Source: Chloroflexota bacterium
Lineage (GTDB): Bacteria > Chloroflexota > UBA4733
Direction of reading: 5' to 3'
Length of the DNA: 64,000 nucleotides
NCBI GenBank assembly: GCA_036734945.1
Contig: DAIMXP010000023.1
Location: 1 to 64,000 of the forward strand
This document shows, piece after piece, positions 1-64,000 of the stretch (position 1 is the first letter of the stretch; every line of letters begins with the position of its first letter). A model generated the notes under the pieces. That model was not told the origin of the DNA and searched no databases. It was given only the letters and a program-made list of their open reading frames with translations. The translations under genes and the position numbers were made by a program.

Positions 1-27
1 ACCACCGCTCGCTCGCTCGTCCCGCCT

Positions 28-666
28 ATGCTTCAACTCAGACAGCCTCCTAGCAGCCCCCAACCCGAACCCCATCCTCTGCCGCCACCTGATCTTCGGC
101 AGCAGACGTTACCGCTGCTGGAACAAACCCAAGTTTGGCTTCGCCTGCATGAGCGGGTACACAACGCGCTCTACTGGGGACGCAATCCTGGGCGGAAGTA
201 CCCTGCCCGCTTTGACGATCCTGAACAGCGGTATGGCGTACTCTACGCCGGAAGCGATGAACATTGCGCCTTCATTGAAACCTTCGGGCACATCACCGGG
301 CTGCGCACGGTGGGCTGGGGCGACGTGCAACGCTATGCCCTGTGCCGAATCGTGATCGACCGTCCGTTGCAACTGGTCGACTTGACAGGTTCGGGTCTCG
401 CCCAATTGGGCGCGGATGCCCGGCTGTTTGCTGGTGAGTACGCGACCGCCCAACAATGGTCCCGCGCTTTCTACAAACATCCAGCGCAACCTGATGGCGT
501 CTACTATCCGTCGCGACATGACCCCAGTCGACAATGCCTCGCTCTCTTCGACCGCGCCGAGCCACACGTTTCCGCACTATCGACCGGGAACCTTACAGCG
601 CTGACGCACCGCCTATTGCTCTGCCGAATTCTCAACACGTATAGGTTCGGTGTCCATCGCCAGTAA
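28..666 (+). CDS. RES domain-containing protein, the likely toxin half of an Xre/RES-type toxin-antitoxin pair whose partner would lie upstream of the window
   Basis: 212-aa ORF. Motifs GRNPGRKYPARF, RYGVLYAGSDEHCAFIETF and YYPSRHDP match the conserved Arg/Glu/Ser positions of RES domains. A hairpin terminator follows at 743-769. Confidence 0.5.
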   Translation: MLQLRQPPSSPQPEPHPLPPPDLRQQTLPLLEQTQVWLRLHERVHNALYWGRNPGRKYPARFDDPEQRYGVLYAGSDEHCAFIETFGHITGLRTVGWGDVQRYALCRIVIDRPLQLVDLTGSGLAQLGADARLFAGEYATAQQWSRAFYKHPAQPDGVYYPSRHDPSRQCLALFDRAEPHVSALSTGNLTALTHRLLLCRILNTYRFGVHRQ

Positions 667-742
667 TGCGGCTAACAGCATGTGCCAGGTCAAAACTTGG
701 AGCGCCATGTCGGCTCTCGGCGGACGCGCTCCAAAAAGGAAA

Positions 743-769
743 GGGCCGGAGCGTTGCCGCTCCGGCCCC
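743..769 (+). terminator. GC-rich stem-loop downstream of the RES gene (11-bp perfect stem GGGCCGGAGCG/CGCTCCGGCCC, loop TTGC), a candidate intrinsic terminator without a T-tract
   Basis: Perfect inverted repeat read directly from the sequence. High-GC genomes often lack the U-tract. Confidence 0.35.
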
Positions 770-933
770 CGGTGCAGGGCGCCTCGCTGTGGGGGCGAGG
801 TGGAGGAGGGTAGGGTCTAAATCGTACCTTCACCGAACTTGAGTCTACCCCTAGTGTCTAAATTTGCTGTGAACTTCAAGGTAAAGACTTTGCAGCCAAC
901 AGGTGTGACCTGCCGCGCGCGCCTCGACGTGCT

Positions 934-1836
934 ATGCTGCCGCCGCGGCCGTCGGGACCGCTGAAACAGGGTCAGGAGGTGGTGACGACGCGCATTGTTG
1001 TGACCGGTGGCGCCGGGCGTATCGGCGCCTGGGTGGTGAAAGAGCTGCAGGATGACTACGAGGTCGTCATCTTTGACCGCACGCGACCCCAGGAGCGACT
1101 CAAGGCCCGTATCGTCCTGGGGGATCACGCCGACCTCGGGCAACTTTGTGAGGCTTGTGCCGGCGCTGCGGCGATCCTACACCTCTCCGCCATCCCCGGA
1201 CTGGGGCCGCAGACCGATGCCGTGGTCTTCCAGACCAATGTGCTCGGTACCTATGCCATTCATCAGGCCGCCGCCCTGTTGGGCATCGACACGGTTGTCT
1301 CCACCAGTTCCCAGTCGGCCTACGGCTGGGCCTGGGGGAAGCGAGACTTCCTGCCAAAGTATCTGCCCGTTGATGAAGATCATCCCGACGAACCCGATGA
1401 GGCCTACGGCCTTTCCAAGGTGGTGGGTGAACAGATTGCCTGGTCCTTCCACCGCAAGACGGGTATGCGCACCCTTGTGCTGCGTCCGCCGCTGGTGTTG
1501 CTGCCGGGCGACTACGCGAGGGTCCTGCAGTCGTCCGCCGCGCGGCGCTGGCGCGACACGCTGTTCAGTTATGTCGATGTGCGCGACCTGGCACGAGCGT
1601 TCCGGCTGGCGCTGGAGCGGCGCGAGGTGGTCTGCGACGCCTTCAACGTGGCCGCCGACGATGCGCTGGCGGAGGAACCGCTGAGCGAACTGTTGCCGCG
1701 CCTCGAGCCGCGCCTGGCGCCACTGGCCAGCAAGTTGAGCGGCAACCAGCCGATGGTGAGCAACGCCAAGATCAAGCGACTGCTGGGCTGGACGCCGCAA
1801 CATTCCTGGCAAGACGAGGAGCCGCGCGGCGTCTAG
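934..1836 (+). CDS. NAD-dependent epimerase/dehydratase family protein
   Basis: N-terminal Rossmann motif VVTGGAGRIGAWVVKEL and a catalytic YxxxK (EAYGLSKVV). About 300 aa. Confidence 0.7.
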   Translation: MLPPRPSGPLKQGQEVVTTRIVVTGGAGRIGAWVVKELQDDYEVVIFDRTRPQERLKARIVLGDHADLGQLCEACAGAAAILHLSAIPGLGPQTDAVVFQTNVLGTYAIHQAAALLGIDTVVSTSSQSAYGWAWGKRDFLPKYLPVDEDHPDEPDEAYGLSKVVGEQIAWSFHRKTGMRTLVLRPPLVLLPGDYARVLQSSAARRWRDTLFSYVDVRDLARAFRLALERREVVCDAFNVAADDALAEEPLSELLPRLEPRLAPLASKLSGNQPMVSNAKIKRLLGWTPQHSWQDEEPRGV

Positions 1837-1858
1837 CATCGGTGCCAGAGGAGGACGC

Positions 1859-3148
1859 ATGGCTGGGCAGATCCCGAATCTGAGCGTCGAGCGTCGGCGC
1901 CTTTTCGCCCTGCTCTTCGGCATCAACACGTTGAACTATGCCGACCGCTATACCTTGCCGGCGGTGGTACCGCTGCTGGCGGTGAGCGTCGGTCTCAGCG
2001 ATACGCAGCTCGGCCTGCTGGGCACTGCCTTTCTGCTCATTTACGCCATCGCTGCCTTACCGTTGGGGTCCCTGGCCGATCGCCGTTCGCGCACCCGGAT
2101 CGTCGGCGGCGGTGTCGCTCTGTGGAGTGTCGCCACGGCGCTGACCGCGCTCTGCCGCAGCTTCCCGCAACTCTTCGCGGTACGGGCACTGCTCGGCATC
2201 GGCGAGGCGTCCTACTTCCCCGCCTCCAACAGCATGCTGGCCGACGCCTTCCCCCAGGCCCGCCGCGCGCGCGTCATGGCCTGGTGGGGTGCGGCGCTGC
2301 CCCTGGGCGTCTTTCTCGGCTACGCCGCCGGTGGCCTGATTGGTCAACGTTTCGGCTGGCAGGCGGCCTTTTTAGTGGTCGGCATCCCCGGGCTGATCCT
2401 GGCCGCCCTCGTCTGGCGCACCAGGGAGCCTCGGCGCGGGGAGAGCGAGGGCCTGCTGGCCGCCACGGTCCGGTCCGAGGGAGACCCCTTTGCCTTTCGC
2501 CTGTTGCGTATTCCGACGGTGTCCTTTGCCATCGCCTCGCAAGTATTCGCCTATTTCGTCCTGAGCGGCCTCGGCTTCTGGCTCACCACCTACCTCGTGC
2601 GCCATTACCACCTCGGCACCGGCAGCGCCGGCGTCATTGCCGGGGCACTCTTCGTGGTAGGAGGAGGCATCGGCACGGTGGCGGGCGGCTATCTGGCCGA
2701 CCACCTGTTGCCACGCCAACCGGCGGCACGCCTGCTGGTGCCGGGGGTAGGCCTGATCGCCAGCGGTGTCGCTATCGCCGCCGGACTCCTGGCGCCGACA
2801 CTGCTGCTCTTTCTGGTGATCTACACCCTGGCCGGTGCGCTGGTCTCCCTGCCCAGCGCACCGCTCTCCGCACTTTTCCAGGACGTGGTGGCGCCGGCTG
2901 TGCGGGCTAGAGTCGTCGCGCTATCGCTCCTGCTTGCCCACCTCTTCGGCGATGCCTTCTCTCCGTCTCTGATCGGCGCTGTCTCGGACCGTCTGGGCGG
3001 TGCGAACGGTGGCGGACTGGACAAGGCGCTCTGGCTGATGCCGGTAGCAGCGATCATCTCCGGGATTATCGCCCTGGCCGGGTGCCGCTACGTGGCCGCG
3101 GACCGCGCGAGGATGCTGGGAGCTCTAAGCCTCATTCCCCTTATGTAA
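1859..3148 (+). CDS. MFS transporter
   Basis: 429 aa with about 12 predicted hydrophobic helices and MFS motif A-like GSLADRRSRTRIV. A GGAGG-like RBS lies upstream. Confidence 0.7.
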   Translation: MAGQIPNLSVERRRLFALLFGINTLNYADRYTLPAVVPLLAVSVGLSDTQLGLLGTAFLLIYAIAALPLGSLADRRSRTRIVGGGVALWSVATALTALCRSFPQLFAVRALLGIGEASYFPASNSMLADAFPQARRARVMAWWGAALPLGVFLGYAAGGLIGQRFGWQAAFLVVGIPGLILAALVWRTREPRRGESEGLLAATVRSEGDPFAFRLLRIPTVSFAIASQVFAYFVLSGLGFWLTTYLVRHYHLGTGSAGVIAGALFVVGGGIGTVAGGYLADHLLPRQPAARLLVPGVGLIASGVAIAAGLLAPTLLLFLVIYTLAGALVSLPSAPLSALFQDVVAPAVRARVVALSLLLAHLFGDAFSPSLIGAVSDRLGGANGGGLDKALWLMPVAAIISGIIALAGCRYVAADRARMLGALSLIPLM

Positions 3149-3169
3149 AGGGGAGTGGTCTGAGCCAGG

Positions 3170-4456
3170 ATGGAGGCTATTCGGATGCACGCAAGCGATT
3201 CCGTCACGGGCAGACAGAAGCCGGCTGCGGAAGCGACCAGCGGCGGAAAGGGCTGGCTGGGTGCGGCCGGTTGGTACAGCGTGGCCAGCCTGGGGGCCGG
3301 CTTCTTCTACGCCTTCAACAACTTCACGCTGCCCTTGGTGCTCGGCGCAATGACCTCGAACGCCACGCTGATCGGCCTGTTGAGCAGCACGCGCTCGATC
3401 GAAGGCGTCGTCATCCAGCCGACCATCGGCGCCTGGAGCGACCGCGTCTGGACGCCGCTCGGTCGGCGGCGGATTTTTATGGCGGTCGGCCTGCCGATCT
3501 CTGCGTTCTTCTTTGTCGTGGCGGCGCAGGTCCACACGCTGCCGCTGCTGGTCGCGGCGATCGTCCTCTTTTCGCTGCTGTTCAATGCGGCGATCGACCC
3601 GTATAACGCGCTGCTGGCCGACCTCTTTTCGCCGGAGCGGCGCAGCGTGGTCAACGGCCTGGCGACCGTCGTCCAGTTCGTTGGCCAGGTGGCGATGCTG
3701 CTCCTGGCGGCGCAACTCTCCGGCAACACCGTGCCGCCGGTCGTCTTCTATGTCGTCGCGGGCGGCATGCTCGTCACGGCGGCAATCACGATCAGCCGCA
3801 TCCGCGAACCGCGCCACCTGACCGCGCATGCCGCCTTACCGGACGAGCGAACTGCCGTCACCTTTCGGGAGTACGTCGGCCACCTGACCGCCAATCGCAT
3901 GGCGTTGCGCTATCTCGTCTGCTTGTTCTTCTTCAACTTCGGCGTCAACGCCATCCTCCCCTTCCTGACGCTGTTCGCCGAGCGGGTGATCCACACTGAC
4001 GCGCGGGTGGCCCAGCTGCTTTCCGTCCCCTTGCTGGTGTCGGCCGGCCTCTTTGTCCTGCCGGCCGGACTGCTGGCGGCACGCATCGGGCGGAAGCCGG
4101 TCCTGGCTGGGGGCATCCTGCTGCTGGCCGTGACCGCCCTCGGCGGGCTGGTGATCCAGACGGCCCCTCAGACTGTGCTGATCGTTATCCTCGCCGGCGT
4201 GGCCAATGCCGCCATCAGCGCCACCAACTGGCCCCTCCTCACCGAACTGATCCCGGCCGATGAGGTCGGCGTCTTTGCCGGCATCAAGACCGCCTTCGAA
4301 TCGGTAGCGATCCCGGTCTCCGCCATCGTCGCCGGGGCGCTGATCGGCCACTGGGGCTACCGCGCCATCTTCGGCGTGCTGACGTTCGGGGCAGTTATTG
4401 CCGTGCTCGTGCTGTCGACCGTCGTCCTACCCGGCGACACAGCCGACGGTGAATGA
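3170..4456 (+). CDS. MFS transporter, a candidate lysophospholipid transporter LplT analogue by position upstream of the Aas-like gene
   Basis: 428 aa and polytopic, with motif GAWSDRVWTPLGRRRIF. Adjacency to an acyl-ACP synthetase/acyltransferase gene mirrors the E. coli lplT-aas operon. Confidence 0.65.
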   Translation: MEAIRMHASDSVTGRQKPAAEATSGGKGWLGAAGWYSVASLGAGFFYAFNNFTLPLVLGAMTSNATLIGLLSSTRSIEGVVIQPTIGAWSDRVWTPLGRRRIFMAVGLPISAFFFVVAAQVHTLPLLVAAIVLFSLLFNAAIDPYNALLADLFSPERRSVVNGLATVVQFVGQVAMLLLAAQLSGNTVPPVVFYVVAGGMLVTAAITISRIREPRHLTAHAALPDERTAVTFREYVGHLTANRMALRYLVCLFFFNFGVNAILPFLTLFAERVIHTDARVAQLLSVPLLVSAGLFVLPAGLLAARIGRKPVLAGGILLLAVTALGGLVIQTAPQTVLIVILAGVANAAISATNWPLLTELIPADEVGVFAGIKTAFESVAIPVSAIVAGALIGHWGYRAIFGVLTFGAVIAVLVLSTVVLPGDTADGE

Positions 4457-4491
4457 CTTGATTGACGAACTGTTGCCAACGTCTGGTGCAG

Positions 4492-4683
4492 GGAGGCCCC
4501 CACTCTGCCTTCGGCATCTCGCCCCCAGGCGTTGGGGCGAGCCAAGGTCAAAGTATTGCGGCAATGGCACGGTGGACAGGAGGCATCCACTCTGGGTTCC
4601 AGGATCCCAGCGCCGCAACACCTCGATACTGGCTCGCCCCCACGCATGGGGGCGAGATGCCGAAGGCAGAGTGGGGGCCTCCT
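4492..4683. repeat. Long nested inverted repeat (about 52-bp arms GGAGGCCCCCACTCTGCCTTCGGCATCTCGCCCCCAGGCGTTGGGGCGAGCC, about 85-bp spacer), a palindromic MITE-like element in the 5' region of the ligase gene
   Basis: The arms are reverse complements of each other with 2 mismatches. Each arm also holds an internal hairpin CTCGCCCCC...GGGGGCGAG. Confidence 0.6.
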
Positions 4684-4751
4684 CCGGTCAGGACCGCGAG
4701 TTCGCCCACAAGCTCGTCCAACGTCGAGTCACCATCTAAGGAGACCAACCT

Positions 4752-7343
4752 ATGTTCATTCATCTCTATTCCCTTGTCCTCCGCCGTGCTACCGCGTATC
4801 CCGAGTCGGTTGCTTTCGGCGGACAGGACGGCTTGAACTGGCGCACGCTCGATGGCCGGCAGGTGCGGGATCTGACCGACATCCTGGCAAATGAACTCGC
4901 CACACGTGGTGTGACCGCAGGGGACCGTGTTGTGCTCTGGATGCCGAACCACTGGCGTACGCCGCTCTATTTCTTCGCGCTCTGGAAGCTGGGGGCGGTG
5001 GCAGTACCGTTCGACCGGGAGATGAACCCGGACGCCGCCGGTCGCATCGTCGATTCGGTAGCGCCGCGGCTGCTGATCAGCGGCTATGGCGAACGACCCG
5101 TCTGGTCGGAGCGACCCTACCGAGCGGAGTGGTGGGAACCGGGCAGCGAGCGACGCGATTCCGCTGCAGCGACGGCGAACGTCTGGACGCCGCCGAACGA
5201 GGAACTGGCCTTCATCGTCTTCACGTCGGGCACGACTGGTCAGCCGAAGGGCTGCATGATTACCCACGCCAACCTGTGTTCTCAGATCGACGCCTTTCCA
5301 GATCGCGTGCCGCTGGACACGACTTGCCGCCTGGCGAGCATTCTGCCCCTTTCCCACCTGTTCGAGATCACCGGCGGGCTCCTCTATCCCTTCTCCGTCG
5401 GCGCGGCCATCCACTACATACCCAGTCGGCGTGGACCGGACATTGTGCGGGTGCTGGCCGAGCAGAGGATCACCCACATGATCGCCGTACCCCAGTTGTT
5501 GACCTTGATGGGCCGGGGCCTGGAGCAACAACTTGCCGCCGCTATACCGGCGCCGCTCCACAAGGCCCTGAACGCCGTGGCGCCCCGTTTGCCACTGGCC
5601 TTCCGACACGCGCTGTTTACATCCGTTCACCGCAAGATCGGCGGCAAGCTGCGCCTGATCCTCTCCGGCGGCGCCGCCTTGCCGCTCGAGACGCAGCGCC
5701 TCTGGGCACGCCTCGGCGTCCGCGTGACACAAGGCTATGGCGCCAGCGAGTGCTCTCCGGTCATCGCCGTTGGCAACGCCGATGGCAGCACGCCGGTCGG
5801 CAGCGTCGGCAAACCCCTGCGCAATGTCGAGGTCAGATCGAGCCCGGACGGCGAGATTCTCGTCAAGGGTCCCAACGTGATGCGCGGCTACTGGCAGGAC
5901 CCGGAGTACACGGCCGAGGTCATGCGCGATGGCTGGTACGCTACCGGCGACCTGGCGACCCAGGACCCGGCAGGCAATCTGGTACTCACGGGTCGGGCCA
6001 AGGAATTGATCGTCCTACCGTCCGGGATGAATGTCTGGCCGCAGGACGTCGAAGACGTCTTGCGTACACAACCGGAGGTGGCGGACGCGGTGGTGCTGAC
6101 CGTGCCAACCGCCAACGGCGGCGTCAGCCTGCATGCCTACCTGCTGCCGAGCCGCCCAAGTGAGGGTGGCGCCGACCTGACCGGCATCGTGCGCCGCAGC
6201 AACAGCCACCTGGCGCAGCACCAGCGCCTGGCCGGCGCTTCCTGGTGGACCGAGCCGGACTTCCCGCGTACCGCGCTGGGAAAGGTCCGGCGTGCTGCAC
6301 TGCCCGCCCCATCGGCGCCAACAACGGGGGCACTGCCGGCTGCGCCGGTCGACGATGACCTCGTGACCCAGGCGATTGCCGGTGTTGCTCGCGTCGCCGC
6401 CGTGCGCGATGACCAGACGCTCGGCGATCTCGGCCTGGACAGCCTTGCCCTGGTCGAGTTGGCGCAAGCCCTGGAGGAAAAGACGGGCAAGGCTGTTACC
6501 GATGGCGATCTCCGGCTGGACATGACCGTGCCGGCAGTGCGCGAGCTAATCGCGCAGGCGCCAGGCAGCGAGGAAGGGTCAGGAGCGGCTGCCGCCGGCA
6601 AAGACGTACCGCTCTGGCCCTATACCTGGGGACGCGCCTTCCGGCGCCTCAGCCTGCCGCTCGACCTGCTCTACCAGGCAAGCGTGACGCGCACCATCGT
6701 CCTCGGCGCCGAAAACCTGAGCAAGCTGCCGCCCCGCCTGATCGTGGCCGGCACGCACCACGGCTTCGCCGACCTGCCGTTAGTCCGCCAGGGACTCGCC
6801 CGCACGCCGGCACGCCGGCTGGTCCGGCGGCTGGCGATCACCACCGGCGCCGAGATCTTCGGGCAGGCCGGGCCGCTGGCCTACATCGCCATGCTTGCCT
6901 TCGGTCTCTATCCGCTGGAGCAGTACGGCCACCGCGACAGCAGCCTGCGCCGCCTGGCCCCGGTGGCGGCGGCCGGGAACGCCGTGCTGATCTTCCCCCA
7001 GGGCCACCACATCAGACCGGCAGCCGAGCAAGCCGGCGACCCGGAAGCCGCCTTCCGGCCCGGCGTCGCCCACCTGGCTGCTGCCCTCGACGCGGCGGTC
7101 ATACCGTTCGGCCTCGCCGGCACCGAACGGGTGATACCGCCGTTCCTGGACGAGTACCACGGCCTGGTCATCGCCAAGATTCCGGTTGCCATCACGCGCG
7201 GTCCGCTCGCCATCGCCTTCGGCGCTCCTCTGACGCTGCAGCCCAGCGAAACGCCACAGTCCTTCACCCAACGGCTGCAGGCAACGTGCTTTGCGCTGGC
7301 GAAAGCAGCCGAGACGGAGCTGGTTGGCTGCGCCAATCGCTAG
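4752..7343 (+). CDS. Trifunctional acyl-AMP ligase / acyl carrier domain / lysophospholipid acyltransferase (Aas-like) protein, with domain order opposite to E. coli Aas
   Basis: AMP-binding motifs FIVFTSGTTGQPKGCMITHANL and GWYATGDLA. The PP-binding site is DQTLGDLGLDSLALVELAQALEEKTG. The PlsC-type HX4D is AGTHHGFADLPLV, with FPQG downstream. Strong RBS AAGGAGA. Confidence 0.75.
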   Translation: MFIHLYSLVLRRATAYPESVAFGGQDGLNWRTLDGRQVRDLTDILANELATRGVTAGDRVVLWMPNHWRTPLYFFALWKLGAVAVPFDREMNPDAAGRIVDSVAPRLLISGYGERPVWSERPYRAEWWEPGSERRDSAAATANVWTPPNEELAFIVFTSGTTGQPKGCMITHANLCSQIDAFPDRVPLDTTCRLASILPLSHLFEITGGLLYPFSVGAAIHYIPSRRGPDIVRVLAEQRITHMIAVPQLLTLMGRGLEQQLAAAIPAPLHKALNAVAPRLPLAFRHALFTSVHRKIGGKLRLILSGGAALPLETQRLWARLGVRVTQGYGASECSPVIAVGNADGSTPVGSVGKPLRNVEVRSSPDGEILVKGPNVMRGYWQDPEYTAEVMRDGWYATGDLATQDPAGNLVLTGRAKELIVLPSGMNVWPQDVEDVLRTQPEVADAVVLTVPTANGGVSLHAYLLPSRPSEGGADLTGIVRRSNSHLAQHQRLAGASWWTEPDFPRTALGKVRRAALPAPSAPTTGALPAAPVDDDLVTQAIAGVARVAAVRDDQTLGDLGLDSLALVELAQALEEKTGKAVTDGDLRLDMTVPAVRELIAQAPGSEEGSGAAAAGKDVPLWPYTWGRAFRRLSLPLDLLYQASVTRTIVLGAENLSKLPPRLIVAGTHHGFADLPLVRQGLARTPARRLVRRLAITTGAEIFGQAGPLAYIAMLAFGLYPLEQYGHRDSSLRRLAPVAAAGNAVLIFPQGHHIRPAAEQAGDPEAAFRPGVAHLAAALDAAVIPFGLAGTERVIPPFLDEYHGLVIAKIPVAITRGPLAIAFGAPLTLQPSETPQSFTQRLQATCFALAKAAETELVGCANR

Positions 7344-7385
7344 GTTGTGCATCCGATAAGGACCGGTCAGTTCGCACCGCACGCC

Positions 7386-7531
7386 CGGCGACTGAAGTCG
7401 CGGGCTACAGCGGGCGAAGTCCGCCTTCGCGGACTGGACGCTCACCCTGAGTGTCTCGTCTCAGCCCGCGAAGGTGCCGGCAGCCGCAGGCTGACCATTG
7501 GCAAGGTTAGCCCGCGACTTCAGTCGCCGGG
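7386..7531. repeat. Family-A MITE-like palindromic element (terminal inverted repeats CCGGCGACTGAAGTCGCGGGCTA / TAGCCCGCGACTTCAGTCGCCGG), copy 1
   Basis: The terminal inverted repeats and the internal GCGAAGTCCGCCTTCGCGGACT palindrome are shared with copies at 15.7, 43.6, 45.0 and 58.5 kb. It is intergenic between convergent genes. Confidence 0.7.
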
Positions 7532-7803
7532 ACCTTTGGCGCCGATGTGCGACGAACTTGCCGGATGCACTACTACGCTACCTCGCGCACGTGTGCGACC
7601 TCCCGTTCTCTCACTGCCCGAACGGCATCAGCGGGAACGGTGACAACGGCAAGCGTCAGCCCGGAAAATGCCGTGAACTCTACCTCATAACCGGCTCCTT
7701 ACTGGTGTACCATAACGACAGTACCGACATCGTCGGCTTTCAGTCCGTTTTCGGGAATGTCTTGCGTGAGCACGGCAAACTTAAGTTCCTGAATCATTCC
7801 CTT

Positions 7804-9111
7804 TTACTCCAACGCTTCAAACGCCTCGTCTACGGCGATCAGCGTCTGGTCGATATCCTCCATCGTGTGGACCGTAGAGAGATAGAACTTCTCGTTGGGG
7901 TTCACCAGGATGCCGCGATTGAGCAGTTCAATCGCCCAGCGGAAGCCGAGGGGCTTGTCGGCTGTAAGTAAGTCCTGCCAGTTGCGCAGGGGCTGCTTCG
8001 CAGTGAAGCGCACGCCGAAGACGGCATCCTCGCCGGGACATTGGACGACGTAGCCGTGCTTGTCGCCCAGCATGCTGATGCCGGCGCGGAGACGGCTGCC
8101 GATGGCGTGGAGGTGGTCATAGGTACCCGGTTGTTCCAGCACGCCCAGTGCGGCGACACCGGCGGAGGCGCTGATCGGGTTGCCGTTGAGGGTGCCGCTG
8201 GCCCAGGCCAGCTCCTGCCGCGGTCGCTGGCGGGCATCCAATGGTGACATTACTTCTGCCTGACCGACGATGGCCGCCATGGGGAAACCGCCGGAGATGG
8301 CCTTGCCGTAGCAGGCCATGTCGGGGACGACGCCGTAGCGTTCCTGCGCCCCGCCCCAGGCGATGCGGAAGCCGGTCACCACTTCGTCGAAGATCAGCAC
8401 GATGCCGTGGCGGCTACAGGCATCGCGAATGGCGGCCAGGAAGCCCGGCTCCGGCAGCAGCACGCGTTGCAGGGGCTCCACGATCACGGCAGCCAGGTCC
8501 CCGGCATTGCGGTCGATGATCTCCACCGCCCGCTCGCTGTCGTTGAAGGGGGCGACCAGCACCAGATCGGCGATGGCCGGCGGGATACCGGCGGAATCAG
8601 GGTTGGACTGCGGGTAGGGGGATGGTCCCTCCGGCACGGTACCCCACAGGGCATAGTCGTGCATGCCGTGCCAGCCGCCCTCGAACTTGAGTATCTTCTG
8701 GCGACCGGTGAAAGCGCGGGCCACGCGCAAGGCAAAGAATGTAGCCTCCGTGCCGGAACCGGTGTAATGCACGCGCTCACCGCAGGGGATGGCCGTCACC
8801 AGCTTCTCCGCAAGACGAATCGCCGGCTCGTTCAGGAAGTAGTAGGTCGACCCCTTGCGCACCTGCGCTTCGACCGCCGCCACGATCTTGGGGTGCGCGT
8901 GCCCCAGGAACGCCGGCCCGGAACCCAGGTGGTAGTCGATGTACTCCCGGCCGTCGACCGCCGTGACCCGGCTGCCGTAGCCGGAGGCGATCACCAGGTT
9001 GACCTCAGGCGGCAGTTGGAACAACCCCAGACCGCCCCCGGCCAGCGTGTTGGCCGCGATCTCCAGCAGTTGCTGCTGGCGCTCGACGCCACTTGCAGTT
9101 ACAACCGTCAT
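7804..9111 (-). CDS. Class-III (PLP-dependent) aminotransferase, glutamate-1-semialdehyde aminomutase-like
   Basis: 435 aa. N-terminal GSRVTAVDGREYIDYHLGSGPAFLGHAHPKIVAAVEAQ and the overall length are typical of aminotransferase class III. Confidence 0.75.
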   Translation of the reverse strand: MTVVTASGVERQQQLLEIAANTLAGGGLGLFQLPPEVNLVIASGYGSRVTAVDGREYIDYHLGSGPAFLGHAHPKIVAAVEAQVRKGSTYYFLNEPAIRLAEKLVTAIPCGERVHYTGSGTEATFFALRVARAFTGRQKILKFEGGWHGMHDYALWGTVPEGPSPYPQSNPDSAGIPPAIADLVLVAPFNDSERAVEIIDRNAGDLAAVIVEPLQRVLLPEPGFLAAIRDACSRHGIVLIFDEVVTGFRIAWGGAQERYGVVPDMACYGKAISGGFPMAAIVGQAEVMSPLDARQRPRQELAWASGTLNGNPISASAGVAALGVLEQPGTYDHLHAIGSRLRAGISMLGDKHGYVVQCPGEDAVFGVRFTAKQPLRNWQDLLTADKPLGFRWAIELLNRGILVNPNEKFYLSTVHTMEDIDQTLIAVDEAFEALE

Positions 9112-9944
9112 GCTTCGCTCTCCTTCCGATGAAAGTCCCGGCGCGGCCGGATCTGGCGACCACGAAACTCCAGGAGGAAGTTTGCCAGGTGCCGTGTCGC
9201 CGCGTCGGCCAACTGCTTACCCTTTTCCGGCGTGGCCAGCGTGGGATCGCCCTGGATGCCGGTGCTGGAGTTACGACTGAAGAACTCCTGGAAGTTGACC
9301 GGACCGCCCCTGGCCAGATCCCAGAAGATGTGCTCCGAACGCTGGACTTCGTCCATCGTCTTCACGGCCTTCGACATATCGACCAGATCGGCTTGCAGGT
9401 GCAGGATCAGCGACGTTTCCGCCTCGCATGCGTGGGAGAAGCCGCCGGGGTAGGGCGACTCCCGCCAACTGAGGTCCTCGGGATGGAGCAACGACCACCA
9501 ACTCAGCGCGGCGCAGATCGCTTCGGTCTGGTTATTGATCAGGCGTGCGGCGATGTCGATGAAGGGCGCGTTGCTGCCGTGCCCGTTGTAGAGGACGATA
9601 TGCCGGAAGCCGTGGTGGGCCAGACTGCGCCCGATGCAGGCCAGGTAGTCGATGATGGTGTGGGCGTCGATGGCGATAGTGCCGGGGTAGTCCAGGTGGT
9701 GCTCGTTGAAGGAGTAGGGCACCGGGTGCATCACCAGCGCGGGTGCGGCGCCGTCCCCGGCTTGCTCCGCCAGGCTCCGCACGGCCGCCTCGGCCATACG
9801 CCCAGCCGTGAGGTAATCGGTCATCAGCGGGAGATGGGGGCCGTGCTGCTCGGTCGTGCCGACCGGCAAGACAATCACCGGGTCATGCTGCACCGCCTCC
9901 CGCACCTGCGGCCAGCTCAGTTCCTCATAGCGATACGTCTGCAT
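9108..9944 (-). CDS. Creatininase (creatinine amidohydrolase) family protein
   Basis: The N-terminus LSWPQVREAVQHDPVIVLPVGTTEQHGPHLPLMTD matches the creatininase family metal-binding core. It overlaps the downstream aminotransferase by 4 nt. Confidence 0.75.
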   Translation of the reverse strand: MQTYRYEELSWPQVREAVQHDPVIVLPVGTTEQHGPHLPLMTDYLTAGRMAEAAVRSLAEQAGDGAAPALVMHPVPYSFNEHHLDYPGTIAIDAHTIIDYLACIGRSLAHHGFRHIVLYNGHGSNAPFIDIAARLINNQTEAICAALSWWSLLHPEDLSWRESPYPGGFSHACEAETSLILHLQADLVDMSKAVKTMDEVQRSEHIFWDLARGGPVNFQEFFSRNSSTGIQGDPTLATPEKGKQLADAATRHLANFLLEFRGRQIRPRRDFHRKESEA

Positions 9945-10320
9945 CTGCTGCTCCTGTCCTCCAGTGCGCCGGCTCTTCGCCCCGATACGGTTTCGGCCCG
10001 CGACTGCGGTCGCGGGTAGGCTTATCTAAACTGTATTGCTCTTCGCCTTTCCAGCATATGCTACTCTGCCGGACGGCGGCGCGCATCTTGACATTCCCGG
10101 CTACAGGACTGACCAGGGTCCGCCCGCGCTTTCTTACCCTGCCCGTGCGATCGCGGCGGGCGTTCCATCACGATGGCAACAGGAGCCGTGGCAGCTTTTG
10201 GCAGTTTGGCGGCGCACTTTGATAGCTGCCGTACCGGACGCTTCACACGAACGGCGAGCGGTATAGGTGCGGAGCGATAACGGATCACCCGCACCTTGAT
10301 GATCTCAGGAGGTGACACGG

Positions 10321-10761
10321 ATGCGAATGCAACGCTCGATGCTGGTCATGCTCATCGGCACGGTTGTGCTCTTGCTGGCGGGGGTTCTTGTCGCCCTCGT
10401 CACTGCCCACCGAACGCCGACAACGTTTCCGGCCGGCAGCCCGCAAGCCACCGTCGCCACCTACCTCCGTCTGCTACAGGATGGGCAGGTTGACGACGCC
10501 TACGCCATGGCGGCATTCGATCAGCCCACAATGACCCGTGAGCGCTATCACCAGGCGTTCGATCACTGGAACCAGCAGCCGCATCGCGTGACGCTGCTGC
10601 GCACCACGGTCACGACCGACCAGGCGACGGTCACCGTGGAGATCTCGACCTTCACGTCCACCTTGCTGGGAGCAGGCGATCACTCGTCCCAACAGACGTT
10701 CACCCTCTTGCTCCGGCAGGGGCATTGGCTGGTCACGGGGCCACCCTACCTCTTTGGGTGA
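10321..10761 (+). CDS. Hypothetical membrane-anchored protein
   Basis: ATG 8 nt after an AGGAGG RBS. It has an N-terminal hydrophobic helix followed by a soluble domain. Confidence 0.35.
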   Translation: MRMQRSMLVMLIGTVVLLLAGVLVALVTAHRTPTTFPAGSPQATVATYLRLLQDGQVDDAYAMAAFDQPTMTRERYHQAFDHWNQQPHRVTLLRTTVTTDQATVTVEISTFTSTLLGAGDHSSQQTFTLLLRQGHWLVTGPPYLFG

Positions 10762-10803
10762 CGCCCTTGGGGACGCAGGTAGCGATGACAGGGGAGGAAG
10801 CAC

Positions 10804-12567
10804 ATGACAACCACACGACGCACCTACACCTATCTGCTGGCCCTGGCCGGGCTGTTGGTGACCATCTCCGCTGCCGCCGGTCTGCTGGCACTGGTTGTCT
10901 CTACCCTCGTGCTCCACTCTAGCACGTTGCTCGGCGATGAGCGCAGCGTTGCCAGCTCCTATCTGGCCGAACTGGTCGTCGGCTTGCCGGTATGGCTCGG
11001 GCACTGGCTCGTAGCCGAGCGCAGCCTCGCCCGAAACCCGGAGGAGCGAGATGCAAGCCAGCGACGCCTTTACCTGGCCGCCGTCTTCGCCGTCAGCGCG
11101 GTGGTGGCGCTGTTCGCCCTGCACACGCTCCTGCGCGTCATCCTCACCTTGCCTGGCGCAGACGCCCGTCAACCGTTGATCGCCACCGGCATCAGCGCCG
11201 CCGCGCGTTTGCTCATATTCGGCGGAGCCTGGGCTGTCCATACCCCTGTTGACCACCAGCGCTTTGCAAGTCGGAACAGCACAGCCGGCGTGGACGATGC
11301 CCATGACCTGGCCGTGTACGTGCTGACGGGCACGGCGCTGGTCTTCTTGCTCATCGGCCTGGACCAGGCCATTCGCCAGATCGTTGGGGACCTGCTGTCC
11401 GCCGGGCAGACGGAACTCCTCGTCGTTGCCGGGCAGAACCTCTGGACTATTTGGGGCGCGATCGCCGCCTGGGTGCTGGCCGGCGGCACGATCTGGGCAC
11501 TCGTGTGGCAGTACGACCTGGCGCGCGGCGGGCGGCGACTGCTGCGGGTCATCTACCTGTACCTCGTGCTGCTTATCGCCGTGCCAACCACGATCGGGAC
11601 GGGCGTGGATGGACTCTACGAACTGCTGCGCCGCCTCTTCGGCTATCAACCGTTGGAAGCCACCTGGGCATTCCTGGGCAGCGTGCTCCCGCCCTTACTG
11701 GTCGCCGCCGGTACGTGGGCCTACCACTGGTTGACGGTGCGACAGCAGGCACGCTACGTCAGCGATGTTCCCGCGGCGCCGGCAGCGGAGGGCGAGCCAG
11801 CAGCGCCTGAGCGTGGTGTTTCCGGCATTGCCTGGCCGCGCCGCCCGGGACTGGCGCTGCTGGCCTTATTGGGGCTGGGCGTCAGTGCATCCGCCTTCGT
11901 CGCCGTACTGTGGCTCGGTCTGGACGCCCTGATTAACAGTGCCCCTTCGTTATCGGGGTCCGATTGGTGGCGCGATCGCCTGAGCGTGAGCCTCGCGGCT
12001 GGGGCGGTCGGGGCGGTTGCCTGGTTCAGTGGCTGGTGGCGCTTGCAGCGCGCGGCTACGCTGGTTCGTCAGGAGCGCGGAGCGCAGGAACGCCGGTTGC
12101 TGCTGGGGTTCATCGCCGTCGTAGGGACGCTCTTCGCCTTCGGCTTCCTGATCGCCTTACTCTGGTTCGCTTTCCGAGCGCTCCTCGGCGTGCCCGTCGG
12201 AGCGCACGGCTTGAGCACGGCGCTGAAGGAGTTCAGCGCCGCCCTCGTTGCCCTGCTACTGGCAGCCTACCACGGGCTGATCTTGCGCACCGACAGCAGC
12301 ATAGAACCCGGGCCTCCCATTCCTCAGCGGATCCGAGTACTGGTTTCCCCCGGCGCTGAGGCAATGCTGGCAGCGTTACGGCAGGATTCCAGTCTGCAGA
12401 TCGAAGTGGCCGGATGGCTGCTTGATGACGTGCGGGTAGCACAGCGCGACCTACCCGCGCTGCTTGCGCGACTCACAACCGCGGGCCCCTCGCAGGAGGG
12501 TACGCAGACGTTACTGGTGCTCGGTCCAGATGGTCCGACAATCTACCGCTACCGCAGCGAACGTTAG
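10804..12567 (+). CDS. Polytopic membrane protein of unknown function
   Basis: 587 aa with many hydrophobic segments. A GGGGAGGAAG RBS lies upstream. Confidence 0.5.
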   Translation: MTTTRRTYTYLLALAGLLVTISAAAGLLALVVSTLVLHSSTLLGDERSVASSYLAELVVGLPVWLGHWLVAERSLARNPEERDASQRRLYLAAVFAVSAVVALFALHTLLRVILTLPGADARQPLIATGISAAARLLIFGGAWAVHTPVDHQRFASRNSTAGVDDAHDLAVYVLTGTALVFLLIGLDQAIRQIVGDLLSAGQTELLVVAGQNLWTIWGAIAAWVLAGGTIWALVWQYDLARGGRRLLRVIYLYLVLLIAVPTTIGTGVDGLYELLRRLFGYQPLEATWAFLGSVLPPLLVAAGTWAYHWLTVRQQARYVSDVPAAPAAEGEPAAPERGVSGIAWPRRPGLALLALLGLGVSASAFVAVLWLGLDALINSAPSLSGSDWWRDRLSVSLAAGAVGAVAWFSGWWRLQRAATLVRQERGAQERRLLLGFIAVVGTLFAFGFLIALLWFAFRALLGVPVGAHGLSTALKEFSAALVALLLAAYHGLILRTDSSIEPGPPIPQRIRVLVSPGAEAMLAALRQDSSLQIEVAGWLLDDVRVAQRDLPALLARLTTAGPSQEGTQTLLVLGPDGPTIYRYRSER

Positions 12568-12772
12568 GCGGACGCCCGCCCTTTATGAAGGTTGACGAAT
12601 AAAACGGGGATTGTAGGCGCGTCCGTAGGGGCAGGTCCCCGTGCCTGCCCTGGCTCGGGCACAACCACCGATCACTTTGTGCAGCCGGACCAGGGCAGGC
12701 ACGGGGACCTGCCCCTACAGCTCTATCCGAATCCCGGATCTGTTTGTCATACTTCATTAAGGGCGGGCGTCG
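12567..12772. repeat. Long nested palindromic element (inner perfect 29-bp arms GTAGGGGCAGGTCCCCGTGCCTGCCCTGG; outer arms GGACGCCCGCCCTTTATGAAGG / CTTCATTAAGGGCGGGCGTC)
   Basis: Inner and outer inverted repeats were read from the sequence. The element sits immediately after the stop of the 10804-12567 gene. Confidence 0.6.
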
Positions 12773-12867
12773 GGCTGCGTCAACTGGACGTGCGGCACGC
12801 GCCCCGTCGCATGCCGCAAGCACGAGTTTGACTGAACGAGAAACGTGCGGGAAGCGGTGAACGCCGC

Positions 12868-13056
12868 CTAGGCCTGCTCGCTCCGGGCCGTGTGCGTCTG
12901 ACGAACCGGCAGTTCGGCGATCGCCACGTAGGAATCGGAATTGGGGCTACCGGGCAGGATGCCCTGGCCGTGGATATAGACGATGTGGCCGGAGTGGACT
13001 TCCTGGTAGGAACCTGAGGGGGCGCGGTGTCCACCGGCAAGGCGTAATGGTCGCAT
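12868..13056 (-). CDS. Small hypothetical protein (62 aa)
   Basis: A good RBS (AAAGGA) sits 7 nt upstream of the ATG. There is no recognisable domain. Confidence 0.25.
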   Translation of the reverse strand: MRPLRLAGGHRAPSGSYQEVHSGHIVYIHGQGILPGSPNSDSYVAIAELPVRQTHTARSEQA

Positions 13057-13314
13057 GAGGTGATCCTTTCTTCGTCATTGAAGCGCGAACGACATTGCTC
13101 GCCATCCTGAGAGATCACGCCGGTGAAGCGAGCGGACTATACTGCGACCGCCATTGGTCGCAGCGGAAGCACACCCTCCACAGACGCGGCTCGGCAAACG
13201 GACGGGGCCGTTTGCGTTACAAGTTGAGCATACCACCCGCTCGCGGTCCTGTAGAATGAAGGCCCGAAAATCTTATGAAATCTACACAGAACGGCTACCA
13301 CGAATGCTGCCGCA

Positions 13315-13656
13315 ATGCTGAATAGTCCTGACGCCAACGAGCCTACCGCGATCGTCTTGCAGAGCGGGCAGAAGCTGGTCGAGATCAGCTGGGCGGACGG
13401 CCACCAGAGCGCCTACCCGTTTGCGCAACTGCGCTGGGCCTGTCCTTGCGCGCACTGCCAGGGCGAGATGGGCAGGCCCGGCGTGTTGGCGAGTACCAGT
13501 ACACTGACGGTCGCTGAGCAGCAACTCGTTGACCTGCAACTGGTAGGCCGCTACGCCCTGCAACCGCGCTGGGCCGATGGCCACGAGACGGGGATCTACG
13601 CCTTTGAAGACTTGCGGGCAATCTGCCCCTGTACACAATGTGCGCGGTCGCGGTAG
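13315..13656 (+). CDS. DUF971 family protein (gamma-butyrobetaine hydroxylase-like N-terminal domain)
   Basis: Two CPCAHC / CPCTQC cysteine pairs with WADGH spacing, at about 113 aa. Confidence 0.6.
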   Translation: MLNSPDANEPTAIVLQSGQKLVEISWADGHQSAYPFAQLRWACPCAHCQGEMGRPGVLASTSTLTVAEQQLVDLQLVGRYALQPRWADGHETGIYAFEDLRAICPCTQCARSR

Positions 13657-13695
13657 GTTGGCGCAGCAACGCCTGGGTGCGCGCTTCGCTTGAGT

Positions 13696-14595
13696 CTACG
13701 CCTGGCTCGACCCGATTTCGTGCCCGGCCATTCCTTCCAGCACGGTGAGCAGCGCCGAGTGATCCAGGTCGCCTTTGCCGGCCACCGCCAGCGCCTGGAA
13801 GAGTTGGCTGACCAGCGCGGTGCTGGGCAACGGCACGCCATAGGCGTGGCCGGCAGCCAGGGCGATGCCGAGGTCTTTCTGGTGCAGGCGCACCTTGAAT
13901 CCGGGGGCGAAGGAGTGCTGCAGGAAGTTCGGTCCGCGCAGTTCCATGACACGGTTGCTCGCCAGGCCGCCGCCCAGCACCTGCAAAATCTTCGCCGGAT
14001 CCACACCGGCCTTTGAGCCAAGCACGAGCGCTTCGCTCACGGCCTCGATGGTCAGGGCCACGACCACCTGGTTGCAGGCTTTGACGACCTGACCTGCGCC
14101 GCTATCGCCAACCCGCACGATGGTCTTGCCCATTGCCGCGAAGATCGGCTGCATCCGCTCGAACGTCGCCTCATCGCCGCCCACCATGATCGAGAGCGTG
14201 CCGGCGATGGCCCCCTTGTCACCCCCGCTGACCGGGGCGTCAAGCATCGTCACGCCCTGTGTTGCAGCCTGCTCTGCCAGGCGCTGCGCCACCACCGGTG
14301 AGATGGTACTCATATCAATCAGCACCAACCCGGCCTGCGCCCCCGCCAGCACGCCATCAGGACCTTCAACCACTGCCGCCACATCCGGCGAATCCGGCAG
14401 CATCGTGATGACGATGCTGCTCTGTTGCGCCACCTCGCGCGGGTTGCCGGCCGCCCGCGCGCCCTCAGCGACGAGTTCGTCCACCGCACCCCGACTGCGG
14501 TTATGGACGACAAGCGCGTGCCCGGCTTGCATGAGGTTGCGAGCCATGGGCTTGCCCATGATGCCGAGACCGATAAAGCCGATTGTTTCTGCCAA
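13696..14595 (-). CDS. NAD(P)-dependent oxidoreductase, 3-hydroxyisobutyrate dehydrogenase / 2-hydroxy-3-oxopropionate reductase family
   Basis: N-terminal IGFIGLGIMGKPMARNL Rossmann motif at about 299 aa. Confidence 0.75.
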   Translation of the reverse strand: MAETIGFIGLGIMGKPMARNLMQAGHALVVHNRSRGAVDELVAEGARAAGNPREVAQQSSIVITMLPDSPDVAAVVEGPDGVLAGAQAGLVLIDMSTISPVVAQRLAEQAATQGVTMLDAPVSGGDKGAIAGTLSIMVGGDEATFERMQPIFAAMGKTIVRVGDSGAGQVVKACNQVVVALTIEAVSEALVLGSKAGVDPAKILQVLGGGLASNRVMELRGPNFLQHSFAPGFKVRLHQKDLGIALAAGHAYGVPLPSTALVSQLFQALAVAGKGDLDHSALLTVLEGMAGHEIGSSQA

Positions 14596-14730
14596 GGTTC
14601 TCTCTGCCCTTCCGCTACTGCCCGATTGTAGCGTGCCGCGGCATCCTCTTGGCGTTGGCTAGCCTGGTGGGCAGTGTGGATCAACCCGGCCGCCCGGGGC
14701 GCTGCCGCGTGGCGTTTGGAATGGTAATCG

Positions 14731-15621
14731 TCAGACAGCGGCGCGCCTCAGCGGGCACGCCAGCAGCGTGAACGGGTCGGCGGTGCTGCCGGGCCAGCAT
14801 TCCGGCCACCGGAGCACGCGAGCCGTCGCTGTCTCTAGCACGGTCCGCACGTAGCCTTCCCGCGCCCCGCCGCGCAACGCCAACATCGCCTGCCACGCGG
14901 GCCACGCCTCGTCGCTTTCCGGCGCAATGTCCGTTGGCAGAAAGAGGTGAACCAGCCAGGGATCGGCCAGAATAATGGCAGCGCTGTCCCGCGGTTGCCA
15001 GGCTCCCGTCCCCTCCGCTTCGGGCAGGCTCCAACGGCCGGCCAGGTGGGCCCGCGCCCAGCAGAAGGCCGCAGGGTACTGGCGGCCGGCGATATGCCGC
15101 GTATGTAGCCATGGGCGCGAGCCCGGTGGTAACGGCAGGCCGAGCGGGGCCGCGCCCGTCAGCGCCTCCGGCGGGACTGCCAGGTCGAGGTCCAGGTAGG
15201 TGACGCCTTGCTGGAATCCGGTCGCCATGTAGAGTGCGGCAGCAATGTCGTCCTCGGGCACGGTCTCCAGGCGGCTGCCGCCTGCGGCGCGCGTGATGCG
15301 CTTGGCCTCCTCCACCAGTGCGCGACCCACCCCTCGCCTGCGGCGGTCAGCGCGCACTTCCAGCGTCTCCAGGTAGCCGTAGCGGCCCAGGGGCGGCGCT
15401 TCCTGGCAGAGCAACAGTTCAAGGTGGCCGATCACGGCGTCGCCTTCCACGGCCACCAGCACCTCACCCCCGGCAGCCTTGACGACAGCAAAATAGAACT
15501 CGGCCCGCTCGGGGTCGCCTTGAGCATGGAAGAAGCTGTCGAAGCGATACATGGTGGTGATCGCCGAGATATCCGCGGGAGTTGCCGAGCGAATTGCGAA
15601 ATTGGGTTTTCGTGTGGGCAC
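14731..15621 (-). CDS. GNAT family N-acetyltransferase with an uncharacterised C-terminal extension
   Basis: Acetyl-CoA binding motif RRRGVGRALVEEAKRITRAAG in the N-terminal half. Confidence 0.65.
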   Translation of the reverse strand: MPTRKPNFAIRSATPADISAITTMYRFDSFFHAQGDPERAEFYFAVVKAAGGEVLVAVEGDAVIGHLELLLCQEAPPLGRYGYLETLEVRADRRRRGVGRALVEEAKRITRAAGGSRLETVPEDDIAAALYMATGFQQGVTYLDLDLAVPPEALTGAAPLGLPLPPGSRPWLHTRHIAGRQYPAAFCWARAHLAGRWSLPEAEGTGAWQPRDSAAIILADPWLVHLFLPTDIAPESDEAWPAWQAMLALRGGAREGYVRTVLETATARVLRWPECWPGSTADPFTLLACPLRRAAV

Positions 15622-15675
15622 TGGTCGTCGCCCTCCCCCGTCTGGATACGCCGGATCCAGTTCGTGCGTTGGTGG

Positions 15676-15849
15676 CCGGCGACTGAAGTCGCGCCTAACG
15701 CTGCGAAGCCCGCCTTCGCGGGCTGACCTAAACTGAAGCCACGATGGGATCTACATGGTGCGCGCTCGGGGCCTGCGGGTTTCATCGTGGCTTGAGTTTA
15801 GTCCGCGAAGGCGGACTTCGCTATGGTAGCCGCAACTTCAGTCGCCAGG
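15676..15849. repeat. Family-A MITE-like palindromic element, copy 2
   Basis: Terminal inverted repeats GGCGACTGAAGTCGCGCCTAAC / TAGCCGCAACTTCAGTCGCC. Internal palindromes GCGAAGCCCGCCTTCGCGGGCTGACCTA and TAGTCCGCGAAGGCGGACTTCGC. Confidence 0.7.
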
Positions 15850-15935
15850 CGTCTGCCACACTGCACGACCACGTGCGCTATCATTGCCCGGCTTATTGGG
15901 ATGATCGTTTCAGCACATCGGAATGGAGCGCAGCC

Positions 15936-17177
15936 GTGAAGATCAGCAAGGTGGAAACGACGGTCGTCGCGGTCCCCGACCCGCCCTTACGTAACGTCAA
16001 TGGGGTGCATGAACCGTATGCTGTGCGCGTCATCCTCCAGATACACACCAACGAGGGCGTGACGGGGCTGGGCGAGATGCCCGGCGGCACGCGCTTCAAG
16101 GAGGAGCTGGACGCTGCGGCGGCCAAGATCATCGGTCTCAACCCCGATCACACTGAATGGCTCCGCCAACTCTTCCCCGACTCGCCGCGCCTCTGGTCGG
16201 CCTTCGAGGCGCCCTGCCTGGATGCCGTGGGCAAGGCAACTGACCGCTCCGTTTCCGATCTGCTCGGCGGCGCGGTGCGCGAACGCGTCGCCTTCTCGGC
16301 CTACCTCTTCTACAAGTTCGCCACGCCGGACGGCTGGTTGGAGACGCCAGCCGGGACGCCGCAAGCGTGGGGCGATGTCGGCATGTACGGCTGGACGCCG
16401 GAAGTGCTCACGCCGGAAGCGATGGTGGAGGAGACGGCGGAGTTCGTGCGCCGCTACGGCTTCCGCTCCCTTAAGCTCAAGGCCGGGCCGCTGCCCCCCG
16501 ATGAGGAAGTACGCACTCTCCGGCTGATCCGCGAGCGCTTTGGCCCCGACTTCCCGCTGCGCATTGACCCGAATGCCGGCTGGTCGGTGGAGACGGCGCT
16601 GCGCTTGCTGCCCCAACTGGAAGAGATCGGCCTGGAATACTACGAGGACCCCGTGCGCGGCATGGACGCCATGGCGGAAGTGGGCCGCCACACGGAGATC
16701 CCCATGGCGACGAATATGTGCCTGGTCGGCTTCAAGCAGTTCCCCGAAGGCGTCGCCAAGGATGCCGTGCAGGTGGTGCTGGCTGACCATCATGGTTGGG
16801 GCGGGTTGTGGGCGATGAAGCAGTGTGGGCAAATCTGCCGCATCTTCGGCATGGGCACATCGCAGCACTCTAACTCCCACCTGGGTATCTCGATGGCGGC
16901 CATGATCCACGCCGGCGCCACGGTGCCCAGCCTGACCTACGCCAGCGACACCCACTACCCCTGGCAACAGGGCTGGGACATCGTGAACGAGACCTTCACC
17001 TTCAGCGACGGCTCCCTCCCGATTCCGCCCGGTCCGGGCCTCGGCGTCACCCTCAACCAGGAGCGCCTGGGCCGCCTGGCCGAGATCGCCGCCGCCCGCC
17101 CCTCCGAACGCCGCGACGACCTCAGCACGATGCGCCGCTGGTTCCCGGCGTGGGAGGCGAAACGGGAGCGGTGGTGA
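15936..17177 (+). CDS. Enolase-superfamily enzyme, glucarate dehydratase-like
   Basis: GTG start after a GGAG RBS. KISKVETTVVAVPD, FKLKGG-like LKLKAGP and ATNM motifs align with E. coli GudD. The longer ORF start at 15744 lies inside the repeat element. Confidence 0.7.
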   Translation: MKISKVETTVVAVPDPPLRNVNGVHEPYAVRVILQIHTNEGVTGLGEMPGGTRFKEELDAAAAKIIGLNPDHTEWLRQLFPDSPRLWSAFEAPCLDAVGKATDRSVSDLLGGAVRERVAFSAYLFYKFATPDGWLETPAGTPQAWGDVGMYGWTPEVLTPEAMVEETAEFVRRYGFRSLKLKAGPLPPDEEVRTLRLIRERFGPDFPLRIDPNAGWSVETALRLLPQLEEIGLEYYEDPVRGMDAMAEVGRHTEIPMATNMCLVGFKQFPEGVAKDAVQVVLADHHGWGGLWAMKQCGQICRIFGMGTSQHSNSHLGISMAAMIHAGATVPSLTYASDTHYPWQQGWDIVNETFTFSDGSLPIPPGPGLGVTLNQERLGRLAEIAAARPSERRDDLSTMRRWFPAWEAKRERW

Positions 17178-17248
17178 GAGATCGTCTACGTCGTCAATAC
17201 GACGCAAGTCGGGCCCGCTGCATTCGGACTCTAGTGCTGCTATCCCAA

Positions 17249-17782
17249 CTAGGTGACGGCCCAAGGGGGCGGATAGCGGCCATTGAGAATCAACTGGTGA
17301 CGCGCTCCCAGTGGGCCGTCCAGATCAGCGTGGTTAAAGCCCAGGGCCCGTTCTGTTGCCTGACCGACCGGCGTCTTGCCGACAAGGTGAAGGTGCATGT
17401 TCGCGAACGTAAAGTGCTCGGACCAGGCATCAAGACGCGGATCGAACAGGCGTACCCTTCGCCCCCAGAGCCGAAGGCTGACGCGGTCTCGCTTTCGTGA
17501 GTTGCAAAACGCGCAAGACCAGGCATAGTTATCGAGATGATCCGGCCCGTGCCGTCCAGGAGTCGGCAGGACGGGGTCGAGGTATCCTTCCATGTACTGC
17601 TTCCAGCGTGTTCCTGGAATGATATGGTCAAGCTGGAACTGACCGATCGCCGGAGCCAGGCAGTATTCACAGCACTCCCGAGCGCGACTGCGCACGATCA
17701 GCCGAACCAAGGCATCGCGGGGATCATGACGGTCACGACCGGCCAACTCCTGCAGAAGGGCATGAAAAGGTGAGGCAGTCAC
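17249..17782 (-). CDS. HNH endonuclease
   Basis: CEYC...LDHIIP...HLDNYAWSCAFCNSRK HNH motif. Confidence 0.7.
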   Translation of the reverse strand: MTASPFHALLQELAGRDRHDPRDALVRLIVRSRARECCEYCLAPAIGQFQLDHIIPGTRWKQYMEGYLDPVLPTPGRHGPDHLDNYAWSCAFCNSRKRDRVSLRLWGRRVRLFDPRLDAWSEHFTFANMHLHLVGKTPVGQATERALGFNHADLDGPLGARHQLILNGRYPPPWAVT

Positions 17783-18417
17783 CGAGAAGGCGAGGGAGTC
17801 TTCGCGGCTCGTTTCCTCTTGGCTGAGGTGATGAGCGCGCGTTTTTGCCTGGGATCCTCCTCAATCGCCCGCCACGTTTCCAGCGCCTGTTCAAATGTCG
17901 CTTTAATATACCGCCGGGCATCTTCTTCGGACATGTTGTGCGTCAAGGCATACTCACGTACGCTCCGCTCGTGCATAAGATGCCCGTTCTCGGCTACCAG
18001 TGCCTCAATCTCGGCAGTTTCCGCCTTCGTGATGGTCCCGTCGTCCTGTCGATCAAACAGATCATCAAGACGCCGGCTCTTCTCCGGGCTGAGCAGCGGC
18101 TCCGGTTCGGGCAGATCCAGCAACACCGGCCAAGCTTGCACGGAGAACAGGTCGTCGAGCCCGATACCCAACACCGCGGCGGTGGCGGCGGCGGCGGCGA
18201 GGTCGGTGCGCTCCACGGGTGCTGCCTGCATCAGTTCCCGGAGCGTTCCGGGATCGACCGTTATGCCGTAGCGTTCCTCAATCTGGCGTCCCAGGTCATC
18301 GACGCTGAGGCGCCGCTCCTCCAGGATGGCCGACAATCGGGGATACACAGCGACACTCATCACTTGCCCTCTCTTCCGTGGTGACGACACCAGTATACGC
18401 CCTCGCGATCGTACCAA
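17779..18417 (-). CDS. Hypothetical protein, possibly HTH-containing and a partner of the HNH nuclease
   Basis: Overlaps the HNH gene by 4 nt. The N-terminal segment LSAILEERRLSVDDLGRQIEERYG is HTH-like. The true start may be the internal MSVAVYP. Confidence 0.4.
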   Translation of the reverse strand: MVRSRGRILVSSPRKRGQVMSVAVYPRLSAILEERRLSVDDLGRQIEERYGITVDPGTLRELMQAAPVERTDLAAAAATAAVLGIGLDDLFSVQAWPVLLDLPEPEPLLSPEKSRRLDDLFDRQDDGTITKAETAEIEALVAENGHLMHERSVREYALTHNMSEEDARRYIKATFEQALETWRAIEEDPRQKRALITSAKRKRAAKTPSPSR

Positions 18418-18589
18418 TGTTCATACAGGCGCCGATTCGCTCGCCTGGACGGCTCCGCCGCGCCGGGCGGTCAGCGCCGCTGCCAAATAGGCGCGTGCTC
18501 CTGCGTCCAGTCGCTCGCGGGGCAGCGTCGCCAAAGGCTGCAGACGGAATGGCTGCTGTTCAGAGGCGTTGGGCAAGAGCGTTGCGACG

Positions 18590-18835
18590 TCATAGGCGAC
18601 CGCCGGGCAAGATATGCAGGCCGTCGTTATCCTCCATCGTGAGCACCGCGTCGTCTCGCAGGACGACGGCTCGCAGGGAGGTGACGTACTCCAACGGCGG
18701 CAGTTCCTTCGTGAGATAGGCCGTGATATCCAGCGGCCAGCGCTCTTCGCCTTCTTTGCCCCAGACGACCGATCCCCGCGCCATCGGGACCTGCCGGGCG
18801 AGGTAGGCGGCCAGAGCGGGTTCCGACGTCTCCAA
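18590..18835 (-). pseudogene. NUDIX hydrolase N-terminal remnant
   Basis: 81 aa ending ...AVVLRDDAVLTMEDNDGLHILPGGRL then a stop. No NUDIX box follows in any frame. Confidence 0.2.
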
Positions 18836-18921
18836 GATTTCCCTCCAGCGTTTATTCGATCACCAAGGTCCAGAGTTGGGGTGATGCTGGGCGTTCAGCA
18901 CCCACAGCCACACAAATATTG

Positions 18922-20310
18922 TCAGTCAACCATGCCGTACATATCCTCAACGGAGATGCAACGCACCAGCGGCTCCCTGGTCAGCGTGGCGCCGCAGCCG
19001 GTCCGTCCGTAGATCAGGCGAGGTGTGCCGCCGCGATATCCCGGCAACGCCGCCGAATGGTCATCAAGGTTGGTGAGTACTTCCCTACCCAACGGACGCG
19101 CCGACCACTTGACCGTGCCGACGAAGCTGATGTGATCACGGTCGCGCACGCCGACCAGATCAATCTCATGCGCTCCGTCGGTGCTCCACCAGGAGTCGAC
19201 GCGTTCCGCCTCCAGCTCTCCCTGAGCAGCAAGGCCGCGGGCGTGTTCGCGGGCCATCTCTTCAAAGATGCCGCCCATGTGTTCGTCGAGGTTCGGCAAG
19301 ATGCGCCCGTCCACCAGTTGGGCGCCGAGGCCGCGCGCGATGTGCGCCCGATTCGGCGCGATGAAGCGGAACCAGAAGGCAAAGTAGGGATCAATGATCC
19401 GATAGATGCCGCGTTTGCTACGCGCAGCGTCCGCCAAGGCAGGGATGCGCCGCTCCAGAATGCCGAGGGTCACGAGCCGCCGAAGCGGGCGCTCAACTGC
19501 AACTTTCGCATAATCGGCAATCTCACTGGGCCGTGTGCGACCCAGGGCAACGGCCTGCAAGACGCGAAATGCTCCTTCCAGTTCGGGGAGTTCGCCGGAG
19601 AGCACGAGTTCCGCTGCGTCGACCAGAGGACTTGTCGCGCTGCCAAAGAGCTGTATCAGGTTCGTGCGCCGGTCCAGAAGTGGATTCCATTGGGCCAAAT
19701 AGAGCGGTGTGCCGCCCAGCACGCCGTAGACGACTGCCCGCTCGGCGGCCGGTAAAGCAGGAACGAAATCGCCCGCCGCCCGATAGTCCAGTGGAGCGAC
19801 GCCGAGAGACGCCGTGGCGCGTTGGTGCAACGGCGCCGCCGACTCCATGGTCTGGCGCATATAGGCCACCGCTGAACCGCAGAGCACCAGCATGACGTTG
19901 CTGCGCTGGCCGCGCTGATCCCACCAGCGTTGGACGATGCTTTCCAGGCCGGGTGTGGAGTCAGTCAGGTATGGAAATTCATCGAGCACGACGACAAGGC
20001 GCTCCTGACCGGTGTTGGCGGTGACGAAGTTGAGGGCGATTGACCAGTCAGGAAAGATGTACCCCGGCGGCAGTCCCACATCGCCCAACGTGGCGCGCGC
20101 CACATCGGTGAACGCCGCCAGTTCGACAGCGGCGCTCTGTTGCGTCGCCGCGTAGTAGATGCAACGTCGCCGTTCGATGAAGGCTTGTAGCAGATAGGTC
20201 TTGCCGGCACGCCGACGACCCCACACCACGACCAGTTGACCGCCTGGGGCCTCTGCTCGCGCCTTCAGCACGGCGAGTTCGCGGTCCCGGTCGATCAGCT
20301 CCGTATTCAA
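18922..20310 (-). CDS. ATP-binding protein, archaeal-type ATPase (PF01637-like) with a DUF234 C-terminal region
   Basis: Walker A VVVWGRRRAGKTYLLQAF and Walker B VVVLDEFPYL. 462 aa. Confidence 0.65.
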   Translation of the reverse strand: MNTELIDRDRELAVLKARAEAPGGQLVVVWGRRRAGKTYLLQAFIERRRCIYYAATQQSAAVELAAFTDVARATLGDVGLPPGYIFPDWSIALNFVTANTGQERLVVVLDEFPYLTDSTPGLESIVQRWWDQRGQRSNVMLVLCGSAVAYMRQTMESAAPLHQRATASLGVAPLDYRAAGDFVPALPAAERAVVYGVLGGTPLYLAQWNPLLDRRTNLIQLFGSATSPLVDAAELVLSGELPELEGAFRVLQAVALGRTRPSEIADYAKVAVERPLRRLVTLGILERRIPALADAARSKRGIYRIIDPYFAFWFRFIAPNRAHIARGLGAQLVDGRILPNLDEHMGGIFEEMAREHARGLAAQGELEAERVDSWWSTDGAHEIDLVGVRDRDHISFVGTVKWSARPLGREVLTNLDDHSAALPGYRGGTPRLIYGRTGCGATLTREPLVRCISVEDMYGMVD

Positions 20311-20404
20311 GCTGCAAAGGTAGCATGCAGGCTTGCATCATGCAGCCTTACATGATGCAAGCCTGCATGCTCGCCACGACGGTAACCCGCTCGGGCGCTC
20401 AGTT

Positions 20405-22105
20405 TCAGCGCACCTTCTCGCGCCGTCTTGCCGGGGCGACGCCGTTCAGCAGGGGGCGGGCAGGGCCGTTGCGATCGGGCGGGGGGGCGACGCGCGCGGT
20501 AGCGGCAACCTGAGCGCTGCTATCCAGCGGCAGGTCGATGGTAAACGTCGCGCCGCGACCGGGAATGCTGCTGGCAACGATCGTGCCATGGTGCGCAGCC
20601 ACAATGGCCTTGGCGATGGCGAGCCCCAGGCCCATGCCGCCGCTGATACGGGCGCGGGAGGCGTCACTGCGGTAGAAGCGGTCGAAGATGCGGGGCAAAT
20701 CGGCCGCCGGGATGCCGGGGCCGCTGTCACTCACGCGCAGCCGGGCCGAATTGCCCATGCGAGCAGCCGACATCGTCACCACCGCGCCGGGCGGCGTGAA
20801 TTTTAAGGCGTTGTCGCCGATATTGATCAGCACTTGCTTCAGCTTGTCACGGTCACCCACGACCAGCAACGATCCGTCGGCACGGACTTCGATGGTGGCG
20901 TGCGTCCCGACCAGGCGCAGTTCGGCCGCAACGTCGCGCAACAGGGCGGCGACATCAACCTGACCCAACTGGAGCTGCGTCTGGCCCTCGACGCGGGAGA
21001 TTTGCAGCAGGTCGTTGACCAGTCGCGTCAAGCGCTGGATCTCCAGGTCCATCGTGCGCAACACCTTCTGCACGCGCTGCGGGTCGCCCTCGTCGGCCCC
21101 AAGCAGCAGCATCTCCACGTTGCCGCCCAGGGCGGTGAGTGGTGTGCGCAGTTCGTGCGCGGCGTCGGCAGTGAAGCGCTGCTGCGAGCGCAAGCTGGCT
21201 TCCAGCCGGTCAATCATGTGGTTGAAGTTGCGGGCCAACGTCGCCACCTCCCGGCTGCCGGCCGGTCCGGTGAAGCGGCGCGACAGATCGCCGCCGGCAA
21301 TCGTCCAGCTCACACCGGCCATGCGGTTAAGCGGCTGCAGGACGCGGCGTGTCAGGGCCAGCGCCAGAAAGGTACCGCCGCCCAGGGCAACGCCGCCGCC
21401 CACCAGCAACACGAAGTGGAAGATGGAAAGGAAGGTATCGATTTGCGCCAGGGAGGTACTGACCTCCAGCACGCCCTGGGTGCCGCCCGGCGATGTGGCC
21501 GGTTCCAGGAGCGTCGCCTGACGGCCCGGCGCCCGGCCGCTGTCGATGTGCTGCTGCTGTCCGGAAGCGTCCAGGCTCTTGATAAGCTGGCTGGGAGGCG
21601 CGAGCATGCCGTGCAGCAGGTTGCTGTCGCCGCCCTGGGCCACAACCGCACCGCTGCCGCTGATGAACCGGACAGCGACGTTCGCAGGAACGAACTGATC
21701 AAACCCCATATTGGGCGCCACCTGGGTCGACGGCACCGGCGTGGTGCTGGCGGTCGGTGTGGCAACAGGGCTGGCAGCCGTCGTGGCCCCACCCGGAGTC
21801 GGGCAGGGCGCCGTCGGTGATTCGCCGCACGGGAACATGGTCGGCATACTCAGCACGTTGCGCCCCCCAAAGGAGGTCATCATGGCTGAGCGCCCGTTTG
21901 CCGGCGGCGGCAGCACCTGCAACTGAGCGCCGGAGGCCAGGCGCGCGGCGTCCGCTTGCAACTGGCTGTAAACGCTCTGGTCGAGGACGTAGGTCAGGCC
22001 GGCGAAGAGGCCCAGTCCCAGCAAGCCCAGCGCAGCGCTCAGGCAGGCGACATAGAGGATCGCCAGTTGCCAGCGCAGGGAGATGCGGGAAAGCAGGAAG
22101 CGCAC
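20405..22105 (-). CDS. Sensor histidine kinase
   Basis: N-terminal TM, a Pro/Thr-rich periplasmic linker, a second TM plus HAMP-like segment, HisKA H-box HELRTPLTAL, and HATPase_c G-boxes DSGPGIP / GGMGLGLAI. Confidence 0.8.
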   Translation of the reverse strand: MRFLLSRISLRWQLAILYVACLSAALGLLGLGLFAGLTYVLDQSVYSQLQADAARLASGAQLQVLPPPANGRSAMMTSFGGRNVLSMPTMFPCGESPTAPCPTPGGATTAASPVATPTASTTPVPSTQVAPNMGFDQFVPANVAVRFISGSGAVVAQGGDSNLLHGMLAPPSQLIKSLDASGQQQHIDSGRAPGRQATLLEPATSPGGTQGVLEVSTSLAQIDTFLSIFHFVLLVGGGVALGGGTFLALALTRRVLQPLNRMAGVSWTIAGGDLSRRFTGPAGSREVATLARNFNHMIDRLEASLRSQQRFTADAAHELRTPLTALGGNVEMLLLGADEGDPQRVQKVLRTMDLEIQRLTRLVNDLLQISRVEGQTQLQLGQVDVAALLRDVAAELRLVGTHATIEVRADGSLLVVGDRDKLKQVLINIGDNALKFTPPGAVVTMSAARMGNSARLRVSDSGPGIPAADLPRIFDRFYRSDASRARISGGMGLGLAIAKAIVAAHHGTIVASSIPGRGATFTIDLPLDSSAQVAATARVAPPPDRNGPARPLLNGVAPARRREKVR

Positions 22106-22109
22106 CGCC

Positions 22110-22832
22110 TCACCCCCCGCCGGGCAGACGCAAGCAATAGCCGACGCCCCGCACCGTCTGAATCAAGCGTCGCTCGCTATCACCCAGCTTCTCGCGCAAC
22201 GAACTGATGTGGACCTCGACCACGTTGGTGTCACCGATGTAGTGGTAACCCCAGAGCCGGTTGAGGATCGTTTCGCGCGAGAAGACCTGACGGGGATGGG
22301 CCAGGAAGAGTTCAAGCACGTCAAACTCGCGTGGCGTCAACAGGACCGCGCCGCCATTGCGCCAGACTTCTCGCGTGTCGCGATTCAGCACGACGTCGGC
22401 GTAGCGCAAGACCTGATGCAGCGTCTTGCCGCGACGGCGGAGCACCGAGCGCACGCGGGCGAGCAACTCCTGGAAGCGGAACGGCTTGACGATATAGTCG
22501 TCGGCGCCGCCGTCCAGACCGGCGATGCGGTCCTGCAACTCCCCTTTGGCGGTCAGCATGATGATCGGCACGTCGCTGGTGGCGGAGATGCGCCGGCAAA
22601 CCTCCAACCCGTCGGTGCCGGGCAGCATGATGTCCAGGATGATCAGGTCCGGCTTCAGCCGGGTGGCCATACGTAGGGCGGTGGGACCATCGGCGGCCGT
22701 ATCCACATGGTAACCCTCGTGGGTCAAGCCCAGTTCCAGAAATTCGCGGATGGTCTCCTCGTCATCGACCACCAGAATGCGCGGCGCCGCTTCGGCGGAC
22801 TGCTCCTGCGGAGACAACTCGGTCGCTGCCAT
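22110..22832 (-). CDS. OmpR-family response regulator
   Basis: ATG after an AGGAGG RBS. Receiver motif ILVVDDEETI...DLIILDIMLPGTDG and a C-terminal winged-helix domain. It overlaps the HK start. Confidence 0.8.
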   Translation of the reverse strand: MAATELSPQEQSAEAAPRILVVDDEETIREFLELGLTHEGYHVDTAADGPTALRMATRLKPDLIILDIMLPGTDGLEVCRRISATSDVPIIMLTAKGELQDRIAGLDGGADDYIVKPFRFQELLARVRSVLRRRGKTLHQVLRYADVVLNRDTREVWRNGGAVLLTPREFDVLELFLAHPRQVFSRETILNRLWGYHYIGDTNVVEVHISSLREKLGDSERRLIQTVRGVGYCLRLPGGG

Positions 22833-23059
22833 GGGTGCTCCTCCTGTGCCATCGCCGCGGTAATCGCTGCGCAGGTGGACTTGAAGCAAAGTAGTTCGGG
22901 CGCAGCGGCCCCATCCTGTCATTGATGATACCGGCCAGGCTGAAGGGAAGGGGCGGAACAACTGAAGGTTTGCTGAAGAGGGCTATATCAGCAGCCGTGC
23001 CCAGTCGAGCATCAATTGGGCGTGTGGCATAATCGCCGCTAGCGTGAAAGGACAACATC

Positions 23060-23902
23060 GTGGAACTGCTTTACCTGGGAACCGCTGCCGCTGAAGGGTA
23101 TCCTGCCCTGTTCTGTTCCTGCCAAAACTGTCTTTCAGCCCGCGCGGCCGGCGGGCGCTGCCTGCGGCGGCGCACTTCAGCCCTGATTGATGGCGAACTG
23201 TTAATTGATGTTGGCCCTGATCTGCTCGCTGCCACCCATGCACTGCAGCTCAGCCTCGACAGCGTGCGCTGGGTGCTGCAGACGCACAGCCACTCCGACC
23301 ACCTGCTGGAGAGCAACTTCACCTTCCGCGAACAAGGGTTCACCGGCACCGTCCCGGCCTGGTGGGAACTCTGCGGCTCCCAACCGACGATTGACATCAT
23401 CACCGGCTTTGGCAATCTCGATCAGCGGCGTCTCACATTAAGAACCGTTGCAGCGTTTGAGACCTTCACGCTGGGTCCCTACACCGTTACTGCCCTGCGC
23501 GCCCGCCACGACATGAGCATCGACCCGCTGTTCTATGCCATACGCCGGGACAATGCCGCAATACTGTGGGCGAACGACACCGGCGCGTTCTTCCCAGAAA
23601 CCTGGCAGGCGCTCGACCAACTCGCGCAAGCCGGCGTGCGTTTCGGCTTCGTCGGCATCGAGGCGACGATGGGCACGGCTGCTACACCGGACGGCGACAA
23701 TCCCGGCGGCCATATGACCATCGAACAGTGCGCCTGGCATCACCAGGAGTTGGGTCGCCGCGGTCTCCTGGCCCCCGGCGCGCAACTGTTCGCCCACCAC
23801 CTGTCGCATGCCAACAACCCGCCACACGCTGAGCTAGAGGACAAATTGCGTCCCCACGGGGTGGCGCCGGCGTATGACGGGCTACGAGTGACGGTGAGAT
23901 GA
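23060..23902 (+). CDS. MBL-fold metallo-hydrolase
   Basis: HSHSDH metal-binding motif and beta-lactamase fold spacing. Confidence 0.65.
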   Translation: MELLYLGTAAAEGYPALFCSCQNCLSARAAGGRCLRRRTSALIDGELLIDVGPDLLAATHALQLSLDSVRWVLQTHSHSDHLLESNFTFREQGFTGTVPAWWELCGSQPTIDIITGFGNLDQRRLTLRTVAAFETFTLGPYTVTALRARHDMSIDPLFYAIRRDNAAILWANDTGAFFPETWQALDQLAQAGVRFGFVGIEATMGTAATPDGDNPGGHMTIEQCAWHHQELGRRGLLAPGAQLFAHHLSHANNPPHAELEDKLRPHGVAPAYDGLRVTVR

Positions 23903-23933
23903 GCAGGGAACGGTGAGTACCGTCGCCTGGCGG

Positions 23934-24698
23934 CTATGTATCCTGTCCGCGCCGTAGGCGATCTAACTCCGCGCGAAGACACGCGACTTCCGCCTCCGCG
24001 TTCTGTCGCGCCTCCGTCTCCAGGTGCTGACGCGCTTCTGCCGCGCGCTGCGATGCTTCTGCCGCGCGCTGCGATGCCTCCGCTTCCCGGATGCGAAGTT
24101 GTTGGGCATGGAGTGGTGTAAGTTGCGCTCCGCTGCGCCCGTCCAGCACCTCCAGGACGTCATCAACGATCATAAAGCGGATCGGCAGCACCCTGCTGGC
24201 GAAACTGCCGTCCGCTTCCTCCAACAAGGGCTCCGGACCCTCCCGGCCCAGCAAGTTCCAGCCGCGGATTCGTGGCCCGGCAAACTCGCCCGACGGGTTG
24301 AAGAGCCAGTACTCGGGAATGCGTAGCTTGTGATAGGCATCAAGCTTCCCGACCTGGTCGGCCTTGAGAGAGGTAGGTGAGAGGTATTCCGCAACCAGAT
24401 CGGGCATCTTGCCTTCTTGCCACGGATCGTAGACGCGGTGATTGCGCTGGGGCACTCCCCGCGCCACAAGCAAGTCGGGCTGCAGCATCGGCTCTCGTCC
24501 CGCCGCGTCCCGGCGCAGCCAGCGCTGGAAACTGACGTAGCAGTCGGGGCCGGCAAAGCGCTCAAAGAGGACGGTGTAGCAAAAGATCTGCTCCATATAG
24601 TGGTAATCGCTCGCCAACGGCTCGTCCCCTTCCTCGCTGTATTCCAGTTCCATCGGGTCAAGCACTGGAAAGAGGGTCAAAGTCTCCTGTTGCAGCAT
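23934..24698 (-). CDS. Uma2 family (DUF820) PD-(D/E)XK-like endonuclease
   Basis: PDLVAEYLSP...KLDAYHKLRIPEYWLFNP core. A C-terminal coiled-coil carries a 21-bp tandem duplication. Confidence 0.65.
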   Translation of the reverse strand: MLQQETLTLFPVLDPMELEYSEEGDEPLASDYHYMEQIFCYTVLFERFAGPDCYVSFQRWLRRDAAGREPMLQPDLLVARGVPQRNHRVYDPWQEGKMPDLVAEYLSPTSLKADQVGKLDAYHKLRIPEYWLFNPSGEFAGPRIRGWNLLGREGPEPLLEEADGSFASRVLPIRFMIVDDVLEVLDGRSGAQLTPLHAQQLRIREAEASQRAAEASQRAAEARQHLETEARQNAEAEVACLRAELDRLRRGQDT

Positions 24699-24839
24699 CG
24701 CGTTCCATCCTTACCGAATGTCGGTCCTGCCTGGCCATCCACGCTGAACATGAGTATAGGTGGTCCGATCTCGTTCCCGCCGCGAGGCGGAAGACTCCCG
24801 CCGATGATACTGCCTGCCCGAACCGCCACCAGGTACCCT

Positions 24840-25688
24840 TCAGCGATGGTCCTTCGCCATGGTCCGCTCCGCCGCTTGGCGCATCACGTCGATTGGCGCC
24901 GGCTGGCCGGTCCAAAGTTGGAACGATTCCGCGCCCTGATAGACGAGCATCGGCAGACCGCCGAGCACGCGAGCGCCGGCCTGGCGAGCCTCCCGCATGA
25001 GGCGGGTCTCCAGGGGATTGGCGACCAGATCAAATACCAGGGCATTGGCAGCCAGGAGCGGCTCGGGCAACGGCGTGGCATCCACGCCTGCGCCGAGCAT
25101 GCCGGCGGGTGTCGCGTTCACCACGAGCGGCGCCTCCGCCAGGACGGCCTGAAACTCCAGGCTATGCCAAGCGAGCACAGTAACGCGATCATTGCCCAGA
25201 GCGGCGGCGAGGTCATCGGCGCGCCGGCGATGGTGGTTAGCGAGCCACAGTCGCCCGACGCCGGCTCCGAGCAGCGCCACGGCGACAGCGCGGGCGGCGC
25301 CACCGGCGCCGAGCAACAGCACGTCCGCCCCGACGGGATCGAAGCCTCCATCGTCCCGCAGCGCCCGTAAGAACCCTCCTACATCGGTGTTATAGCCAGC
25401 CAGTTGCCCGTCCTCGTTGACGAGCGTATTGCTTGCCCCTATTTGCTCCACCAGTGGGTCACGGCGCGCCAGGTAGGGCAACACGGCCAGCTTGTAGGGA
25501 ATGGTGACGTTGCTCCCCAGCGCATCCGGCTGGGTCAGCCGCGCCAGGTGAACGGCCAGCGCCTCCGGCGCCAGTTCCCAGGCGTGGTAGTACACATCCA
25601 GTCCCAGCGTGTCAAAGGCGGCCTGTTGAAAGACTGCGGAGATGGAGTGGCGAAGCGACTGGCCGATGACGCCGCAGACGCGCGTCAC
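24840..25688 (-). CDS. aroE: Shikimate dehydrogenase
   Basis: GVIGQSLRHSIS, NVTIPYK and NTLVNEDGQLAGYNTDVGGF motifs. Confidence 0.8.
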   Translation of the reverse strand: MTRVCGVIGQSLRHSISAVFQQAAFDTLGLDVYYHAWELAPEALAVHLARLTQPDALGSNVTIPYKLAVLPYLARRDPLVEQIGASNTLVNEDGQLAGYNTDVGGFLRALRDDGGFDPVGADVLLLGAGGAARAVAVALLGAGVGRLWLANHHRRRADDLAAALGNDRVTVLAWHSLEFQAVLAEAPLVVNATPAGMLGAGVDATPLPEPLLAANALVFDLVANPLETRLMREARQAGARVLGGLPMLVYQGAESFQLWTGQPAPIDVMRQAAERTMAKDHR

Positions 25689-26023
25689 GGTCGGCGCGAG
25701 CTGCGGAATAGCGACTGGAAGTTACCGTCGAAGGCAGCCAGGTACTCGTGCATCGCCAGGACATCCTCGGTCTCTACCGGCCCATCCACGTTCGGCAACC
25801 CTTCGTCAAAGGGGTCGGCCAGGCAGTGGTGCAGGCGGGTCAGCAAATCGCCGGTGAAGCACACACGGTTGGCAATCGCGCCGCACCCTTCACAGTGCGT
25901 GGCAATCACGGCCGTGGCCGTGCGGCGACTCAGCACGCGCAACAGGTGCAAGCGTTCGCCGCACTGGGGGCAGCCTGACGATGCCAGGCACTGCTCGATC
26001 GCCCCGTCCAGCCCGTCGTCCAC
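25685..26023 (-). CDS. Hypothetical zinc-ribbon protein
   Basis: CPQCG...CEGCG pairs. Sits between aroE and pheA with a 4-nt overlap. Confidence 0.35.
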   Translation of the reverse strand: MDDGLDGAIEQCLASSGCPQCGERLHLLRVLSRRTATAVIATHCEGCGAIANRVCFTGDLLTRLHHCLADPFDEGLPNVDGPVETEDVLAMHEYLAAFDGNFQSLFRSSRRP

Positions 26024-26107
26024 ACCGCCTCCGTCGCTGATTGCCGTGGGGGCATTGTACGTGCCGACGCCACTGGAGGGAAGGCAGTCATGCCCCGGAA
26101 GCAGAGG

Positions 26108-27250
26108 CTATGCCTTGACGGCAGCAAGTTCGCCTTGCCGCCAGGCGCCCAGCACGCGCACGGAGAGACAATACTCGCGCAACTCTTCCAGCGCCGCCTC
26201 CACATCCGGGTCGTTCGGGTGGCCGATGATCTCCAGGAAGAAGACGTAGTCCCAGACGCGGCGCTGCGACGGCCGGTGGTCGAAGTGGGTCATGTTCAAA
26301 CGGTGGCGTACCAGGCAGCCGGTGATATCGTGCAAAGCGCCGACCCGGTCGCGGATGGAGAGCATCACGGCGGTGCGGTCGTTGCCGGAGCGCTGGCCGA
26401 TCTGGTGTCCCAGCACATAGAAGCGGGTGGCGTTGTCGCTGCGATCCTGCACGTGCTCGGCCAGCACTTTCAGGTGATAGTGCTCGGCGGCGATGCGAGC
26501 ACCGATGGAGGCGGCGGTCGGGTCGTCCTGCGCCAACTCGGCGGCGCGACTGGTACTGGAGACTTCGATCTGCTCCGCCGCCGGCAGGTGCGTCGCCAGC
26601 CAGTTGCGGCACTGGCCAATCGCCACAGGGTGCGAATAGACCCGGCGCACGCTGCTGAGCGGCCCCAGGCCAAGCAGGAATTGGCTGATCGGCAGGATGA
26701 TCTCCGCACAGACCTTGAGGTTCTGGTCGGCGTTGACAAAGGCGTCCAGCGTCGCCGTGACGACTCCCTGGATAGAGTTCTCGATGGCGGCGACGCCATA
26801 GTCGGCGGTGCCGCGTTCTACGGCGGCAAACACGTCCTTCACCGCCGGTTGCGGCAAGTAGCGCGCTGCGGAGCCGAAGCGCCGGTTGGCGGCCTCATGC
26901 GTGAAGGTGTGCGACGGACCCAGGTAGGCGACGGTGAGGTGATCCTCCAGGGAACGCATGGCGGAGAGAATCTCGCGATAGATCGCCTTCAGGCTGTCGC
27001 CCGTCAGCGGCCCCTGGCTGGCAGCGCGCACGTTCTCATAGACGTTCTCTTCGCGTTCCGGGATGAATGCGGCCACGCTGCCCTGCTGCTTGATCCGCCC
27101 GACCCGCTCCACGACCCGAGCGCGCGTGTTGAGCAAGGCCACCAACTGGCGATCCAGGTCGTCGATTTCTTCGCGGCAGGCTGCCAGGAGAGCGGCAGTC
27201 TCGGCAGCAGCGGGCGGCAACTTACTCGCGTCGATTGGTTCGTCCATCAA
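26108..27250 (-). CDS. pheA: Bifunctional chorismate mutase / prephenate dehydratase (P-protein)
   Basis: N-terminal CM_2 helix region, prephenate dehydratase domain VAYLGPSHTFTHEAA, and a C-terminal ACT domain. Confidence 0.8.
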   Translation of the reverse strand: MMDEPIDASKLPPAAAETAALLAACREEIDDLDRQLVALLNTRARVVERVGRIKQQGSVAAFIPEREENVYENVRAASQGPLTGDSLKAIYREILSAMRSLEDHLTVAYLGPSHTFTHEAANRRFGSAARYLPQPAVKDVFAAVERGTADYGVAAIENSIQGVVTATLDAFVNADQNLKVCAEIILPISQFLLGLGPLSSVRRVYSHPVAIGQCRNWLATHLPAAEQIEVSSTSRAAELAQDDPTAASIGARIAAEHYHLKVLAEHVQDRSDNATRFYVLGHQIGQRSGNDRTAVMLSIRDRVGALHDITGCLVRHRLNMTHFDHRPSQRRVWDYVFFLEIIGHPNDPDVEAALEELREYCLSVRVLGAWRQGELAAVKA

Positions 27251-27586
27251 GGCGTTCGTGCCGCTGCCATTTCTGCTCTTGTCGCCAGCGCTGCCGATGG
27301 TAGCGCCGAAAGGCGATTGATGTCAACGGGCGGCGAAGTGGCGAAGTGGTTTGTTTCGTTGCGTGTTCGTCCAGCGTATAGGAGAGAACTCCTATTTGGC
27401 AGGCGAGCGGCGCATCTGTCGTATCATTCCATCCAGAGAATTGCGGTACGACCATTTGTACCCTGTTTCGGTCTGTCTTGCAGAGTAGCGCGGAATACAA
27501 GAGTAGATTTATCCGGCGCAAAACGCAGGCAAGGTCGAAGCGGGGACGGGCACGCCTGAAGGTACGGGGCTGGAGGCGGGGTTGAC

Positions 27587-29127
27587 GTGGCAGACCTCCA
27601 AGCGGTCGGGATCGACCTCGGCACAACCTACTCGTCGGTAGCGATCGTCGATGCCCAGGGCAACGTCCAGCTTATCCCTAACGCCGAGTCCGAACGGTTG
27701 ACGCCGTCGGCTGTCTACTTCGATGACGACTCCATCGTGGTGGGTCAGATTGCCAAGGATAAGGCGGCCAGCGACCCCGATCGGGCGGTGCTCTTTGTCA
27801 AACGCCAGATGGGCAGCCTCCATTGGCTCTTCGGCCACGAGGACCAGCGCTACTCCCCAACCGATGTCTCCGCCATCATCCTGGCAAAGCTCAAGCGGGA
27901 CGCCGAACAGTACCTCAATCGTCCCCTTCCCTACGCCGTCATCACGTGCCTGCCTATTTCGATGACGACCGGCGACGGGCCACCATTGCGGCCGGGGAGC
28001 TAGCGGGCTTCAAGGTGCTTGATCTGGTCAACGAGCCAACCGCTGCGGCGGTCGCCTTCGGCGTGGAACGCAGCACACAGGACGAGACGGTGCTGGTCTA
28101 CGACCTCGGAGGGGGGACGTTCGACGTCACGCTCATGCATGTGGCGGGCAAGCAGATTCGGATCATCGGGACGGATGGAGATCATCAGCTCGGCGGTAAA
28201 GATTTCGACGACGCCATAATGGTGTACGCCGTTGAGGCCTTTCAACGCGAACACGGCTTCGATCCGTCCATTGACCCCTTTGTGGCGGCGGAGTTGCGCG
28301 GTCAAGCTGAACGAGCCAAACGGGAACTGAGCAAGCTGACCAAGGCATCCCTGGCTGTGCGCGCTCAAGGCAAAAGTACGCGCGCTGTGCTTTCCCGCGA
28401 ACAGTTCGAGGCGCTGATCAAGCCAAAGCTGGATACGACACTGGCGCTGGTACGCACGGTCATCACGGAGGCGAAAGTAGCACCCGGACAGGTGGACCGT
28501 GTGCTTCTCATCGGCGGCTCGACGCGCGTGCCGGCGGTGGCCCAGGCACTGGAGCGCTACTTCGGCAAGGCTCCCGATGCTTCCGTGAACCCGGATGAGG
28601 CAGTGGCGCTGGGAGCCGCGCTCATGGCCGCGCGGAAAATGGTCGACGCAGCCCCGTTGGAGGCGCCCCCGAAGGTGATCGAGAAGGTGGGTGGACTGGA
28701 AGTCACCGACGTCTCCGCGCACAGCCTCGGCATCGAAGCCTTCGTTCCCGGCACCAGTCAGCGCCTCAATAGCATCCTGATCCCCCGGAACAGCCCGATC
28801 CCCACGGAAGTCTCGCGCGAGTTCGTGACCGCCCTTCCCGGTCAGACCGCGATCAAGGTCACGATCTATCAAGGTGAATTTCCAGACCCCAACCTCTGTA
28901 ACCCCATCGGGGAGTTCACGCTCACGGGTCTGCCAGCGAACCGTTCGGCAGGACAGAAGGTAAGGGTGACGGTTTCCTGCGGAACCAGCGGTGTGGTGAA
29001 CGTGACTGCACTCGACATCGCCACGGGTCACCAGACTGCCACCGAGGTGAGTTACCGTGGCGACAAGGGTGGCGAAGCCAAGAAGAGCGCCCGAGACCGC
29101 TGGAAGACGGCGAAGCCGATCGTCTGA
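27587..29127 (+). pseudogene. Hsp70-family protein lacking the C-terminal lid, interrupted by a -1 frameshift near 27946
   Basis: N-terminus AVGIDLGTTYSSVAIV. The frame switches after AVIT (expected AVITVPAYF; the sequence atcac|gtgcct lacks 1 nt). The downstream frame reads VPAYFDDDRRRATIAAGELAGFKVLDLVNEPTAAAVAFG. Confidence 0.7.
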
Positions 29128-29193
29128 GGACGTGCAGGAGAATTCGAAGCCACGGTGCGCGTCGGGCGCAGGGAGAAGCAGTAGGGGGTATAC

Positions 29194-30456
29194 ATGCCGA
29201 ACAATCGCCACCTGGTGAACGACTTCGATATCCTCCGGCCGACGCAACTCCTCGAACGTGGCCTGCCCCTGCCGGGGTTGGACGGCCGTCACATTGTGGA
29301 ACATGGCTGGTGCTGCATCATCACCATCGACGGCGTCTACCAGGAGACGCTGGGGCCAGGTAAACACCACCTCGGTCGCTACCCCTTCTTCGGCAACGTC
29401 AAGGCCACCGCCGTCGATACGCGCATCAAGACGCTCACAATCTCTACCACCCGCGAGTTCACCATCGAGAAGCCCGTGCCGGTAGAGATCAACCTGGATC
29501 TGGCCGTCGAGTATCAGGTGAAGGATGCCCGCCGCGTCGTCCTCGAAGTCGGCCAACCGCTCACCGGACTGTACGACCGGGTGATTCAGGCAGTGCGCGG
29601 CGCCGTCGTCTTTGCGACCGTGGAAGACATCCGCCGTCAGGGTGAGACGATCGCCCAGATGACGCTGCAACGCCTGCAAGCAATGCAGCTCCCAAAGATT
29701 CTCGGCATTGAGGTCTTCACGATACTCGTCAACTCAATCAAGGCGACGGACGCCGGGAACGATGCGCTGGCCGCCCGCCAGATGGAGGAGTACACGCGGG
29801 TGCGCGACTGGCAACTCGATTCGCAAATGCTGTCCCAGTCGCAGATGACGCCGGAGTGGATGCTCATGCATCGACCGGAAGTGTACGCCCAGATGATGGC
29901 CGGCAACCAGGCCCTCATGAAGGAGTTGATCGAACGAGGCATGCTTGACCCGGCCGCCGTTCTGAGCCGACCGGTCGGCGCTACGTACGTTGATCCGCAG
30001 TCTATGCTGGCTGCCTTGACGGGCGGCGCGGCCTCGGCGTTCGGCGGCGTCCCGAGTCTTGGGTCCGGCATCCCCGCGACACACGGCTCTCCGCAGTTGC
30101 CCGAAGCCTTGCCGGGCAGTAGCCAGGCCGCGGCAGGAGGCGACATCATGGCGCGAATGCGCGAGGATATCCGCTACCTCCAGGCGCTGCCGGGAGTGGT
30201 GGTAGAGACCAAGCCCGGCATTGACGACCTCGGCGTGCCCGACGGCTCCTACGACGTGCAGGTGCAACTGCCGCGCAGCTCGGGCGGACGTCTCCAACTG
30301 TACGTGATGTGCCCACGGGGCTACCCACAGCAACCGCCGACCGTCGAACTGGACCTGGACGATCAGCCCACCCCCTTCCAGTCGGCCATCCTGCGGCGCT
30401 GGACCGGGCAGTATCTCGTGGAGATCGCCCGCGAAGCCAAGCAATACTGGGGGTGA
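29194..30456 (+). CDS. SPFH/band-7-like domain protein with a C-terminal E2/RWD/UEV-like (YPxxPP) module
   Basis: SPFH-like block YQETLGPGKHHLGRYPFFGNVKATAVDTRIKTLTISTT...GIEVFTILVNSIKATD. The C-terminus LQLYVMCPRGYPQQPPTVEL resembles the UBC/RWD YPxxPP signature. Confidence 0.5.
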   Translation: MPNNRHLVNDFDILRPTQLLERGLPLPGLDGRHIVEHGWCCIITIDGVYQETLGPGKHHLGRYPFFGNVKATAVDTRIKTLTISTTREFTIEKPVPVEINLDLAVEYQVKDARRVVLEVGQPLTGLYDRVIQAVRGAVVFATVEDIRRQGETIAQMTLQRLQAMQLPKILGIEVFTILVNSIKATDAGNDALAARQMEEYTRVRDWQLDSQMLSQSQMTPEWMLMHRPEVYAQMMAGNQALMKELIERGMLDPAAVLSRPVGATYVDPQSMLAALTGGAASAFGGVPSLGSGIPATHGSPQLPEALPGSSQAAAGGDIMARMREDIRYLQALPGVVVETKPGIDDLGVPDGSYDVQVQLPRSSGGRLQLYVMCPRGYPQQPPTVELDLDDQPTPFQSAILRRWTGQYLVEIAREAKQYWG

Positions 30457-30465
30457 GGGGACAGC

Positions 30466-31203
30466 GTGTCTGACTTCTACCGCGCCCTTCGGGTGATGCC
30501 CTCCGCCACACCGGAGCAGATCGCCAGCGCCTACGCGCGCGAACGCACGCGTGTGGAGACGCCCGGGGACACGCCGGAAACGTCAGTAGCGGCGCGCCTG
30601 ACGGCGATTGAGGAAGCGTACGTCGTGCTCGGTGACCCTGAGCGCCGCGCTGCCTACGATCGGTCGTTGGGCAGTACTCGCGCGCGCGCCTCAACCGTGA
30701 CCGTGCAGGCGCTCGTCGATGCCGAGCCAGAAGCAGGACCTTCCCCGTCGGCGGCCCCACTCGCAACCATCACTCCGTCGACGCCATCGTCGACTGCAGC
30801 CTCACTGAACGCATCCACTATCAACCTCGACTTGCTGTCTCCAGCGCCGACCGTGCGAGCCTGCCCGAATTGCGGCAATTCCAACCCGGTACAGGCGACC
30901 ATCTGCTCGTCCTGTGGCGGGCAGATGACCCGGCCTTGCCCCTATTGCGGCCAGCCGGTGGCCCTCAGCGAAGCCGTCTGCCCACGCTGCCACACCGTTG
31001 TCACGGAGTATGACCAGCGCCGTTTCGCCGTGGCGGTGCAAGGGGACCACCAGGTGCAAGAAGAGCGACGGGATCTCTCGGCCGGGGTGGAGGCACTGGA
31101 GGCTTCCAATGCCCAACGCAACCAGAACGCGCTCATCTTCTGGCTGGTGGCGCTGGCCCTTTTTGTTGGCGTCATCATCTTCCTGGTAAGCCAGGTCCAT
31201 TGA
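30466..31203 (+). CDS. J-domain-like (no HPD) double zinc-ribbon protein with a C-terminal transmembrane anchor
   Basis: FYRALRV...IASAY...LGDPERRAAYDRS is a J-fold with TPGDTP where HPD is expected. Zinc ribbons CPNCG...CSSCG and CPYCG...CPRCH. Terminal hydrophobic helix. Confidence 0.5.
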   Translation: MSDFYRALRVMPSATPEQIASAYARERTRVETPGDTPETSVAARLTAIEEAYVVLGDPERRAAYDRSLGSTRARASTVTVQALVDAEPEAGPSPSAAPLATITPSTPSSTAASLNASTINLDLLSPAPTVRACPNCGNSNPVQATICSSCGGQMTRPCPYCGQPVALSEAVCPRCHTVVTEYDQRRFAVAVQGDHQVQEERRDLSAGVEALEASNAQRNQNALIFWLVALALFVGVIIFLVSQVH

Positions 31204-31940
31204 ATGCTGCAATGACCATGGCAACGCTGCCTCCCGAGACCACCCCGGAGCAGGGTCTGATCTGCAGCAACTGCCACGCGCTCAACTCCGCCGGCGCCAG
31301 CGTCTGCACTGCCTGCGGCGTGCGCCTGGTCAACCTGCCGGACGCCGTTGTTCGGCTACAGGAGATCGAACGGCAAGAGGCGGCCGCGCATGCCGCCATC
31401 CTCCAGGCCAGGACGGCAACACGCATTGACGGCGAGTGGCGGCGAAGCGTGCGCGGACTGCGCCGCCAGATGGTCTGGCTCCTCGCGGCTGCGCTCGTCG
31501 CTGCTGCTGCTGGGCTAGGGGTCATGCGCTTCCACCAACATCAACTCGCCGTTCAGGCTCAACACCTGGCGAGCGACTACGCCGCGGGGATGCTGTGCCT
31601 GAGCGATACCAACTTCCTCTGTGCCCGCGACGACTTCCAGGCGTTGCTGCTGGAGTCCCCAGGCTATCGCGACGCGGCCGACAAACTGCGCGAGGCGCGC
31701 TATGGTCTGGCGCGCCAATACGCGGCGGGCGGCCAATGGCAAAAGGCGCTGGATGAGCTGAACGCTGTGCTCAATCAGAAGCCGGGCGATGCGCAAGCGC
31801 TGACCCAGGAGCACGATGTCTACAACCGCTGGATTGCCGATGTGTCGGGCCACGGCGACTACTTGCAAGCGCTGCGCCTGATTCTGCAGCGCGACGCCCG
31901 TTTTCCTCCCGGCCAGCCGGATATCTACAGGGAGACGTGA
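31200..31940 (+). CDS. Zinc-ribbon / TM / TPR-like repeat protein
   Basis: CSNCHALN...CTACG ribbon, one TM helix and a C-terminal helical repeat region. It overlaps the previous gene by 4 nt. Confidence 0.45.
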   Translation: MNAAMTMATLPPETTPEQGLICSNCHALNSAGASVCTACGVRLVNLPDAVVRLQEIERQEAAAHAAILQARTATRIDGEWRRSVRGLRRQMVWLLAAALVAAAAGLGVMRFHQHQLAVQAQHLASDYAAGMLCLSDTNFLCARDDFQALLLESPGYRDAADKLREARYGLARQYAAGGQWQKALDELNAVLNQKPGDAQALTQEHDVYNRWIADVSGHGDYLQALRLILQRDARFPPGQPDIYRET

Positions 31941-31999
31941 AGGTGGGGGCGCCGCCACAACGGGCGCTGTGATTTTGTCCTCAATAGAAAGGAAGAGCA

Positions 32000-32944
32000 A
32001 TGGCAACCTATTACGAGACCTTGCAAGTGCAGCCGACGGCAACGCCTGCCGAGGTCGATGACGCCTGTAACACGCTGTACAACAAGTGGCGGCGGCTGGT
32101 GACGCACCACGACCCGAGCGTGGTAAACCAGGCCAATCAGGCGTTGCAGCAGGTGGATGCGATCCGCTCCACGCTGAGTGACCCGGTCCGGCGCTCCGCC
32201 TATGACGAGGGCATCGGGTTGAATGGGGCGATTGGCGGGCTGGCGGACCCAGAGGCGGTGCTACGGGCAATGCCGGTCGTGACGATGGCGCCGCCCTCTC
32301 CGCCGCCCCCTCGACCATTGGCTGGTCCACCTGCGCAGGTAGCCGCCAGTCGGCCGGGGCTGTGGGCGTGCCCCAAGAAGGGGTGCGGCGCCGAAAACCC
32401 TCCCAATACGAAGTTCTGCTTCAAGTGTGGGACGCAGTTGGTGCAAGAGTGCCCCGAGTGTAAGAAAATGTCATCGCTGATCTCGACGAGTTTCTGCGGG
32501 GAGTGCGGTTACCGCTACAGCATAGCTAGCGAGCGGGCTGCGACGTTAGCGGCTTGGCTGGAACTACAGCAGAATGTCGAGCGGCAAAATGGGGAACTGG
32601 GAATGCTTCAGGAACAGCGCAACCACATGAAGTATGGTGGGCACATCTTCTGGATGATCGTGTTCGGGTTGGGAGCACTTGGAGTATTTTTAGGGGCGCA
32701 CTCTGACTATGAAAAGGGAGGTGCTGTGGGTGTGAGTGTGAGTGTGAGTGTGAGTGTCGTCCTCGGTGCCTTCTTGGTGGGGATTGTCGTCCTTATTGGA
32801 GTGGGGTACAGCAGCAAGCAGAAGGAGAAGGCGAAGGCTGACGCCGCCATCGTCGCCAAGCGCAGCGAGATTGAGCGAACGACTCAGATGATGGCCGGCT
32901 CGGCTCAGGTGTATCAGCAGCTTGGACAGCGCAAAGCGGGGTGA
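32000..32944 (+). CDS. J-domain-like (HHD variant) zinc-ribbon membrane protein
   Basis: YYETLQV...LVTHHDPSVVNQANQ...LSDPVRRSAYDEG. Ribbons CPKKGCG...CFKCG and CPECK...CGECG. Coiled-coil and 2 TM helices with a VS repeat encoded by (GTGAGT)n. Confidence 0.5.
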   Translation: MATYYETLQVQPTATPAEVDDACNTLYNKWRRLVTHHDPSVVNQANQALQQVDAIRSTLSDPVRRSAYDEGIGLNGAIGGLADPEAVLRAMPVVTMAPPSPPPPRPLAGPPAQVAASRPGLWACPKKGCGAENPPNTKFCFKCGTQLVQECPECKKMSSLISTSFCGECGYRYSIASERAATLAAWLELQQNVERQNGELGMLQEQRNHMKYGGHIFWMIVFGLGALGVFLGAHSDYEKGGAVGVSVSVSVSVVLGAFLVGIVVLIGVGYSSKQKEKAKADAAIVAKRSEIERTTQMMAGSAQVYQQLGQRKAG

Positions 32945-33005
32945 GATTCTGGGGTGTGACGCAAAGTAGTACGCAGCAAGCGAACGACGTGAGTACCAAA
33001 GAGCA

Positions 33006-33500
33006 CAGGGCCGCGATTGCGGGCCCAGAGGGCGCCCCCGGCCAAGTTACCGGGGCGACTGCGGTCGCTTGGGTGGGGGAGGACGGTTGGGGGCAAGGGA
33101 CGTTCGATGGGTTGGGAACAGGGCCGCGATTGCGATCGGCGGCCAAGGACGGAGGGCGACTGCGGTCGCTTGGGTGGGGACCGACGGTTGGAAAAGGCGA
33201 AAGATTGGTTCATCTTGAACAGGGCCGCGATTGCGATCGACGGCCAAGTGACGAGGGCGACTGCGGTCGCTTGGGTGGGGACCGACGGTTGCATATTCAC
33301 AGCGCCTCGGCCCCTGCTCCCCTTCACCATTCCTTGCCTCCCGCAACCGTCCTTACCCTGTCAAGCGACCGCAGTCGCCCCCGTCACTTGGCCGCCGATC
33401 GCAATCGCGGCCCTGTACTCCCCCACCCACCTTCCCGCAGCCTCCCCCAACCGCACTCCCCCGGCCAAGCGACCGCAGTCGCCGCCCTGCGATCTCCCTA
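33006..33500. repeat. Family-B REP/BIME-like cluster with three direct and two inverted copies of a roughly 50-75 bp unit (GGGCCGCGATTGCGATCGGCGGCCAAGTGACGGGGGCGACTGCGGTCGCTTGG)
   Basis: Units were read directly from the sequence. Each holds two hairpins (GGCCGC..GCGGCC and GCGAC-TGCG-GTCGC). The same unit recurs at 37.8 and 55.2 kb. Confidence 0.7.
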
Positions 33501-33549
33501 ACTAAACCGTATTGGGCGTTCACCTCAATCTCGCGTTGGGAGCCTAACT

Positions 33550-36546
33550 ATGCAGTTCCCCTATATCTTCCTTTCCAGCCGTGAATTCGTCCAGGAGGCT
33601 GTCGACTTCGACAACAATCATGGTGTGACCTACCGGGAGGTCGGCGGCGAGCATGCCATCTGGGCGGCGCGGGTGCCGTTCGTCCCAGCGATGATGTCGG
33701 AGGACTTCACGCGCCTTGGCCGGGAACGCATCCGGCTCATCATGGAGCGCCAGTTCCATTTCATCTACGACCTCGCCCGGCTGCGGGAGCATCGCGCTAC
33801 CTTTGAGCTCCGCTTCATCGCCACGCCCAATCCGGTCCCCGGCCAACCCAACCTGATCGACATGGTCTTCCTCGGCAAGGTCTTCGCGACGCGCTTCCGG
33901 GGCGGCCAGCCGCTGGCGGAACGGCTCTGGGAGAAGTTCCAGGCGACGTTTCCGGTGGAGGACCCCTTCAACTATCCGCTGGAGCCGGTGACCAACGAGG
34001 CGGAGTTTCGGAGTTACCTGGAGCCGATCCCTACCGCCAACCTCACGGCGGACTGTCTGCTCGAAATCCGCAAGTATGAAGACATGCCGATTCGCAGCAC
34101 GGCAGCGCTTGGCCGCCTGGAGCGAACCGGTGACTATGTCGCCCACCCCTTCGTCCCCTGCGTCGACTTCAACCCCATGGGCCGCTTCCTGGCGGCGCTC
34201 GCCCGCGAACCGCAACGCTGCCTGGTGGGTATCAGTCTGCGGCCTGTACGCATGTTCGACCAGGAAATCTTCAATGTCAGCTATGCCATCGGCCAATTCA
34301 AGAAGACCATCGGCGACGACGCTGGCGTCACCGAGGAGTACATCCGCTCGCGGGCCGGCATCGGCACCTTCGTCTATCAACAGTTGATGCAGGAACGCGA
34401 GGGCCTGGTGCTGGTGCGCGTTCACCTGGTGGGCGAGGACCACGCGCCTTACGGCCTCGCCGGCGCGCTTGGCTCCGAGATGATGGGCAACGCCGAGAAC
34501 GTCTACCCGACGCAGTGGTCCGCCGCCCAGCCGGCCGACGAGCACGAATTCGCTACTGCCGTCGCCAACCTGCGCTTCTTGGAGCAGGCGCACTGGGGCC
34601 ACACGATTGCGCCCTTACCACTCCAGCGCCTCCGCTACTTTGCCACTGCGCGCGAAGCATATGGCGCGTTTCGGCTGCCTGTCCCTTCCGAGTCCGGCTA
34701 CCTCCCCGGCGTGCTGGTCAAGAGTGAACCATTCGTCGCGCCGGCTGACGAATTGGAACTGCGCGAGCAGGCCCGTGCCAACCGCAACGATGCGCTCGCA
34801 GCCTCCACCGAGCAGGCCCGCAACCGCAAGGTCGGCCTTGGCGTAGTCTACCACCGCGGTTCAGCCACCGCGCAGGCATTCCGACTCAATGTGCGCGACC
34901 TCACCCGCCACGCGCTCATCGCCGGCTCCACCGGCAGCGGCAAGAGCACGACCGTCAAGCACATTCTGGTGCAGCTCTGGCTGGAGCACCGTGTCCCCTT
35001 CCTGGTCCTGTACCCGGTCGATAAGCCCGACTACCGCGAGCTGCGCGGCTTCCCGGCACTGGCCGACGAGTTACTCGTGTTCACGTTGGGTGACGAGAGC
35101 ACGTCGCCCTTCCGCTTCAACCCTTTTGAGGTACCGGATGGCCTGCTGCTCAAGACGCACCTCTCTCGCCTCATGCGAGTCTTCACCGCTGCCTTCAGCC
35201 TCCAGGATCCTCTGCCCATGATCTATCGAGAGGCGCTTCGCCAGGTCTATCGGGAGAAGGGCTGGGACATTGTCCTGGAACGCGGCGAATCGAGCCGCGA
35301 CTATCCGACCATGGCGGAGTTCTATGCGGCGATCAAACGCATTGCCGACGGGCTGGAGTACGGCCGCGAGGTCAAGGATACCGTTCGCCAGGCCTCCGTC
35401 ATCCGCATTGGCGATTTGCTGGAGAATGCCGGCCACGTCGTCAACGTGCGCCGATCTATGCCGCTCGGCAAAATTCTGAACCAGCCCACGATCATGGAGT
35501 TGGGCCGCGTCGGCTCCGCCCAGGACACCGCGCTGCTGATGGGCTTCCTGTTGATGCGCTTCACCGAGGAAGTGGAGCGTCACCCGCGTCACGCCGAGCA
35601 CCCGCACATCACCGTGATCGAGGAGGCTCACCGTCTGATGGCGGAGACGGGGCCACGCTCCGAGTCGGGCGGTGACACGCGCGGCGCGGCCGGCGAGGAC
35701 TTTGCCAATATCCTGGCGGAGGTGCGCGGCTTCGGTGAGGGCATCATCATCGCTGAGCAGATTCCCACGTTACTGGTCAAAGGCGCCATCGGCAACACCT
35801 ATCTGAAAATCATGCACTGGCTGGAGGACGCGCCGAGCTTTGAGTCCTTCGCCGACATGATGAACCTCAACGCGGAGCAACGGGAGTACGCCCGCACCCT
35901 CACGCCCGGCTTCGCCCTCCTGCGTAATCCCTACGGTCGCCCGGTCCACGTCAAGGTACCGGAGTTCGGCGATCAGCCGGGCTACTGCCGCGAGGCCCTG
36001 CCCGACAGCTCCGACGCGAGCATTCGCGCCTTTATGGAGACGCAGCGGCAGAAGCTGGCGCTGGGCGACGTACCGGTTGACCCGTGGGATATCAGTCTCA
36101 GCGCCGGTGGGTCTGCCGCCGGGGCCACTCAGGCGGGGGCGGAGCTGCTGCAGTTGCTCGTGGCGGCGCCTATGGCAACCTGCGCCTACTGTGCCCCGTT
36201 ACACGCCACGAAGCGCTGCCGCTATGCCGGGGCGGTGCGCCGCCGTCTGCTCAGCGACTCCGCCTTCGATCAGGCCCGGCAGGAGGAGCTGCGTTCCGTG
36301 CTGGCACAGGAACAGCAATCAGACCTCTGGTTGGAAACGCGCGGCTGGGGCGCCCGCGTAGAAGAGCGGGTACGATCGGTCACGCCGGCCGACCGACGCG
36401 GCATCGTCTACTGCTACCTGGCGCACTCTGCCGACAGTATGGCGCGGGGAGCATCGGCGAAGGCGGAGGGGACAACGCCCGAGGTTCGCCGCGCCCGCGG
36501 CCTGCTCCAGCAATTTGAAGCAGAATACCCAAAGCCGGAAGGATGA
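33550..36546 (+). CDS. HerA/FtsK-type P-loop ATPase (DUF87-like) with a large uncharacterised N-terminal domain and a Cys-rich C-terminal region
   Basis: 998 aa. Walker A LIAGSTGSGKSTTV at about residue 450. Walker B HITVIEEAHRL (hhhhDEAH, characteristic of HerA/VirB4/FtsK). C-terminal CAYCAPLH..KRC. Confidence 0.6.
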   Translation: MQFPYIFLSSREFVQEAVDFDNNHGVTYREVGGEHAIWAARVPFVPAMMSEDFTRLGRERIRLIMERQFHFIYDLARLREHRATFELRFIATPNPVPGQPNLIDMVFLGKVFATRFRGGQPLAERLWEKFQATFPVEDPFNYPLEPVTNEAEFRSYLEPIPTANLTADCLLEIRKYEDMPIRSTAALGRLERTGDYVAHPFVPCVDFNPMGRFLAALAREPQRCLVGISLRPVRMFDQEIFNVSYAIGQFKKTIGDDAGVTEEYIRSRAGIGTFVYQQLMQEREGLVLVRVHLVGEDHAPYGLAGALGSEMMGNAENVYPTQWSAAQPADEHEFATAVANLRFLEQAHWGHTIAPLPLQRLRYFATAREAYGAFRLPVPSESGYLPGVLVKSEPFVAPADELELREQARANRNDALAASTEQARNRKVGLGVVYHRGSATAQAFRLNVRDLTRHALIAGSTGSGKSTTVKHILVQLWLEHRVPFLVLYPVDKPDYRELRGFPALADELLVFTLGDESTSPFRFNPFEVPDGLLLKTHLSRLMRVFTAAFSLQDPLPMIYREALRQVYREKGWDIVLERGESSRDYPTMAEFYAAIKRIADGLEYGREVKDTVRQASVIRIGDLLENAGHVVNVRRSMPLGKILNQPTIMELGRVGSAQDTALLMGFLLMRFTEEVERHPRHAEHPHITVIEEAHRLMAETGPRSESGGDTRGAAGEDFANILAEVRGFGEGIIIAEQIPTLLVKGAIGNTYLKIMHWLEDAPSFESFADMMNLNAEQREYARTLTPGFALLRNPYGRPVHVKVPEFGDQPGYCREALPDSSDASIRAFMETQRQKLALGDVPVDPWDISLSAGGSAAGATQAGAELLQLLVAAPMATCAYCAPLHATKRCRYAGAVRRRLLSDSAFDQARQEELRSVLAQEQQSDLWLETRGWGARVEERVRSVTPADRRGIVYCYLAHSADSMARGASAKAEGTTPEVRRARGLLQQFEAEYPKPEG

Positions 36547-36553
36547 CCGCACA

Positions 36554-36841
36554 GTGAGCGACTTCACCTTCGACCCTGCGGCTGCCGACGCCATTGATGC
36601 AGCGGTAAACACCGCCTCACTCGACGTCAGCGGCCCGGCCCTGGAAGTACCGGAGGTGCAGGCCGACGCCGACGTGCCCGATGTCGTTCCGGCTGGCGAC
36701 GACACTACCCTCGCCACGATCCATCCGCCAGAACAGCCGGAGATCGAGCCCCACATGGAAAACGAGCCCGTCACCATCGAGACGGGCGGTAAGTCGCTGG
36801 AGCCGCCGGAAGGCTGGACTCCCCGTGGTCCCGAGGGGTGA
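36554..36841 (+). CDS. Small acidic hypothetical protein
   Basis: Asp/Glu/Pro-rich and abuts the ATPase gene. The start is uncertain (36515 ATG overlaps the previous CDS; 36554 GTG). Confidence 0.3.
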   Translation: MSDFTFDPAAADAIDAAVNTASLDVSGPALEVPEVQADADVPDVVPAGDDTTLATIHPPEQPEIEPHMENEPVTIETGGKSLEPPEGWTPRGPEG

Positions 36842-37458
36842 TAGCGATGGACGACATCGATGTCGCCGAGCCACCAACACCCGAAGTACTTGACGCACCG
36901 GCGACGGACGACGGCCAGGGAAGCCTGGATGGCTCTGTCGACTACACCATGGAGACGGATCTGCAGGTGCAGGATGCCACCGATGCGCTGCAGCAACTCG
37001 ACGGCATCTCCCCAGCTACCTGGCAAACGCTGGATGCCCAGGGCCGATTGGAGGCCCTGCAGAGCGTGGAGGACAGTATGGCGGCCGTGCAGGGTCGCCC
37101 GGGCTTGTCCGTTGAAGCGGAGGCCCTCGGCCCCGGTGTCTGCGGCGCCTACGACGGGTCGCGGCTCGTTGTGAACGCCGAGCAACTTGACAGTGCAACG
37201 CCTGTCGGTGAATTTGTGGACACTGTTGTTCACGAGGATCGCCACGCCTTCCAGGACTTCGCGGTGAGCCATCCCGGCACGGTGACCGATGGCACAGTGG
37301 TCGGGGCCTGGGCAGCGAATATGGAGCCTGGGCAGTACCTCAGTGCCGAAGACTACGGTCTAGAGGCCTACGCCGCCCAACCGATCGAAGCGGATGCCTG
37401 GGCCTATGCAGGCCGCATTGCCCAGGGCCTCGGGCTGCCCCGACTGGAGTCGGAATAG
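36838..37458 (+). CDS. Putative zincin-like metallopeptidase (HExxH) with an acidic N-terminus
   Basis: TVVHEDRHAFQD contains HEDRH (HExxH). Overlaps the upstream stop (GTGA). ATG at 36847 is an alternative start. Confidence 0.45.
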   Translation: MIAMDDIDVAEPPTPEVLDAPATDDGQGSLDGSVDYTMETDLQVQDATDALQQLDGISPATWQTLDAQGRLEALQSVEDSMAAVQGRPGLSVEAEALGPGVCGAYDGSRLVVNAEQLDSATPVGEFVDTVVHEDRHAFQDFAVSHPGTVTDGTVVGAWAANMEPGQYLSAEDYGLEAYAAQPIEADAWAYAGRIAQGLGLPRLESE

Positions 37459-37780
37459 GATGGAGATGGAACGCGATACTGTCGTGTCCCGACTGGTAGA
37501 GGAATTCGGCTATCCGCTTCACGGTGCATCGTTAGTAGCCGACAAGTTACTCGCGCTCTCACCACCAGTGCGCGAGGCCTTCATCTCGTGGTGGGACGGC
37601 GGACCCTTGCCCAGCCTCGAAATCTCGGGGGAAACCGTCCGCACCCTCATGGATCAGCACGGTCAACAGCCGATCGCCGCCTTCCTAACGCTCGACTGGC
37701 TCCAGCGCGACCCAGTCGCGGCGCGACGGGTACTACGAAAAGGTCACGATAGCGTCCGCTTCCCAGGACGCCACGTGTAG
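37459..37780 (+). CDS. Hypothetical small protein
   Basis: ATG immediately after the previous stop. 107 aa with no known motif. Confidence 0.3.
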
Positions 37781-37843
37781 GAATGGCGATGGGTGCGCCG
37801 CAAAATCCTGCACAGAAAGCGAACGGTATTTAGTGGCGTGTTA

Positions 37844-37974
37844 CAGGGCCGCGATTGCGATCGGCGGCCAAGTGACGGGGGCGACTGCGGTCGCGTTGCG
37901 AACCGTCGACGGCGCATCCAAGCGACCGCAGTCGCCCCCGTCACTTGGCCGCCGATCGCAATCGCGGCCTTGTA
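37844..37974. repeat. Family-B REP-like palindromic element (unit + 27-bp spacer + inverted unit)
   Basis: Near-perfect inverted pair of CAGGGCCGCGATTGCGATCGGCGGCCAAGTGACGGGGGCGACTGCGGTCGC. Confidence 0.7.
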
Positions 37975-38062
37975 CTCTCGGGTAATCACGTCGTCCCCTT
38001 TCTAAGCAAACCGTTGCGGCCCCCCAATGCCGATCTGGTTCGAGCCAGCCGAACACAGCCGA

Positions 38063-41000
38063 TCATTCGTTCGCCACCAGCAAGCCCCCCAACCCTGCTT
38101 CCGCCAGCGTGGCGTTGAACGGTGGCAGGTCGTCGCGCAGCAGCGCCTGGTACCGCTCGATTTGTGCCTGGCAGAGCTGCGTCAGGTGCTGGAACACCTC
38201 CTCATACTGACGCGGTGGGGCGGCGTCGGCGCTGTCGACCATGCTGGCGAGGATGGCCAGGCGGGCGTTGAGTCGGTTGAGGGGGCCGAGCGCGCTGGCG
38301 GCCTTCGGTTCGACCAGTTCCTGCTCGATGGCCGTCAAGCGCTCCACCAGGGTATCGCCGGCCTGCTGGATGCGGTCCGCTGCTGCGTTGCCTTTGCTGC
38401 GCCGTTGCCAGTCTTGCACCTGCTGGCGCAGGTCGCGCAGTTGGAGGACAGTGCGATGGACAGCGCTCAACTGCTCGTTTATACGGCCGTGCAGGTCGGC
38501 CAACGCCTGCAGGTCCTGCTCGCTCGCCGCGATACGCGGGTCCTTCAACACGGTATATTGGGCAGTCTGGACGAGTTCGCCGGCGCGCAGTTGCACCTGG
38601 TACTCGCCAGGGGGCACGAGCGGTCCTTTCAGCAGCTTCTCGGTGGCGGCATCGCCGGGCAAGGCTACGGCATCGGCGCGCCGCAGGTTCCAGACGAAGC
38701 GGTTCACGCCAACCTTGGTGGGAAGAGTAGGCGCACCGTCACCCTTGGTGGCCCCTTCCTTCTTGGCAGTGCCGGACTCAGACGTGTCGCCTTCACTGGA
38801 ATAGGAGCGGAGCTCAGTGCCGGCGCTATCCAGAACGGTGAGTGTGAGCGGCTGGGTCGGCGATTCGCTCAGCAGGTAGGTGACGACGACGCCATCCTTG
38901 GGGTTCTCCCCGGCATCAACGAGGTCCTCCACCTGCTCGCCCTGCTGGTTGCGATGGCGGCGCAGCGGGACACGCAGCGGGCCGCTGTTGCGGAAGTCGT
39001 TGGCGGCAGTACCGTTCGCCTCCCGTCCGTAGTTGCGCAGGCGAAAGGTCGGCTTCGGCGTGAATAGGTGAGCCGGCTCGGCTGCCGCTGCCGGATCAAG
39101 CTGACGCAGTGGGGTGATGTCGTCCAGAATCCAGAAGGAACGGCCGTGCGTGGCGGCGACCAGTTCGTCCCCTTTGATCGCCAAATCGTAGACGGGCACG
39201 ACCGGCAGGTTGCCGCGCGCCGGACGCCATAAGGCTCCGTCGTCGAAGGAGACGTAGAGGCCAGTCTCCGTGCCGGCGACAAGCAGGCCGCGACGCACCG
39301 GGTCGGCGCGGATCACGCGCGTGAAAACGTTGGCAGGCAGACCTTGCACGATGCGCTGCCAACTCTGGCCGTAGTCGCTGGTCTTGTAGAGGTAGGGTCG
39401 GAAGTCGTCCAGCTTGTAGCGGGTGGCGGCGATGTAGGCGGCGCCGGCGTCATAGGGTGACGGTTCAATAACGCTGATCAGGGTCCATTCCGGCAGGTCC
39501 GGCGGCGTGATGTTGGTCCAGGTCTGGCCGTTGTCGCGGGAGAGGTGGACCAGACCGTCGTCCGTGCCTGCCCAGAACAGGCCTGCCTGGTGGGGCGACT
39601 CCACAAAGGCAAAGATGGTGCCGTAGAGTTCGGCTCCGGTGTTGTCGCGCGTGATCGGCCCGCCGGAGGGCAGCATCTTTTGCGGGTCGTTGCGAGAGAG
39701 GTCCGGGCTGATCTCCTCCCAGGTGGAACCGAGGTCGCTGGAGCGCAGCGCCTTGTTGGCGGTGACGTAGAGGACGTTCGGGTCGTGGGGCGAGAAGGAT
39801 ATGGGGAAGGTCCACTGGAAGCGGTACTTGAGGTCGGCGCCGCTGCTGCCCATGCCCATGACGTCGGGCCAGACGGTGATGTTGCGCTTCTGGCCGCTGC
39901 GATGGTCGTAGCAGATCAGCCGGCCATGGCCGGAGCCGCTGCCGATGGCGCCACCAACGATGATGTTCTGGTCATCCGGCTTGAGGGCGATATAGCCGCT
40001 TTCGCCACCGCCCGGCTCAAACCAATCAAGCTGGGTGATAGCGCCCGAACTGGTGCGGCTGGGCAACGACAACGCCGAGTTGTCTTGCTGCGAGCCGTAG
40101 ACACGGTAGGGGAACTGATCGTCGGTGGCGACGTGGTAGAACTGGCCGGTGGGCTGGTTGTAAACGGAGGACCAGGAGAGGCCGCCGTCAAAACTCACCG
40201 TCGCGCCACCATCGTGACCCAGGATAAGCCGCCGCGGGTTGGTTGGATCCATCCAGAGGTCGTGGTTGTCGCCGTGGGCCGTCGGCACGGCGCTGAAGGT
40301 GATCCCGCCGTCGATGGAGCGCCAGCAACCAACGTTGAGCACCCACACGGTATCGGCATCTTGCGGGTCGGCGTGGATGTGCATGTAGTACCAGGCGCGG
40401 CGGCGCAGATCATTCTCTTCGCACAGCCGCGTCCATGTAGCGCCACCATCATCGGAACGGAAGACAGCGCCATCTTCGGACTCCACGATGGCCCAGAGGC
40501 GGTCGCGCCGGGCCGGGGAGGCGGCGATGCCGATCTTGCCGCGCACGCCGGTGGGCAAGCCGGGGTTACTCGTCAACTCCTGCCAGGTGTCGCCGCCGTC
40601 GGTCGATTTGAAGAGCCCCGAGCCGGGCCCGCCGCTGGTCAAGCTCCAGGGGGTGCGCCGGACCTCCCAGAGCGCCGCGTAGAGCACGCGCGGGTTGTGG
40701 GGGTCGAGCACGAGGTCGCAGGCGCCGGTATCTTCGTTGCGGAACAGCATGCGCTGCCAATGCGCGCCGCCGTCTACGGAGCGAAAGATACCCCGCTCGC
40801 TATTCGGGCCGTTGGCGTGTCCCAGCGCGGCCACGTAGACGAGGTCCGGGTTCGTTGGGTGTACGCGGACCTTGGCAATGTGCCTGGTGTCTTCCAGTCC
40901 GACGTTGATCCAGGTGGCGCCGGCGTCGGTGCTGCGATAGACGCCGTCACCATGGGACACGTCGCCGCGGATGCAGGCTTCGCCGGCGCCGACGTAGAGC

Positions 41001-41305
41001 ACGTTGGGATCGGACGGCGCCACGGCAACCGCGCCGATGGCGGCAGTGTGCAGATAGCCGTCGGTGATGTTGCGCCAGGAGATACCGCCATCGACGGTCT
41101 TCCAGACGCCGCCGGCACAGGCGCCGTGGTAGAAGGTCAACGGCTCGGCCGGGTCGCCGGCCACCGCCACCACGCGCCCGGCCCGGTGCGGCCCGATCAG
41201 CCGCCAGCGCATGAGGCCGGCAAGGGTATCGTCCAACGGTGCTTCTTCACGTGTCGTCAATTGATCCCGCTCCCTCGCTATCAGGTCGGAGCATAGCACA
41301 GGCAC
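38063..41305 (-). CDS. BNR/Asp-box repeat protein (sortilin/VPS10- or GH74-like beta-propeller)
   Basis: At least 9 SxDxGxTW Asp-box motifs (STDAGATW, SVDGGAHW, STDGGDTW, SDDGGATW, SIDGGITF, SFDGGLSW, SRDNGQTW, TSDYGQSW, SFDDGALW). 1080 aa. Internal Met at 41212 is an alternative start. Confidence 0.65.
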   Translation of the reverse strand: MPVLCSDLIARERDQLTTREEAPLDDTLAGLMRWRLIGPHRAGRVVAVAGDPAEPLTFYHGACAGGVWKTVDGGISWRNITDGYLHTAAIGAVAVAPSDPNVLYVGAGEACIRGDVSHGDGVYRSTDAGATWINVGLEDTRHIAKVRVHPTNPDLVYVAALGHANGPNSERGIFRSVDGGAHWQRMLFRNEDTGACDLVLDPHNPRVLYAALWEVRRTPWSLTSGGPGSGLFKSTDGGDTWQELTSNPGLPTGVRGKIGIAASPARRDRLWAIVESEDGAVFRSDDGGATWTRLCEENDLRRRAWYYMHIHADPQDADTVWVLNVGCWRSIDGGITFSAVPTAHGDNHDLWMDPTNPRRLILGHDGGATVSFDGGLSWSSVYNQPTGQFYHVATDDQFPYRVYGSQQDNSALSLPSRTSSGAITQLDWFEPGGGESGYIALKPDDQNIIVGGAIGSGSGHGRLICYDHRSGQKRNITVWPDVMGMGSSGADLKYRFQWTFPISFSPHDPNVLYVTANKALRSSDLGSTWEEISPDLSRNDPQKMLPSGGPITRDNTGAELYGTIFAFVESPHQAGLFWAGTDDGLVHLSRDNGQTWTNITPPDLPEWTLISVIEPSPYDAGAAYIAATRYKLDDFRPYLYKTSDYGQSWQRIVQGLPANVFTRVIRADPVRRGLLVAGTETGLYVSFDDGALWRPARGNLPVVPVYDLAIKGDELVAATHGRSFWILDDITPLRQLDPAAAAEPAHLFTPKPTFRLRNYGREANGTAANDFRNSGPLRVPLRRHRNQQGEQVEDLVDAGENPKDGVVVTYLLSESPTQPLTLTVLDSAGTELRSYSSEGDTSESGTAKKEGATKGDGAPTLPTKVGVNRFVWNLRRADAVALPGDAATEKLLKGPLVPPGEYQVQLRAGELVQTAQYTVLKDPRIAASEQDLQALADLHGRINEQLSAVHRTVLQLRDLRQQVQDWQRRSKGNAAADRIQQAGDTLVERLTAIEQELVEPKAASALGPLNRLNARLAILASMVDSADAAPPRQYEEVFQHLTQLCQAQIERYQALLRDDLPPFNATLAEAGLGGLLVANE

Positions 41306-41367
41306 GAATAGCGGACTTGTCCAGGGCGATAAGGCTGGTATACTGCCGCAAGCATAAACGTCTCTTT

Positions 41368-41739
41368 ATGGATGGCGGCAGGACGGCGATGAAGGAACTG
41401 CGCGAGCTGGCACTCACCCTGCACGCCTGTGCCGACGGCACGCGTCTGCGCATCCTGCGACTGCTGGCCGATGGACGGGAGATTTCGGTTTCCGACCTCA
41501 CGCTGCTGCTGCATATCAGCCAGCCGCTGGTTTCCTGGCACCTGCGCATCCTGCGCCGCACCGGCCTGATCAGCACGCGCCGGACCGGTCGGCAGGCGCT
41601 CTACCAACTGAATCGCGCGGGTTGGGATGGCCTGCGGTCCGGGTTGGATCAAGTGTTGCTCCCAGCGGCGTCGGGCTGGGATGCGGAGGCAACGCGCTTG
41701 CTGCCCGGCTTACGCCAGCAGGAGACAACGGTCGGATGA
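41368..41739 (+). CDS. ArsR-family transcriptional regulator
   Basis: HTH CADGTRLRILRLLADGREISVSDLTLLLHISQPLVSWHLRILRRTGLI. Confidence 0.7.
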   Translation: MDGGRTAMKELRELALTLHACADGTRLRILRLLADGREISVSDLTLLLHISQPLVSWHLRILRRTGLISTRRTGRQALYQLNRAGWDGLRSGLDQVLLPAASGWDAEATRLLPGLRQQETTVG

Positions 41740-42935
41740 AAATCGCGCTCGTCTGCCCCTACGATTTCGCCACGCCCGGCGGTGTGCAGGATCACGTGCG
41801 CCACCTGGGAGAGCGTTTTCAGCAGACGGGCCACGACGTGCGCATCCTGGCGCCCTCCAGCGACGACGAGGTCCACGAGAGCGGCAATGTCTACACCGTC
41901 GGCGGTGTCACCGCTGTGCCGGCTAACGGGTCGATCGCCCGCATCTCCCTCTCCATTCGGCTGGCGAAGCGCGTCAAGCACATCTTGCGCTCCGAGCAGT
42001 TTGACATTGTGCATGTGCACGAGCCGCTGATGCCGATGCTGCCGATCACCGTGTTGCGCTTTTCCGACGCCTTGAACATCGGCACCTTCCACGCCTATTC
42101 GCGCAGCCATTATGGCTACCAGTGGGGCAAGCCCCTGCTGATGCGCTATTTCCGCCGCCTCTCCGGCTGCATCGCCGTGTCCGAACCGGCCCAGCAGTTC
42201 ATCGAGCAGTACTTCCCCGGCAAGTACACGGTGATTCCCAACGGCATCGACGTCGCCGAGTTTTCGGGGCCGATCGAGCCGCTGCCGGAGTTTAACGACG
42301 GCATGCTCAACATCCTGTTCTTCGGGCGACTGGAGAAGCGCAAAGGGCTGCGCTTCCTGCTGCGCGCCTTCCCGCTGGTGAAGTCGGCCTTCCCCAACGC
42401 CCGCCTGATTGTGGCCGGTGAAGGCACGACGCGGGCGGCCTACCAACAGTGGGTGGACAAGCACGAGGTACGCGATGTCGTGTTCACGGGCCGCGTTTCG
42501 GCGGCGGATCGCGCGCGCTGCTATGCCAGCGCCGACGTCTTTTGCGCCCCCAACATCGGCGGCGAGAGTTTCGGCATCGTCTTGCTGGAAGCGATGGCGT
42601 CGGGGAAGCCGGTCGTCGCCAGCGCCATTCCCGGCTACAAGGCCGTCATTCAGGACACGGTGGATGGCTTGCTGTTTCCAGCCAAAGATCACGAGGCGCT
42701 CGCCAGCACGCTCTGTCGGCTGCTGGCCGATGCCGATTTGCGACGGCAGTTAGGGGCAGCCGGTCGGCGCAAAGCCTGGCAGTTCGACTGGTCGTCAATC
42801 GCCGATCAGGTGCTGACCTACTATCGTCAGGTCGCGCAGAGTCAACAGCGTGAGGCTCCCCACTTGCTGGCCTCGCCAGCCGAGGTGTTTGAGGCGCTAC
42901 GCGGGCGGAACCCCGCCGGGGAGGGACGGGCATGA
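41736..42935 (+). CDS. GT4-family glycosyltransferase (PimA-like)
   Basis: MKIALVCPYDFATPGGVQDHV N-terminus and C-terminal EX7E-like FGRLEKRKG...ESFGIVLLEAMASGKPVV. Start overlaps the ArsR stop (ATGA). Confidence 0.75.
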   Translation: MKIALVCPYDFATPGGVQDHVRHLGERFQQTGHDVRILAPSSDDEVHESGNVYTVGGVTAVPANGSIARISLSIRLAKRVKHILRSEQFDIVHVHEPLMPMLPITVLRFSDALNIGTFHAYSRSHYGYQWGKPLLMRYFRRLSGCIAVSEPAQQFIEQYFPGKYTVIPNGIDVAEFSGPIEPLPEFNDGMLNILFFGRLEKRKGLRFLLRAFPLVKSAFPNARLIVAGEGTTRAAYQQWVDKHEVRDVVFTGRVSAADRARCYASADVFCAPNIGGESFGIVLLEAMASGKPVVASAIPGYKAVIQDTVDGLLFPAKDHEALASTLCRLLADADLRRQLGAAGRRKAWQFDWSSIADQVLTYYRQVAQSQQREAPHLLASPAEVFEALRGRNPAGEGRA

Positions 42936-43618
42936 TCTCGCTGGAACTGCAAGCTATTTTTCGCCGCCTGGTCGAACGCCTGATGCAACCGCTGGTACGC
43001 TCGGGCATCACCCCGAACATGGTGACGATCGTCGGTCTGCTGGTGAGCGGCGTGACGGCGCTAGTGTTGGCTGGCGGGCACTTCTTTGGTGGCGGCCTGC
43101 TCGTGCTCTTCTCCGGCGCCTTCGATATGCTCGATGGCGGTCTGGCGCGCGCCCGCGGCGGCGGCAGCAAGTTTGGCGCCTTCTTTGACTCCACGCTGGA
43201 TCGCCTCTCCGAGGGCGTCATCTACCTGGGCCTCCTCTACTGGTTCACCGCCACGCAACGGCCCAAATCGGCTGTCCTGATCTACCTCGTCATCCTCGGA
43301 TCGCTGTTGATCAGCTACTCCCGTGCCCGTGCCGAAGGGTTAGGCCTGGAGTGCAAGGTCGGCTTGCTGGCCCGCCCGGAGCGCGTGATCCTGCTGGGGG
43401 TGGCGCTGGTCATCGACGGCGCCGGTTTCGGTTCACTGCCGAAAGACCAGATCCTGGTGGTGGTGCTGGCCGGCCTGGCGGTCCTCACCTTCTTCACACT
43501 GGCCCAGCGCATCTGGTACATCTGGCGACTGACCTTGCCGGTGGTCAGCGCTCGCGAAGGCGGTGCTGTCGCCATGTTCCTCGCCCGCCGCGATGCCCGG
43601 CGCGCCCGCCATTCGTAG
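42932..43618 (+). CDS. CDP-alcohol phosphatidyltransferase (phosphatidylinositol-phosphate synthase-like)
   Basis: DMLDGGLARARGGGSKFGAFFDSTLDRLSE matches the D(x2)DG(x2)AR...G(x3)D(x3)D motif. Overlaps the GT4 stop. Confidence 0.75.
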   Translation: MISLELQAIFRRLVERLMQPLVRSGITPNMVTIVGLLVSGVTALVLAGGHFFGGGLLVLFSGAFDMLDGGLARARGGGSKFGAFFDSTLDRLSEGVIYLGLLYWFTATQRPKSAVLIYLVILGSLLISYSRARAEGLGLECKVGLLARPERVILLGVALVIDGAGFGSLPKDQILVVVLAGLAVLTFFTLAQRIWYIWRLTLPVVSAREGGAVAMFLARRDARRARHS

Positions 43619-43625
43619 TAGTCCT

Positions 43626-43733
43626 CCCGGCGACTGAAGTCGCGGGCTACTGAAAGCGAAGCCCACCTTCGTGGGCTGACCTAGTCCGCGTAGGCGGACT
43701 TCGCTTCGAATAGCCCGCGACTTCAGTCGCCGG
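43626..43733. repeat. Family-A MITE-like palindromic element, copy 3
   Basis: CCCGGCGACTGAAGTCGCGGGCTA...TAGCCCGCGACTTCAGTCGCCGGG with internal GCGAAGCCCACCTTCGTGGGCTGACCTAGTCCGCGTAGGCGGACTTCGC. Confidence 0.7.
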
Positions 43734-44150
43734 GCGCGGAGGCGCCGCCGTTAGCAAGCAGACCTCGCAAAACCTTGGGGGACACCCCGGTAACGCTGCC
43801 CCGTGTCGGCATCGGTTATGCGTCTGTTACCATGTGATGGACGCTCGCCTCGTCTCATCGCTGATGAACGCATACTGCAGGGTGGCGATCACTGCCTGCC
43901 GGAACGGGGCCTGTGACGGGTCCCACATCCGCGCCGGTAGCACCCCTGTTCTGTCGGTCGCACCACGACCGTTCCGCTGAGAAAGAAAATTGCCCCGGTT
44001 CCACTGTGGAGCCGGCTCGTGTGCCTATTGCCAGGGGAAGGACATTGGTTCGTGCTACAAGCGTATGAGACTCGTTCGGGCGTCGCTCAACCCGCCGTTG
44101 GGTTGGCGCCGACGAGTGAACGGTTCAGACGAGCAGACAACACGCCGTGG

Positions 44151-45008
44151 ATGCGCTTCTTCGTGGTCGTCGGCGTCGTCGTGCCGATTGCTGCTGTCGT
44201 CGTCGCTATCGTGCAACTCTGGCAGCACGCAGTCTATGGCAAGGACCTGGCACTGCTCGCCAGTACCTACTTCTTCGTGGCCATGGGTGTCACGATCGGC
44301 TATCACCGCTTCCTGACCCATCGCGGCTTCCGCGCGCCGCGCTGGTTGAAGCTGCTGTTGCTCATCCTGGGCAACATGTCGTTGGAAGGGACTCCGGTCA
44401 CCTGGGCCAGCACGCACCTGGAACACCACGCAAAATCCGACCGCGAAGGCGACCCGCATAGCCCGCTGGAAGGTTTCTTCCATGCCCACGTCGGTTGGAT
44501 TCTTGACGGCTTTACTTCCAACACGGCAAAGTATGGCCCCTGGCTCCTGGAGGACCCTATCGTCATGTTCGTCACGCGAACGTCGTGGCTGTGGGACGTG
44601 CTCTCTTTCGCCATTCCGTTCGCCATCGACGGCTGGCGGGGCCTGATCTGGGGCGGGCTGGTGCGCATGTTCCTGGTGCATCACGTCACCTGGAGTGTCA
44701 ACTCCGTCTGCCACGTCTTCGGCAAGCGGCCCTTCAAGACGGGCGACCGCAGCACCAACAACTGGCTGGTCGGCCTGCTGGCGGGCGGCGAAGGCTGGCA
44801 CAACAACCACCACGCCTTTCAGCGCTCCGCCTATCACGGCCTCTTCTGGTGGCAGTTCGACCTCTCCGGCATCATCATCCGCACGCTGGAACTGACGCAC
44901 GTCATCAGCGAGGTCCAGAAGGTTGATCGAGCCCTTATCAGGCGGCGATTGCAGGAGGCTTTGACCGCTGCGGCGGCCAAAGCACCCGCATCCGCGGGCG
45001 TCGCCTGA
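44151..45008 (+). CDS. Acyl-CoA (delta-9-type) fatty acid desaturase
   Basis: Histidine boxes HRFLTHRGF, HLEHHAKSD and WHNNHHAF. 4 TM helices. A long upstream leader of about 400 bp. Confidence 0.8.
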   Translation: MRFFVVVGVVVPIAAVVVAIVQLWQHAVYGKDLALLASTYFFVAMGVTIGYHRFLTHRGFRAPRWLKLLLLILGNMSLEGTPVTWASTHLEHHAKSDREGDPHSPLEGFFHAHVGWILDGFTSNTAKYGPWLLEDPIVMFVTRTSWLWDVLSFAIPFAIDGWRGLIWGGLVRMFLVHHVTWSVNSVCHVFGKRPFKTGDRSTNNWLVGLLAGGEGWHNNHHAFQRSAYHGLFWWQFDLSGIIIRTLELTHVISEVQKVDRALIRRRLQEALTAAAAKAPASAGVA

Positions 45009-45016
45009 GTAGACGG

Positions 45017-45141
45017 CTGGCGACTGGAGTCGCGCCTAACACCCACGCTACGCGCGGGTACCCGGCGAAGCCCGCCTTCGCGGGCTGACCTAGTCCGCGC
45101 AGGCGGACTTCGCCATGGTAGCCGCGACTTCAGTCGCCAGG
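45017..45141. repeat. Family-A MITE-like palindromic element, copy 4
   Basis: CTGGCGACTGGAGTCGCGCCTAAC...TAGCCGCGACTTCAGTCGCCAGG with the internal core shared with copies 2 and 3. Confidence 0.7.
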
Positions 45142-45217
45142 CCGGCATCATTCCTTCAAAGTGTGTACCATGGCTCGTGCTTGCGCCGAGGCAGGCAACG
45201 ATGCGAGGATAGAGAGC

Positions 45218-46291
45218 ATGGACGAACTAGAACGCTGGCGGAATCCGGGGAACTGGCGGCGGCCAGGCGCTGTCACGATCACGCAACGGTCGCCGGTGCG
45301 GGCGGGCGATTCCACCTTCGCAATGTTGCAGGAGGCCGGGATAGCCGCCACGGTCGCGCCGCTGCTGGACGCGCAGGGCAACGTGTCGGCCACCGTGCAG
45401 CAGGCGGACGTCGTGGTGTCCGGCGGCCAGCGCCTCACCGCCGATTTGATCGGCCAAATGAGCGCCTGCCGGCTGCTCCTGCGGCCTTACGTCGGCTACG
45501 ACGATATCGACGTTGACGCCGCAACGGCATCCGGCATCCTCTTCGCCAATGTACCGGACGCCTTCTCCGAGGAGGTGGCGATCCACGCCGTGGCCCTGAT
45601 CCTCGCCTTGAACCGCGGGTTGCTCCGCATGGATCGCTACGTCCGCGACGGCTCCTGGGGGAAGCGCCGGACGCGGGCGGACGTGGAGTTGCACCGCCCC
45701 GCTGTCCAAACGGTGGGGCTGGTCGGCTTTGGCGTGATCGCCCGCATGGTGGCGGAACGCCTCAGGCCCTTCGGGTACCGCCTGCTCGTCAGTGACCCAT
45801 ATATCCCCGCCGAGGACGCCACGCCCTACGGCGCCACCCTGGTTCCCCTGGAACAACTCCTGGCGGAGAGCGACGTGGTGTCGCTGCATGTGCTGCTCAA
45901 CGAGAGTACGCGCCACCTCATGAACGCCGCGCGGCTGGCGCAGATGAAGCAGGGGGCCGTCCTGATCAACACCTGCCGGGGGCCAGTCGTGGATGAAGCG
46001 GCGCTGGCGGCAGCGCTCCGCTCGGGCCATCTGGGTGGCGCCGGGCTTGATGTCTTTGAGCAAGAACCGATCGATCAAGACCATCCGTTTGTCGGCATGG
46101 AGCAGGTGATCCTGACGCCACACGCCGCCAGCCAGTCGGTGGAAGGGGTGGCGCAGTTACGCCGCCGAGTCGCCGAGATCACGGCCTCCGTTGCCGGTGG
46201 CGCGATGCCGGAGCGGAAGGTGGTCGTGAACAAGGGCCTTTACGACCAGCTGGTGGGTCTGCCGGAACTGGCCAACGTGCCGCGCGCCTAG
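45218..46291 (+). CDS. D-isomer-specific 2-hydroxyacid dehydrogenase family protein
   Basis: NAD-binding VGLVGFGVIARMVAERL and catalytic His region GGAGLDVFEQEP. Start is uncertain (45161, 45218 or 45332). Confidence 0.65.
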   Translation: MDELERWRNPGNWRRPGAVTITQRSPVRAGDSTFAMLQEAGIAATVAPLLDAQGNVSATVQQADVVVSGGQRLTADLIGQMSACRLLLRPYVGYDDIDVDAATASGILFANVPDAFSEEVAIHAVALILALNRGLLRMDRYVRDGSWGKRRTRADVELHRPAVQTVGLVGFGVIARMVAERLRPFGYRLLVSDPYIPAEDATPYGATLVPLEQLLAESDVVSLHVLLNESTRHLMNAARLAQMKQGAVLINTCRGPVVDEAALAAALRSGHLGGAGLDVFEQEPIDQDHPFVGMEQVILTPHAASQSVEGVAQLRRRVAEITASVAGGAMPERKVVVNKGLYDQLVGLPELANVPRA

Positions 46292-46378
46292 TGGAGCGCG
46301 TGATGAATCGTCTCGGAGAGTAGCGTTGAAGCACCGCGCGAATGGCACGGGCAGATGCAGGGGAAAGGATCACCAACC

Positions 46379-46798
46379 ATGGCTGTCGCACTACCTACCT
46401 TGAACACGGGGAAGCTCGTCGCCTCACTCGCTGAGATCAAAGCGCGCCACGGAGCGCCACCCTGGAATGAGCGCATCATCATCAACGACCGCTGCACCAC
46501 GACAGTGATCTGTCAGGCGCCCGGCCACAGTAACGACTGGCACTACCACGTCGTCGATGAATGGTGGATGATCGCCGAAGGGGAGCAAGCCTGGGAGATC
46601 GAAGGCGAGCAGGCCCCGCAGTACGTCAAGGCCGGCGACTTCGTGTACGTGCCCGCCGGCCACTACCACCTGATTCACGTCCTGGGCAACCAGCCTGCCA
46701 TCCGTATCGCCGTCTCGTACACGGGCGAACATCACCGCCACGAGCGCGAAAATCCACCGACAGCGCCCCGGCCAACGGGCATCACCGGCAGTCGCTAA
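46379..46798 (+). CDS. Cupin domain protein
   Basis: DWHYHVVDEWWMIAEG...AGDFVYVPAGHYH cupin motifs. RBS AAAGGA 8 nt upstream. Confidence 0.6.
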   Translation: MAVALPTLNTGKLVASLAEIKARHGAPPWNERIIINDRCTTTVICQAPGHSNDWHYHVVDEWWMIAEGEQAWEIEGEQAPQYVKAGDFVYVPAGHYHLIHVLGNQPAIRIAVSYTGEHHRHERENPPTAPRPTGITGSR

Positions 46799-46851
46799 GG
46801 TACGGTAGGCTAGTGGCAGTCAGGCGACAGATATAAGGAGGAAGGAACCGT

Positions 46852-47799
46852 ATGGCAACGATGACGAAACGCGAGCGCGTTCGTGCGGCGCTCGCCGGGG
46901 GCGATGTGGATCGCCTCCCCATCATGTTCTGGCACCACTTCCGTCCGCACGGCTCGCCCCAGAAGCTGGCGGACGCCACGCTGGACTTCTTTGGCCGACA
47001 CGACCTGGATATCTACAAGATCATGCCGGACATCCCCTATCCCTTCCCGCGCGACTCGATCCGCGCGGCGGACGATTGGCTCTTCCTCTCACCATTGGAC
47101 GTGCTGGAAGGCAACCTCGGCCGCATGGTAACGGCCACTGAACTCACCTACGAGAACCTGCCCAATGACGAGCCGCTGATCGTGACCATGTTCTCCCCCT
47201 TCTGCTATGCCATGAACTCCGCCGGCAGTGCCAACATCAGTCGGCACCTGAAGGAGAATCCCGCTCGCGTCCACGAGGCGCTGAGCGTGATTGCCCACAA
47301 CCTGGCGAGCTTCAGCCAGGCCCTGATCGCCCACGGCGCCGACGGCATCTTCTTCGCCTCGCAAGGCGCCGGTGACGGTATCCTGACGCGGGAACAGTAC
47401 AAGGAGTTCGGCGTACCCTACGACCTGCAGGTGCTGCGTGGCGCGCAGGACGCCTGGCTCAACGTACTGCACATCCACGGTTTCGAGAACCTGATGGTCG
47501 ATCTCTTCGTCGACTACCCGGCCAGCGTCTTCTCCTGGAGCGACCGCCTCAGTGGGCGTAGCCTGCGGGACATGCGCAAACTGGCGCCCAACGTCTGCCT
47601 GATGGGCGGCATCGACGAGAAGGGGGCCATCACCAAAGGCCCCGTCGACCAGGTAGCCGGGGAGATGCGCGATGCCATCGCCCAAACCGGCGGCGGTCGC
47701 CGTCTCATCCTCGCCAACGGCTGCTCCGTGCCCGACGACACCGACGACTCACTCCTGGCCGGGACACGCCGCCTCGCCGAGGAGATGCGACAGGGGTGA
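46852..47799 (+). CDS. Uroporphyrinogen decarboxylase (URO-D) family protein
   Basis: N-terminus RERVRAALAGGDVDRLPIMFWHHF, about 315 aa and a URO-D-like fold. RBS AAGGAGGAAGG. Confidence 0.65.
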   Translation: MATMTKRERVRAALAGGDVDRLPIMFWHHFRPHGSPQKLADATLDFFGRHDLDIYKIMPDIPYPFPRDSIRAADDWLFLSPLDVLEGNLGRMVTATELTYENLPNDEPLIVTMFSPFCYAMNSAGSANISRHLKENPARVHEALSVIAHNLASFSQALIAHGADGIFFASQGAGDGILTREQYKEFGVPYDLQVLRGAQDAWLNVLHIHGFENLMVDLFVDYPASVFSWSDRLSGRSLRDMRKLAPNVCLMGGIDEKGAITKGPVDQVAGEMRDAIAQTGGGRRLILANGCSVPDDTDDSLLAGTRRLAEEMRQG

Positions 47800-47814
47800 C
47801 CCCTCTCTCTGACT

Positions 47815-47944
47815 CTCTCCCCCTCACGGGAGAGAGAGAACGCGGTTGGAACGCCGGTCGCGTTGGGGCAATGTCCCAGCGCAGTTTTGACCAAAGACTA
47901 CCGTCACTCCGGCTGCGTTCCCCCTCTCCCGTGAGGGGGAGGGG
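47815..47944. repeat. Inverted repeat (about 18-25 bp arms CTCTCCCCCTCACGGGAGAGAG / CCCCCTCTCCCGTGAGGGGGAGGGG) spanning the gap between convergent genes
   Basis: Arms are reverse-complementary (17/18) and about 80 bp apart. Confidence 0.45.
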
Positions 47945-47956
47945 TCAGGGGAGGGG

Positions 47957-48631
47957 TCACCGCCGCCCCGGAAAGATCAAGGGCGGCGGCGGGCCGTCGT
48001 CCTCCGGCTCACCGGGGCGGATGAGTCGCGGCCCGGTTGAGGCTGGCGGCGGCGCGTCGTCAGCGGGCTCGGGCTGCGCATCGGCCAGCGGAGTCGGCGC
48101 CTCGGGGACGGAACGCTTGCCGGTGCCGCGGCGCGCCGCGAGTTCCTGCTCCTGTGTACGCTCGGTCAGCGTCTGCTGCAGGATGCCACCGCACTGCTGC
48201 CAGAGCAGCGACCGCACGATGAACGGCGTCATGTCGCTGGTCACCTGGTTGGTGGCGTTGGCGATCTCGATGGCTAATGCCTTCGAGCTGTCCTCCGCGC
48301 TTTCCGCGCCGTGGCTGGTGACGGCTTCCCCGACCAGCGCCTGGCAGAGGTGCTGCACGAAACCGAGCGGATCTTGCGGCGTGAGCTCCACCTCATAGCC
48401 GGACAGTAGGCGGATCACGCGCAGACCGCCCGGACGCAGGCCGCCCAGCCAGAGGGCCAGGCGGGCGGCGGTTGCGGCCAGGGCGTCGGCATGCTCGCCT
48501 GCCGCCTGGTAGAGTTCCGGCGTCTGCTCGCGCATGGCAGCGACGGTACGGCCAATCACCTGCTCCAAAAACTCCGGCGCATCACCCGCTGGTTGTTCGG
48601 TCGCCTGCTGCTGGCCCTGCTCATCCGTCAT
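47957..48631 (-). CDS. Hypothetical protein
   Basis: 224 aa with no recognisable motif and a Pro-rich C-terminus. Confidence 0.4.
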   Translation of the reverse strand: MTDEQGQQQATEQPAGDAPEFLEQVIGRTVAAMREQTPELYQAAGEHADALAATAARLALWLGGLRPGGLRVIRLLSGYEVELTPQDPLGFVQHLCQALVGEAVTSHGAESAEDSSKALAIEIANATNQVTSDMTPFIVRSLLWQQCGGILQQTLTERTQEQELAARRGTGKRSVPEAPTPLADAQPEPADDAPPPASTGPRLIRPGEPEDDGPPPPLIFPGRR

Positions 48632-48689
48632 TGCGTTCCCTCTCTGTGTACGACGCCAATCGAGCGTAGCATGCCAATGCTGACGAGAA

Positions 48690-49937
48690 TCATTGCGCCC
48701 ACAACCGCCCCGTCAACGTCGTCAGGACGCTGGCGCCGGTGGCGGTCACGACTACTATCTGCTCCGTGCTGCAGCCGCCAAGCCCCGGCTGAAAGATGCC
48801 AGGCTCGACACAGAGCACCATACCCTCTTCCAGCGACTCGCTGGAGCCGGCAGCGAGCAGCGGCGCTTCGACCGTCTCCAGGCCGATGCCGTGGCCCGTT
48901 GAGGCGGAGGCATAGGCGCCGAAGCCGGAACGCTCGATGGACTGGCGGCCGGCGGCGACGACGCTGGCGACCGGAACGCCAGCGGCCACTGCCGCTACGG
49001 CGGCGGCGCTGGCTGCCAACCCGGCCTCCAGCAGCCGGCGCGTCTCGGCTGCCGGCCGGCCGCAGACTGCTGTGCGGTTGACGTCAAAGGCGTAGCCGGC
49101 GACAGCGCCAATGGCATCAAGCGCGATAATGTCACCCTCAACGATGCGCCGGTCGGTGGCCTGCGGCCAGCGCGATCCCCAGGCGCTGTACTGCCCGGAA
49201 TGGACACGGAAGTAGCGCACGAAATCGGCGCCTGCCAACAGGCACGCATGTGTCCCGGCGGCGCACACCTCCCGCTCGCCGGCGCCGGGTCGGATAGCCG
49301 CCACCGCCGCCCGCAGCCCCAGCTCGGCCACAACGGCGGCGCGCTGGAGAAGGGCGATTTCAGCAGCGCTCTTGATGGCTCGCTGCCGGCGGACCAGGTC
49401 ATCGGCGGCAACAAGCGCGAGCTCCGGCAATGCCGTGGCCAGGTCATTCGCCGCCGACCATGGCAACAGGTCACTGCCGACCACACCGAGCCGGCGCAGC
49501 CGCGGCAAGCCGCGCAACGCCTCGATCACACCGCCGATCACGTCCGGGGTCGGGCGGATATCGTCTACCGCTACCAACGGGCGGTGGACGGAAGGATGAT
49601 CGACTACCAGCAGCGGCGCGCCATCTACCGGCAGCAACAGCGCAGCATGGCCGGCGCCGCGCCGACCGGGCAAAAATGGCGCGGTCGGAAAGGGCGGGAA
49701 ATGGTTGGTGAGATAGGCCAGGTCGCCAGGACGCTCATAGAAGGATCGCCCCAGGACGAGCAGCGCATCGTACCCGCCGGCCGCCGCCACCCGGCGGGTC
49801 CGTTCCAGGCGGCCGACAACCTCCGCGCGACCAATGGCCAAACTCGCCGGACTGAGCGACTCACCGTCTACCAATGGTTTTGCCTCCGCTGCGGAGTATA
49901 CTTGACGCCTGGCGGGTCGAGGGCGAAGGGAAAACAT
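48690..49937 (-). CDS. M24-family metallopeptidase (Xaa-Pro aminopeptidase / creatinase-like)
   Basis: Creatinase_N-like RLERTRRVAAAGGYDALLVLG. C-terminal pita-bread fold with AIGAVAGYAFD...GHGIGLE. The ATG at 49937 overlaps the divergent neighbour's ATG at 49936, so a TTG at 49874 or 49841 may be the true start. Confidence 0.65.
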   Translation of the reverse strand: MFSLRPRPARRQVYSAAEAKPLVDGESLSPASLAIGRAEVVGRLERTRRVAAAGGYDALLVLGRSFYERPGDLAYLTNHFPPFPTAPFLPGRRGAGHAALLLPVDGAPLLVVDHPSVHRPLVAVDDIRPTPDVIGGVIEALRGLPRLRRLGVVGSDLLPWSAANDLATALPELALVAADDLVRRQRAIKSAAEIALLQRAAVVAELGLRAAVAAIRPGAGEREVCAAGTHACLLAGADFVRYFRVHSGQYSAWGSRWPQATDRRIVEGDIIALDAIGAVAGYAFDVNRTAVCGRPAAETRRLLEAGLAASAAAVAAVAAGVPVASVVAAGRQSIERSGFGAYASASTGHGIGLETVEAPLLAAGSSESLEEGMVLCVEPGIFQPGLGGCSTEQIVVVTATGASVLTTLTGRLWAQ

Positions 49938-51117
49938 GAGCGTTGACGAGCGTAACCGCGCTGAGGCGCGCCTGCTGGAGCGCCTCAGCACCGTCGACCT
50001 ACCGGCGCTGCTGACCGAACTGGTGCGCCGGCCCAGCTTCGAGCAGGAGACGTCGATCGTGGAGTACCTGCAGGCTCGCTGGCAGGAGCGCGGCCTGGCC
50101 ACAGAAATTACGGAGGTCCAACCCGGACGCTGCAACATCACGGTGCGCGCCGGTCGACCGGGCCCGGCCTTCCTTTTCAACAGCCATATGGACACGGTGC
50201 CGGCCGGCCAGCGGGAGCGCTGGTCGACCGACCCGTTTGGCGCCGAGATTCGGGGCGGACGCCTCTACGGCCGGGGAGCGGTAGACGCGAAAGGCTGCCT
50301 GACGGCGATGATCGGCGCATTTGAGACGCTGGCGGCTTTGGACTTCCCGGGCACGCTGCTCCTATCCGCAGTCGCCTATGAAGAGAACGGCGGTTACGGC
50401 ACGCGGCGCGATGTCGCCCGAGGTCTGCGCGCCGACGCCGCGATCGTCGGAGAACCGACGAACCTACAGCCAAACCTGGGTCATCGCGGCGCCTCCCGGC
50501 TGGAAGTGGAATGTCGCGGCCTGCCCGCCCACAGCGCCCAATCGGAAGAGGGCGTGAACGCCATCACAGCAGCGGCCGAGGCAGTGCGGGCGCTCGCCGC
50601 CCTCGACAAACGCCTGGCGAGCCGCCTTGACCCCGTGTTGCGACAACACCCGCACCTGACAGTGACGATGATCCGCGGTGGCGATGCCGGTAACGTGGTA
50701 CCCGCCCGCTGCACGCTGCTGCTGGACCGTCGTACCTTGCCGGGCGAACGCGCCGAGGCGGTGGAAGCCGAGATATTGGATGCCATCCGCGAGGCGACAG
50801 CCGATGGCAAGGCGGAGGTGTCGCTCGCCGGCATCCGGCACACGGCCGGCGCGGTAATCGAGCCAACTGCCCTGATCGCCACGACGTTGGGCGAGGCCAT
50901 CGCCGACGTCACCGGACGTGAGCCGAACCCAGCCGGCTTCTTCGCCTGCTGCGACATGACCTACCTGGCCGCTGTGGGTATCCCCACAGTCATCTTCGGA
51001 CCAGGGGAACAGCGCATGTGCCACATCTTTGACGAGAGCCTGGCCCTGGCCGACTTGCAACAGGCCGCCCAGGTCTACGCTCTCACGGCGCAGCGCTGGC
51101 TGCTCGCGCTACCGTGA
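49936..51117 (+). CDS. M20-family peptidase (ArgE/DapE/acetylornithine deacetylase-like)
   Basis: FNSHMDTVPAG, GRGAVDAKG and EENGGYG motifs. Confidence 0.75.
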   Translation: MSVDERNRAEARLLERLSTVDLPALLTELVRRPSFEQETSIVEYLQARWQERGLATEITEVQPGRCNITVRAGRPGPAFLFNSHMDTVPAGQRERWSTDPFGAEIRGGRLYGRGAVDAKGCLTAMIGAFETLAALDFPGTLLLSAVAYEENGGYGTRRDVARGLRADAAIVGEPTNLQPNLGHRGASRLEVECRGLPAHSAQSEEGVNAITAAAEAVRALAALDKRLASRLDPVLRQHPHLTVTMIRGGDAGNVVPARCTLLLDRRTLPGERAEAVEAEILDAIREATADGKAEVSLAGIRHTAGAVIEPTALIATTLGEAIADVTGREPNPAGFFACCDMTYLAAVGIPTVIFGPGEQRMCHIFDESLALADLQQAAQVYALTAQRWLLALP

Positions 51118-51835
51118 CGGGCGCGCCGCGCCGTTCTGGTAGGTTAGAGAACAGAGCGGCACGAACAAAGCCAGAATTCGAAATTAAGTTCCAACTCGGT
51201 CGACACACCGAGGCAATCAGGAGTTTAGCGACATGTTCGGCTGCTTCATTGCGGTCATAACAGGACAGATGCAGCCATATAGGACCTACTCCGTGAAAAC
51301 AGCACGCCAGAAGTACGGCCATTGAGAGCGTGCTATAGCGCCCTTAACGCATTGCCTGCCCGACATAGCGGTGGTAGGATAGGTCCAATCCCGGCGCCGC
51401 AACGATGCGGCTCGGATATTGGGGGCAGGGAAACCAACGATCCTTTGAGCGGACAAACAGCAATGGTGACTTCCCTTGGGTGCTCGCGGACCCATCAAGT
51501 CAACCGGTCCAAACCGCTCTTTCGGAGTGCTCCCGACCAACGGCAACGCGACGGATTCGGCGGTCCGTATCTGCGTATTTTGGTGACGCCCGATGCGACG
51601 GCCGACCTGGTGATGTGGGAGGAGCAGGCGACAGGCAACGTGGTGCTGTACACCGATCCGGAGCGCTCGCCGTGCATTTTCCTCGCGCACGGCAACGATC
51701 TGCGTGATCTGGGGCAGGGCCTGTTGCCCGAGCCGGTCTTGCTCGGCATTCTCCAGGGTGCGCCGCCTTTGATAGTTCCCCTTGAGGGGATCGGAAGCGT
51801 GCAGTGGCAACTGACAGAGATCGAGCAACACGAAG

Positions 51836-52492
51836 ATGAAAGCAGCCACCCTTGATCGCGCGGTCGACGTACCGCAGACAAGTGCTCCAGCCCAACCAGG
51901 GGCCGATCGCCTCCCCTTCCAGAAGAAGGTGAACCTGCTCTCTGATCGCGGCCTCTGGCCGCAGTTGGAGGCCCTGGCGAAGCAGCACGGTTGGCATAGC
52001 GAACACATGCGGGCCTTCATTGATGCCAACCTGCCCAAGGCCCCCTGCCCCATTTGCAACACCGAGTTTTACGTCTACTCGCGGCGAGTCAAGTACTGTT
52101 CGGATCGCTGTCGCCGCGTGGCCGCTGCCGGCAACGAGCGTAGCCGCGATGGCGCAGTGATGGCCCCCCCTGCAGCCCGCAACGACGTTGCCGAGAAGCC
52201 CAAAGGCCAGAACAACGGCGACCTCTGCGTCCGCTTAGAGCGCCTCGGCGAAGACCCGCTGGATCGTCGGTTCTATATCCTCATGGTGGTCCAGGATCTT
52301 TTCGGCGCCGTTGCCCTGGTCCGTCGTTGGGGCCGGGACGAGCGCGAACGTTCGCAACAGACCGTCACCAGCTTCCTTTCCCTCGACCAGGCGTTGGAAC
52401 AACTGGAACGCCACAAGGCGATTTGCCTGAAGCGTGGCTATCACCTGGTCGCCGTGGAACGCGGACGTGTTGACCCGCGCACGCTTTCCTGA
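51836..52492 (+). CDS. WGR-domain protein with an N-terminal zinc ribbon
   Basis: CPICNTEFYVYSRRVKYCSDRCRR ribbon and a C-terminal RRWGRDERERSQQTVTSF...KRGYHLV WGR-like segment. Confidence 0.5.
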   Translation: MKAATLDRAVDVPQTSAPAQPGADRLPFQKKVNLLSDRGLWPQLEALAKQHGWHSEHMRAFIDANLPKAPCPICNTEFYVYSRRVKYCSDRCRRVAAAGNERSRDGAVMAPPAARNDVAEKPKGQNNGDLCVRLERLGEDPLDRRFYILMVVQDLFGAVALVRRWGRDERERSQQTVTSFLSLDQALEQLERHKAICLKRGYHLVAVERGRVDPRTLS

Positions 52493-52548
52493 CGATTTTT
52501 GTAGACCCGTACCGGCGCTGAACAGCCGACACCGTATGATGCAGGGTC

Positions 52549-53352
52549 ATGGATAACCGGCCGATCGGCGTCTTCGATTCGGGCCTCGGCGGCCTCACGG
52601 TCGTCCGCCAGCTCTTCGCGGCGCTACCGCACGAGCGCATTGTCTATCTCGGCGACACGGCTCGCGTCCCCTACGGGTCGCGCAGCCCGGACATCGTGCG
52701 CAAGTTTGCCCGCCAGGATGCCTACTTCCTGGCGGGACGCAACGTGAAGTACATCGTCGTGGCATGCAACACTGCCTCGGCGCAGGCCGAACCCGATCTC
52801 GTGCGCCGGCTGGACATACCGGTGCTGGGCGTGATCGAGCCAGGCGCCGCGGCGGCGGTGAGGACGAGCGCCAGCGGACGCATCGGCGTCATCGGCACGC
52901 TCGGCACCATCGCCAGCGGCGCCTACCAGCGTGCCATCCTTGCCCACCAACCAACAGCCCAGGTCGTCGCGCACGCCTGCCCCCTGTTTGTGCCGCTGGC
53001 CGAAGAGGCCGCCCAGGACACACAAGCTGCCCGCTTGATCGCGCACGACTACCTGCACCCCTTCCTTGACGGCAACGTCGACACCCTCATCCTCGGCTGC
53101 ACCCACTACCCGATTCTGGAAACGGTCATCGCTCAGACGGTGGGACCGGACGTGTGTCTATTAGACCCCGGCATTGCGCTCGCCCAGGCTCTCGTCACCG
53201 ATCTGGCACGCCGGGGCTTGCTGGCGGCCGGCGACCAGCCGGTAGAGCACCAGTACTTCGTGACCGATCGCTCGGTGCGCTTCCAGGAGCTGGCGGAACG
53301 CTTCTTGGGCCACCGTCTGTGCTCGACGGTCGAACAGGTGGACCTGGATTAG
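52549..53352 (+). CDS. murI: Glutamate racemase
   Basis: IGVFDSGLGGLTV, YLGDTARVPYG and VVACNTAS motifs. Confidence 0.85.
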   Translation: MDNRPIGVFDSGLGGLTVVRQLFAALPHERIVYLGDTARVPYGSRSPDIVRKFARQDAYFLAGRNVKYIVVACNTASAQAEPDLVRRLDIPVLGVIEPGAAAAVRTSASGRIGVIGTLGTIASGAYQRAILAHQPTAQVVAHACPLFVPLAEEAAQDTQAARLIAHDYLHPFLDGNVDTLILGCTHYPILETVIAQTVGPDVCLLDPGIALAQALVTDLARRGLLAAGDQPVEHQYFVTDRSVRFQELAERFLGHRLCSTVEQVDLD

Positions 53353-53369
53353 TGCGATGACGGCAGACC

Positions 53370-54344
53370 ATGTCGGCAGTTGATCTCGTTGTCGTGCTGT
53401 TCGTCGTCCTGGTGGCCTGGAACGGCTATCGCGCCGGGTTTCTGATTGAGGTCGCCGGCCTGGCTCGCATCGTCGTCGGCGTCGTGGCTGCAGCGCGTTT
53501 CTTCTCGCTGCCAGCGACCTGGCTCGGCGCGAACACCGGCTTGCCGCCGGTTCTCGCTAACCTGATCAGCTTCATCGCCATCTTCGCCCTTACCCAGATC
53601 GTGCTGACGTTCGTCTACGCGGTAACGGTATACCCGGCCGTCCGTCTGCTGCACGCGATTCCGGGGCTGGGCGGGATTGACCGCCTGCTGGGTATCGTGC
53701 CGGCGGCGTTGCAAGCGCTCTTCTGGGCAGCGTTTGCCCTCTCCGCCGTGCTGCTGCTGCCGATCAGCCCGCCCCTGCAGACCGCCATCACGAACTCCCG
53801 GCTTGGCAACGCGCTGGTGGTTGATCTCTCCCGCTATGAACCCCGACTGCAGGCTTTGCTGGGCAACGCGACGCGCAACACCCTGCTCTACATCACCCCG
53901 CCGGCCACGGCGACGGAAGGCACAGTGCAACTGCACTTCCCAGCGAACCTGCACCTCACGACCGATGCCGCCGCTGAACAGACCATGCTGGACTACGTCA
54001 ACCAGCAACGGACCCAACGCGGTCTTGCCGCGTTACGCCTCGATCCCACGCTCACAGCCATAGCCCGTACACATAACGCCGACATGTTCCAGCGCAGCTA
54101 CTTCAGTCACAACACCCCCGACGGGCACACGCCGTTCGACCGCATGCAGGCGGCAGGTATCACCTACACCAGCGCCGGCGAGAACATCGCCTACGCCCCA
54201 AACGTCACCATCGCCGACACCGGCCTGATGAACAGCCCGGAACACCGCGCTAACATCCTTCGCCCCCAGTTCAGCCGCGTCGGTATCGGCATCCTCAGCG
54301 GCGGCCTGTTCGAGGAAATGTATACGCAAGACTTCGCCAACTGA
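53370..54344 (+). CDS. CvpA-family membrane protein fused to a CAP (SCP/PR-1, YkwD-like) domain
   Basis: N-terminal 4-TM CvpA-like region. C-terminal HNADMFQRSYFSHNTPDGHTPFDRMQAAGITYTSAGENIAY...MNSPEHRANIL. Confidence 0.6.
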   Translation: MSAVDLVVVLFVVLVAWNGYRAGFLIEVAGLARIVVGVVAAARFFSLPATWLGANTGLPPVLANLISFIAIFALTQIVLTFVYAVTVYPAVRLLHAIPGLGGIDRLLGIVPAALQALFWAAFALSAVLLLPISPPLQTAITNSRLGNALVVDLSRYEPRLQALLGNATRNTLLYITPPATATEGTVQLHFPANLHLTTDAAAEQTMLDYVNQQRTQRGLAALRLDPTLTAIARTHNADMFQRSYFSHNTPDGHTPFDRMQAAGITYTSAGENIAYAPNVTIADTGLMNSPEHRANILRPQFSRVGIGILSGGLFEEMYTQDFAN

Positions 54345-54349
54345 GGCCG

Positions 54350-55048
54350 TTACCAGGGTAAATCGAGCCGGAATGGCCCCATCTGCACGCCGCGCGGGTG
54401 CAGCGAGGCTGCCAGCATGAGGAACTGCCCTTCGCTGAGCATGGGGATATCTGACGGCCCCGCCGAGATGCGCATGGAGCGCGGCTGCTGGCTATCCTCC
54501 GAAAGGCTCACATGGAGCGTCGGCGTCTCCTGCCAGGCTACTGTCGTGGATCCCGGTTGGTCGTAGAGTTTGGCGAGCCGGCCACCGACGACAGTTGGCT
54601 GGGCCACAATCATGTCCCAGGGCGAATCGCCCAACGGTCGCTCCGAGCGTAGTTCGAGCACGGTCAGCCACGTCTGGCGAGCGGTATCCAGCACCCGAAA
54701 AATGACGACAGTGTGCCCGTAGGGGCCGTCGAGCGTTGTCGCCCAGATGCCCAGATCCCGTGCTTGCTGATGCAGGGCGGACGAGTCCAACAACGGGCTG
54801 CCCAGCAGCCGTTCGGCCGCCGGGCCACTGATCGGCTGGGGGTGAAGTCCGGTCCCCAGAAGCGGCGGCGGCAGCGCACCGCCGGGGTCAGCCGACGCGG
54901 CAGGGATCGCCGAGGCCGCCGGCCCCAGCCACAGTAGGGCAAGGACCGCCGCCAGGCCCAGTCGCATCCAGTGCAACGACAGGCGCCGCGTCCCGGTCGC
55001 CAACCAGAGCAGGAAGGCAGGCGGCTCCAGCAACCGTGCCGAAACCAT
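54350..55048 (-). CDS. Hypothetical secreted protein
   Basis: N-terminal signal-like hydrophobic stretch and a Pro-rich region. Confidence 0.4.
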   Translation of the reverse strand: MVSARLLEPPAFLLWLATGTRRLSLHWMRLGLAAVLALLWLGPAASAIPAASADPGGALPPPLLGTGLHPQPISGPAAERLLGSPLLDSSALHQQARDLGIWATTLDGPYGHTVVIFRVLDTARQTWLTVLELRSERPLGDSPWDMIVAQPTVVGGRLAKLYDQPGSTTVAWQETPTLHVSLSEDSQQPRSMRISAGPSDIPMLSEGQFLMLAASLHPRGVQMGPFRLDLPW

Positions 55049-55173
55049 TGCAATCTCCTCCGCCCTACCCTATGTGGGGTCTGAGCATAGGCAATTGTAC
55101 CGGAAAGGGCAGGTGGGGAGTGATGCAAAGCAGTGCGCAGCAAGCGAGCATTGCGATGCACCACGCTTTTGAA

Positions 55174-55296
55174 GGCCGCGACTGCGATCGGCGGCCAAGC
55201 TAACGGGGCGACTGCCGTCGCCTGCATCATCGGATGACACGGTGCGATGCGACGGCAGTCGCCCCGTTAGCTTGGCCGCCGATCGCAATCGCGGCC
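55174..55296. repeat. Family-B REP-like palindromic element (inverted pair), preceded by a conserved leader-like TGATGCAAAGCAGTGCGCAGCAAGCGAG that is also found before the 33.0-kb cluster
   Basis: GGCCGCGACTGCGATCGGCGGCCAAGCTAACGGGGCGACTGCCGTCGCC / inverse copy. Confidence 0.65.
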
Positions 55297-55309
55297 CTAT
55301 GCCGTCCGC

Positions 55310-57676
55310 TTACGCTTCTTCCGCCACGACCTCTGCTACCGCTCCCTCCTCCTTCAATGGAAGCTGCAACAAAATAGCGCGCGCCTTCGTTGGGCCACGC
55401 GGCGGGCCGACGTACCCCTGATCGACAAGCTCATCCATCAGCAGCGAGGCACGGCTCTGGCCGATGCGCAGGCGGCGCTGCAGCAGGGAGAGGGTCACCT
55501 GTGCTTCCTTGCCCTGCTGCTGGGCAGCTTCGGCGACAGCGCGTAGCACAGCCAGCGTCTCTTCCAGCAAGCGGCTCTCCGGGTCTTCTTCCGGTATCGT
55601 CGACCAACTCTCCAGCAGGCTGTGCTGCTCCTCTGGACTCTGCCAGTGCTCCCCCTGTTCCCTGCGCTGATCCCGCCAGAAGGTGATGATCGACTCGATC
55701 TCGTCATCATAGACGTAGGTCCCCTGCACACGCATCGGGCGCAAAGCGTCGGCAGGCGTGTAGAGCATGTCGCCCCGGCCCAGCAGCCGCTCTGCACCGG
55801 GGCAATCTAGAATCGTCTTGGAGTCCACGCCGGAACTCACGGCAAAGGCGATGCGGCTGGGGAAGTTGGCCTTGATCAGGCCGGTGATGACGTCGACCGA
55901 TGGCCGCTGGGTCGCCACGACCAGATGGATGCCGGTCGCCCGCGCCTTTTGCGCCAGCCGGCAAATCTGCTGTTCGACCTGCTCCGGGGCCGTCATCATG
56001 AGGTCGGCCAACTCGTCGATGATGACCACCATGTAGGGCAACGCGGCTTCCCCGCGATCGTTGGCGGCAGCGTTGAAACGCAGAATGTCGCGGAAGGAGC
56101 CCTGGGCAAACAGCGCATAGCGGCGTTCCATCTCCAGGATGCACCAGTCCAGCGCACCGACTACCTTGTCGACATCCACGATTACCGGCGCCTTGAGGTG
56201 CGGGATGCCGTTATAGCCGGTCAGTTCAACCTGCTTGGGGTCGACCATCAGCAGTTGCAGTTCATCGGGCGTGCATTGGAAGAGCAGGCAGTCGATCAGG
56301 GCATTGATACAGACGCTCTTGCCGGAGCCGGTGGCGCCGGCGATGAGCAGGTGCGGCATGCGCGTGAGGTCGCCAAAGACCGGCTCCCCCGCCACATCAC
56401 TGCCGACAATAATTGGCAACTGCGCCCCCTTGGCGCGATAGCGGGTGAACTCCTGGCTCTCCAACAACTCCCGCAGGGTGACGGGAGAGGAGACCGGGTT
56501 GGGCACTTCGATCCCGACATAGGGCTTGCCCGGTACCGGCGCCTCGACACGAATCGAATAGGCTTCCATAGCCAGCGCCAGGTCGTTCTGCAAGCCGACG
56601 ATCTTGGCGACCTTGACGCCGGGGTCGGGCCGCACGCCAAACTGCGTCACGGTCGGTCCCGGCCGGATCTCCTGCACCCGCGCCGCGATGCCGAAATCGG
56701 CCAAAGTGCGCACGATCAGGTCGGAACGGGCGTAGATCGACTCCTGGCTGGCCTCGATCCGGGTGCCGTACTTCAGCATGGACGAATCCGGCAAACGCCA
56801 GGGTTTGCCCGAGCGGGTCGCCGGGGCAATCGGCGCCGGCTCCCGCTTCTGCTTGGCCGGTTCCACTAGCGCCACCGGAGCACCGTGCTGTGCGGGCGCC
56901 ACGGTCTTGATCAAGGGCAACGCCGGTTGCAGCACCGGCGGCGGCGCCAATACCACAGCCGCCATCTGTGCCGGCGCAGGCTTGCGCTCCAGTAAGCGCT
57001 GCAGGGCACGCACAGCCGGCGTGGCGGCCCGCGACGAGGTGCGCAGTGACCAATGCCACGCGCGGCCCACATGCACCACGCCCTGCCAGAAATCGGGCAG
57101 GGAAAGGTGCAAGGCCCAGATCAGGCCAACGAGGACGGCGGCCAACCAGACCAGCCAGCCCACCGGACCCAGCAGTTCCCCCACCAGCGCGCGCAATTCG
57201 GCGCCGCCGAAGCCGCCGCGACCGGGCGCCAGGCCGTCGGCCAGGGCCACCCAGGCGCCGAGCAGCGTGCCGAGCCCCAGGAAGCGCAGCCAGGGAATAT
57301 GCGGCGCGCCGAAGCGATAGTAGCGCACAACAGTCACGACCAGCGCCGTGAGCAACAGCGGCAGCAAGACGGCGGAGCCGCCCATCAGGGCAGTTTCGGC
57401 GGCGTGTAAACGCTGCACCGGCACGGCAGTGCCACGGGGCAAGAGCGGTAGGGCGGCCACGATCAGGAGCGCCAGAAGAGCCAGGCTCACCACCATCGCC
57501 ACATCGAACCAGAGATGGGTCGGCAGATGCCAACCGGTCCACCAGGGCGGAGGGGGGGCTTGGCGACTCCTGCGGCGTTTCGCCGGCGCTGTACGGGAGG
57601 CGCGCGGCGCTGGCGCGGCGGCGCGACGTTCGGCAGCCATACTATCCCCTTTCCCCGCAAATAGTGACACTACCAC
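55310..57676 (-). CDS. ftsK: DNA translocase FtsK
   Basis: N-terminal 4-5 TM helices, a Pro/Ala-rich linker, Walker A LLIAGATGSGKSVCINALI, Walker B MVVIIDELADL and a C-terminal gamma winged-helix. Confidence 0.85.
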   Translation of the reverse strand: MVVSLFAGKGDSMAAERRAAAPAPRASRTAPAKRRRSRQAPPPPWWTGWHLPTHLWFDVAMVVSLALLALLIVAALPLLPRGTAVPVQRLHAAETALMGGSAVLLPLLLTALVVTVVRYYRFGAPHIPWLRFLGLGTLLGAWVALADGLAPGRGGFGGAELRALVGELLGPVGWLVWLAAVLVGLIWALHLSLPDFWQGVVHVGRAWHWSLRTSSRAATPAVRALQRLLERKPAPAQMAAVVLAPPPVLQPALPLIKTVAPAQHGAPVALVEPAKQKREPAPIAPATRSGKPWRLPDSSMLKYGTRIEASQESIYARSDLIVRTLADFGIAARVQEIRPGPTVTQFGVRPDPGVKVAKIVGLQNDLALAMEAYSIRVEAPVPGKPYVGIEVPNPVSSPVTLRELLESQEFTRYRAKGAQLPIIVGSDVAGEPVFGDLTRMPHLLIAGATGSGKSVCINALIDCLLFQCTPDELQLLMVDPKQVELTGYNGIPHLKAPVIVDVDKVVGALDWCILEMERRYALFAQGSFRDILRFNAAANDRGEAALPYMVVIIDELADLMMTAPEQVEQQICRLAQKARATGIHLVVATQRPSVDVITGLIKANFPSRIAFAVSSGVDSKTILDCPGAERLLGRGDMLYTPADALRPMRVQGTYVYDDEIESIITFWRDQRREQGEHWQSPEEQHSLLESWSTIPEEDPESRLLEETLAVLRAVAEAAQQQGKEAQVTLSLLQRRLRIGQSRASLLMDELVDQGYVGPPRGPTKARAILLQLPLKEEGAVAEVVAEEA

Positions 57677-57775
57677 CGCGGCCCAGCAGCGAGAATGGGA
57701 GGATGGTCCAGGTTATGCTGACGGGGCACAGCCGACGGTATCGTGGATGTGCGGCGCCTACGGGAAGGGGAATCG

Positions 57776-58443
57776 GTGCCACTCCAGATCGTGCTTGCTT
57801 CTCAGTCACCCCAGCGCAGCGGCCTGCTGAGCCGCCTCGGCCTCAATGTCCTGGTGCAACCAAGCGACGTTGATGAAGCGTTCATCGCCGTGCCGGCCGA
57901 TCCGCTGGAACAGGTGTACCTGCTTGCCCAGGCAAAGGCCGCAGCGGTGGCGCGGCACTTTCCCCAGCATATCGTACTGGCGCCGATACGCTTGTTGAGC
58001 TTGAAGGAAGCGTCCTCGGCAAACCGGGCAGCCCGTCGCTGGCGACAGCGATGCTGCGCCGGCTGTCCGGCCGACGCCATATGGTACACACCGGGCTGGC
58101 CCTGGTTCTGCCGGAAGAGTGCCGCACCGCCGATCAATCCCGCACCCTAACCGCGATCGTCTCTTCCACCGTCACCTTTCATCAACTTGACGACGAACAG
58201 ATCGCCGCCTACGTCCAGACCGGCGAGCCACTGAACAAGGCCGGCGCCTACGGCCTTCAAGGATCTGGTAGCCAGTTAGTCGCCTCGCTCAGCGGCTGCT
58301 TCACGAATGTCGTGGGTCTTCCACTCTGTGCAATTGCCAAGCTGTTGACGGCGGCCACCGGGCAGCCGGTGCTCTGCCCTGCCGATGCTGGCTGCCGAGC
58401 TGCAGGAGAAGAGGACTGTCTTTGCCGCGTCGACTCCGCCTGA
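57776..58443 (+). pseudogene. maf: Maf-family nucleoside triphosphate pyrophosphatase with a -1 frameshift near 57980
   Basis: IVLASQSPQRSGLLSRLGL N-terminus. The frame changes after HIVL (ctgg|cgcc, one G short of ctgggcgcc). The second frame reads GADTLVELEGSVLGKP...MLRRLSGRRHMVHTGLAL...GEPLNKAGAYGLQG. Confidence 0.6.
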
Positions 58444-58459
58444 AGCTGGTGATGCTCGC

Positions 58460-58580
58460 CTGGCGACTGAAGTCGCGGCTATACCAGGCGAAGTCCGCCT
58501 GCGCGGACTCGTTTCCAGCCCGCGAAGGGCCCAGAGGGCACCCACTTCGCTCGCTTTTAGGCGCGACTTTAGTCGCCGAC
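58460..58580. repeat. Family-A MITE-like palindromic element, copy 5
   Basis: CTGGCGACTGAAGTCGCGGCTATA...GCGCGACTTTAGTCGCCGACC with internal GCGAAGTCCGCCTGCGCGGACT. Confidence 0.65.
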
Positions 58581-58742
58581 CGTCTGCTCGCCCCTTTTTC
58601 CACCTTTACGCTGGCTTAACGTTCGCTCGCATTGACAATTCACCTCTGTACGCTAGGATGACCTATCGTTTGACCGTGCCGAAGCCTCCGTTCTTTTTTG
58701 ACGTACACGTTCCTCCGGCCAGCGGAGAGGAGGGCAGCCTTG

Positions 58743-60218
58743 ATGGACGAAATCACCGTTCTTGCTACGCCAACGACCCCCAGAGGCCCGCGTGCTCGGC
58801 GTCGCCAGCTCCTGGGCGGCGCCGCCGTGCTCGGCGTCGGCGCTGTACTGGCCGCCTTGTACGAGGCTCATCCAACCGCGCAAAGTGCGCCGCCCCTGCC
58901 GGATTCGGTCCGGCTCGGCCACTTGCTGCGACGCGCCGGCTTCGGCGCGTCGCCAGAGGAACTGACGACGTACCAGCAGTTAGGCGTCGCAGGCGCCACC
59001 AACCAGTTGCTCAACTTCGAAGCAATCCCCAACCCGATCCCGGACAAGTTCGCACAACTCTTCAATTTCGACTTCACGAATGGGCAGCAACTGCAGCGCT
59101 GGTGGCTGCTGCGTATGCTCTACACCGCGCGCCCACTGGAAGAGCGGATGACGCTGTTCTGGCACGGCATCCTGACCTCGGCGCGCTCCAAGGTGCGGCC
59201 CGACATGCTGTACGTCCAGAATCTTTTCCTGCGTACCCACGCGCTGGATACCTTCCCGAACATCCTCAAAGGCATCTCCAAGGACCCGGCCATGATGGTC
59301 TGGCTTGACCTGCAGACCAACCGCAAAGGGCATGCCAACGAGAACTTCGCCCGTGAACTCATGGAACTGTTTTCCATGGGGGTCGGTAACTACTCCGAAC
59401 AGGATGTGCGCGAGAGTGCGCGCGCCTTCACCGGCTACTCCCTCGCCTACCACGGCAAGCAGGTCAACAACGTGTACAATCCGCCGAACTTCGTTTTCAA
59501 CCCACGTCAGCACGACGACGGCCCCAAGACCTTCCTGGGCAAAACCGGTAACTTCAACGGCGACGACATCATCGACATCATTGTCGCCCAACCCGTCACA
59601 GCCGAGTACATATGCCGACGGCTGTTCTCCTTTTTCGCCTACGACAACCCGGAACCAGCCGTCCTTCAAGCCCTGACCAAAACCTACTTTGCTACCAACT
59701 ACTCGATCAAGGCGTTGGTGCAACAGATCATCACATCCTCGGCCTTTTACTCCGCGAAAGCCTATCGCTCCACGATCAAGAGCCCGACCGACTTCGTCGT
59801 GGGCAGCCTGCGTACGCTTGGCATGCAGACGGAAGGCAACCAACTGCCGAACATGATGCCGGCGATGGGGCAGGAGTTGTTCAACCCGCCCAACGTGGCC
59901 GGCTGGCCGGGGGGTACCAACTGGCTGAACAGCGGCACCTGGCTCACCCGCTTGAACTATGCCAATCAGGTGGCGGCCAGCCAGGTGGCCTGGCCCAGGG
60001 GCGCCGCCAGCATCCAGGCCTGGCTCCAGCAGCAGACCAACGGCAATGTGCCGGCCGCCGTGGACCTGCTGGTGAAGCAGGTGCTGGACGGTCAAATTGG
60101 CGCTTCCCAGCATCAAGTCATGCTGGACTACGCCAACAACGCCTCCCTGACAAGCGACGAACGCTACCGCGACCTTACCTATCTGGTGCTCGGCCTGCCC
60201 GAGCACCACCTCAGCTAA
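58743..60218 (+). CDS. DUF1800 family protein
   Basis: Strong RBS GGAGAGGAGG. TAT-like RRQLLGGAAVLGVGA. LLRRAGFGASPEE and WWLLRMLYTARPLEERMTLFWHGILTS motifs typical of DUF1800. Confidence 0.65.
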   Translation: MDEITVLATPTTPRGPRARRRQLLGGAAVLGVGAVLAALYEAHPTAQSAPPLPDSVRLGHLLRRAGFGASPEELTTYQQLGVAGATNQLLNFEAIPNPIPDKFAQLFNFDFTNGQQLQRWWLLRMLYTARPLEERMTLFWHGILTSARSKVRPDMLYVQNLFLRTHALDTFPNILKGISKDPAMMVWLDLQTNRKGHANENFARELMELFSMGVGNYSEQDVRESARAFTGYSLAYHGKQVNNVYNPPNFVFNPRQHDDGPKTFLGKTGNFNGDDIIDIIVAQPVTAEYICRRLFSFFAYDNPEPAVLQALTKTYFATNYSIKALVQQIITSSAFYSAKAYRSTIKSPTDFVVGSLRTLGMQTEGNQLPNMMPAMGQELFNPPNVAGWPGGTNWLNSGTWLTRLNYANQVAASQVAWPRGAASIQAWLQQQTNGNVPAAVDLLVKQVLDGQIGASQHQVMLDYANNASLTSDERYRDLTYLVLGLPEHHLS

Positions 60219-60248
60219 GCAGCAAACCAACAGAAAGGGGCCATCGCC

Positions 60249-61496
60249 ATGCTCTCCCGACGCGACCTCCTCCAGATCAGCGGCGCCGTCGTGCCGGTCG
60301 GCATATTCCTGCCTTCCGTCTTTAGCCGGGCGATCGATCAGATGGGCAAGCAGACGCTGTACGGCAACCCGGGTCAGCCGGCCAACGCCCGCACCCTCAT
60401 CATCGTGCAGCTTGCCGGCGGCAACGACGGCCTGAACACCGTCATCCCCTACACCGACGGTCGCTATCGCGACCTACGCCCCGTGATCGGCGTCCCCGAC
60501 TCGCAGGTGCTGCCGATCAGCGATCGCATCGCCCTGCACAGTGAGCTGGCGGGGATGAAGACGCTCTACGACCAGGGTAAGGTCGCCGTGATGCAGACTG
60601 TGGGTTATGACAACCCGAGTCTCTCCCACTTTCAGGCGATGGACATCTGGGAGACCGGCGATCCAGAATTGCACCGGCGTGACGGCTGGCTCTCGACACT
60701 GGTAGAAGGGAAGGTCGACGCCAACGGCCACCCTATCGGCTCCCTCAGCCTGGGGCCGGCGCTGGCCCCGGCGCTCTGCTGTTCGCCGACGCCACCGCCG
60801 ACCATCAACAACATTAACGGGTATAAGTTGCTGCCCGACCCGCAGTTCCCGAAGAACGCTGCCACCCGTGAAGATGCGCTGGTGCGGCTTTACCAGTCCT
60901 ATCAGGCGCCGGCGCCCTACGCGGCCATCCTGGATTCCACCGCCGACTCGGCGCGCACGAGCAGCGCCCAGATGCAGGCGCTTGCCAACGCCTATCAGCC
61001 GTCGATCACCTACCCCCAAACGCCAGTGGCGCAGGGTCTCAAGCTCTTCGCCGCGACATTGAAGGCCGGCGTGGGCCTGCGCCTCGGCTACGTCGTCCTG
61101 GGCGGCTTCGACACCCATTCGCAACAACTCAACCAGCAGCCGCGCCTGCTCCGCCAGTTGGGTGACGCCCTCAACGCCTTCTCGCGCGACCTGGAAGCGC
61201 AAGGATTGGACAAGGATGTGCTCACCATGACCTGGTCGGAGTTCGGCCGCCGCGCCCAGCAGAACGCCAGCAATGGCACCGATCACGGGACGGCGGCGCC
61301 CCTCTTCCTGATTGGTTCAGGAGTCAAAGGCGGCCTCTACGGTGACGTGCCGGACCTCACCAACCTGGACAACGGCAACCTGCGCCACTCGATCGACTTC
61401 CGTTCCATCTATGCCACGGTCATCGAGCGCTGGCTCCAGGCCGACTCCAAGGCAATATTGGGCGGTACATACCCGACATTGGCGGCCGTGGGGTAG
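60249..61496 (+). CDS. DUF1501 family protein (sulfatase-like fold), the usual partner of DUF1800
   Basis: TAT signal SRRDLLQISGA. GGNDGLNTVIPY and GGFDTHSQQ motifs. Confidence 0.7.
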   Translation: MLSRRDLLQISGAVVPVGIFLPSVFSRAIDQMGKQTLYGNPGQPANARTLIIVQLAGGNDGLNTVIPYTDGRYRDLRPVIGVPDSQVLPISDRIALHSELAGMKTLYDQGKVAVMQTVGYDNPSLSHFQAMDIWETGDPELHRRDGWLSTLVEGKVDANGHPIGSLSLGPALAPALCCSPTPPPTINNINGYKLLPDPQFPKNAATREDALVRLYQSYQAPAPYAAILDSTADSARTSSAQMQALANAYQPSITYPQTPVAQGLKLFAATLKAGVGLRLGYVVLGGFDTHSQQLNQQPRLLRQLGDALNAFSRDLEAQGLDKDVLTMTWSEFGRRAQQNASNGTDHGTAAPLFLIGSGVKGGLYGDVPDLTNLDNGNLRHSIDFRSIYATVIERWLQADSKAILGGTYPTLAAVG

Positions 61497-61599
61497 GCGG
61501 AGGCAGGCCCCCTCCGGCTCAACTGGAGGCGTACCGAGCGCCGCTTACTGCTTCCATGCTAGATTTCCCCGGTCGGCAAGAAACAAAAGGGGAACCCGC

Positions 61600-62406
61600 A
61601 TGGACGGCACACTTTCAGGCAAGATCGCCCTCGTCACCGGAGCGAGCAAGGGCATCGGTCAGGGAATTGCCCTGGAGTTCGCGCGTGCCGGCGCCGATGT
61701 CGCCGTGAATTGCCAATCCGACACCGCCGGGGCGGACACGACGGCCGCAGCCATCCGGCAACTTGGCCGCCGGGCAGTGGTGGTCCGGGCCGACGTTGGC
61801 CAGCGCACAGACGTTGAGCGCATGCTGGACCAGACCCTTGCGACCTTCGGGCGCCTGGACATTCTTGTCGCCAATGCCGGTGTGACGCTCTGGCGCGACT
61901 TTATCGACCTGGATGATGCCACCTGGGAGCAGACGCTCAACACCAACTTGCGCGGGACCTTCCTCTCCTGCCAGGCCGCGGCGCGCCAATTTCGCCGGCA
62001 AGGCGACGGAGGCAGATTAATCACGATGGGCTCGGGCGCCGCCAAAGTCGCCTTCCCGGGAGCCTCAGCCTACAATGCCTCCAAAGGCGGCATCGCTATG
62101 CTGACGCAGGCTATGGCGGTGGAACTCGGTCCGCTGGGCATTACAGTGAACTGTGTGGCGCCAGGCGCCATCGAGATTGAGCGGACCCGGCGAGAAGACC
62201 CGCACTATGCAGAGACCTGGGCCCGCCTCACGCCCCGCCGGCGTGTCGGCGTGCCTGGCGACATCGGCAAGGCCTGCGTCTGGCTGGCATCCGACGCCGC
62301 CACTTTTGTCACCGGCCAGGTGATTTTCATCGATGGCGGGCTCTTCTCGCAAGGGCCCTGGCCGAGCGACCACTATGCCAAGGACACAACCGGAGCGGAC
62401 CGCTAG
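61600..62406 (+). CDS. SDR-family oxidoreductase (FabG-like)
   Basis: GKIALVTGASKGIGQGIA, NAG and YNASKGGI catalytic motifs. RBS AAAAGGGGA. Confidence 0.8.
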   Translation: MDGTLSGKIALVTGASKGIGQGIALEFARAGADVAVNCQSDTAGADTTAAAIRQLGRRAVVVRADVGQRTDVERMLDQTLATFGRLDILVANAGVTLWRDFIDLDDATWEQTLNTNLRGTFLSCQAAARQFRRQGDGGRLITMGSGAAKVAFPGASAYNASKGGIAMLTQAMAVELGPLGITVNCVAPGAIEIERTRREDPHYAETWARLTPRRRVGVPGDIGKACVWLASDAATFVTGQVIFIDGGLFSQGPWPSDHYAKDTTGADR

Positions 62407-62432
62407 GCAGCCGTGCAGCTCCGCCGGTACAC

Positions 62433-63344
62433 CTACTCGCCGCCACGCAACTCCATCACGATATCGACGACATAGGACAGCCAGCCCTGCACCTCGGCCA
62501 GCAACCTGGCCCGTTCCTCGTCCTTCGGCGCATACAGGAAGACGGCAATACCCCCAAGGACGATGAGCCAGAAAAGGTCGGTGGTAGTCGAACGGACGGC
62601 ACGTCCGGTGGCATCGAAGGCGTCACCAACGACCGCCGCCGTCTCACCGGCCGCATCCGACACGGCCGGAACGAGATTACTGACCGAGGCCTGTATCGAA
62701 GCCGCAGTATCGCGCGTCTGGCTACCGAACTGAGCAGCCCGGTCTCTTGCCTGGCCCGCCAGGTCCGCGGCGGCAGGCGCCAACTGATCCCTTGCCTGCG
62801 CCCCGAACGTACCAACCCGGCCTCGCGTCTGATCAATGAAGTCAGCGACGGCCGGCGCCAATTCGTCTCTCGCCTGCGCGCCGAGATCGCTGAGCCGGTC
62901 ACGCGCTTGATCAGCCCAATCCTCCACCATAGGCGCCAGATCGTCACGCTGCCTGGCAGCGGCCTGGGCAAGGGCACTCGCCGGAGGAGCCAGTCGGTCC
63001 CGGGCCTGGGCGCCTACTTGTATGGCGTAGTCACGGCCCTGGCCCGCCAGCCCGACAACGGCCGGCCCCGCCTGGTCGCGCAGCCCAACCAGCGTCTGCC
63101 CAGCCGCCGTGGAACGTCGTCCAGCCTCGGACCGTGCCGAGTCCAGCATCATTTGCGCAGACCCGACCGCCGCAGCCGCCTGCCTTCGCGCCTGACCCTG
63201 TGCCTGCTGCACCGCGCTCGTGGCGCTGTCGGCAGTAGACTGGTATTGGGATACTGCCCTATCCCGCCACTTTCGCGCTGCCTTCTTGCCGAACGACATC
63301 AGGCCCACACCAGCGTGCTTCGCCGGTGATCCGAACTTCAACAT
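62433..63344 (-). CDS. Hypothetical protein with tandem 11-residue amphipathic repeats and a C-terminal TM helix
   Basis: Repeats AQARDRLAP..AD.AGQARDR xN. Terminal LFWLIVLGGIAVFLY helix. ATG at 63344 after a G-rich RBS. Confidence 0.4.
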   Translation of the reverse strand: MLKFGSPAKHAGVGLMSFGKKAARKWRDRAVSQYQSTADSATSAVQQAQGQARRQAAAAVGSAQMMLDSARSEAGRRSTAAGQTLVGLRDQAGPAVVGLAGQGRDYAIQVGAQARDRLAPPASALAQAAARQRDDLAPMVEDWADQARDRLSDLGAQARDELAPAVADFIDQTRGRVGTFGAQARDQLAPAAADLAGQARDRAAQFGSQTRDTAASIQASVSNLVPAVSDAAGETAAVVGDAFDATGRAVRSTTTDLFWLIVLGGIAVFLYAPKDEERARLLAEVQGWLSYVVDIVMELRGGE

Positions 63345-63460
63345 GGGCGATCCCCCCCCTTTATCTGGCTGACGGCACGGCTTACCATCGCGACCGAACA
63401 CCGGGGAGAGGAAGCACATGACGTGCCAGTGAGGGAGCGCCAGGCAAGGCCCTGGCGTGG

Positions 63461-64000
63461 CTACAGTCGCGCTCCCACGCGCTCACGGGACACGGCACCG
63501 GGGCGGGCGAGACTTCTGTCCTGGACCTCGTCCACCAGCGCCTCCACTGCCCGAGCAATCCACATGGTATCGCTACCTGCCAGGAGTTGCGCACAGGCCT
63601 GTGTCGCGGACATCGCCTCACGGTACGGGCCTTCCGTGGTTAGGACATCAAACGCCTCGACGACACCGATGACCGAGGCGCCAAGGAGTACCTGGCTGCC
63701 GGCGCGGCCATCGGGATAACCCTTACCATCGGGGCGCTCATGGTGGAGGCGAACGAACTGACGGCAACGCTGATACTCTGCGAACGGCGCCAGGATCTCC
63801 GCACCGTAGGCTGGGTGCTTGCGGAGCGCCTCCTCCTCGTCCGGCTCCAGCGCCTCCTGCCGACGCAGCACCGCGTCGGAGAAGCCGACCTTACCGATAT
63901 CGTGGACGCGGGCCGCGCGGCGAACGAGCTCAACCTCGTCCCGACTGAAGCCCAACCGGGTGGTAACACGCGCGGCGAGGTCTGCGACCCGTCGCGAGTG
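63461..64000 (-). CDS. HD-GYP domain phosphodiesterase (partial; the N-terminus lies beyond the window end)
   Basis: HSRRVADLAARV...VHDIGKV...LHHERPDGKGYPDG. The reading frame stays open to position 64000. Confidence 0.65.
   Translation of the reverse strand, partial: HSRRVADLAARVTTRLGFSRDEVELVRRAARVHDIGKVGFSDAVLRRQEALEPDEEEALRKHPAYGAEILAPFAEYQRCRQFVRLHHERPDGKGYPDGRAGSQVLLGASVIGVVEAFDVLTTEGPYREAMSATQACAQLLAGSDTMWIARAVEALVDEVQDRSLARPGAVSRERVGARL

Follow-up and report, generated by a model that had tools for sequence, protein, structure and literature searches.

A divergent VirB4-like ATPase at the conserved centre of a rare operon with a hypervariable 3' cassette, mainly in filamentous Chloroflexota

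Organization of the locus

In the window (the whole stretch of 64,000 nucleotides that was analysed) a series of genes on the forward strand is centred on an open reading frame at 33550..36546 that encodes a 998-residue ATPase, starts with ATG and is preceded by a GGGAG ribosome-binding site 7 nt upstream. The same frame had been put forward in a sequence-only reading of this DNA, and it is a real gene, with 184 homologues (about 120 full length, at 41-73% identity) and an AF2 model with a mean pLDDT of 83.6. Comparison of 27 related loci shows a conserved operon, in the order Hsp70, an SPFH-RWD protein, zinc-ribbon J-like membrane proteins, the ATPase, an acidic protein and a variable effector with a small partner. 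This operon, with the ATPase as its conserved centre, is rare and occurs mainly in filamentous Chloroflexota; complete genomes that have it include GCA_053578135.1 and Oscillochloris trichoides DG-6.

The first gene (27587..29127) encodes a DnaK-like Hsp70 (NCBIfam DnaK, 9e-91; about 515 residues in relatives). In the window a 1-nt deletion near position 27953 divides this gene into two reading frames (27587-28003 and 27823-29127), identically in three independent assemblies, and an intact orthologue lies ahead of the operon in 11 of the 27 related loci. We regard this Hsp70 as dedicated to the ATPase operon. The next gene (29194..30456) encodes an SPFH/Band-7 protein (Pfam Band_7, 7e-11), the C-terminus of which is an RWD/UBC-like (inactive E2-like) domain that carries a YPQQPP motif; Pfam RWD matches this domain in 12 of the 13 members of the family, with a best value of 7.5e-5, and a profile of the domain matched E2 enzymes, FANCL and the GCN2 RWD in the PDB. 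A Kyte-Doolittle scan gave no transmembrane (TM) segment for the SPFH protein, and in 18 or more of the 27 close loci its gene adjoins that of the ATPase.

The genes that follow encode zinc-ribbon membrane proteins, namely a J-like protein with a double zinc ribbon and a C-terminal tail anchor (30466..31203; Pfam DnaJ 33.3 bits, DZR 35.4 bits; TM at aa 219-245), a protein with a zinc ribbon, a TM segment (aa 86-108) and TPRs (31212..31940; weak Pfam Zn_ribbon and TPR matches), the operon position of which is conserved in related loci, and a J-like protein with HHDP rather than HPD, a double zinc ribbon and two TM segments (32000..32944; Pfam DZR 36 bits, DnaJ 26.8 bits). Relatives of the last occur in one to eight tandem copies with variable ectodomains (PD40, 1e-62; FGE-sulfatase, 2e-29; BACON). 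The J-like proteins score 26.8-41.5 bits against Pfam DnaJ, and of 44 paralogues only 1 has the HPD tripeptide and 21 have HHDP, the copies of the window having HHDP or neither; lacking the catalytic HPD, the upstream J-like domains would not qualify as J-domain co-chaperones. This conserved upstream half, from Hsp70 to the J-like zinc-ribbon membrane proteins, was absent from the sequence-only reading.

The intergenic stretch ahead of the ATPase gene (32945..33549) consists of arrayed REP/MITE-like palindromic repeats with a spacing of 101 nt, the copy number of which differs by one unit between two assemblies (L001 and L002); an 'ORF' at 32941-33501 was rejected as a gene, its sequence being that of the array. 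The operon is closed by a REP/MITE-like hairpin (37842..37974; 53-nt arms, 98% complementary). Searches of these flanking repeats against Rfam gave only sub-threshold miRNA-hairpin models, i.e. generic long hairpins, and a scan for promoters and terminators gave a signal no better than the shuffled level.

The ATPase is a VirB4-like protein

The ATPase consists of an N-terminal domain (aa 1-430; 33550..34839) with the fold of the VirB4 N-terminal domain, a RecA-like P-loop core of the VirB4/DptH/HerA type (aa 431-810; 34840..35979) and a helical tail (aa 811-998; 35980..36546). The Walker A motif GSTGSGKST lies at aa 459-467 (34924-34950), as read before, and its residues G459, T461, G462, G464 and K465 do not vary among 36 homologues. 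The Walker B string ITVIEEAHRL (35608-35637) is likewise present, but its description as DEAH was wrong: the residues are E691-E692-A-H (IEEAH) and both glutamates are invariant. The tail, earlier called Cys-rich, holds only four cysteines (C878, C881, C890 and C955), in a conserved C878-x2-C881-x8-C890 ... C955-x3-H959 arrangement that looks like a metal site. It is a lineage-specific helical element, missing or different in several subgroups and not kept in the Chloroflexia and Chlorohelix subgroups. The AF2 model has one P-loop domain only, and a Kyte-Doolittle scan detected no TM segment.

The core belongs to the HerA/VirB4/FtsK superfamily, in agreement with the clade assigned before. Sequence-family scans (Pfam, NCBIfam, PADLOC) gave matches at the level of the P-loop only and none at all for aa 1-430; the N-terminal domain thus deserved to be called unrecognised with respect to sequence families, but not with respect to its fold. 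The idea of a HerA with a new N-domain was rejected on the basis of this VirB4 fold. Both the N-terminal-domain fold and a C-terminal RecA-like domain of the VirB4 type with Walker A and B motifs are present; nevertheless, none of the curated VirB4 sequence models recognises the protein (7-11% identity), which does not match Pfam CagE_TrbE_VirB, TraC or AAA_10 and has only weak NCBIfam matches (VirB4_plasma, 16 bits with a cutoff of 590; TrbC, 16.8 bits with a cutoff of 800; CedD). We conclude that it is a soluble, divergent, two-domain VirB4-like protein, with a VirB4 N-domain fold and a VirB4/DptH/HerA-type core. It differs from VirB4, TrwK and TraC in its Walker B motif (EE instead of DE) and its extra helical Cys/His tail of 190 residues.

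Membership of the other families was rejected after domain and neighbour tests. For HerA-NurA, Pfam DUF87 (33.2 bits) is confined to the P-loop (aa 443-489), a HAS-barrel is lacking and none of the nine neighbours is a NurA, SIR2 or DUF4297 protein (Pfam, PADLOC). For FtsK/SpoIIIE, PF01580 (23.3 bits) stays below its gathering cutoff of 24 and covers aa 441-481 only, and there is no TM segment. For the T7SS ATPases EssC/EccC, the single P-loop domain, the missing TM segment and the lack of a WXG100 match among the neighbours do not fit. The protein does show the fusion of an EccE3-like N-domain to a VirB4-like ATPase described as 'EccE3-HerA' in the extensions of CoCoNuT III-A loci, although its N-domain matches that of VirB4 itself far better than EccE.

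The VirB4 fold of both halves raises the question whether the operon is what remains of an apparatus for conjugation or DNA uptake, or an unconventional form of one, in which the ATPase moves DNA and the acidic proteins are DNA-mimic anti-restriction factors carried along. The weak CedD, VirB4_plasma and TrbC matches fit this idea, as do core-only relatives in true conjugation loci; a distant one, on the Rhodococcus plasmid pRoPD630_2, lies between a relaxase and a VirD4-type coupling protein and is the only relative with mating-pair-formation partners. However, we found no relaxase, coupling protein, VirB6/VirB8-like protein, integrase or oriT-like context in the window and the 27 related loci, the acidic regions occur in fusions with toxin domains, and the operon is chromosomal with a uniform GC content, which together make this explanation very improbable. 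The absence of relaxase, T4SS and sporulation genes claimed before holds within 10 kb on either side of the ATPase gene, where a conjugation or FtsK context is lacking; VirB3/6/8, VirD4 and relaxase were found neither there nor among the Pfam-annotated genes of five other related loci. Unlike VirB4, TrwK and TraC, the ATPase has no VirB3/6/8/10, VirD4 or relaxase nearby; its linked genes encode Hsp70, SPFH-RWD and zinc-ribbon membrane proteins as well as effectors with acidic leaders. A match to a known housekeeping translocase had been named as evidence against the anti-phage interpretation given before; the N-domain fold comes close to this, but VirB4 does not count as a housekeeping protein, and T4SS neighbours are missing.

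The downstream cassette

The 3' cassette is hypervariable, with a strongly acidic first product and an effector domain that differs by locus. In the window the first gene (36554..36841) encodes a protein of 95 residues (21 D/E and 2 K/R) with the C-terminal end PPEGWTPRGPEG, a motif that recurs in two related loci (L008 and L061). The first ORF 3' of the ATPase gene is acidic in most loci with the N-domain (D/E fraction 0.22-0.40, K/R below 0.1), and these ORFs have a PPxGW(T/S)PxG motif in common. The second gene (36847..37458) encodes a zincin-like protein of 203 residues with an acidic N-terminus, the HExxH motif H129-E130-x-x-H133 (HEDRH) and QPxExDA further downstream; Pfam matches are weak (DUF6782, SprT-like, M76) and a PDB profile search gave no significant match. 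The third (37460..37780) encodes p106, a protein of 106 residues and no known family (no Pfam or PDB match) that co-occurs with the HExxH protein in 12 loci and is a putative partner of an immunity-, inhibitor- or chaperone-like nature.

The effector slot is occupied in other loci by a TNT NADase (1.5e-30; in Actinomycetota the N-domain form with a TNT effector behind it comes from MAGs, e.g. L040 and L045), a YraN-type nuclease (UPF0102), a C39-like peptidase (Peptidase_C39_2, 1.6e-14) or an Endonuclease_NS with a YezG-like partner, and further 3' genes encode DUF6782 with a PsbP-like protein, or YbjN/TY-Chap1. Effectors often precede small YezG-, YbjN/T3SS-chaperone- or PsbP-like proteins. 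An acidic leader combined with variable TNT, Endonuclease_NS, YraN, C39 and zincin domains could point to a polymorphic toxin system, but the small 3' genes are weak candidates for immunity genes (YezG 'faint', YbjN- and PsbP-like weak, p106 without a match), and in some loci (e.g. L010) several effectors follow each other without an immunity gene between them.

The sequence-only reading had suggested the acidic and HExxH proteins as partners of the ATPase, and indeed an acidic-leader ORF and the HExxH family trail its relatives across phyla, the latter in Chloroflexota, Deltaproteobacteria, Bacteriovoracaceae and Acidobacteriota. The HExxH family also partners Hsp70/GrpE/vWA proteins across phyla and was always found standalone, never fused to toxin-trafficking domains. 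The notion that it is just one interchangeable polymorphic-toxin domain was therefore rejected. The cross-phylum core of Hsp70, a zinc-ribbon TM protein, the ATPase and the HExxH protein could also belong to a machine for quality control or remodelling of membrane proteins or the envelope, a split analogue of FtsH-HflK/C in which an SPFH cage, an unfoldase ATPase, a zincin protease and Hsp70/J co-chaperones process or extract the tail-anchored zinc-ribbon membrane proteins of filamentous bacteria. SPFH proteins scaffold membrane proteases (HflK/C-FtsH), the window encodes tail-anchored J-like zinc-ribbon proteins, and the lack of fusions to toxin-trafficking domains is in line with such a role. 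Nevertheless, we consider it unlikely: the zincin is replaced in many loci by nucleases, a TNT NADase or a cysteine peptidase, which would be pointless in a machine devoted to proteolysis, the family is rare with a patchy distribution, and the surroundings of the operon are non-syntenic between genomes.

Distribution and relation to known systems

The N-domain was found in only 164 clusters among 1.84 billion representatives, with relatives also in Actinomycetota and Bacillota, and a housekeeping role was rejected because of this rare and patchy distribution. The earlier interpretation as an anti-phage HerA system is not established by these data. The PADLOC check proposed with it (PADLOC-DB v2) gave partial matches to the ATPase core (mad8, 2.1e-13, aa 451-803; HerA models spanning 30-115 residues) and nothing convincing for the nine neighbours (DruE/TniQ marginal, E 2e-4 to 5e-3, for the zinc-ribbon region of one), and no known defence system (Dpt/Ssp, MADS, SIR2-HerA and others) was matched by the full-length ATPase with cognate partners. 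The defence ATPases DptH and HerA-Sir2 are among the closest structural kin of the core. Unlike SIR2-HerA/Nezha, DUF4297-HerA and DptH/SspH/mad8, the operon lacks a HAS-barrel, SIR2, DUF4297, DptFG and Dnd/Ssp partners, and it has a VirB4-like N-domain and acidic-leader effectors with small partner proteins.

The main rival explanation is nonetheless an intracellular anti-invader system of the abortive-infection type, which is possible, if doubtful, and less well supported than export. Infection would be sensed by the VirB4/HerA-like hexamer or by the battery of Hsp70 and J-like receptors, perhaps in response to DNA injected at the membrane or to phage proteins that Hsp70 has captured, and ATP-dependent remodelling would free or activate the acidic-leader effector (zincin, nuclease, NADase) in the cell, with the partner as antitoxin. 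Besides the mad8 and HerA matches, the genomic context of some relatives is in line with this: L008 lies in a defence island with CBASS, RM and NB-ARC, L047 adjoins a C5-methyltransferase-like gene (identified by eye from the sequence), and Chloroflexia versions are flanked by E1/E2-CBASS/JAB/RWD genes. The effector set (nuclease, NADase, peptidase, hydrolase) is like that of Abi systems, the links to Hsp70/GrpE/vWA echo chaperone-gated conflict systems of multicellular bacteria (PMC7159879), and CoCoNuT defence loci contain a similar ATPase, 'EccE3-HerA' (PMC11090510). On the other hand, no known defence system was called, the locus in the window is flanked by housekeeping genes, the ectodomains of the J-like proteins and the T3SS-chaperone- and PsbP-like adaptor genes point outward rather than inward, and the VirB4 N-domain is a docking module for membrane complexes.

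Literature searches gave no account of this operon, which is absent from a survey of polymorphic toxins (PMC3482391) and from the paper on ubiquitin antecedents (PMC1779556). The system appears to be undescribed; the nearest published mention is the 'EccE3-HerA' ATPase of extended Type III-A CoCoNuT loci (Bell et al. 2024, eLife RP94800), compared here by its description, and the operon in the window lacks the McrB/McrC (CnuBC), vWA pair and CARF of those loci. Like T7SS (EssC/EccC), it combines an ATPase of the FtsK superfamily with leader-bearing variable toxins (TNT, Endonuclease_NS) and small cognates (YezG-like), occurs mostly in monoderm lineages and includes an EccE-like fold; unlike T7SS, it has one ATPase domain, no TM/FHA, no WXG100/LXG, EssA/B or EsaA, and an acidic low-complexity leader instead of a helical hairpin. 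GAP1-N2 GTPase systems with Hsp70/GrpE, DnaJ-fused membrane proteins and FGS-domain components (Kaur et al. 2020, eLife e52696) resemble it in their dedicated Hsp70, in J-domain proteins that also carry TM segments and extracellular repeats, and in their FGS (FGE-sulfatase) domains, zinc ribbons, filamentous or multicellular bias and variable effectors. They differ in their central NTPase (GTPase or MoxR, here VirB4-like), and the operon has an SPFH-RWD scaffold and HHDP in place of HPD.

A possible role in effector export

In the mechanism that we prefer, tentatively and with somewhat less than even confidence, effectors with an acidic leader would be threaded by the ATPase and thereby exported. 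The ATPase would assemble as a VirB4/HerA-like hexamer, and its VirB4-type N-domain would use the zinc-ribbon membrane proteins and the SPFH-RWD scaffold as a docking site at the membrane; the polyanionic leader would engage the central pore, itself descended from a DNA pump, after which ATP hydrolysis would unfold the effector and thread it out of the cytoplasm. The membrane-tethered J-like domains would recruit the dedicated Hsp70, which would hold or hand over the cargo, and the small partner would neutralise or chaperone the effector inside the producer. On this view the system would be a stripped-down, T4SS-derived machinery for toxin export or effector deployment in inter-microbial conflict.

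Export is suggested by the VirB4 identity with its core relative in the Rhodococcus conjugation locus, the conservation of the operon across related loci, the variable effectors directly 3' of the ATPase gene, the acidic first downstream ORFs with their shared motif and the membrane orientation given by the TM anchors and the PD40, FGE-sulfatase and BACON ectodomains; rarity and patchiness speak against housekeeping. FtsK/VirB4/VirD4-type ATPases driving protein export in T7SS and T4SS provide a precedent (PMC3482391). The window, however, has no channel-forming T4SS partners (VirB3/6/8/10, VirD4) or obvious polytopic pore protein, the ATPase has no TM segment, the Hsp70 of the window is frameshifted and the role in export is putative for every member. 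The weak immunity assignments, the several effectors of some loci (e.g. L010) without intervening immunity genes, the location of some loci in defence islands and the kinship of the core with DptH and HerA-Sir2 also argue against export, and the wide partnership of HExxH proteins with ATPases and Hsp70/GrpE/vWA fits an intracellular chaperone-gated machine equally well.

Significance

Among ATPases, VirB4 counts as the universal signature of type IV secretion and conjugation. In the present operon a conserved VirB4-like protein occurs without the other T4SS parts and is tied to a private battery of Hsp70 and J-like proteins, an SPFH-E2-like scaffold and swappable acidic-leader toxins. It is conceivable, though rather doubtful, that this is the first example of a new class of protein translocation, in which a channel-detached VirB4-derived ATPase, a dedicated Hsp70, membrane-tethered non-canonical J/zinc-ribbon receptors and SPFH-RWD export effectors, or deploy them on demand, by means of polyanionic leaders that mimic DNA; its centre of distribution would lie in filamentous or multicellular bacteria. 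Cultured hosts, e.g. that of the homologue of 963 residues (L088) on the Priestia megaterium plasmid pN447-3.1, offer a tractable entry. If true, the operon would represent a new minimal route of secretion or effector deployment in monoderm filamentous bacteria, or a new chaperone-gated immune system; the fold and pore of a DNA pump would have been re-used to thread acidic polypeptides, and bacterial SPFH, RWD/E2-like and E1/JAB components would be linked to an ATPase machine.

Identity of the ATPase

The ORF at 33550-36546 (+) encodes 998 amino acids, starts with ATG and has a GGGAG ribosome-binding site in front of it. The gene is real, as judged from its homologues, the invariant residues over its whole length and the confidence of the AlphaFold2 model (mean pLDDT 83.6). 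We found 184 homologues in a search of 5.8 billion proteins, about 120 of them full-length (41-73% identity), and those with a name all belong to Chloroflexota (Anaerolineae, Ardenticatenaceae, Chlorohelix and Oscillochloris OSCT_0926). Invariant residues are spread over the entire protein, including the N-terminal half (36-sequence alignment). The Walker A motif named in the sequence-only reading was confirmed (GSTGSGKST, residues 459-467), and so was the Walker B sequence ITVIEEAHRL, although the motif in it is EEAH (E691 and E692 both invariant) and not DEAH. The tail (residues 811-998), described earlier as Cys-rich, holds four Cys (878, 881, 890 and 955) in a conserved CxxC...C...C/H pattern, and is unconserved in several subgroups. 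No TM segment was found in the ATPase. Two antisense ORFs overlap the ATPase and downstream genes (33544-34602 (-), 352 aa, and 36319-37272 (-), 317 aa); they were rejected as genes, being typical artefacts of high GC (65%) that are uncalled in public contigs.

Sequence libraries (Pfam, PADLOC and NCBIfam) matched just the P-loop: DUF87 of Pfam scored 33 bits (residues 443-489) with FtsK_SpoIIIE below threshold, PADLOC returned mad8 (2e-13) and fragments of HerA models, and the weak NCBIfam matches to CedD, HerA, VirB4_plasma and TrbC were all far under their cutoffs. A profile search of the PDB gave the DUF87 protein 8yho (4e-13), HerA and coupling proteins. The comparison list for the ATPase was headed by the DptH C-domain (17.5) and the VirB4 C-terminal domain 4ag5 (17.3), followed by HerA-Sir2 and HerA (both 16.7), TcpA (15.1), DotL and EccC (both 14.3), TrwB (13.5) and full-length TrwK/VirB4 (13.3, 435 residues aligned). 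Both halves of the protein are VirB4-like, the N-domain (residues 1-430), previously considered unrecognised, being a VirB4 N-domain. It defines a rare family, with 164 proteins at E <= 1e-3 and 70 at E <= 1e-10 (phmmer, 1.84 billion cluster representatives). The earlier placement in the HerA/VirB4/FtsK clade was right. An identity as HerA was rejected (no HAS-barrel, and no NurA, SIR2 or DUF4297 partner), as were those of FtsK and EssC.

The ATPase can be likened to VirB4 in fold and in working, whereas it fails the VirB4 sequence models and is without every partner that defines a T4SS, and for these reasons we do not class it with the VirB4s of T4SS. It appears to be a highly divergent VirB4-like form, embedded in an apparently undescribed system. 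A relative that shares only the core (residues 431-810), a DUF87 ATPase on the Rhodococcus opacus plasmid pRoPD630_2, has MobC/relaxase on one side and a VirD4-type coupling protein on the other, a position that fits descent from conjugative VirB4s; that the system itself is a remnant of DNA transfer seems very improbable. The nearest published description is the 'EccE3-HerA' ATPase noticed by Bell et al. 2024 in extended Type III-A CoCoNuT loci, which joins an N-domain like that of EccE3 to a VirB4-like ATPase and has a small helical partner (PMC11090510). The CoCoNuT genes are absent from the window operon, and no description of a system of Hsp70, SPFH-RWD, J-like zinc-ribbon proteins, VirB4-like ATPase and acidic-leader effector was found in the literature searched.

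Operon structure and conservation

Five co-directional genes precede the ATPase, which is thereby sixth in its block. They encode an Hsp70, frameshifted here (27587-29127), an SPFH/Band-7 protein (29194-30456), a protein with a J-like domain, double zinc ribbon and tail anchor (30466-31203), a zinc ribbon-TM-TPR protein (31212-31940), and a protein with a J-like domain, double zinc ribbon and two TM segments (32000-32944). A repeat array (32945-33549) separates them from the ATPase, which is followed by an acidic 95-aa protein (36554-36841), a zincin-like HExxH protein (36847-37458), the 106-aa protein p106 (37460-37780) and a repeat hairpin (37842-37974). GC content is uniform and the flanking genes are housekeeping genes (shikimate and prephenate enzymes, a BNR/sortilin protein and a glycosyltransferase). 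The BNR/Asp-box, Sortilin-Vps10-like beta-propeller protein (1080 aa, 38063-41305 (-)) lies convergently, directly downstream of the operon; no link of it to the system was seen at other loci. The Hsp70 gene is split by a 1-nt deletion near 27953 (ATCACG-TGCCTGCC versus the expected ATCACGGTGCCTGCC), identically in three independent assemblies (L001-L003), which points to a genuine pseudogene, a case of recoding or an assembly error common to all three.

The 186-aa 'ORF' at 32941-33501, just upstream of the ATPase, was rejected as a gene, being an array of palindromic REP/MITE-like repeats spaced by 101 nt. The dispersed palindrome (core GGCCGCGATTGCGATCGNCGGCCAAG...GGCGACTGCGGTCGC; seven core copies found against none expected by chance) forms long hairpins at 33001-33500, 37842-37974 and 55174-55296, and of two metagenome assemblies of the same locus one has exactly one unit more in the array than the other (the gap is 605 nt in L001 and 504 nt in L002). 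In a distant relative of the system (L091), a called 147-aa 'gene' between the Hsp70 and HExxH/ATPase genes is a tandem DNA repeat (3505-3948, LSRCLHLSQCLHLS...).

Contexts were collected by exact-protein look-up (five) and from GTDB genomes (79 loci), and all their ORFs were searched with jackhmmer profiles of the window proteins. Among 27 distinct loci whose ATPase closely shares the N-domain, SPFH and RWD domains each occurred near the ATPase in 18, J-like/zinc-ribbon proteins (1-8 tandem copies) in 16, p106 in 12, HExxH in 11-12 and Hsp70 in 11. Loci lacking SPFH were mostly on truncated contigs, or had J-like paralogues over the whole 10-kb upstream flank. At its C-terminus (…LYVMCPRGYPQQPPTVELD…) the SPFH protein carries an RWD/UBC-like domain: Pfam RWD matched 12 of the 13 family members (best 7.5e-5), and a profile of the region matched E2 enzymes, FANCL and GCN2 RWD in the PDB. 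Since no HPN motif or catalytic Cys was seen in it, it looks like an inactive E2 fold. The J-like/zinc-ribbon paralogues have a common cytosolic N-terminal module and diverge beyond the TM segment, some carrying large ectodomains (PD40 beta-propeller, 1e-62; FGE-sulfatase/FGS, 2e-29; BACON). In their J-like domain (family consensus W(R)xLVTHHDP) HHDP replaces the catalytic HPD in 21 of 44, and HPD is present in one. Their genes are tandemly amplified, up to eight or more copies (window 30466-31203 and 32000-32944; L006, L009-L022).

In Chloroflexia (Oscillochloris, Chloroploca) the Hsp70/J part is replaced by several RWD-TM proteins, a JAB-RWD protein (motif read by eye, no Pfam match), an E2-CBASS protein and a ThiF E1. 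In Oscillochloris trichoides (L004, 473-8585) three RWD-TM, E2-CBASS, JAB-like-RWD and ThiF genes lie directly upstream of SPFH-RWD, with no Ubl gene seen among them. Ardenticatenaceae-like loci have two TM-anchored SPFH-RWD genes, downstream, and in one Anaerolineaceae genome the segment just downstream holds a complete E1/RING/E2-YukD/JAB/FHA/vWA cluster (L006, 14149-20482: ThiF-GntR, Prok-RING_1, UQ_con+YukD, YukD, JAB, FHA and vWA). In a Chloroflexia MAG (L032, 6274-12740) the whole operon (Hsp70, SPFH, RWD, zinc-ribbon protein, ATPase) is fragmented into numerous short ORFs, including five Hsp70 and about seven ATPase pieces; the copy has decayed, or else the long-read assembly is rich in errors.

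The 3' cassette and the HExxH protein

At most N-domain loci the ORF starting a few bases from the ATPase stop is strongly acidic (D/E fraction 0.22-0.40 and K/R fraction <0.1 in the first 100 residues). The acidic protein ends in PPEGWTPRGPEG in the window and in PPKDWTPGGPERG at L008, and that of the distant locus L061 has PPPGWSPGGEHG. At some loci, the window among them, the acidic region stands alone as a small protein, and at others it forms the N-terminus of a protein with a variable C-terminal domain. The variable domain is HExxH in the window and 11 others (fused to 300-350 acidic residues in L014 and L017), and in actinobacterial relatives it is TNT NADase (1.5e-30), with a homologous small ORF after it. 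Among the other domains in this position, Endonuclease_NS precedes a YezG-like ORF, a UPF0102/YraN nuclease precedes a YbjN-like protein, a basic HNH-like protein precedes a YbjN/TY-Chap1 T3SS-chaperone-like one, and a second zincin (DUF6782, 8e-6) precedes a PsbP-like one. Peptidase_C39_2 (1.6e-14), a weak ParB_N match and an alpha/beta-hydrolase-like domain were also found. Judged from the predicted domains, the layout resembles that of polymorphic effectors.

A minimal gluzincin-like domain, weakly similar to DUF6782, SprT-like and M76 proteins, is predicted for the HExxH protein. Its invariant positions are H, E, H and Q in HExxHxxQ and, in a QPxExDA further on, Q, E and D, with P and A nearly invariant. 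Its family numbers 150 matches; the 120 matches listed are standalone (126-345 aa), with no Pfam annotation or LXG/RHS/PAAR fusion among them. Three distant members that were examined adjoin a homologous ATPase (core identity 34-36%), one in the order ATPase - 61 aa - HExxH and two in the order HExxH - ZnR-TM protein - ATPase - GrpE - Hsp70 - Hsp70-vWA. The pair also occurs in Deltaproteobacteria, Bacteriovoracaceae, Syntrophorhabdales and Acidobacteriota, the last with two Hsp70s and a J protein. From these distant loci in several phyla, the widest conserved core is Hsp70, a zinc-ribbon membrane protein, the VirB4/HerA-type ATPase and the HExxH zincin; the SPFH-RWD scaffold is a Chloroflexota addition, and the zincin is swapped for other effectors in some lineages.

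Proposed function

In the R388 complex the VirB4 N-domain docks VirB4 on the membrane proteins VirB3 and VirB8. While the identity of the ATPase and the anatomy and conservation of its operon are shown by the results above, we infer the mechanism, in which the N-domain would dock the ATPase on zinc-ribbon membrane proteins, on the SPFH-RWD scaffold or on both. ATPases of this superfamily are pumps for DNA or, in T4SS and T7SS, for proteins (PMC3482391). Since an acidic leader is near-universal on the neighbouring effector, this polyanionic segment could be the part of the substrate that a pore descended from a DNA pump takes hold of. A dedicated Hsp70, recruited by the membrane-tethered J-like domains, may hold or feed cargo, and the small 3' proteins may neutralise or chaperone effectors. 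We tentatively favour effector export by a minimal T4SS-derived toxin-export system, on the grounds that components face outward, that adaptor genes are T3SS-chaperone- and PsbP-like, that the repertoire is one of toxins and that signal peptides are lacking. A quality-control machine is improbable.

The main rival, an intracellular chaperone-gated anti-invader system, is possible, if doubtful: the defence ATPases DptH and HerA-Sir2 lie just as near to the core, certain loci lie within defence islands, some lineages have E1/E2-CBASS/JAB genes linked to the system, and the Hsp70/GrpE/vWA associations recall conflict systems of multicellular bacteria (PMC7159879). The anti-phage role in the sequence-only reading drew on SIR2 and DUF4297 systems, neither of which supplies a partner here, and it is unproven. 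That reading was correct in taking the acidic and HExxH proteins as partners and missed the upstream half of the system; its observation stands with corrections and its interpretation is partly supported.

The system might, though we consider this unlikely, represent a new class of protein-translocation or deployment machinery. The mobilizable Priestia megaterium plasmid pN447-3.1 (L088, 106849-109740) encodes a 963-aa hypothetical protein that aligns to residues 36-791 of the window ATPase, N-domain included (28% identity), between ORFs of 140 aa (before) and 1135 aa (after) that have no Pfam match. Priestia megaterium is a cultured, genetically tractable carrier among the Bacillota and a possible experimental model.
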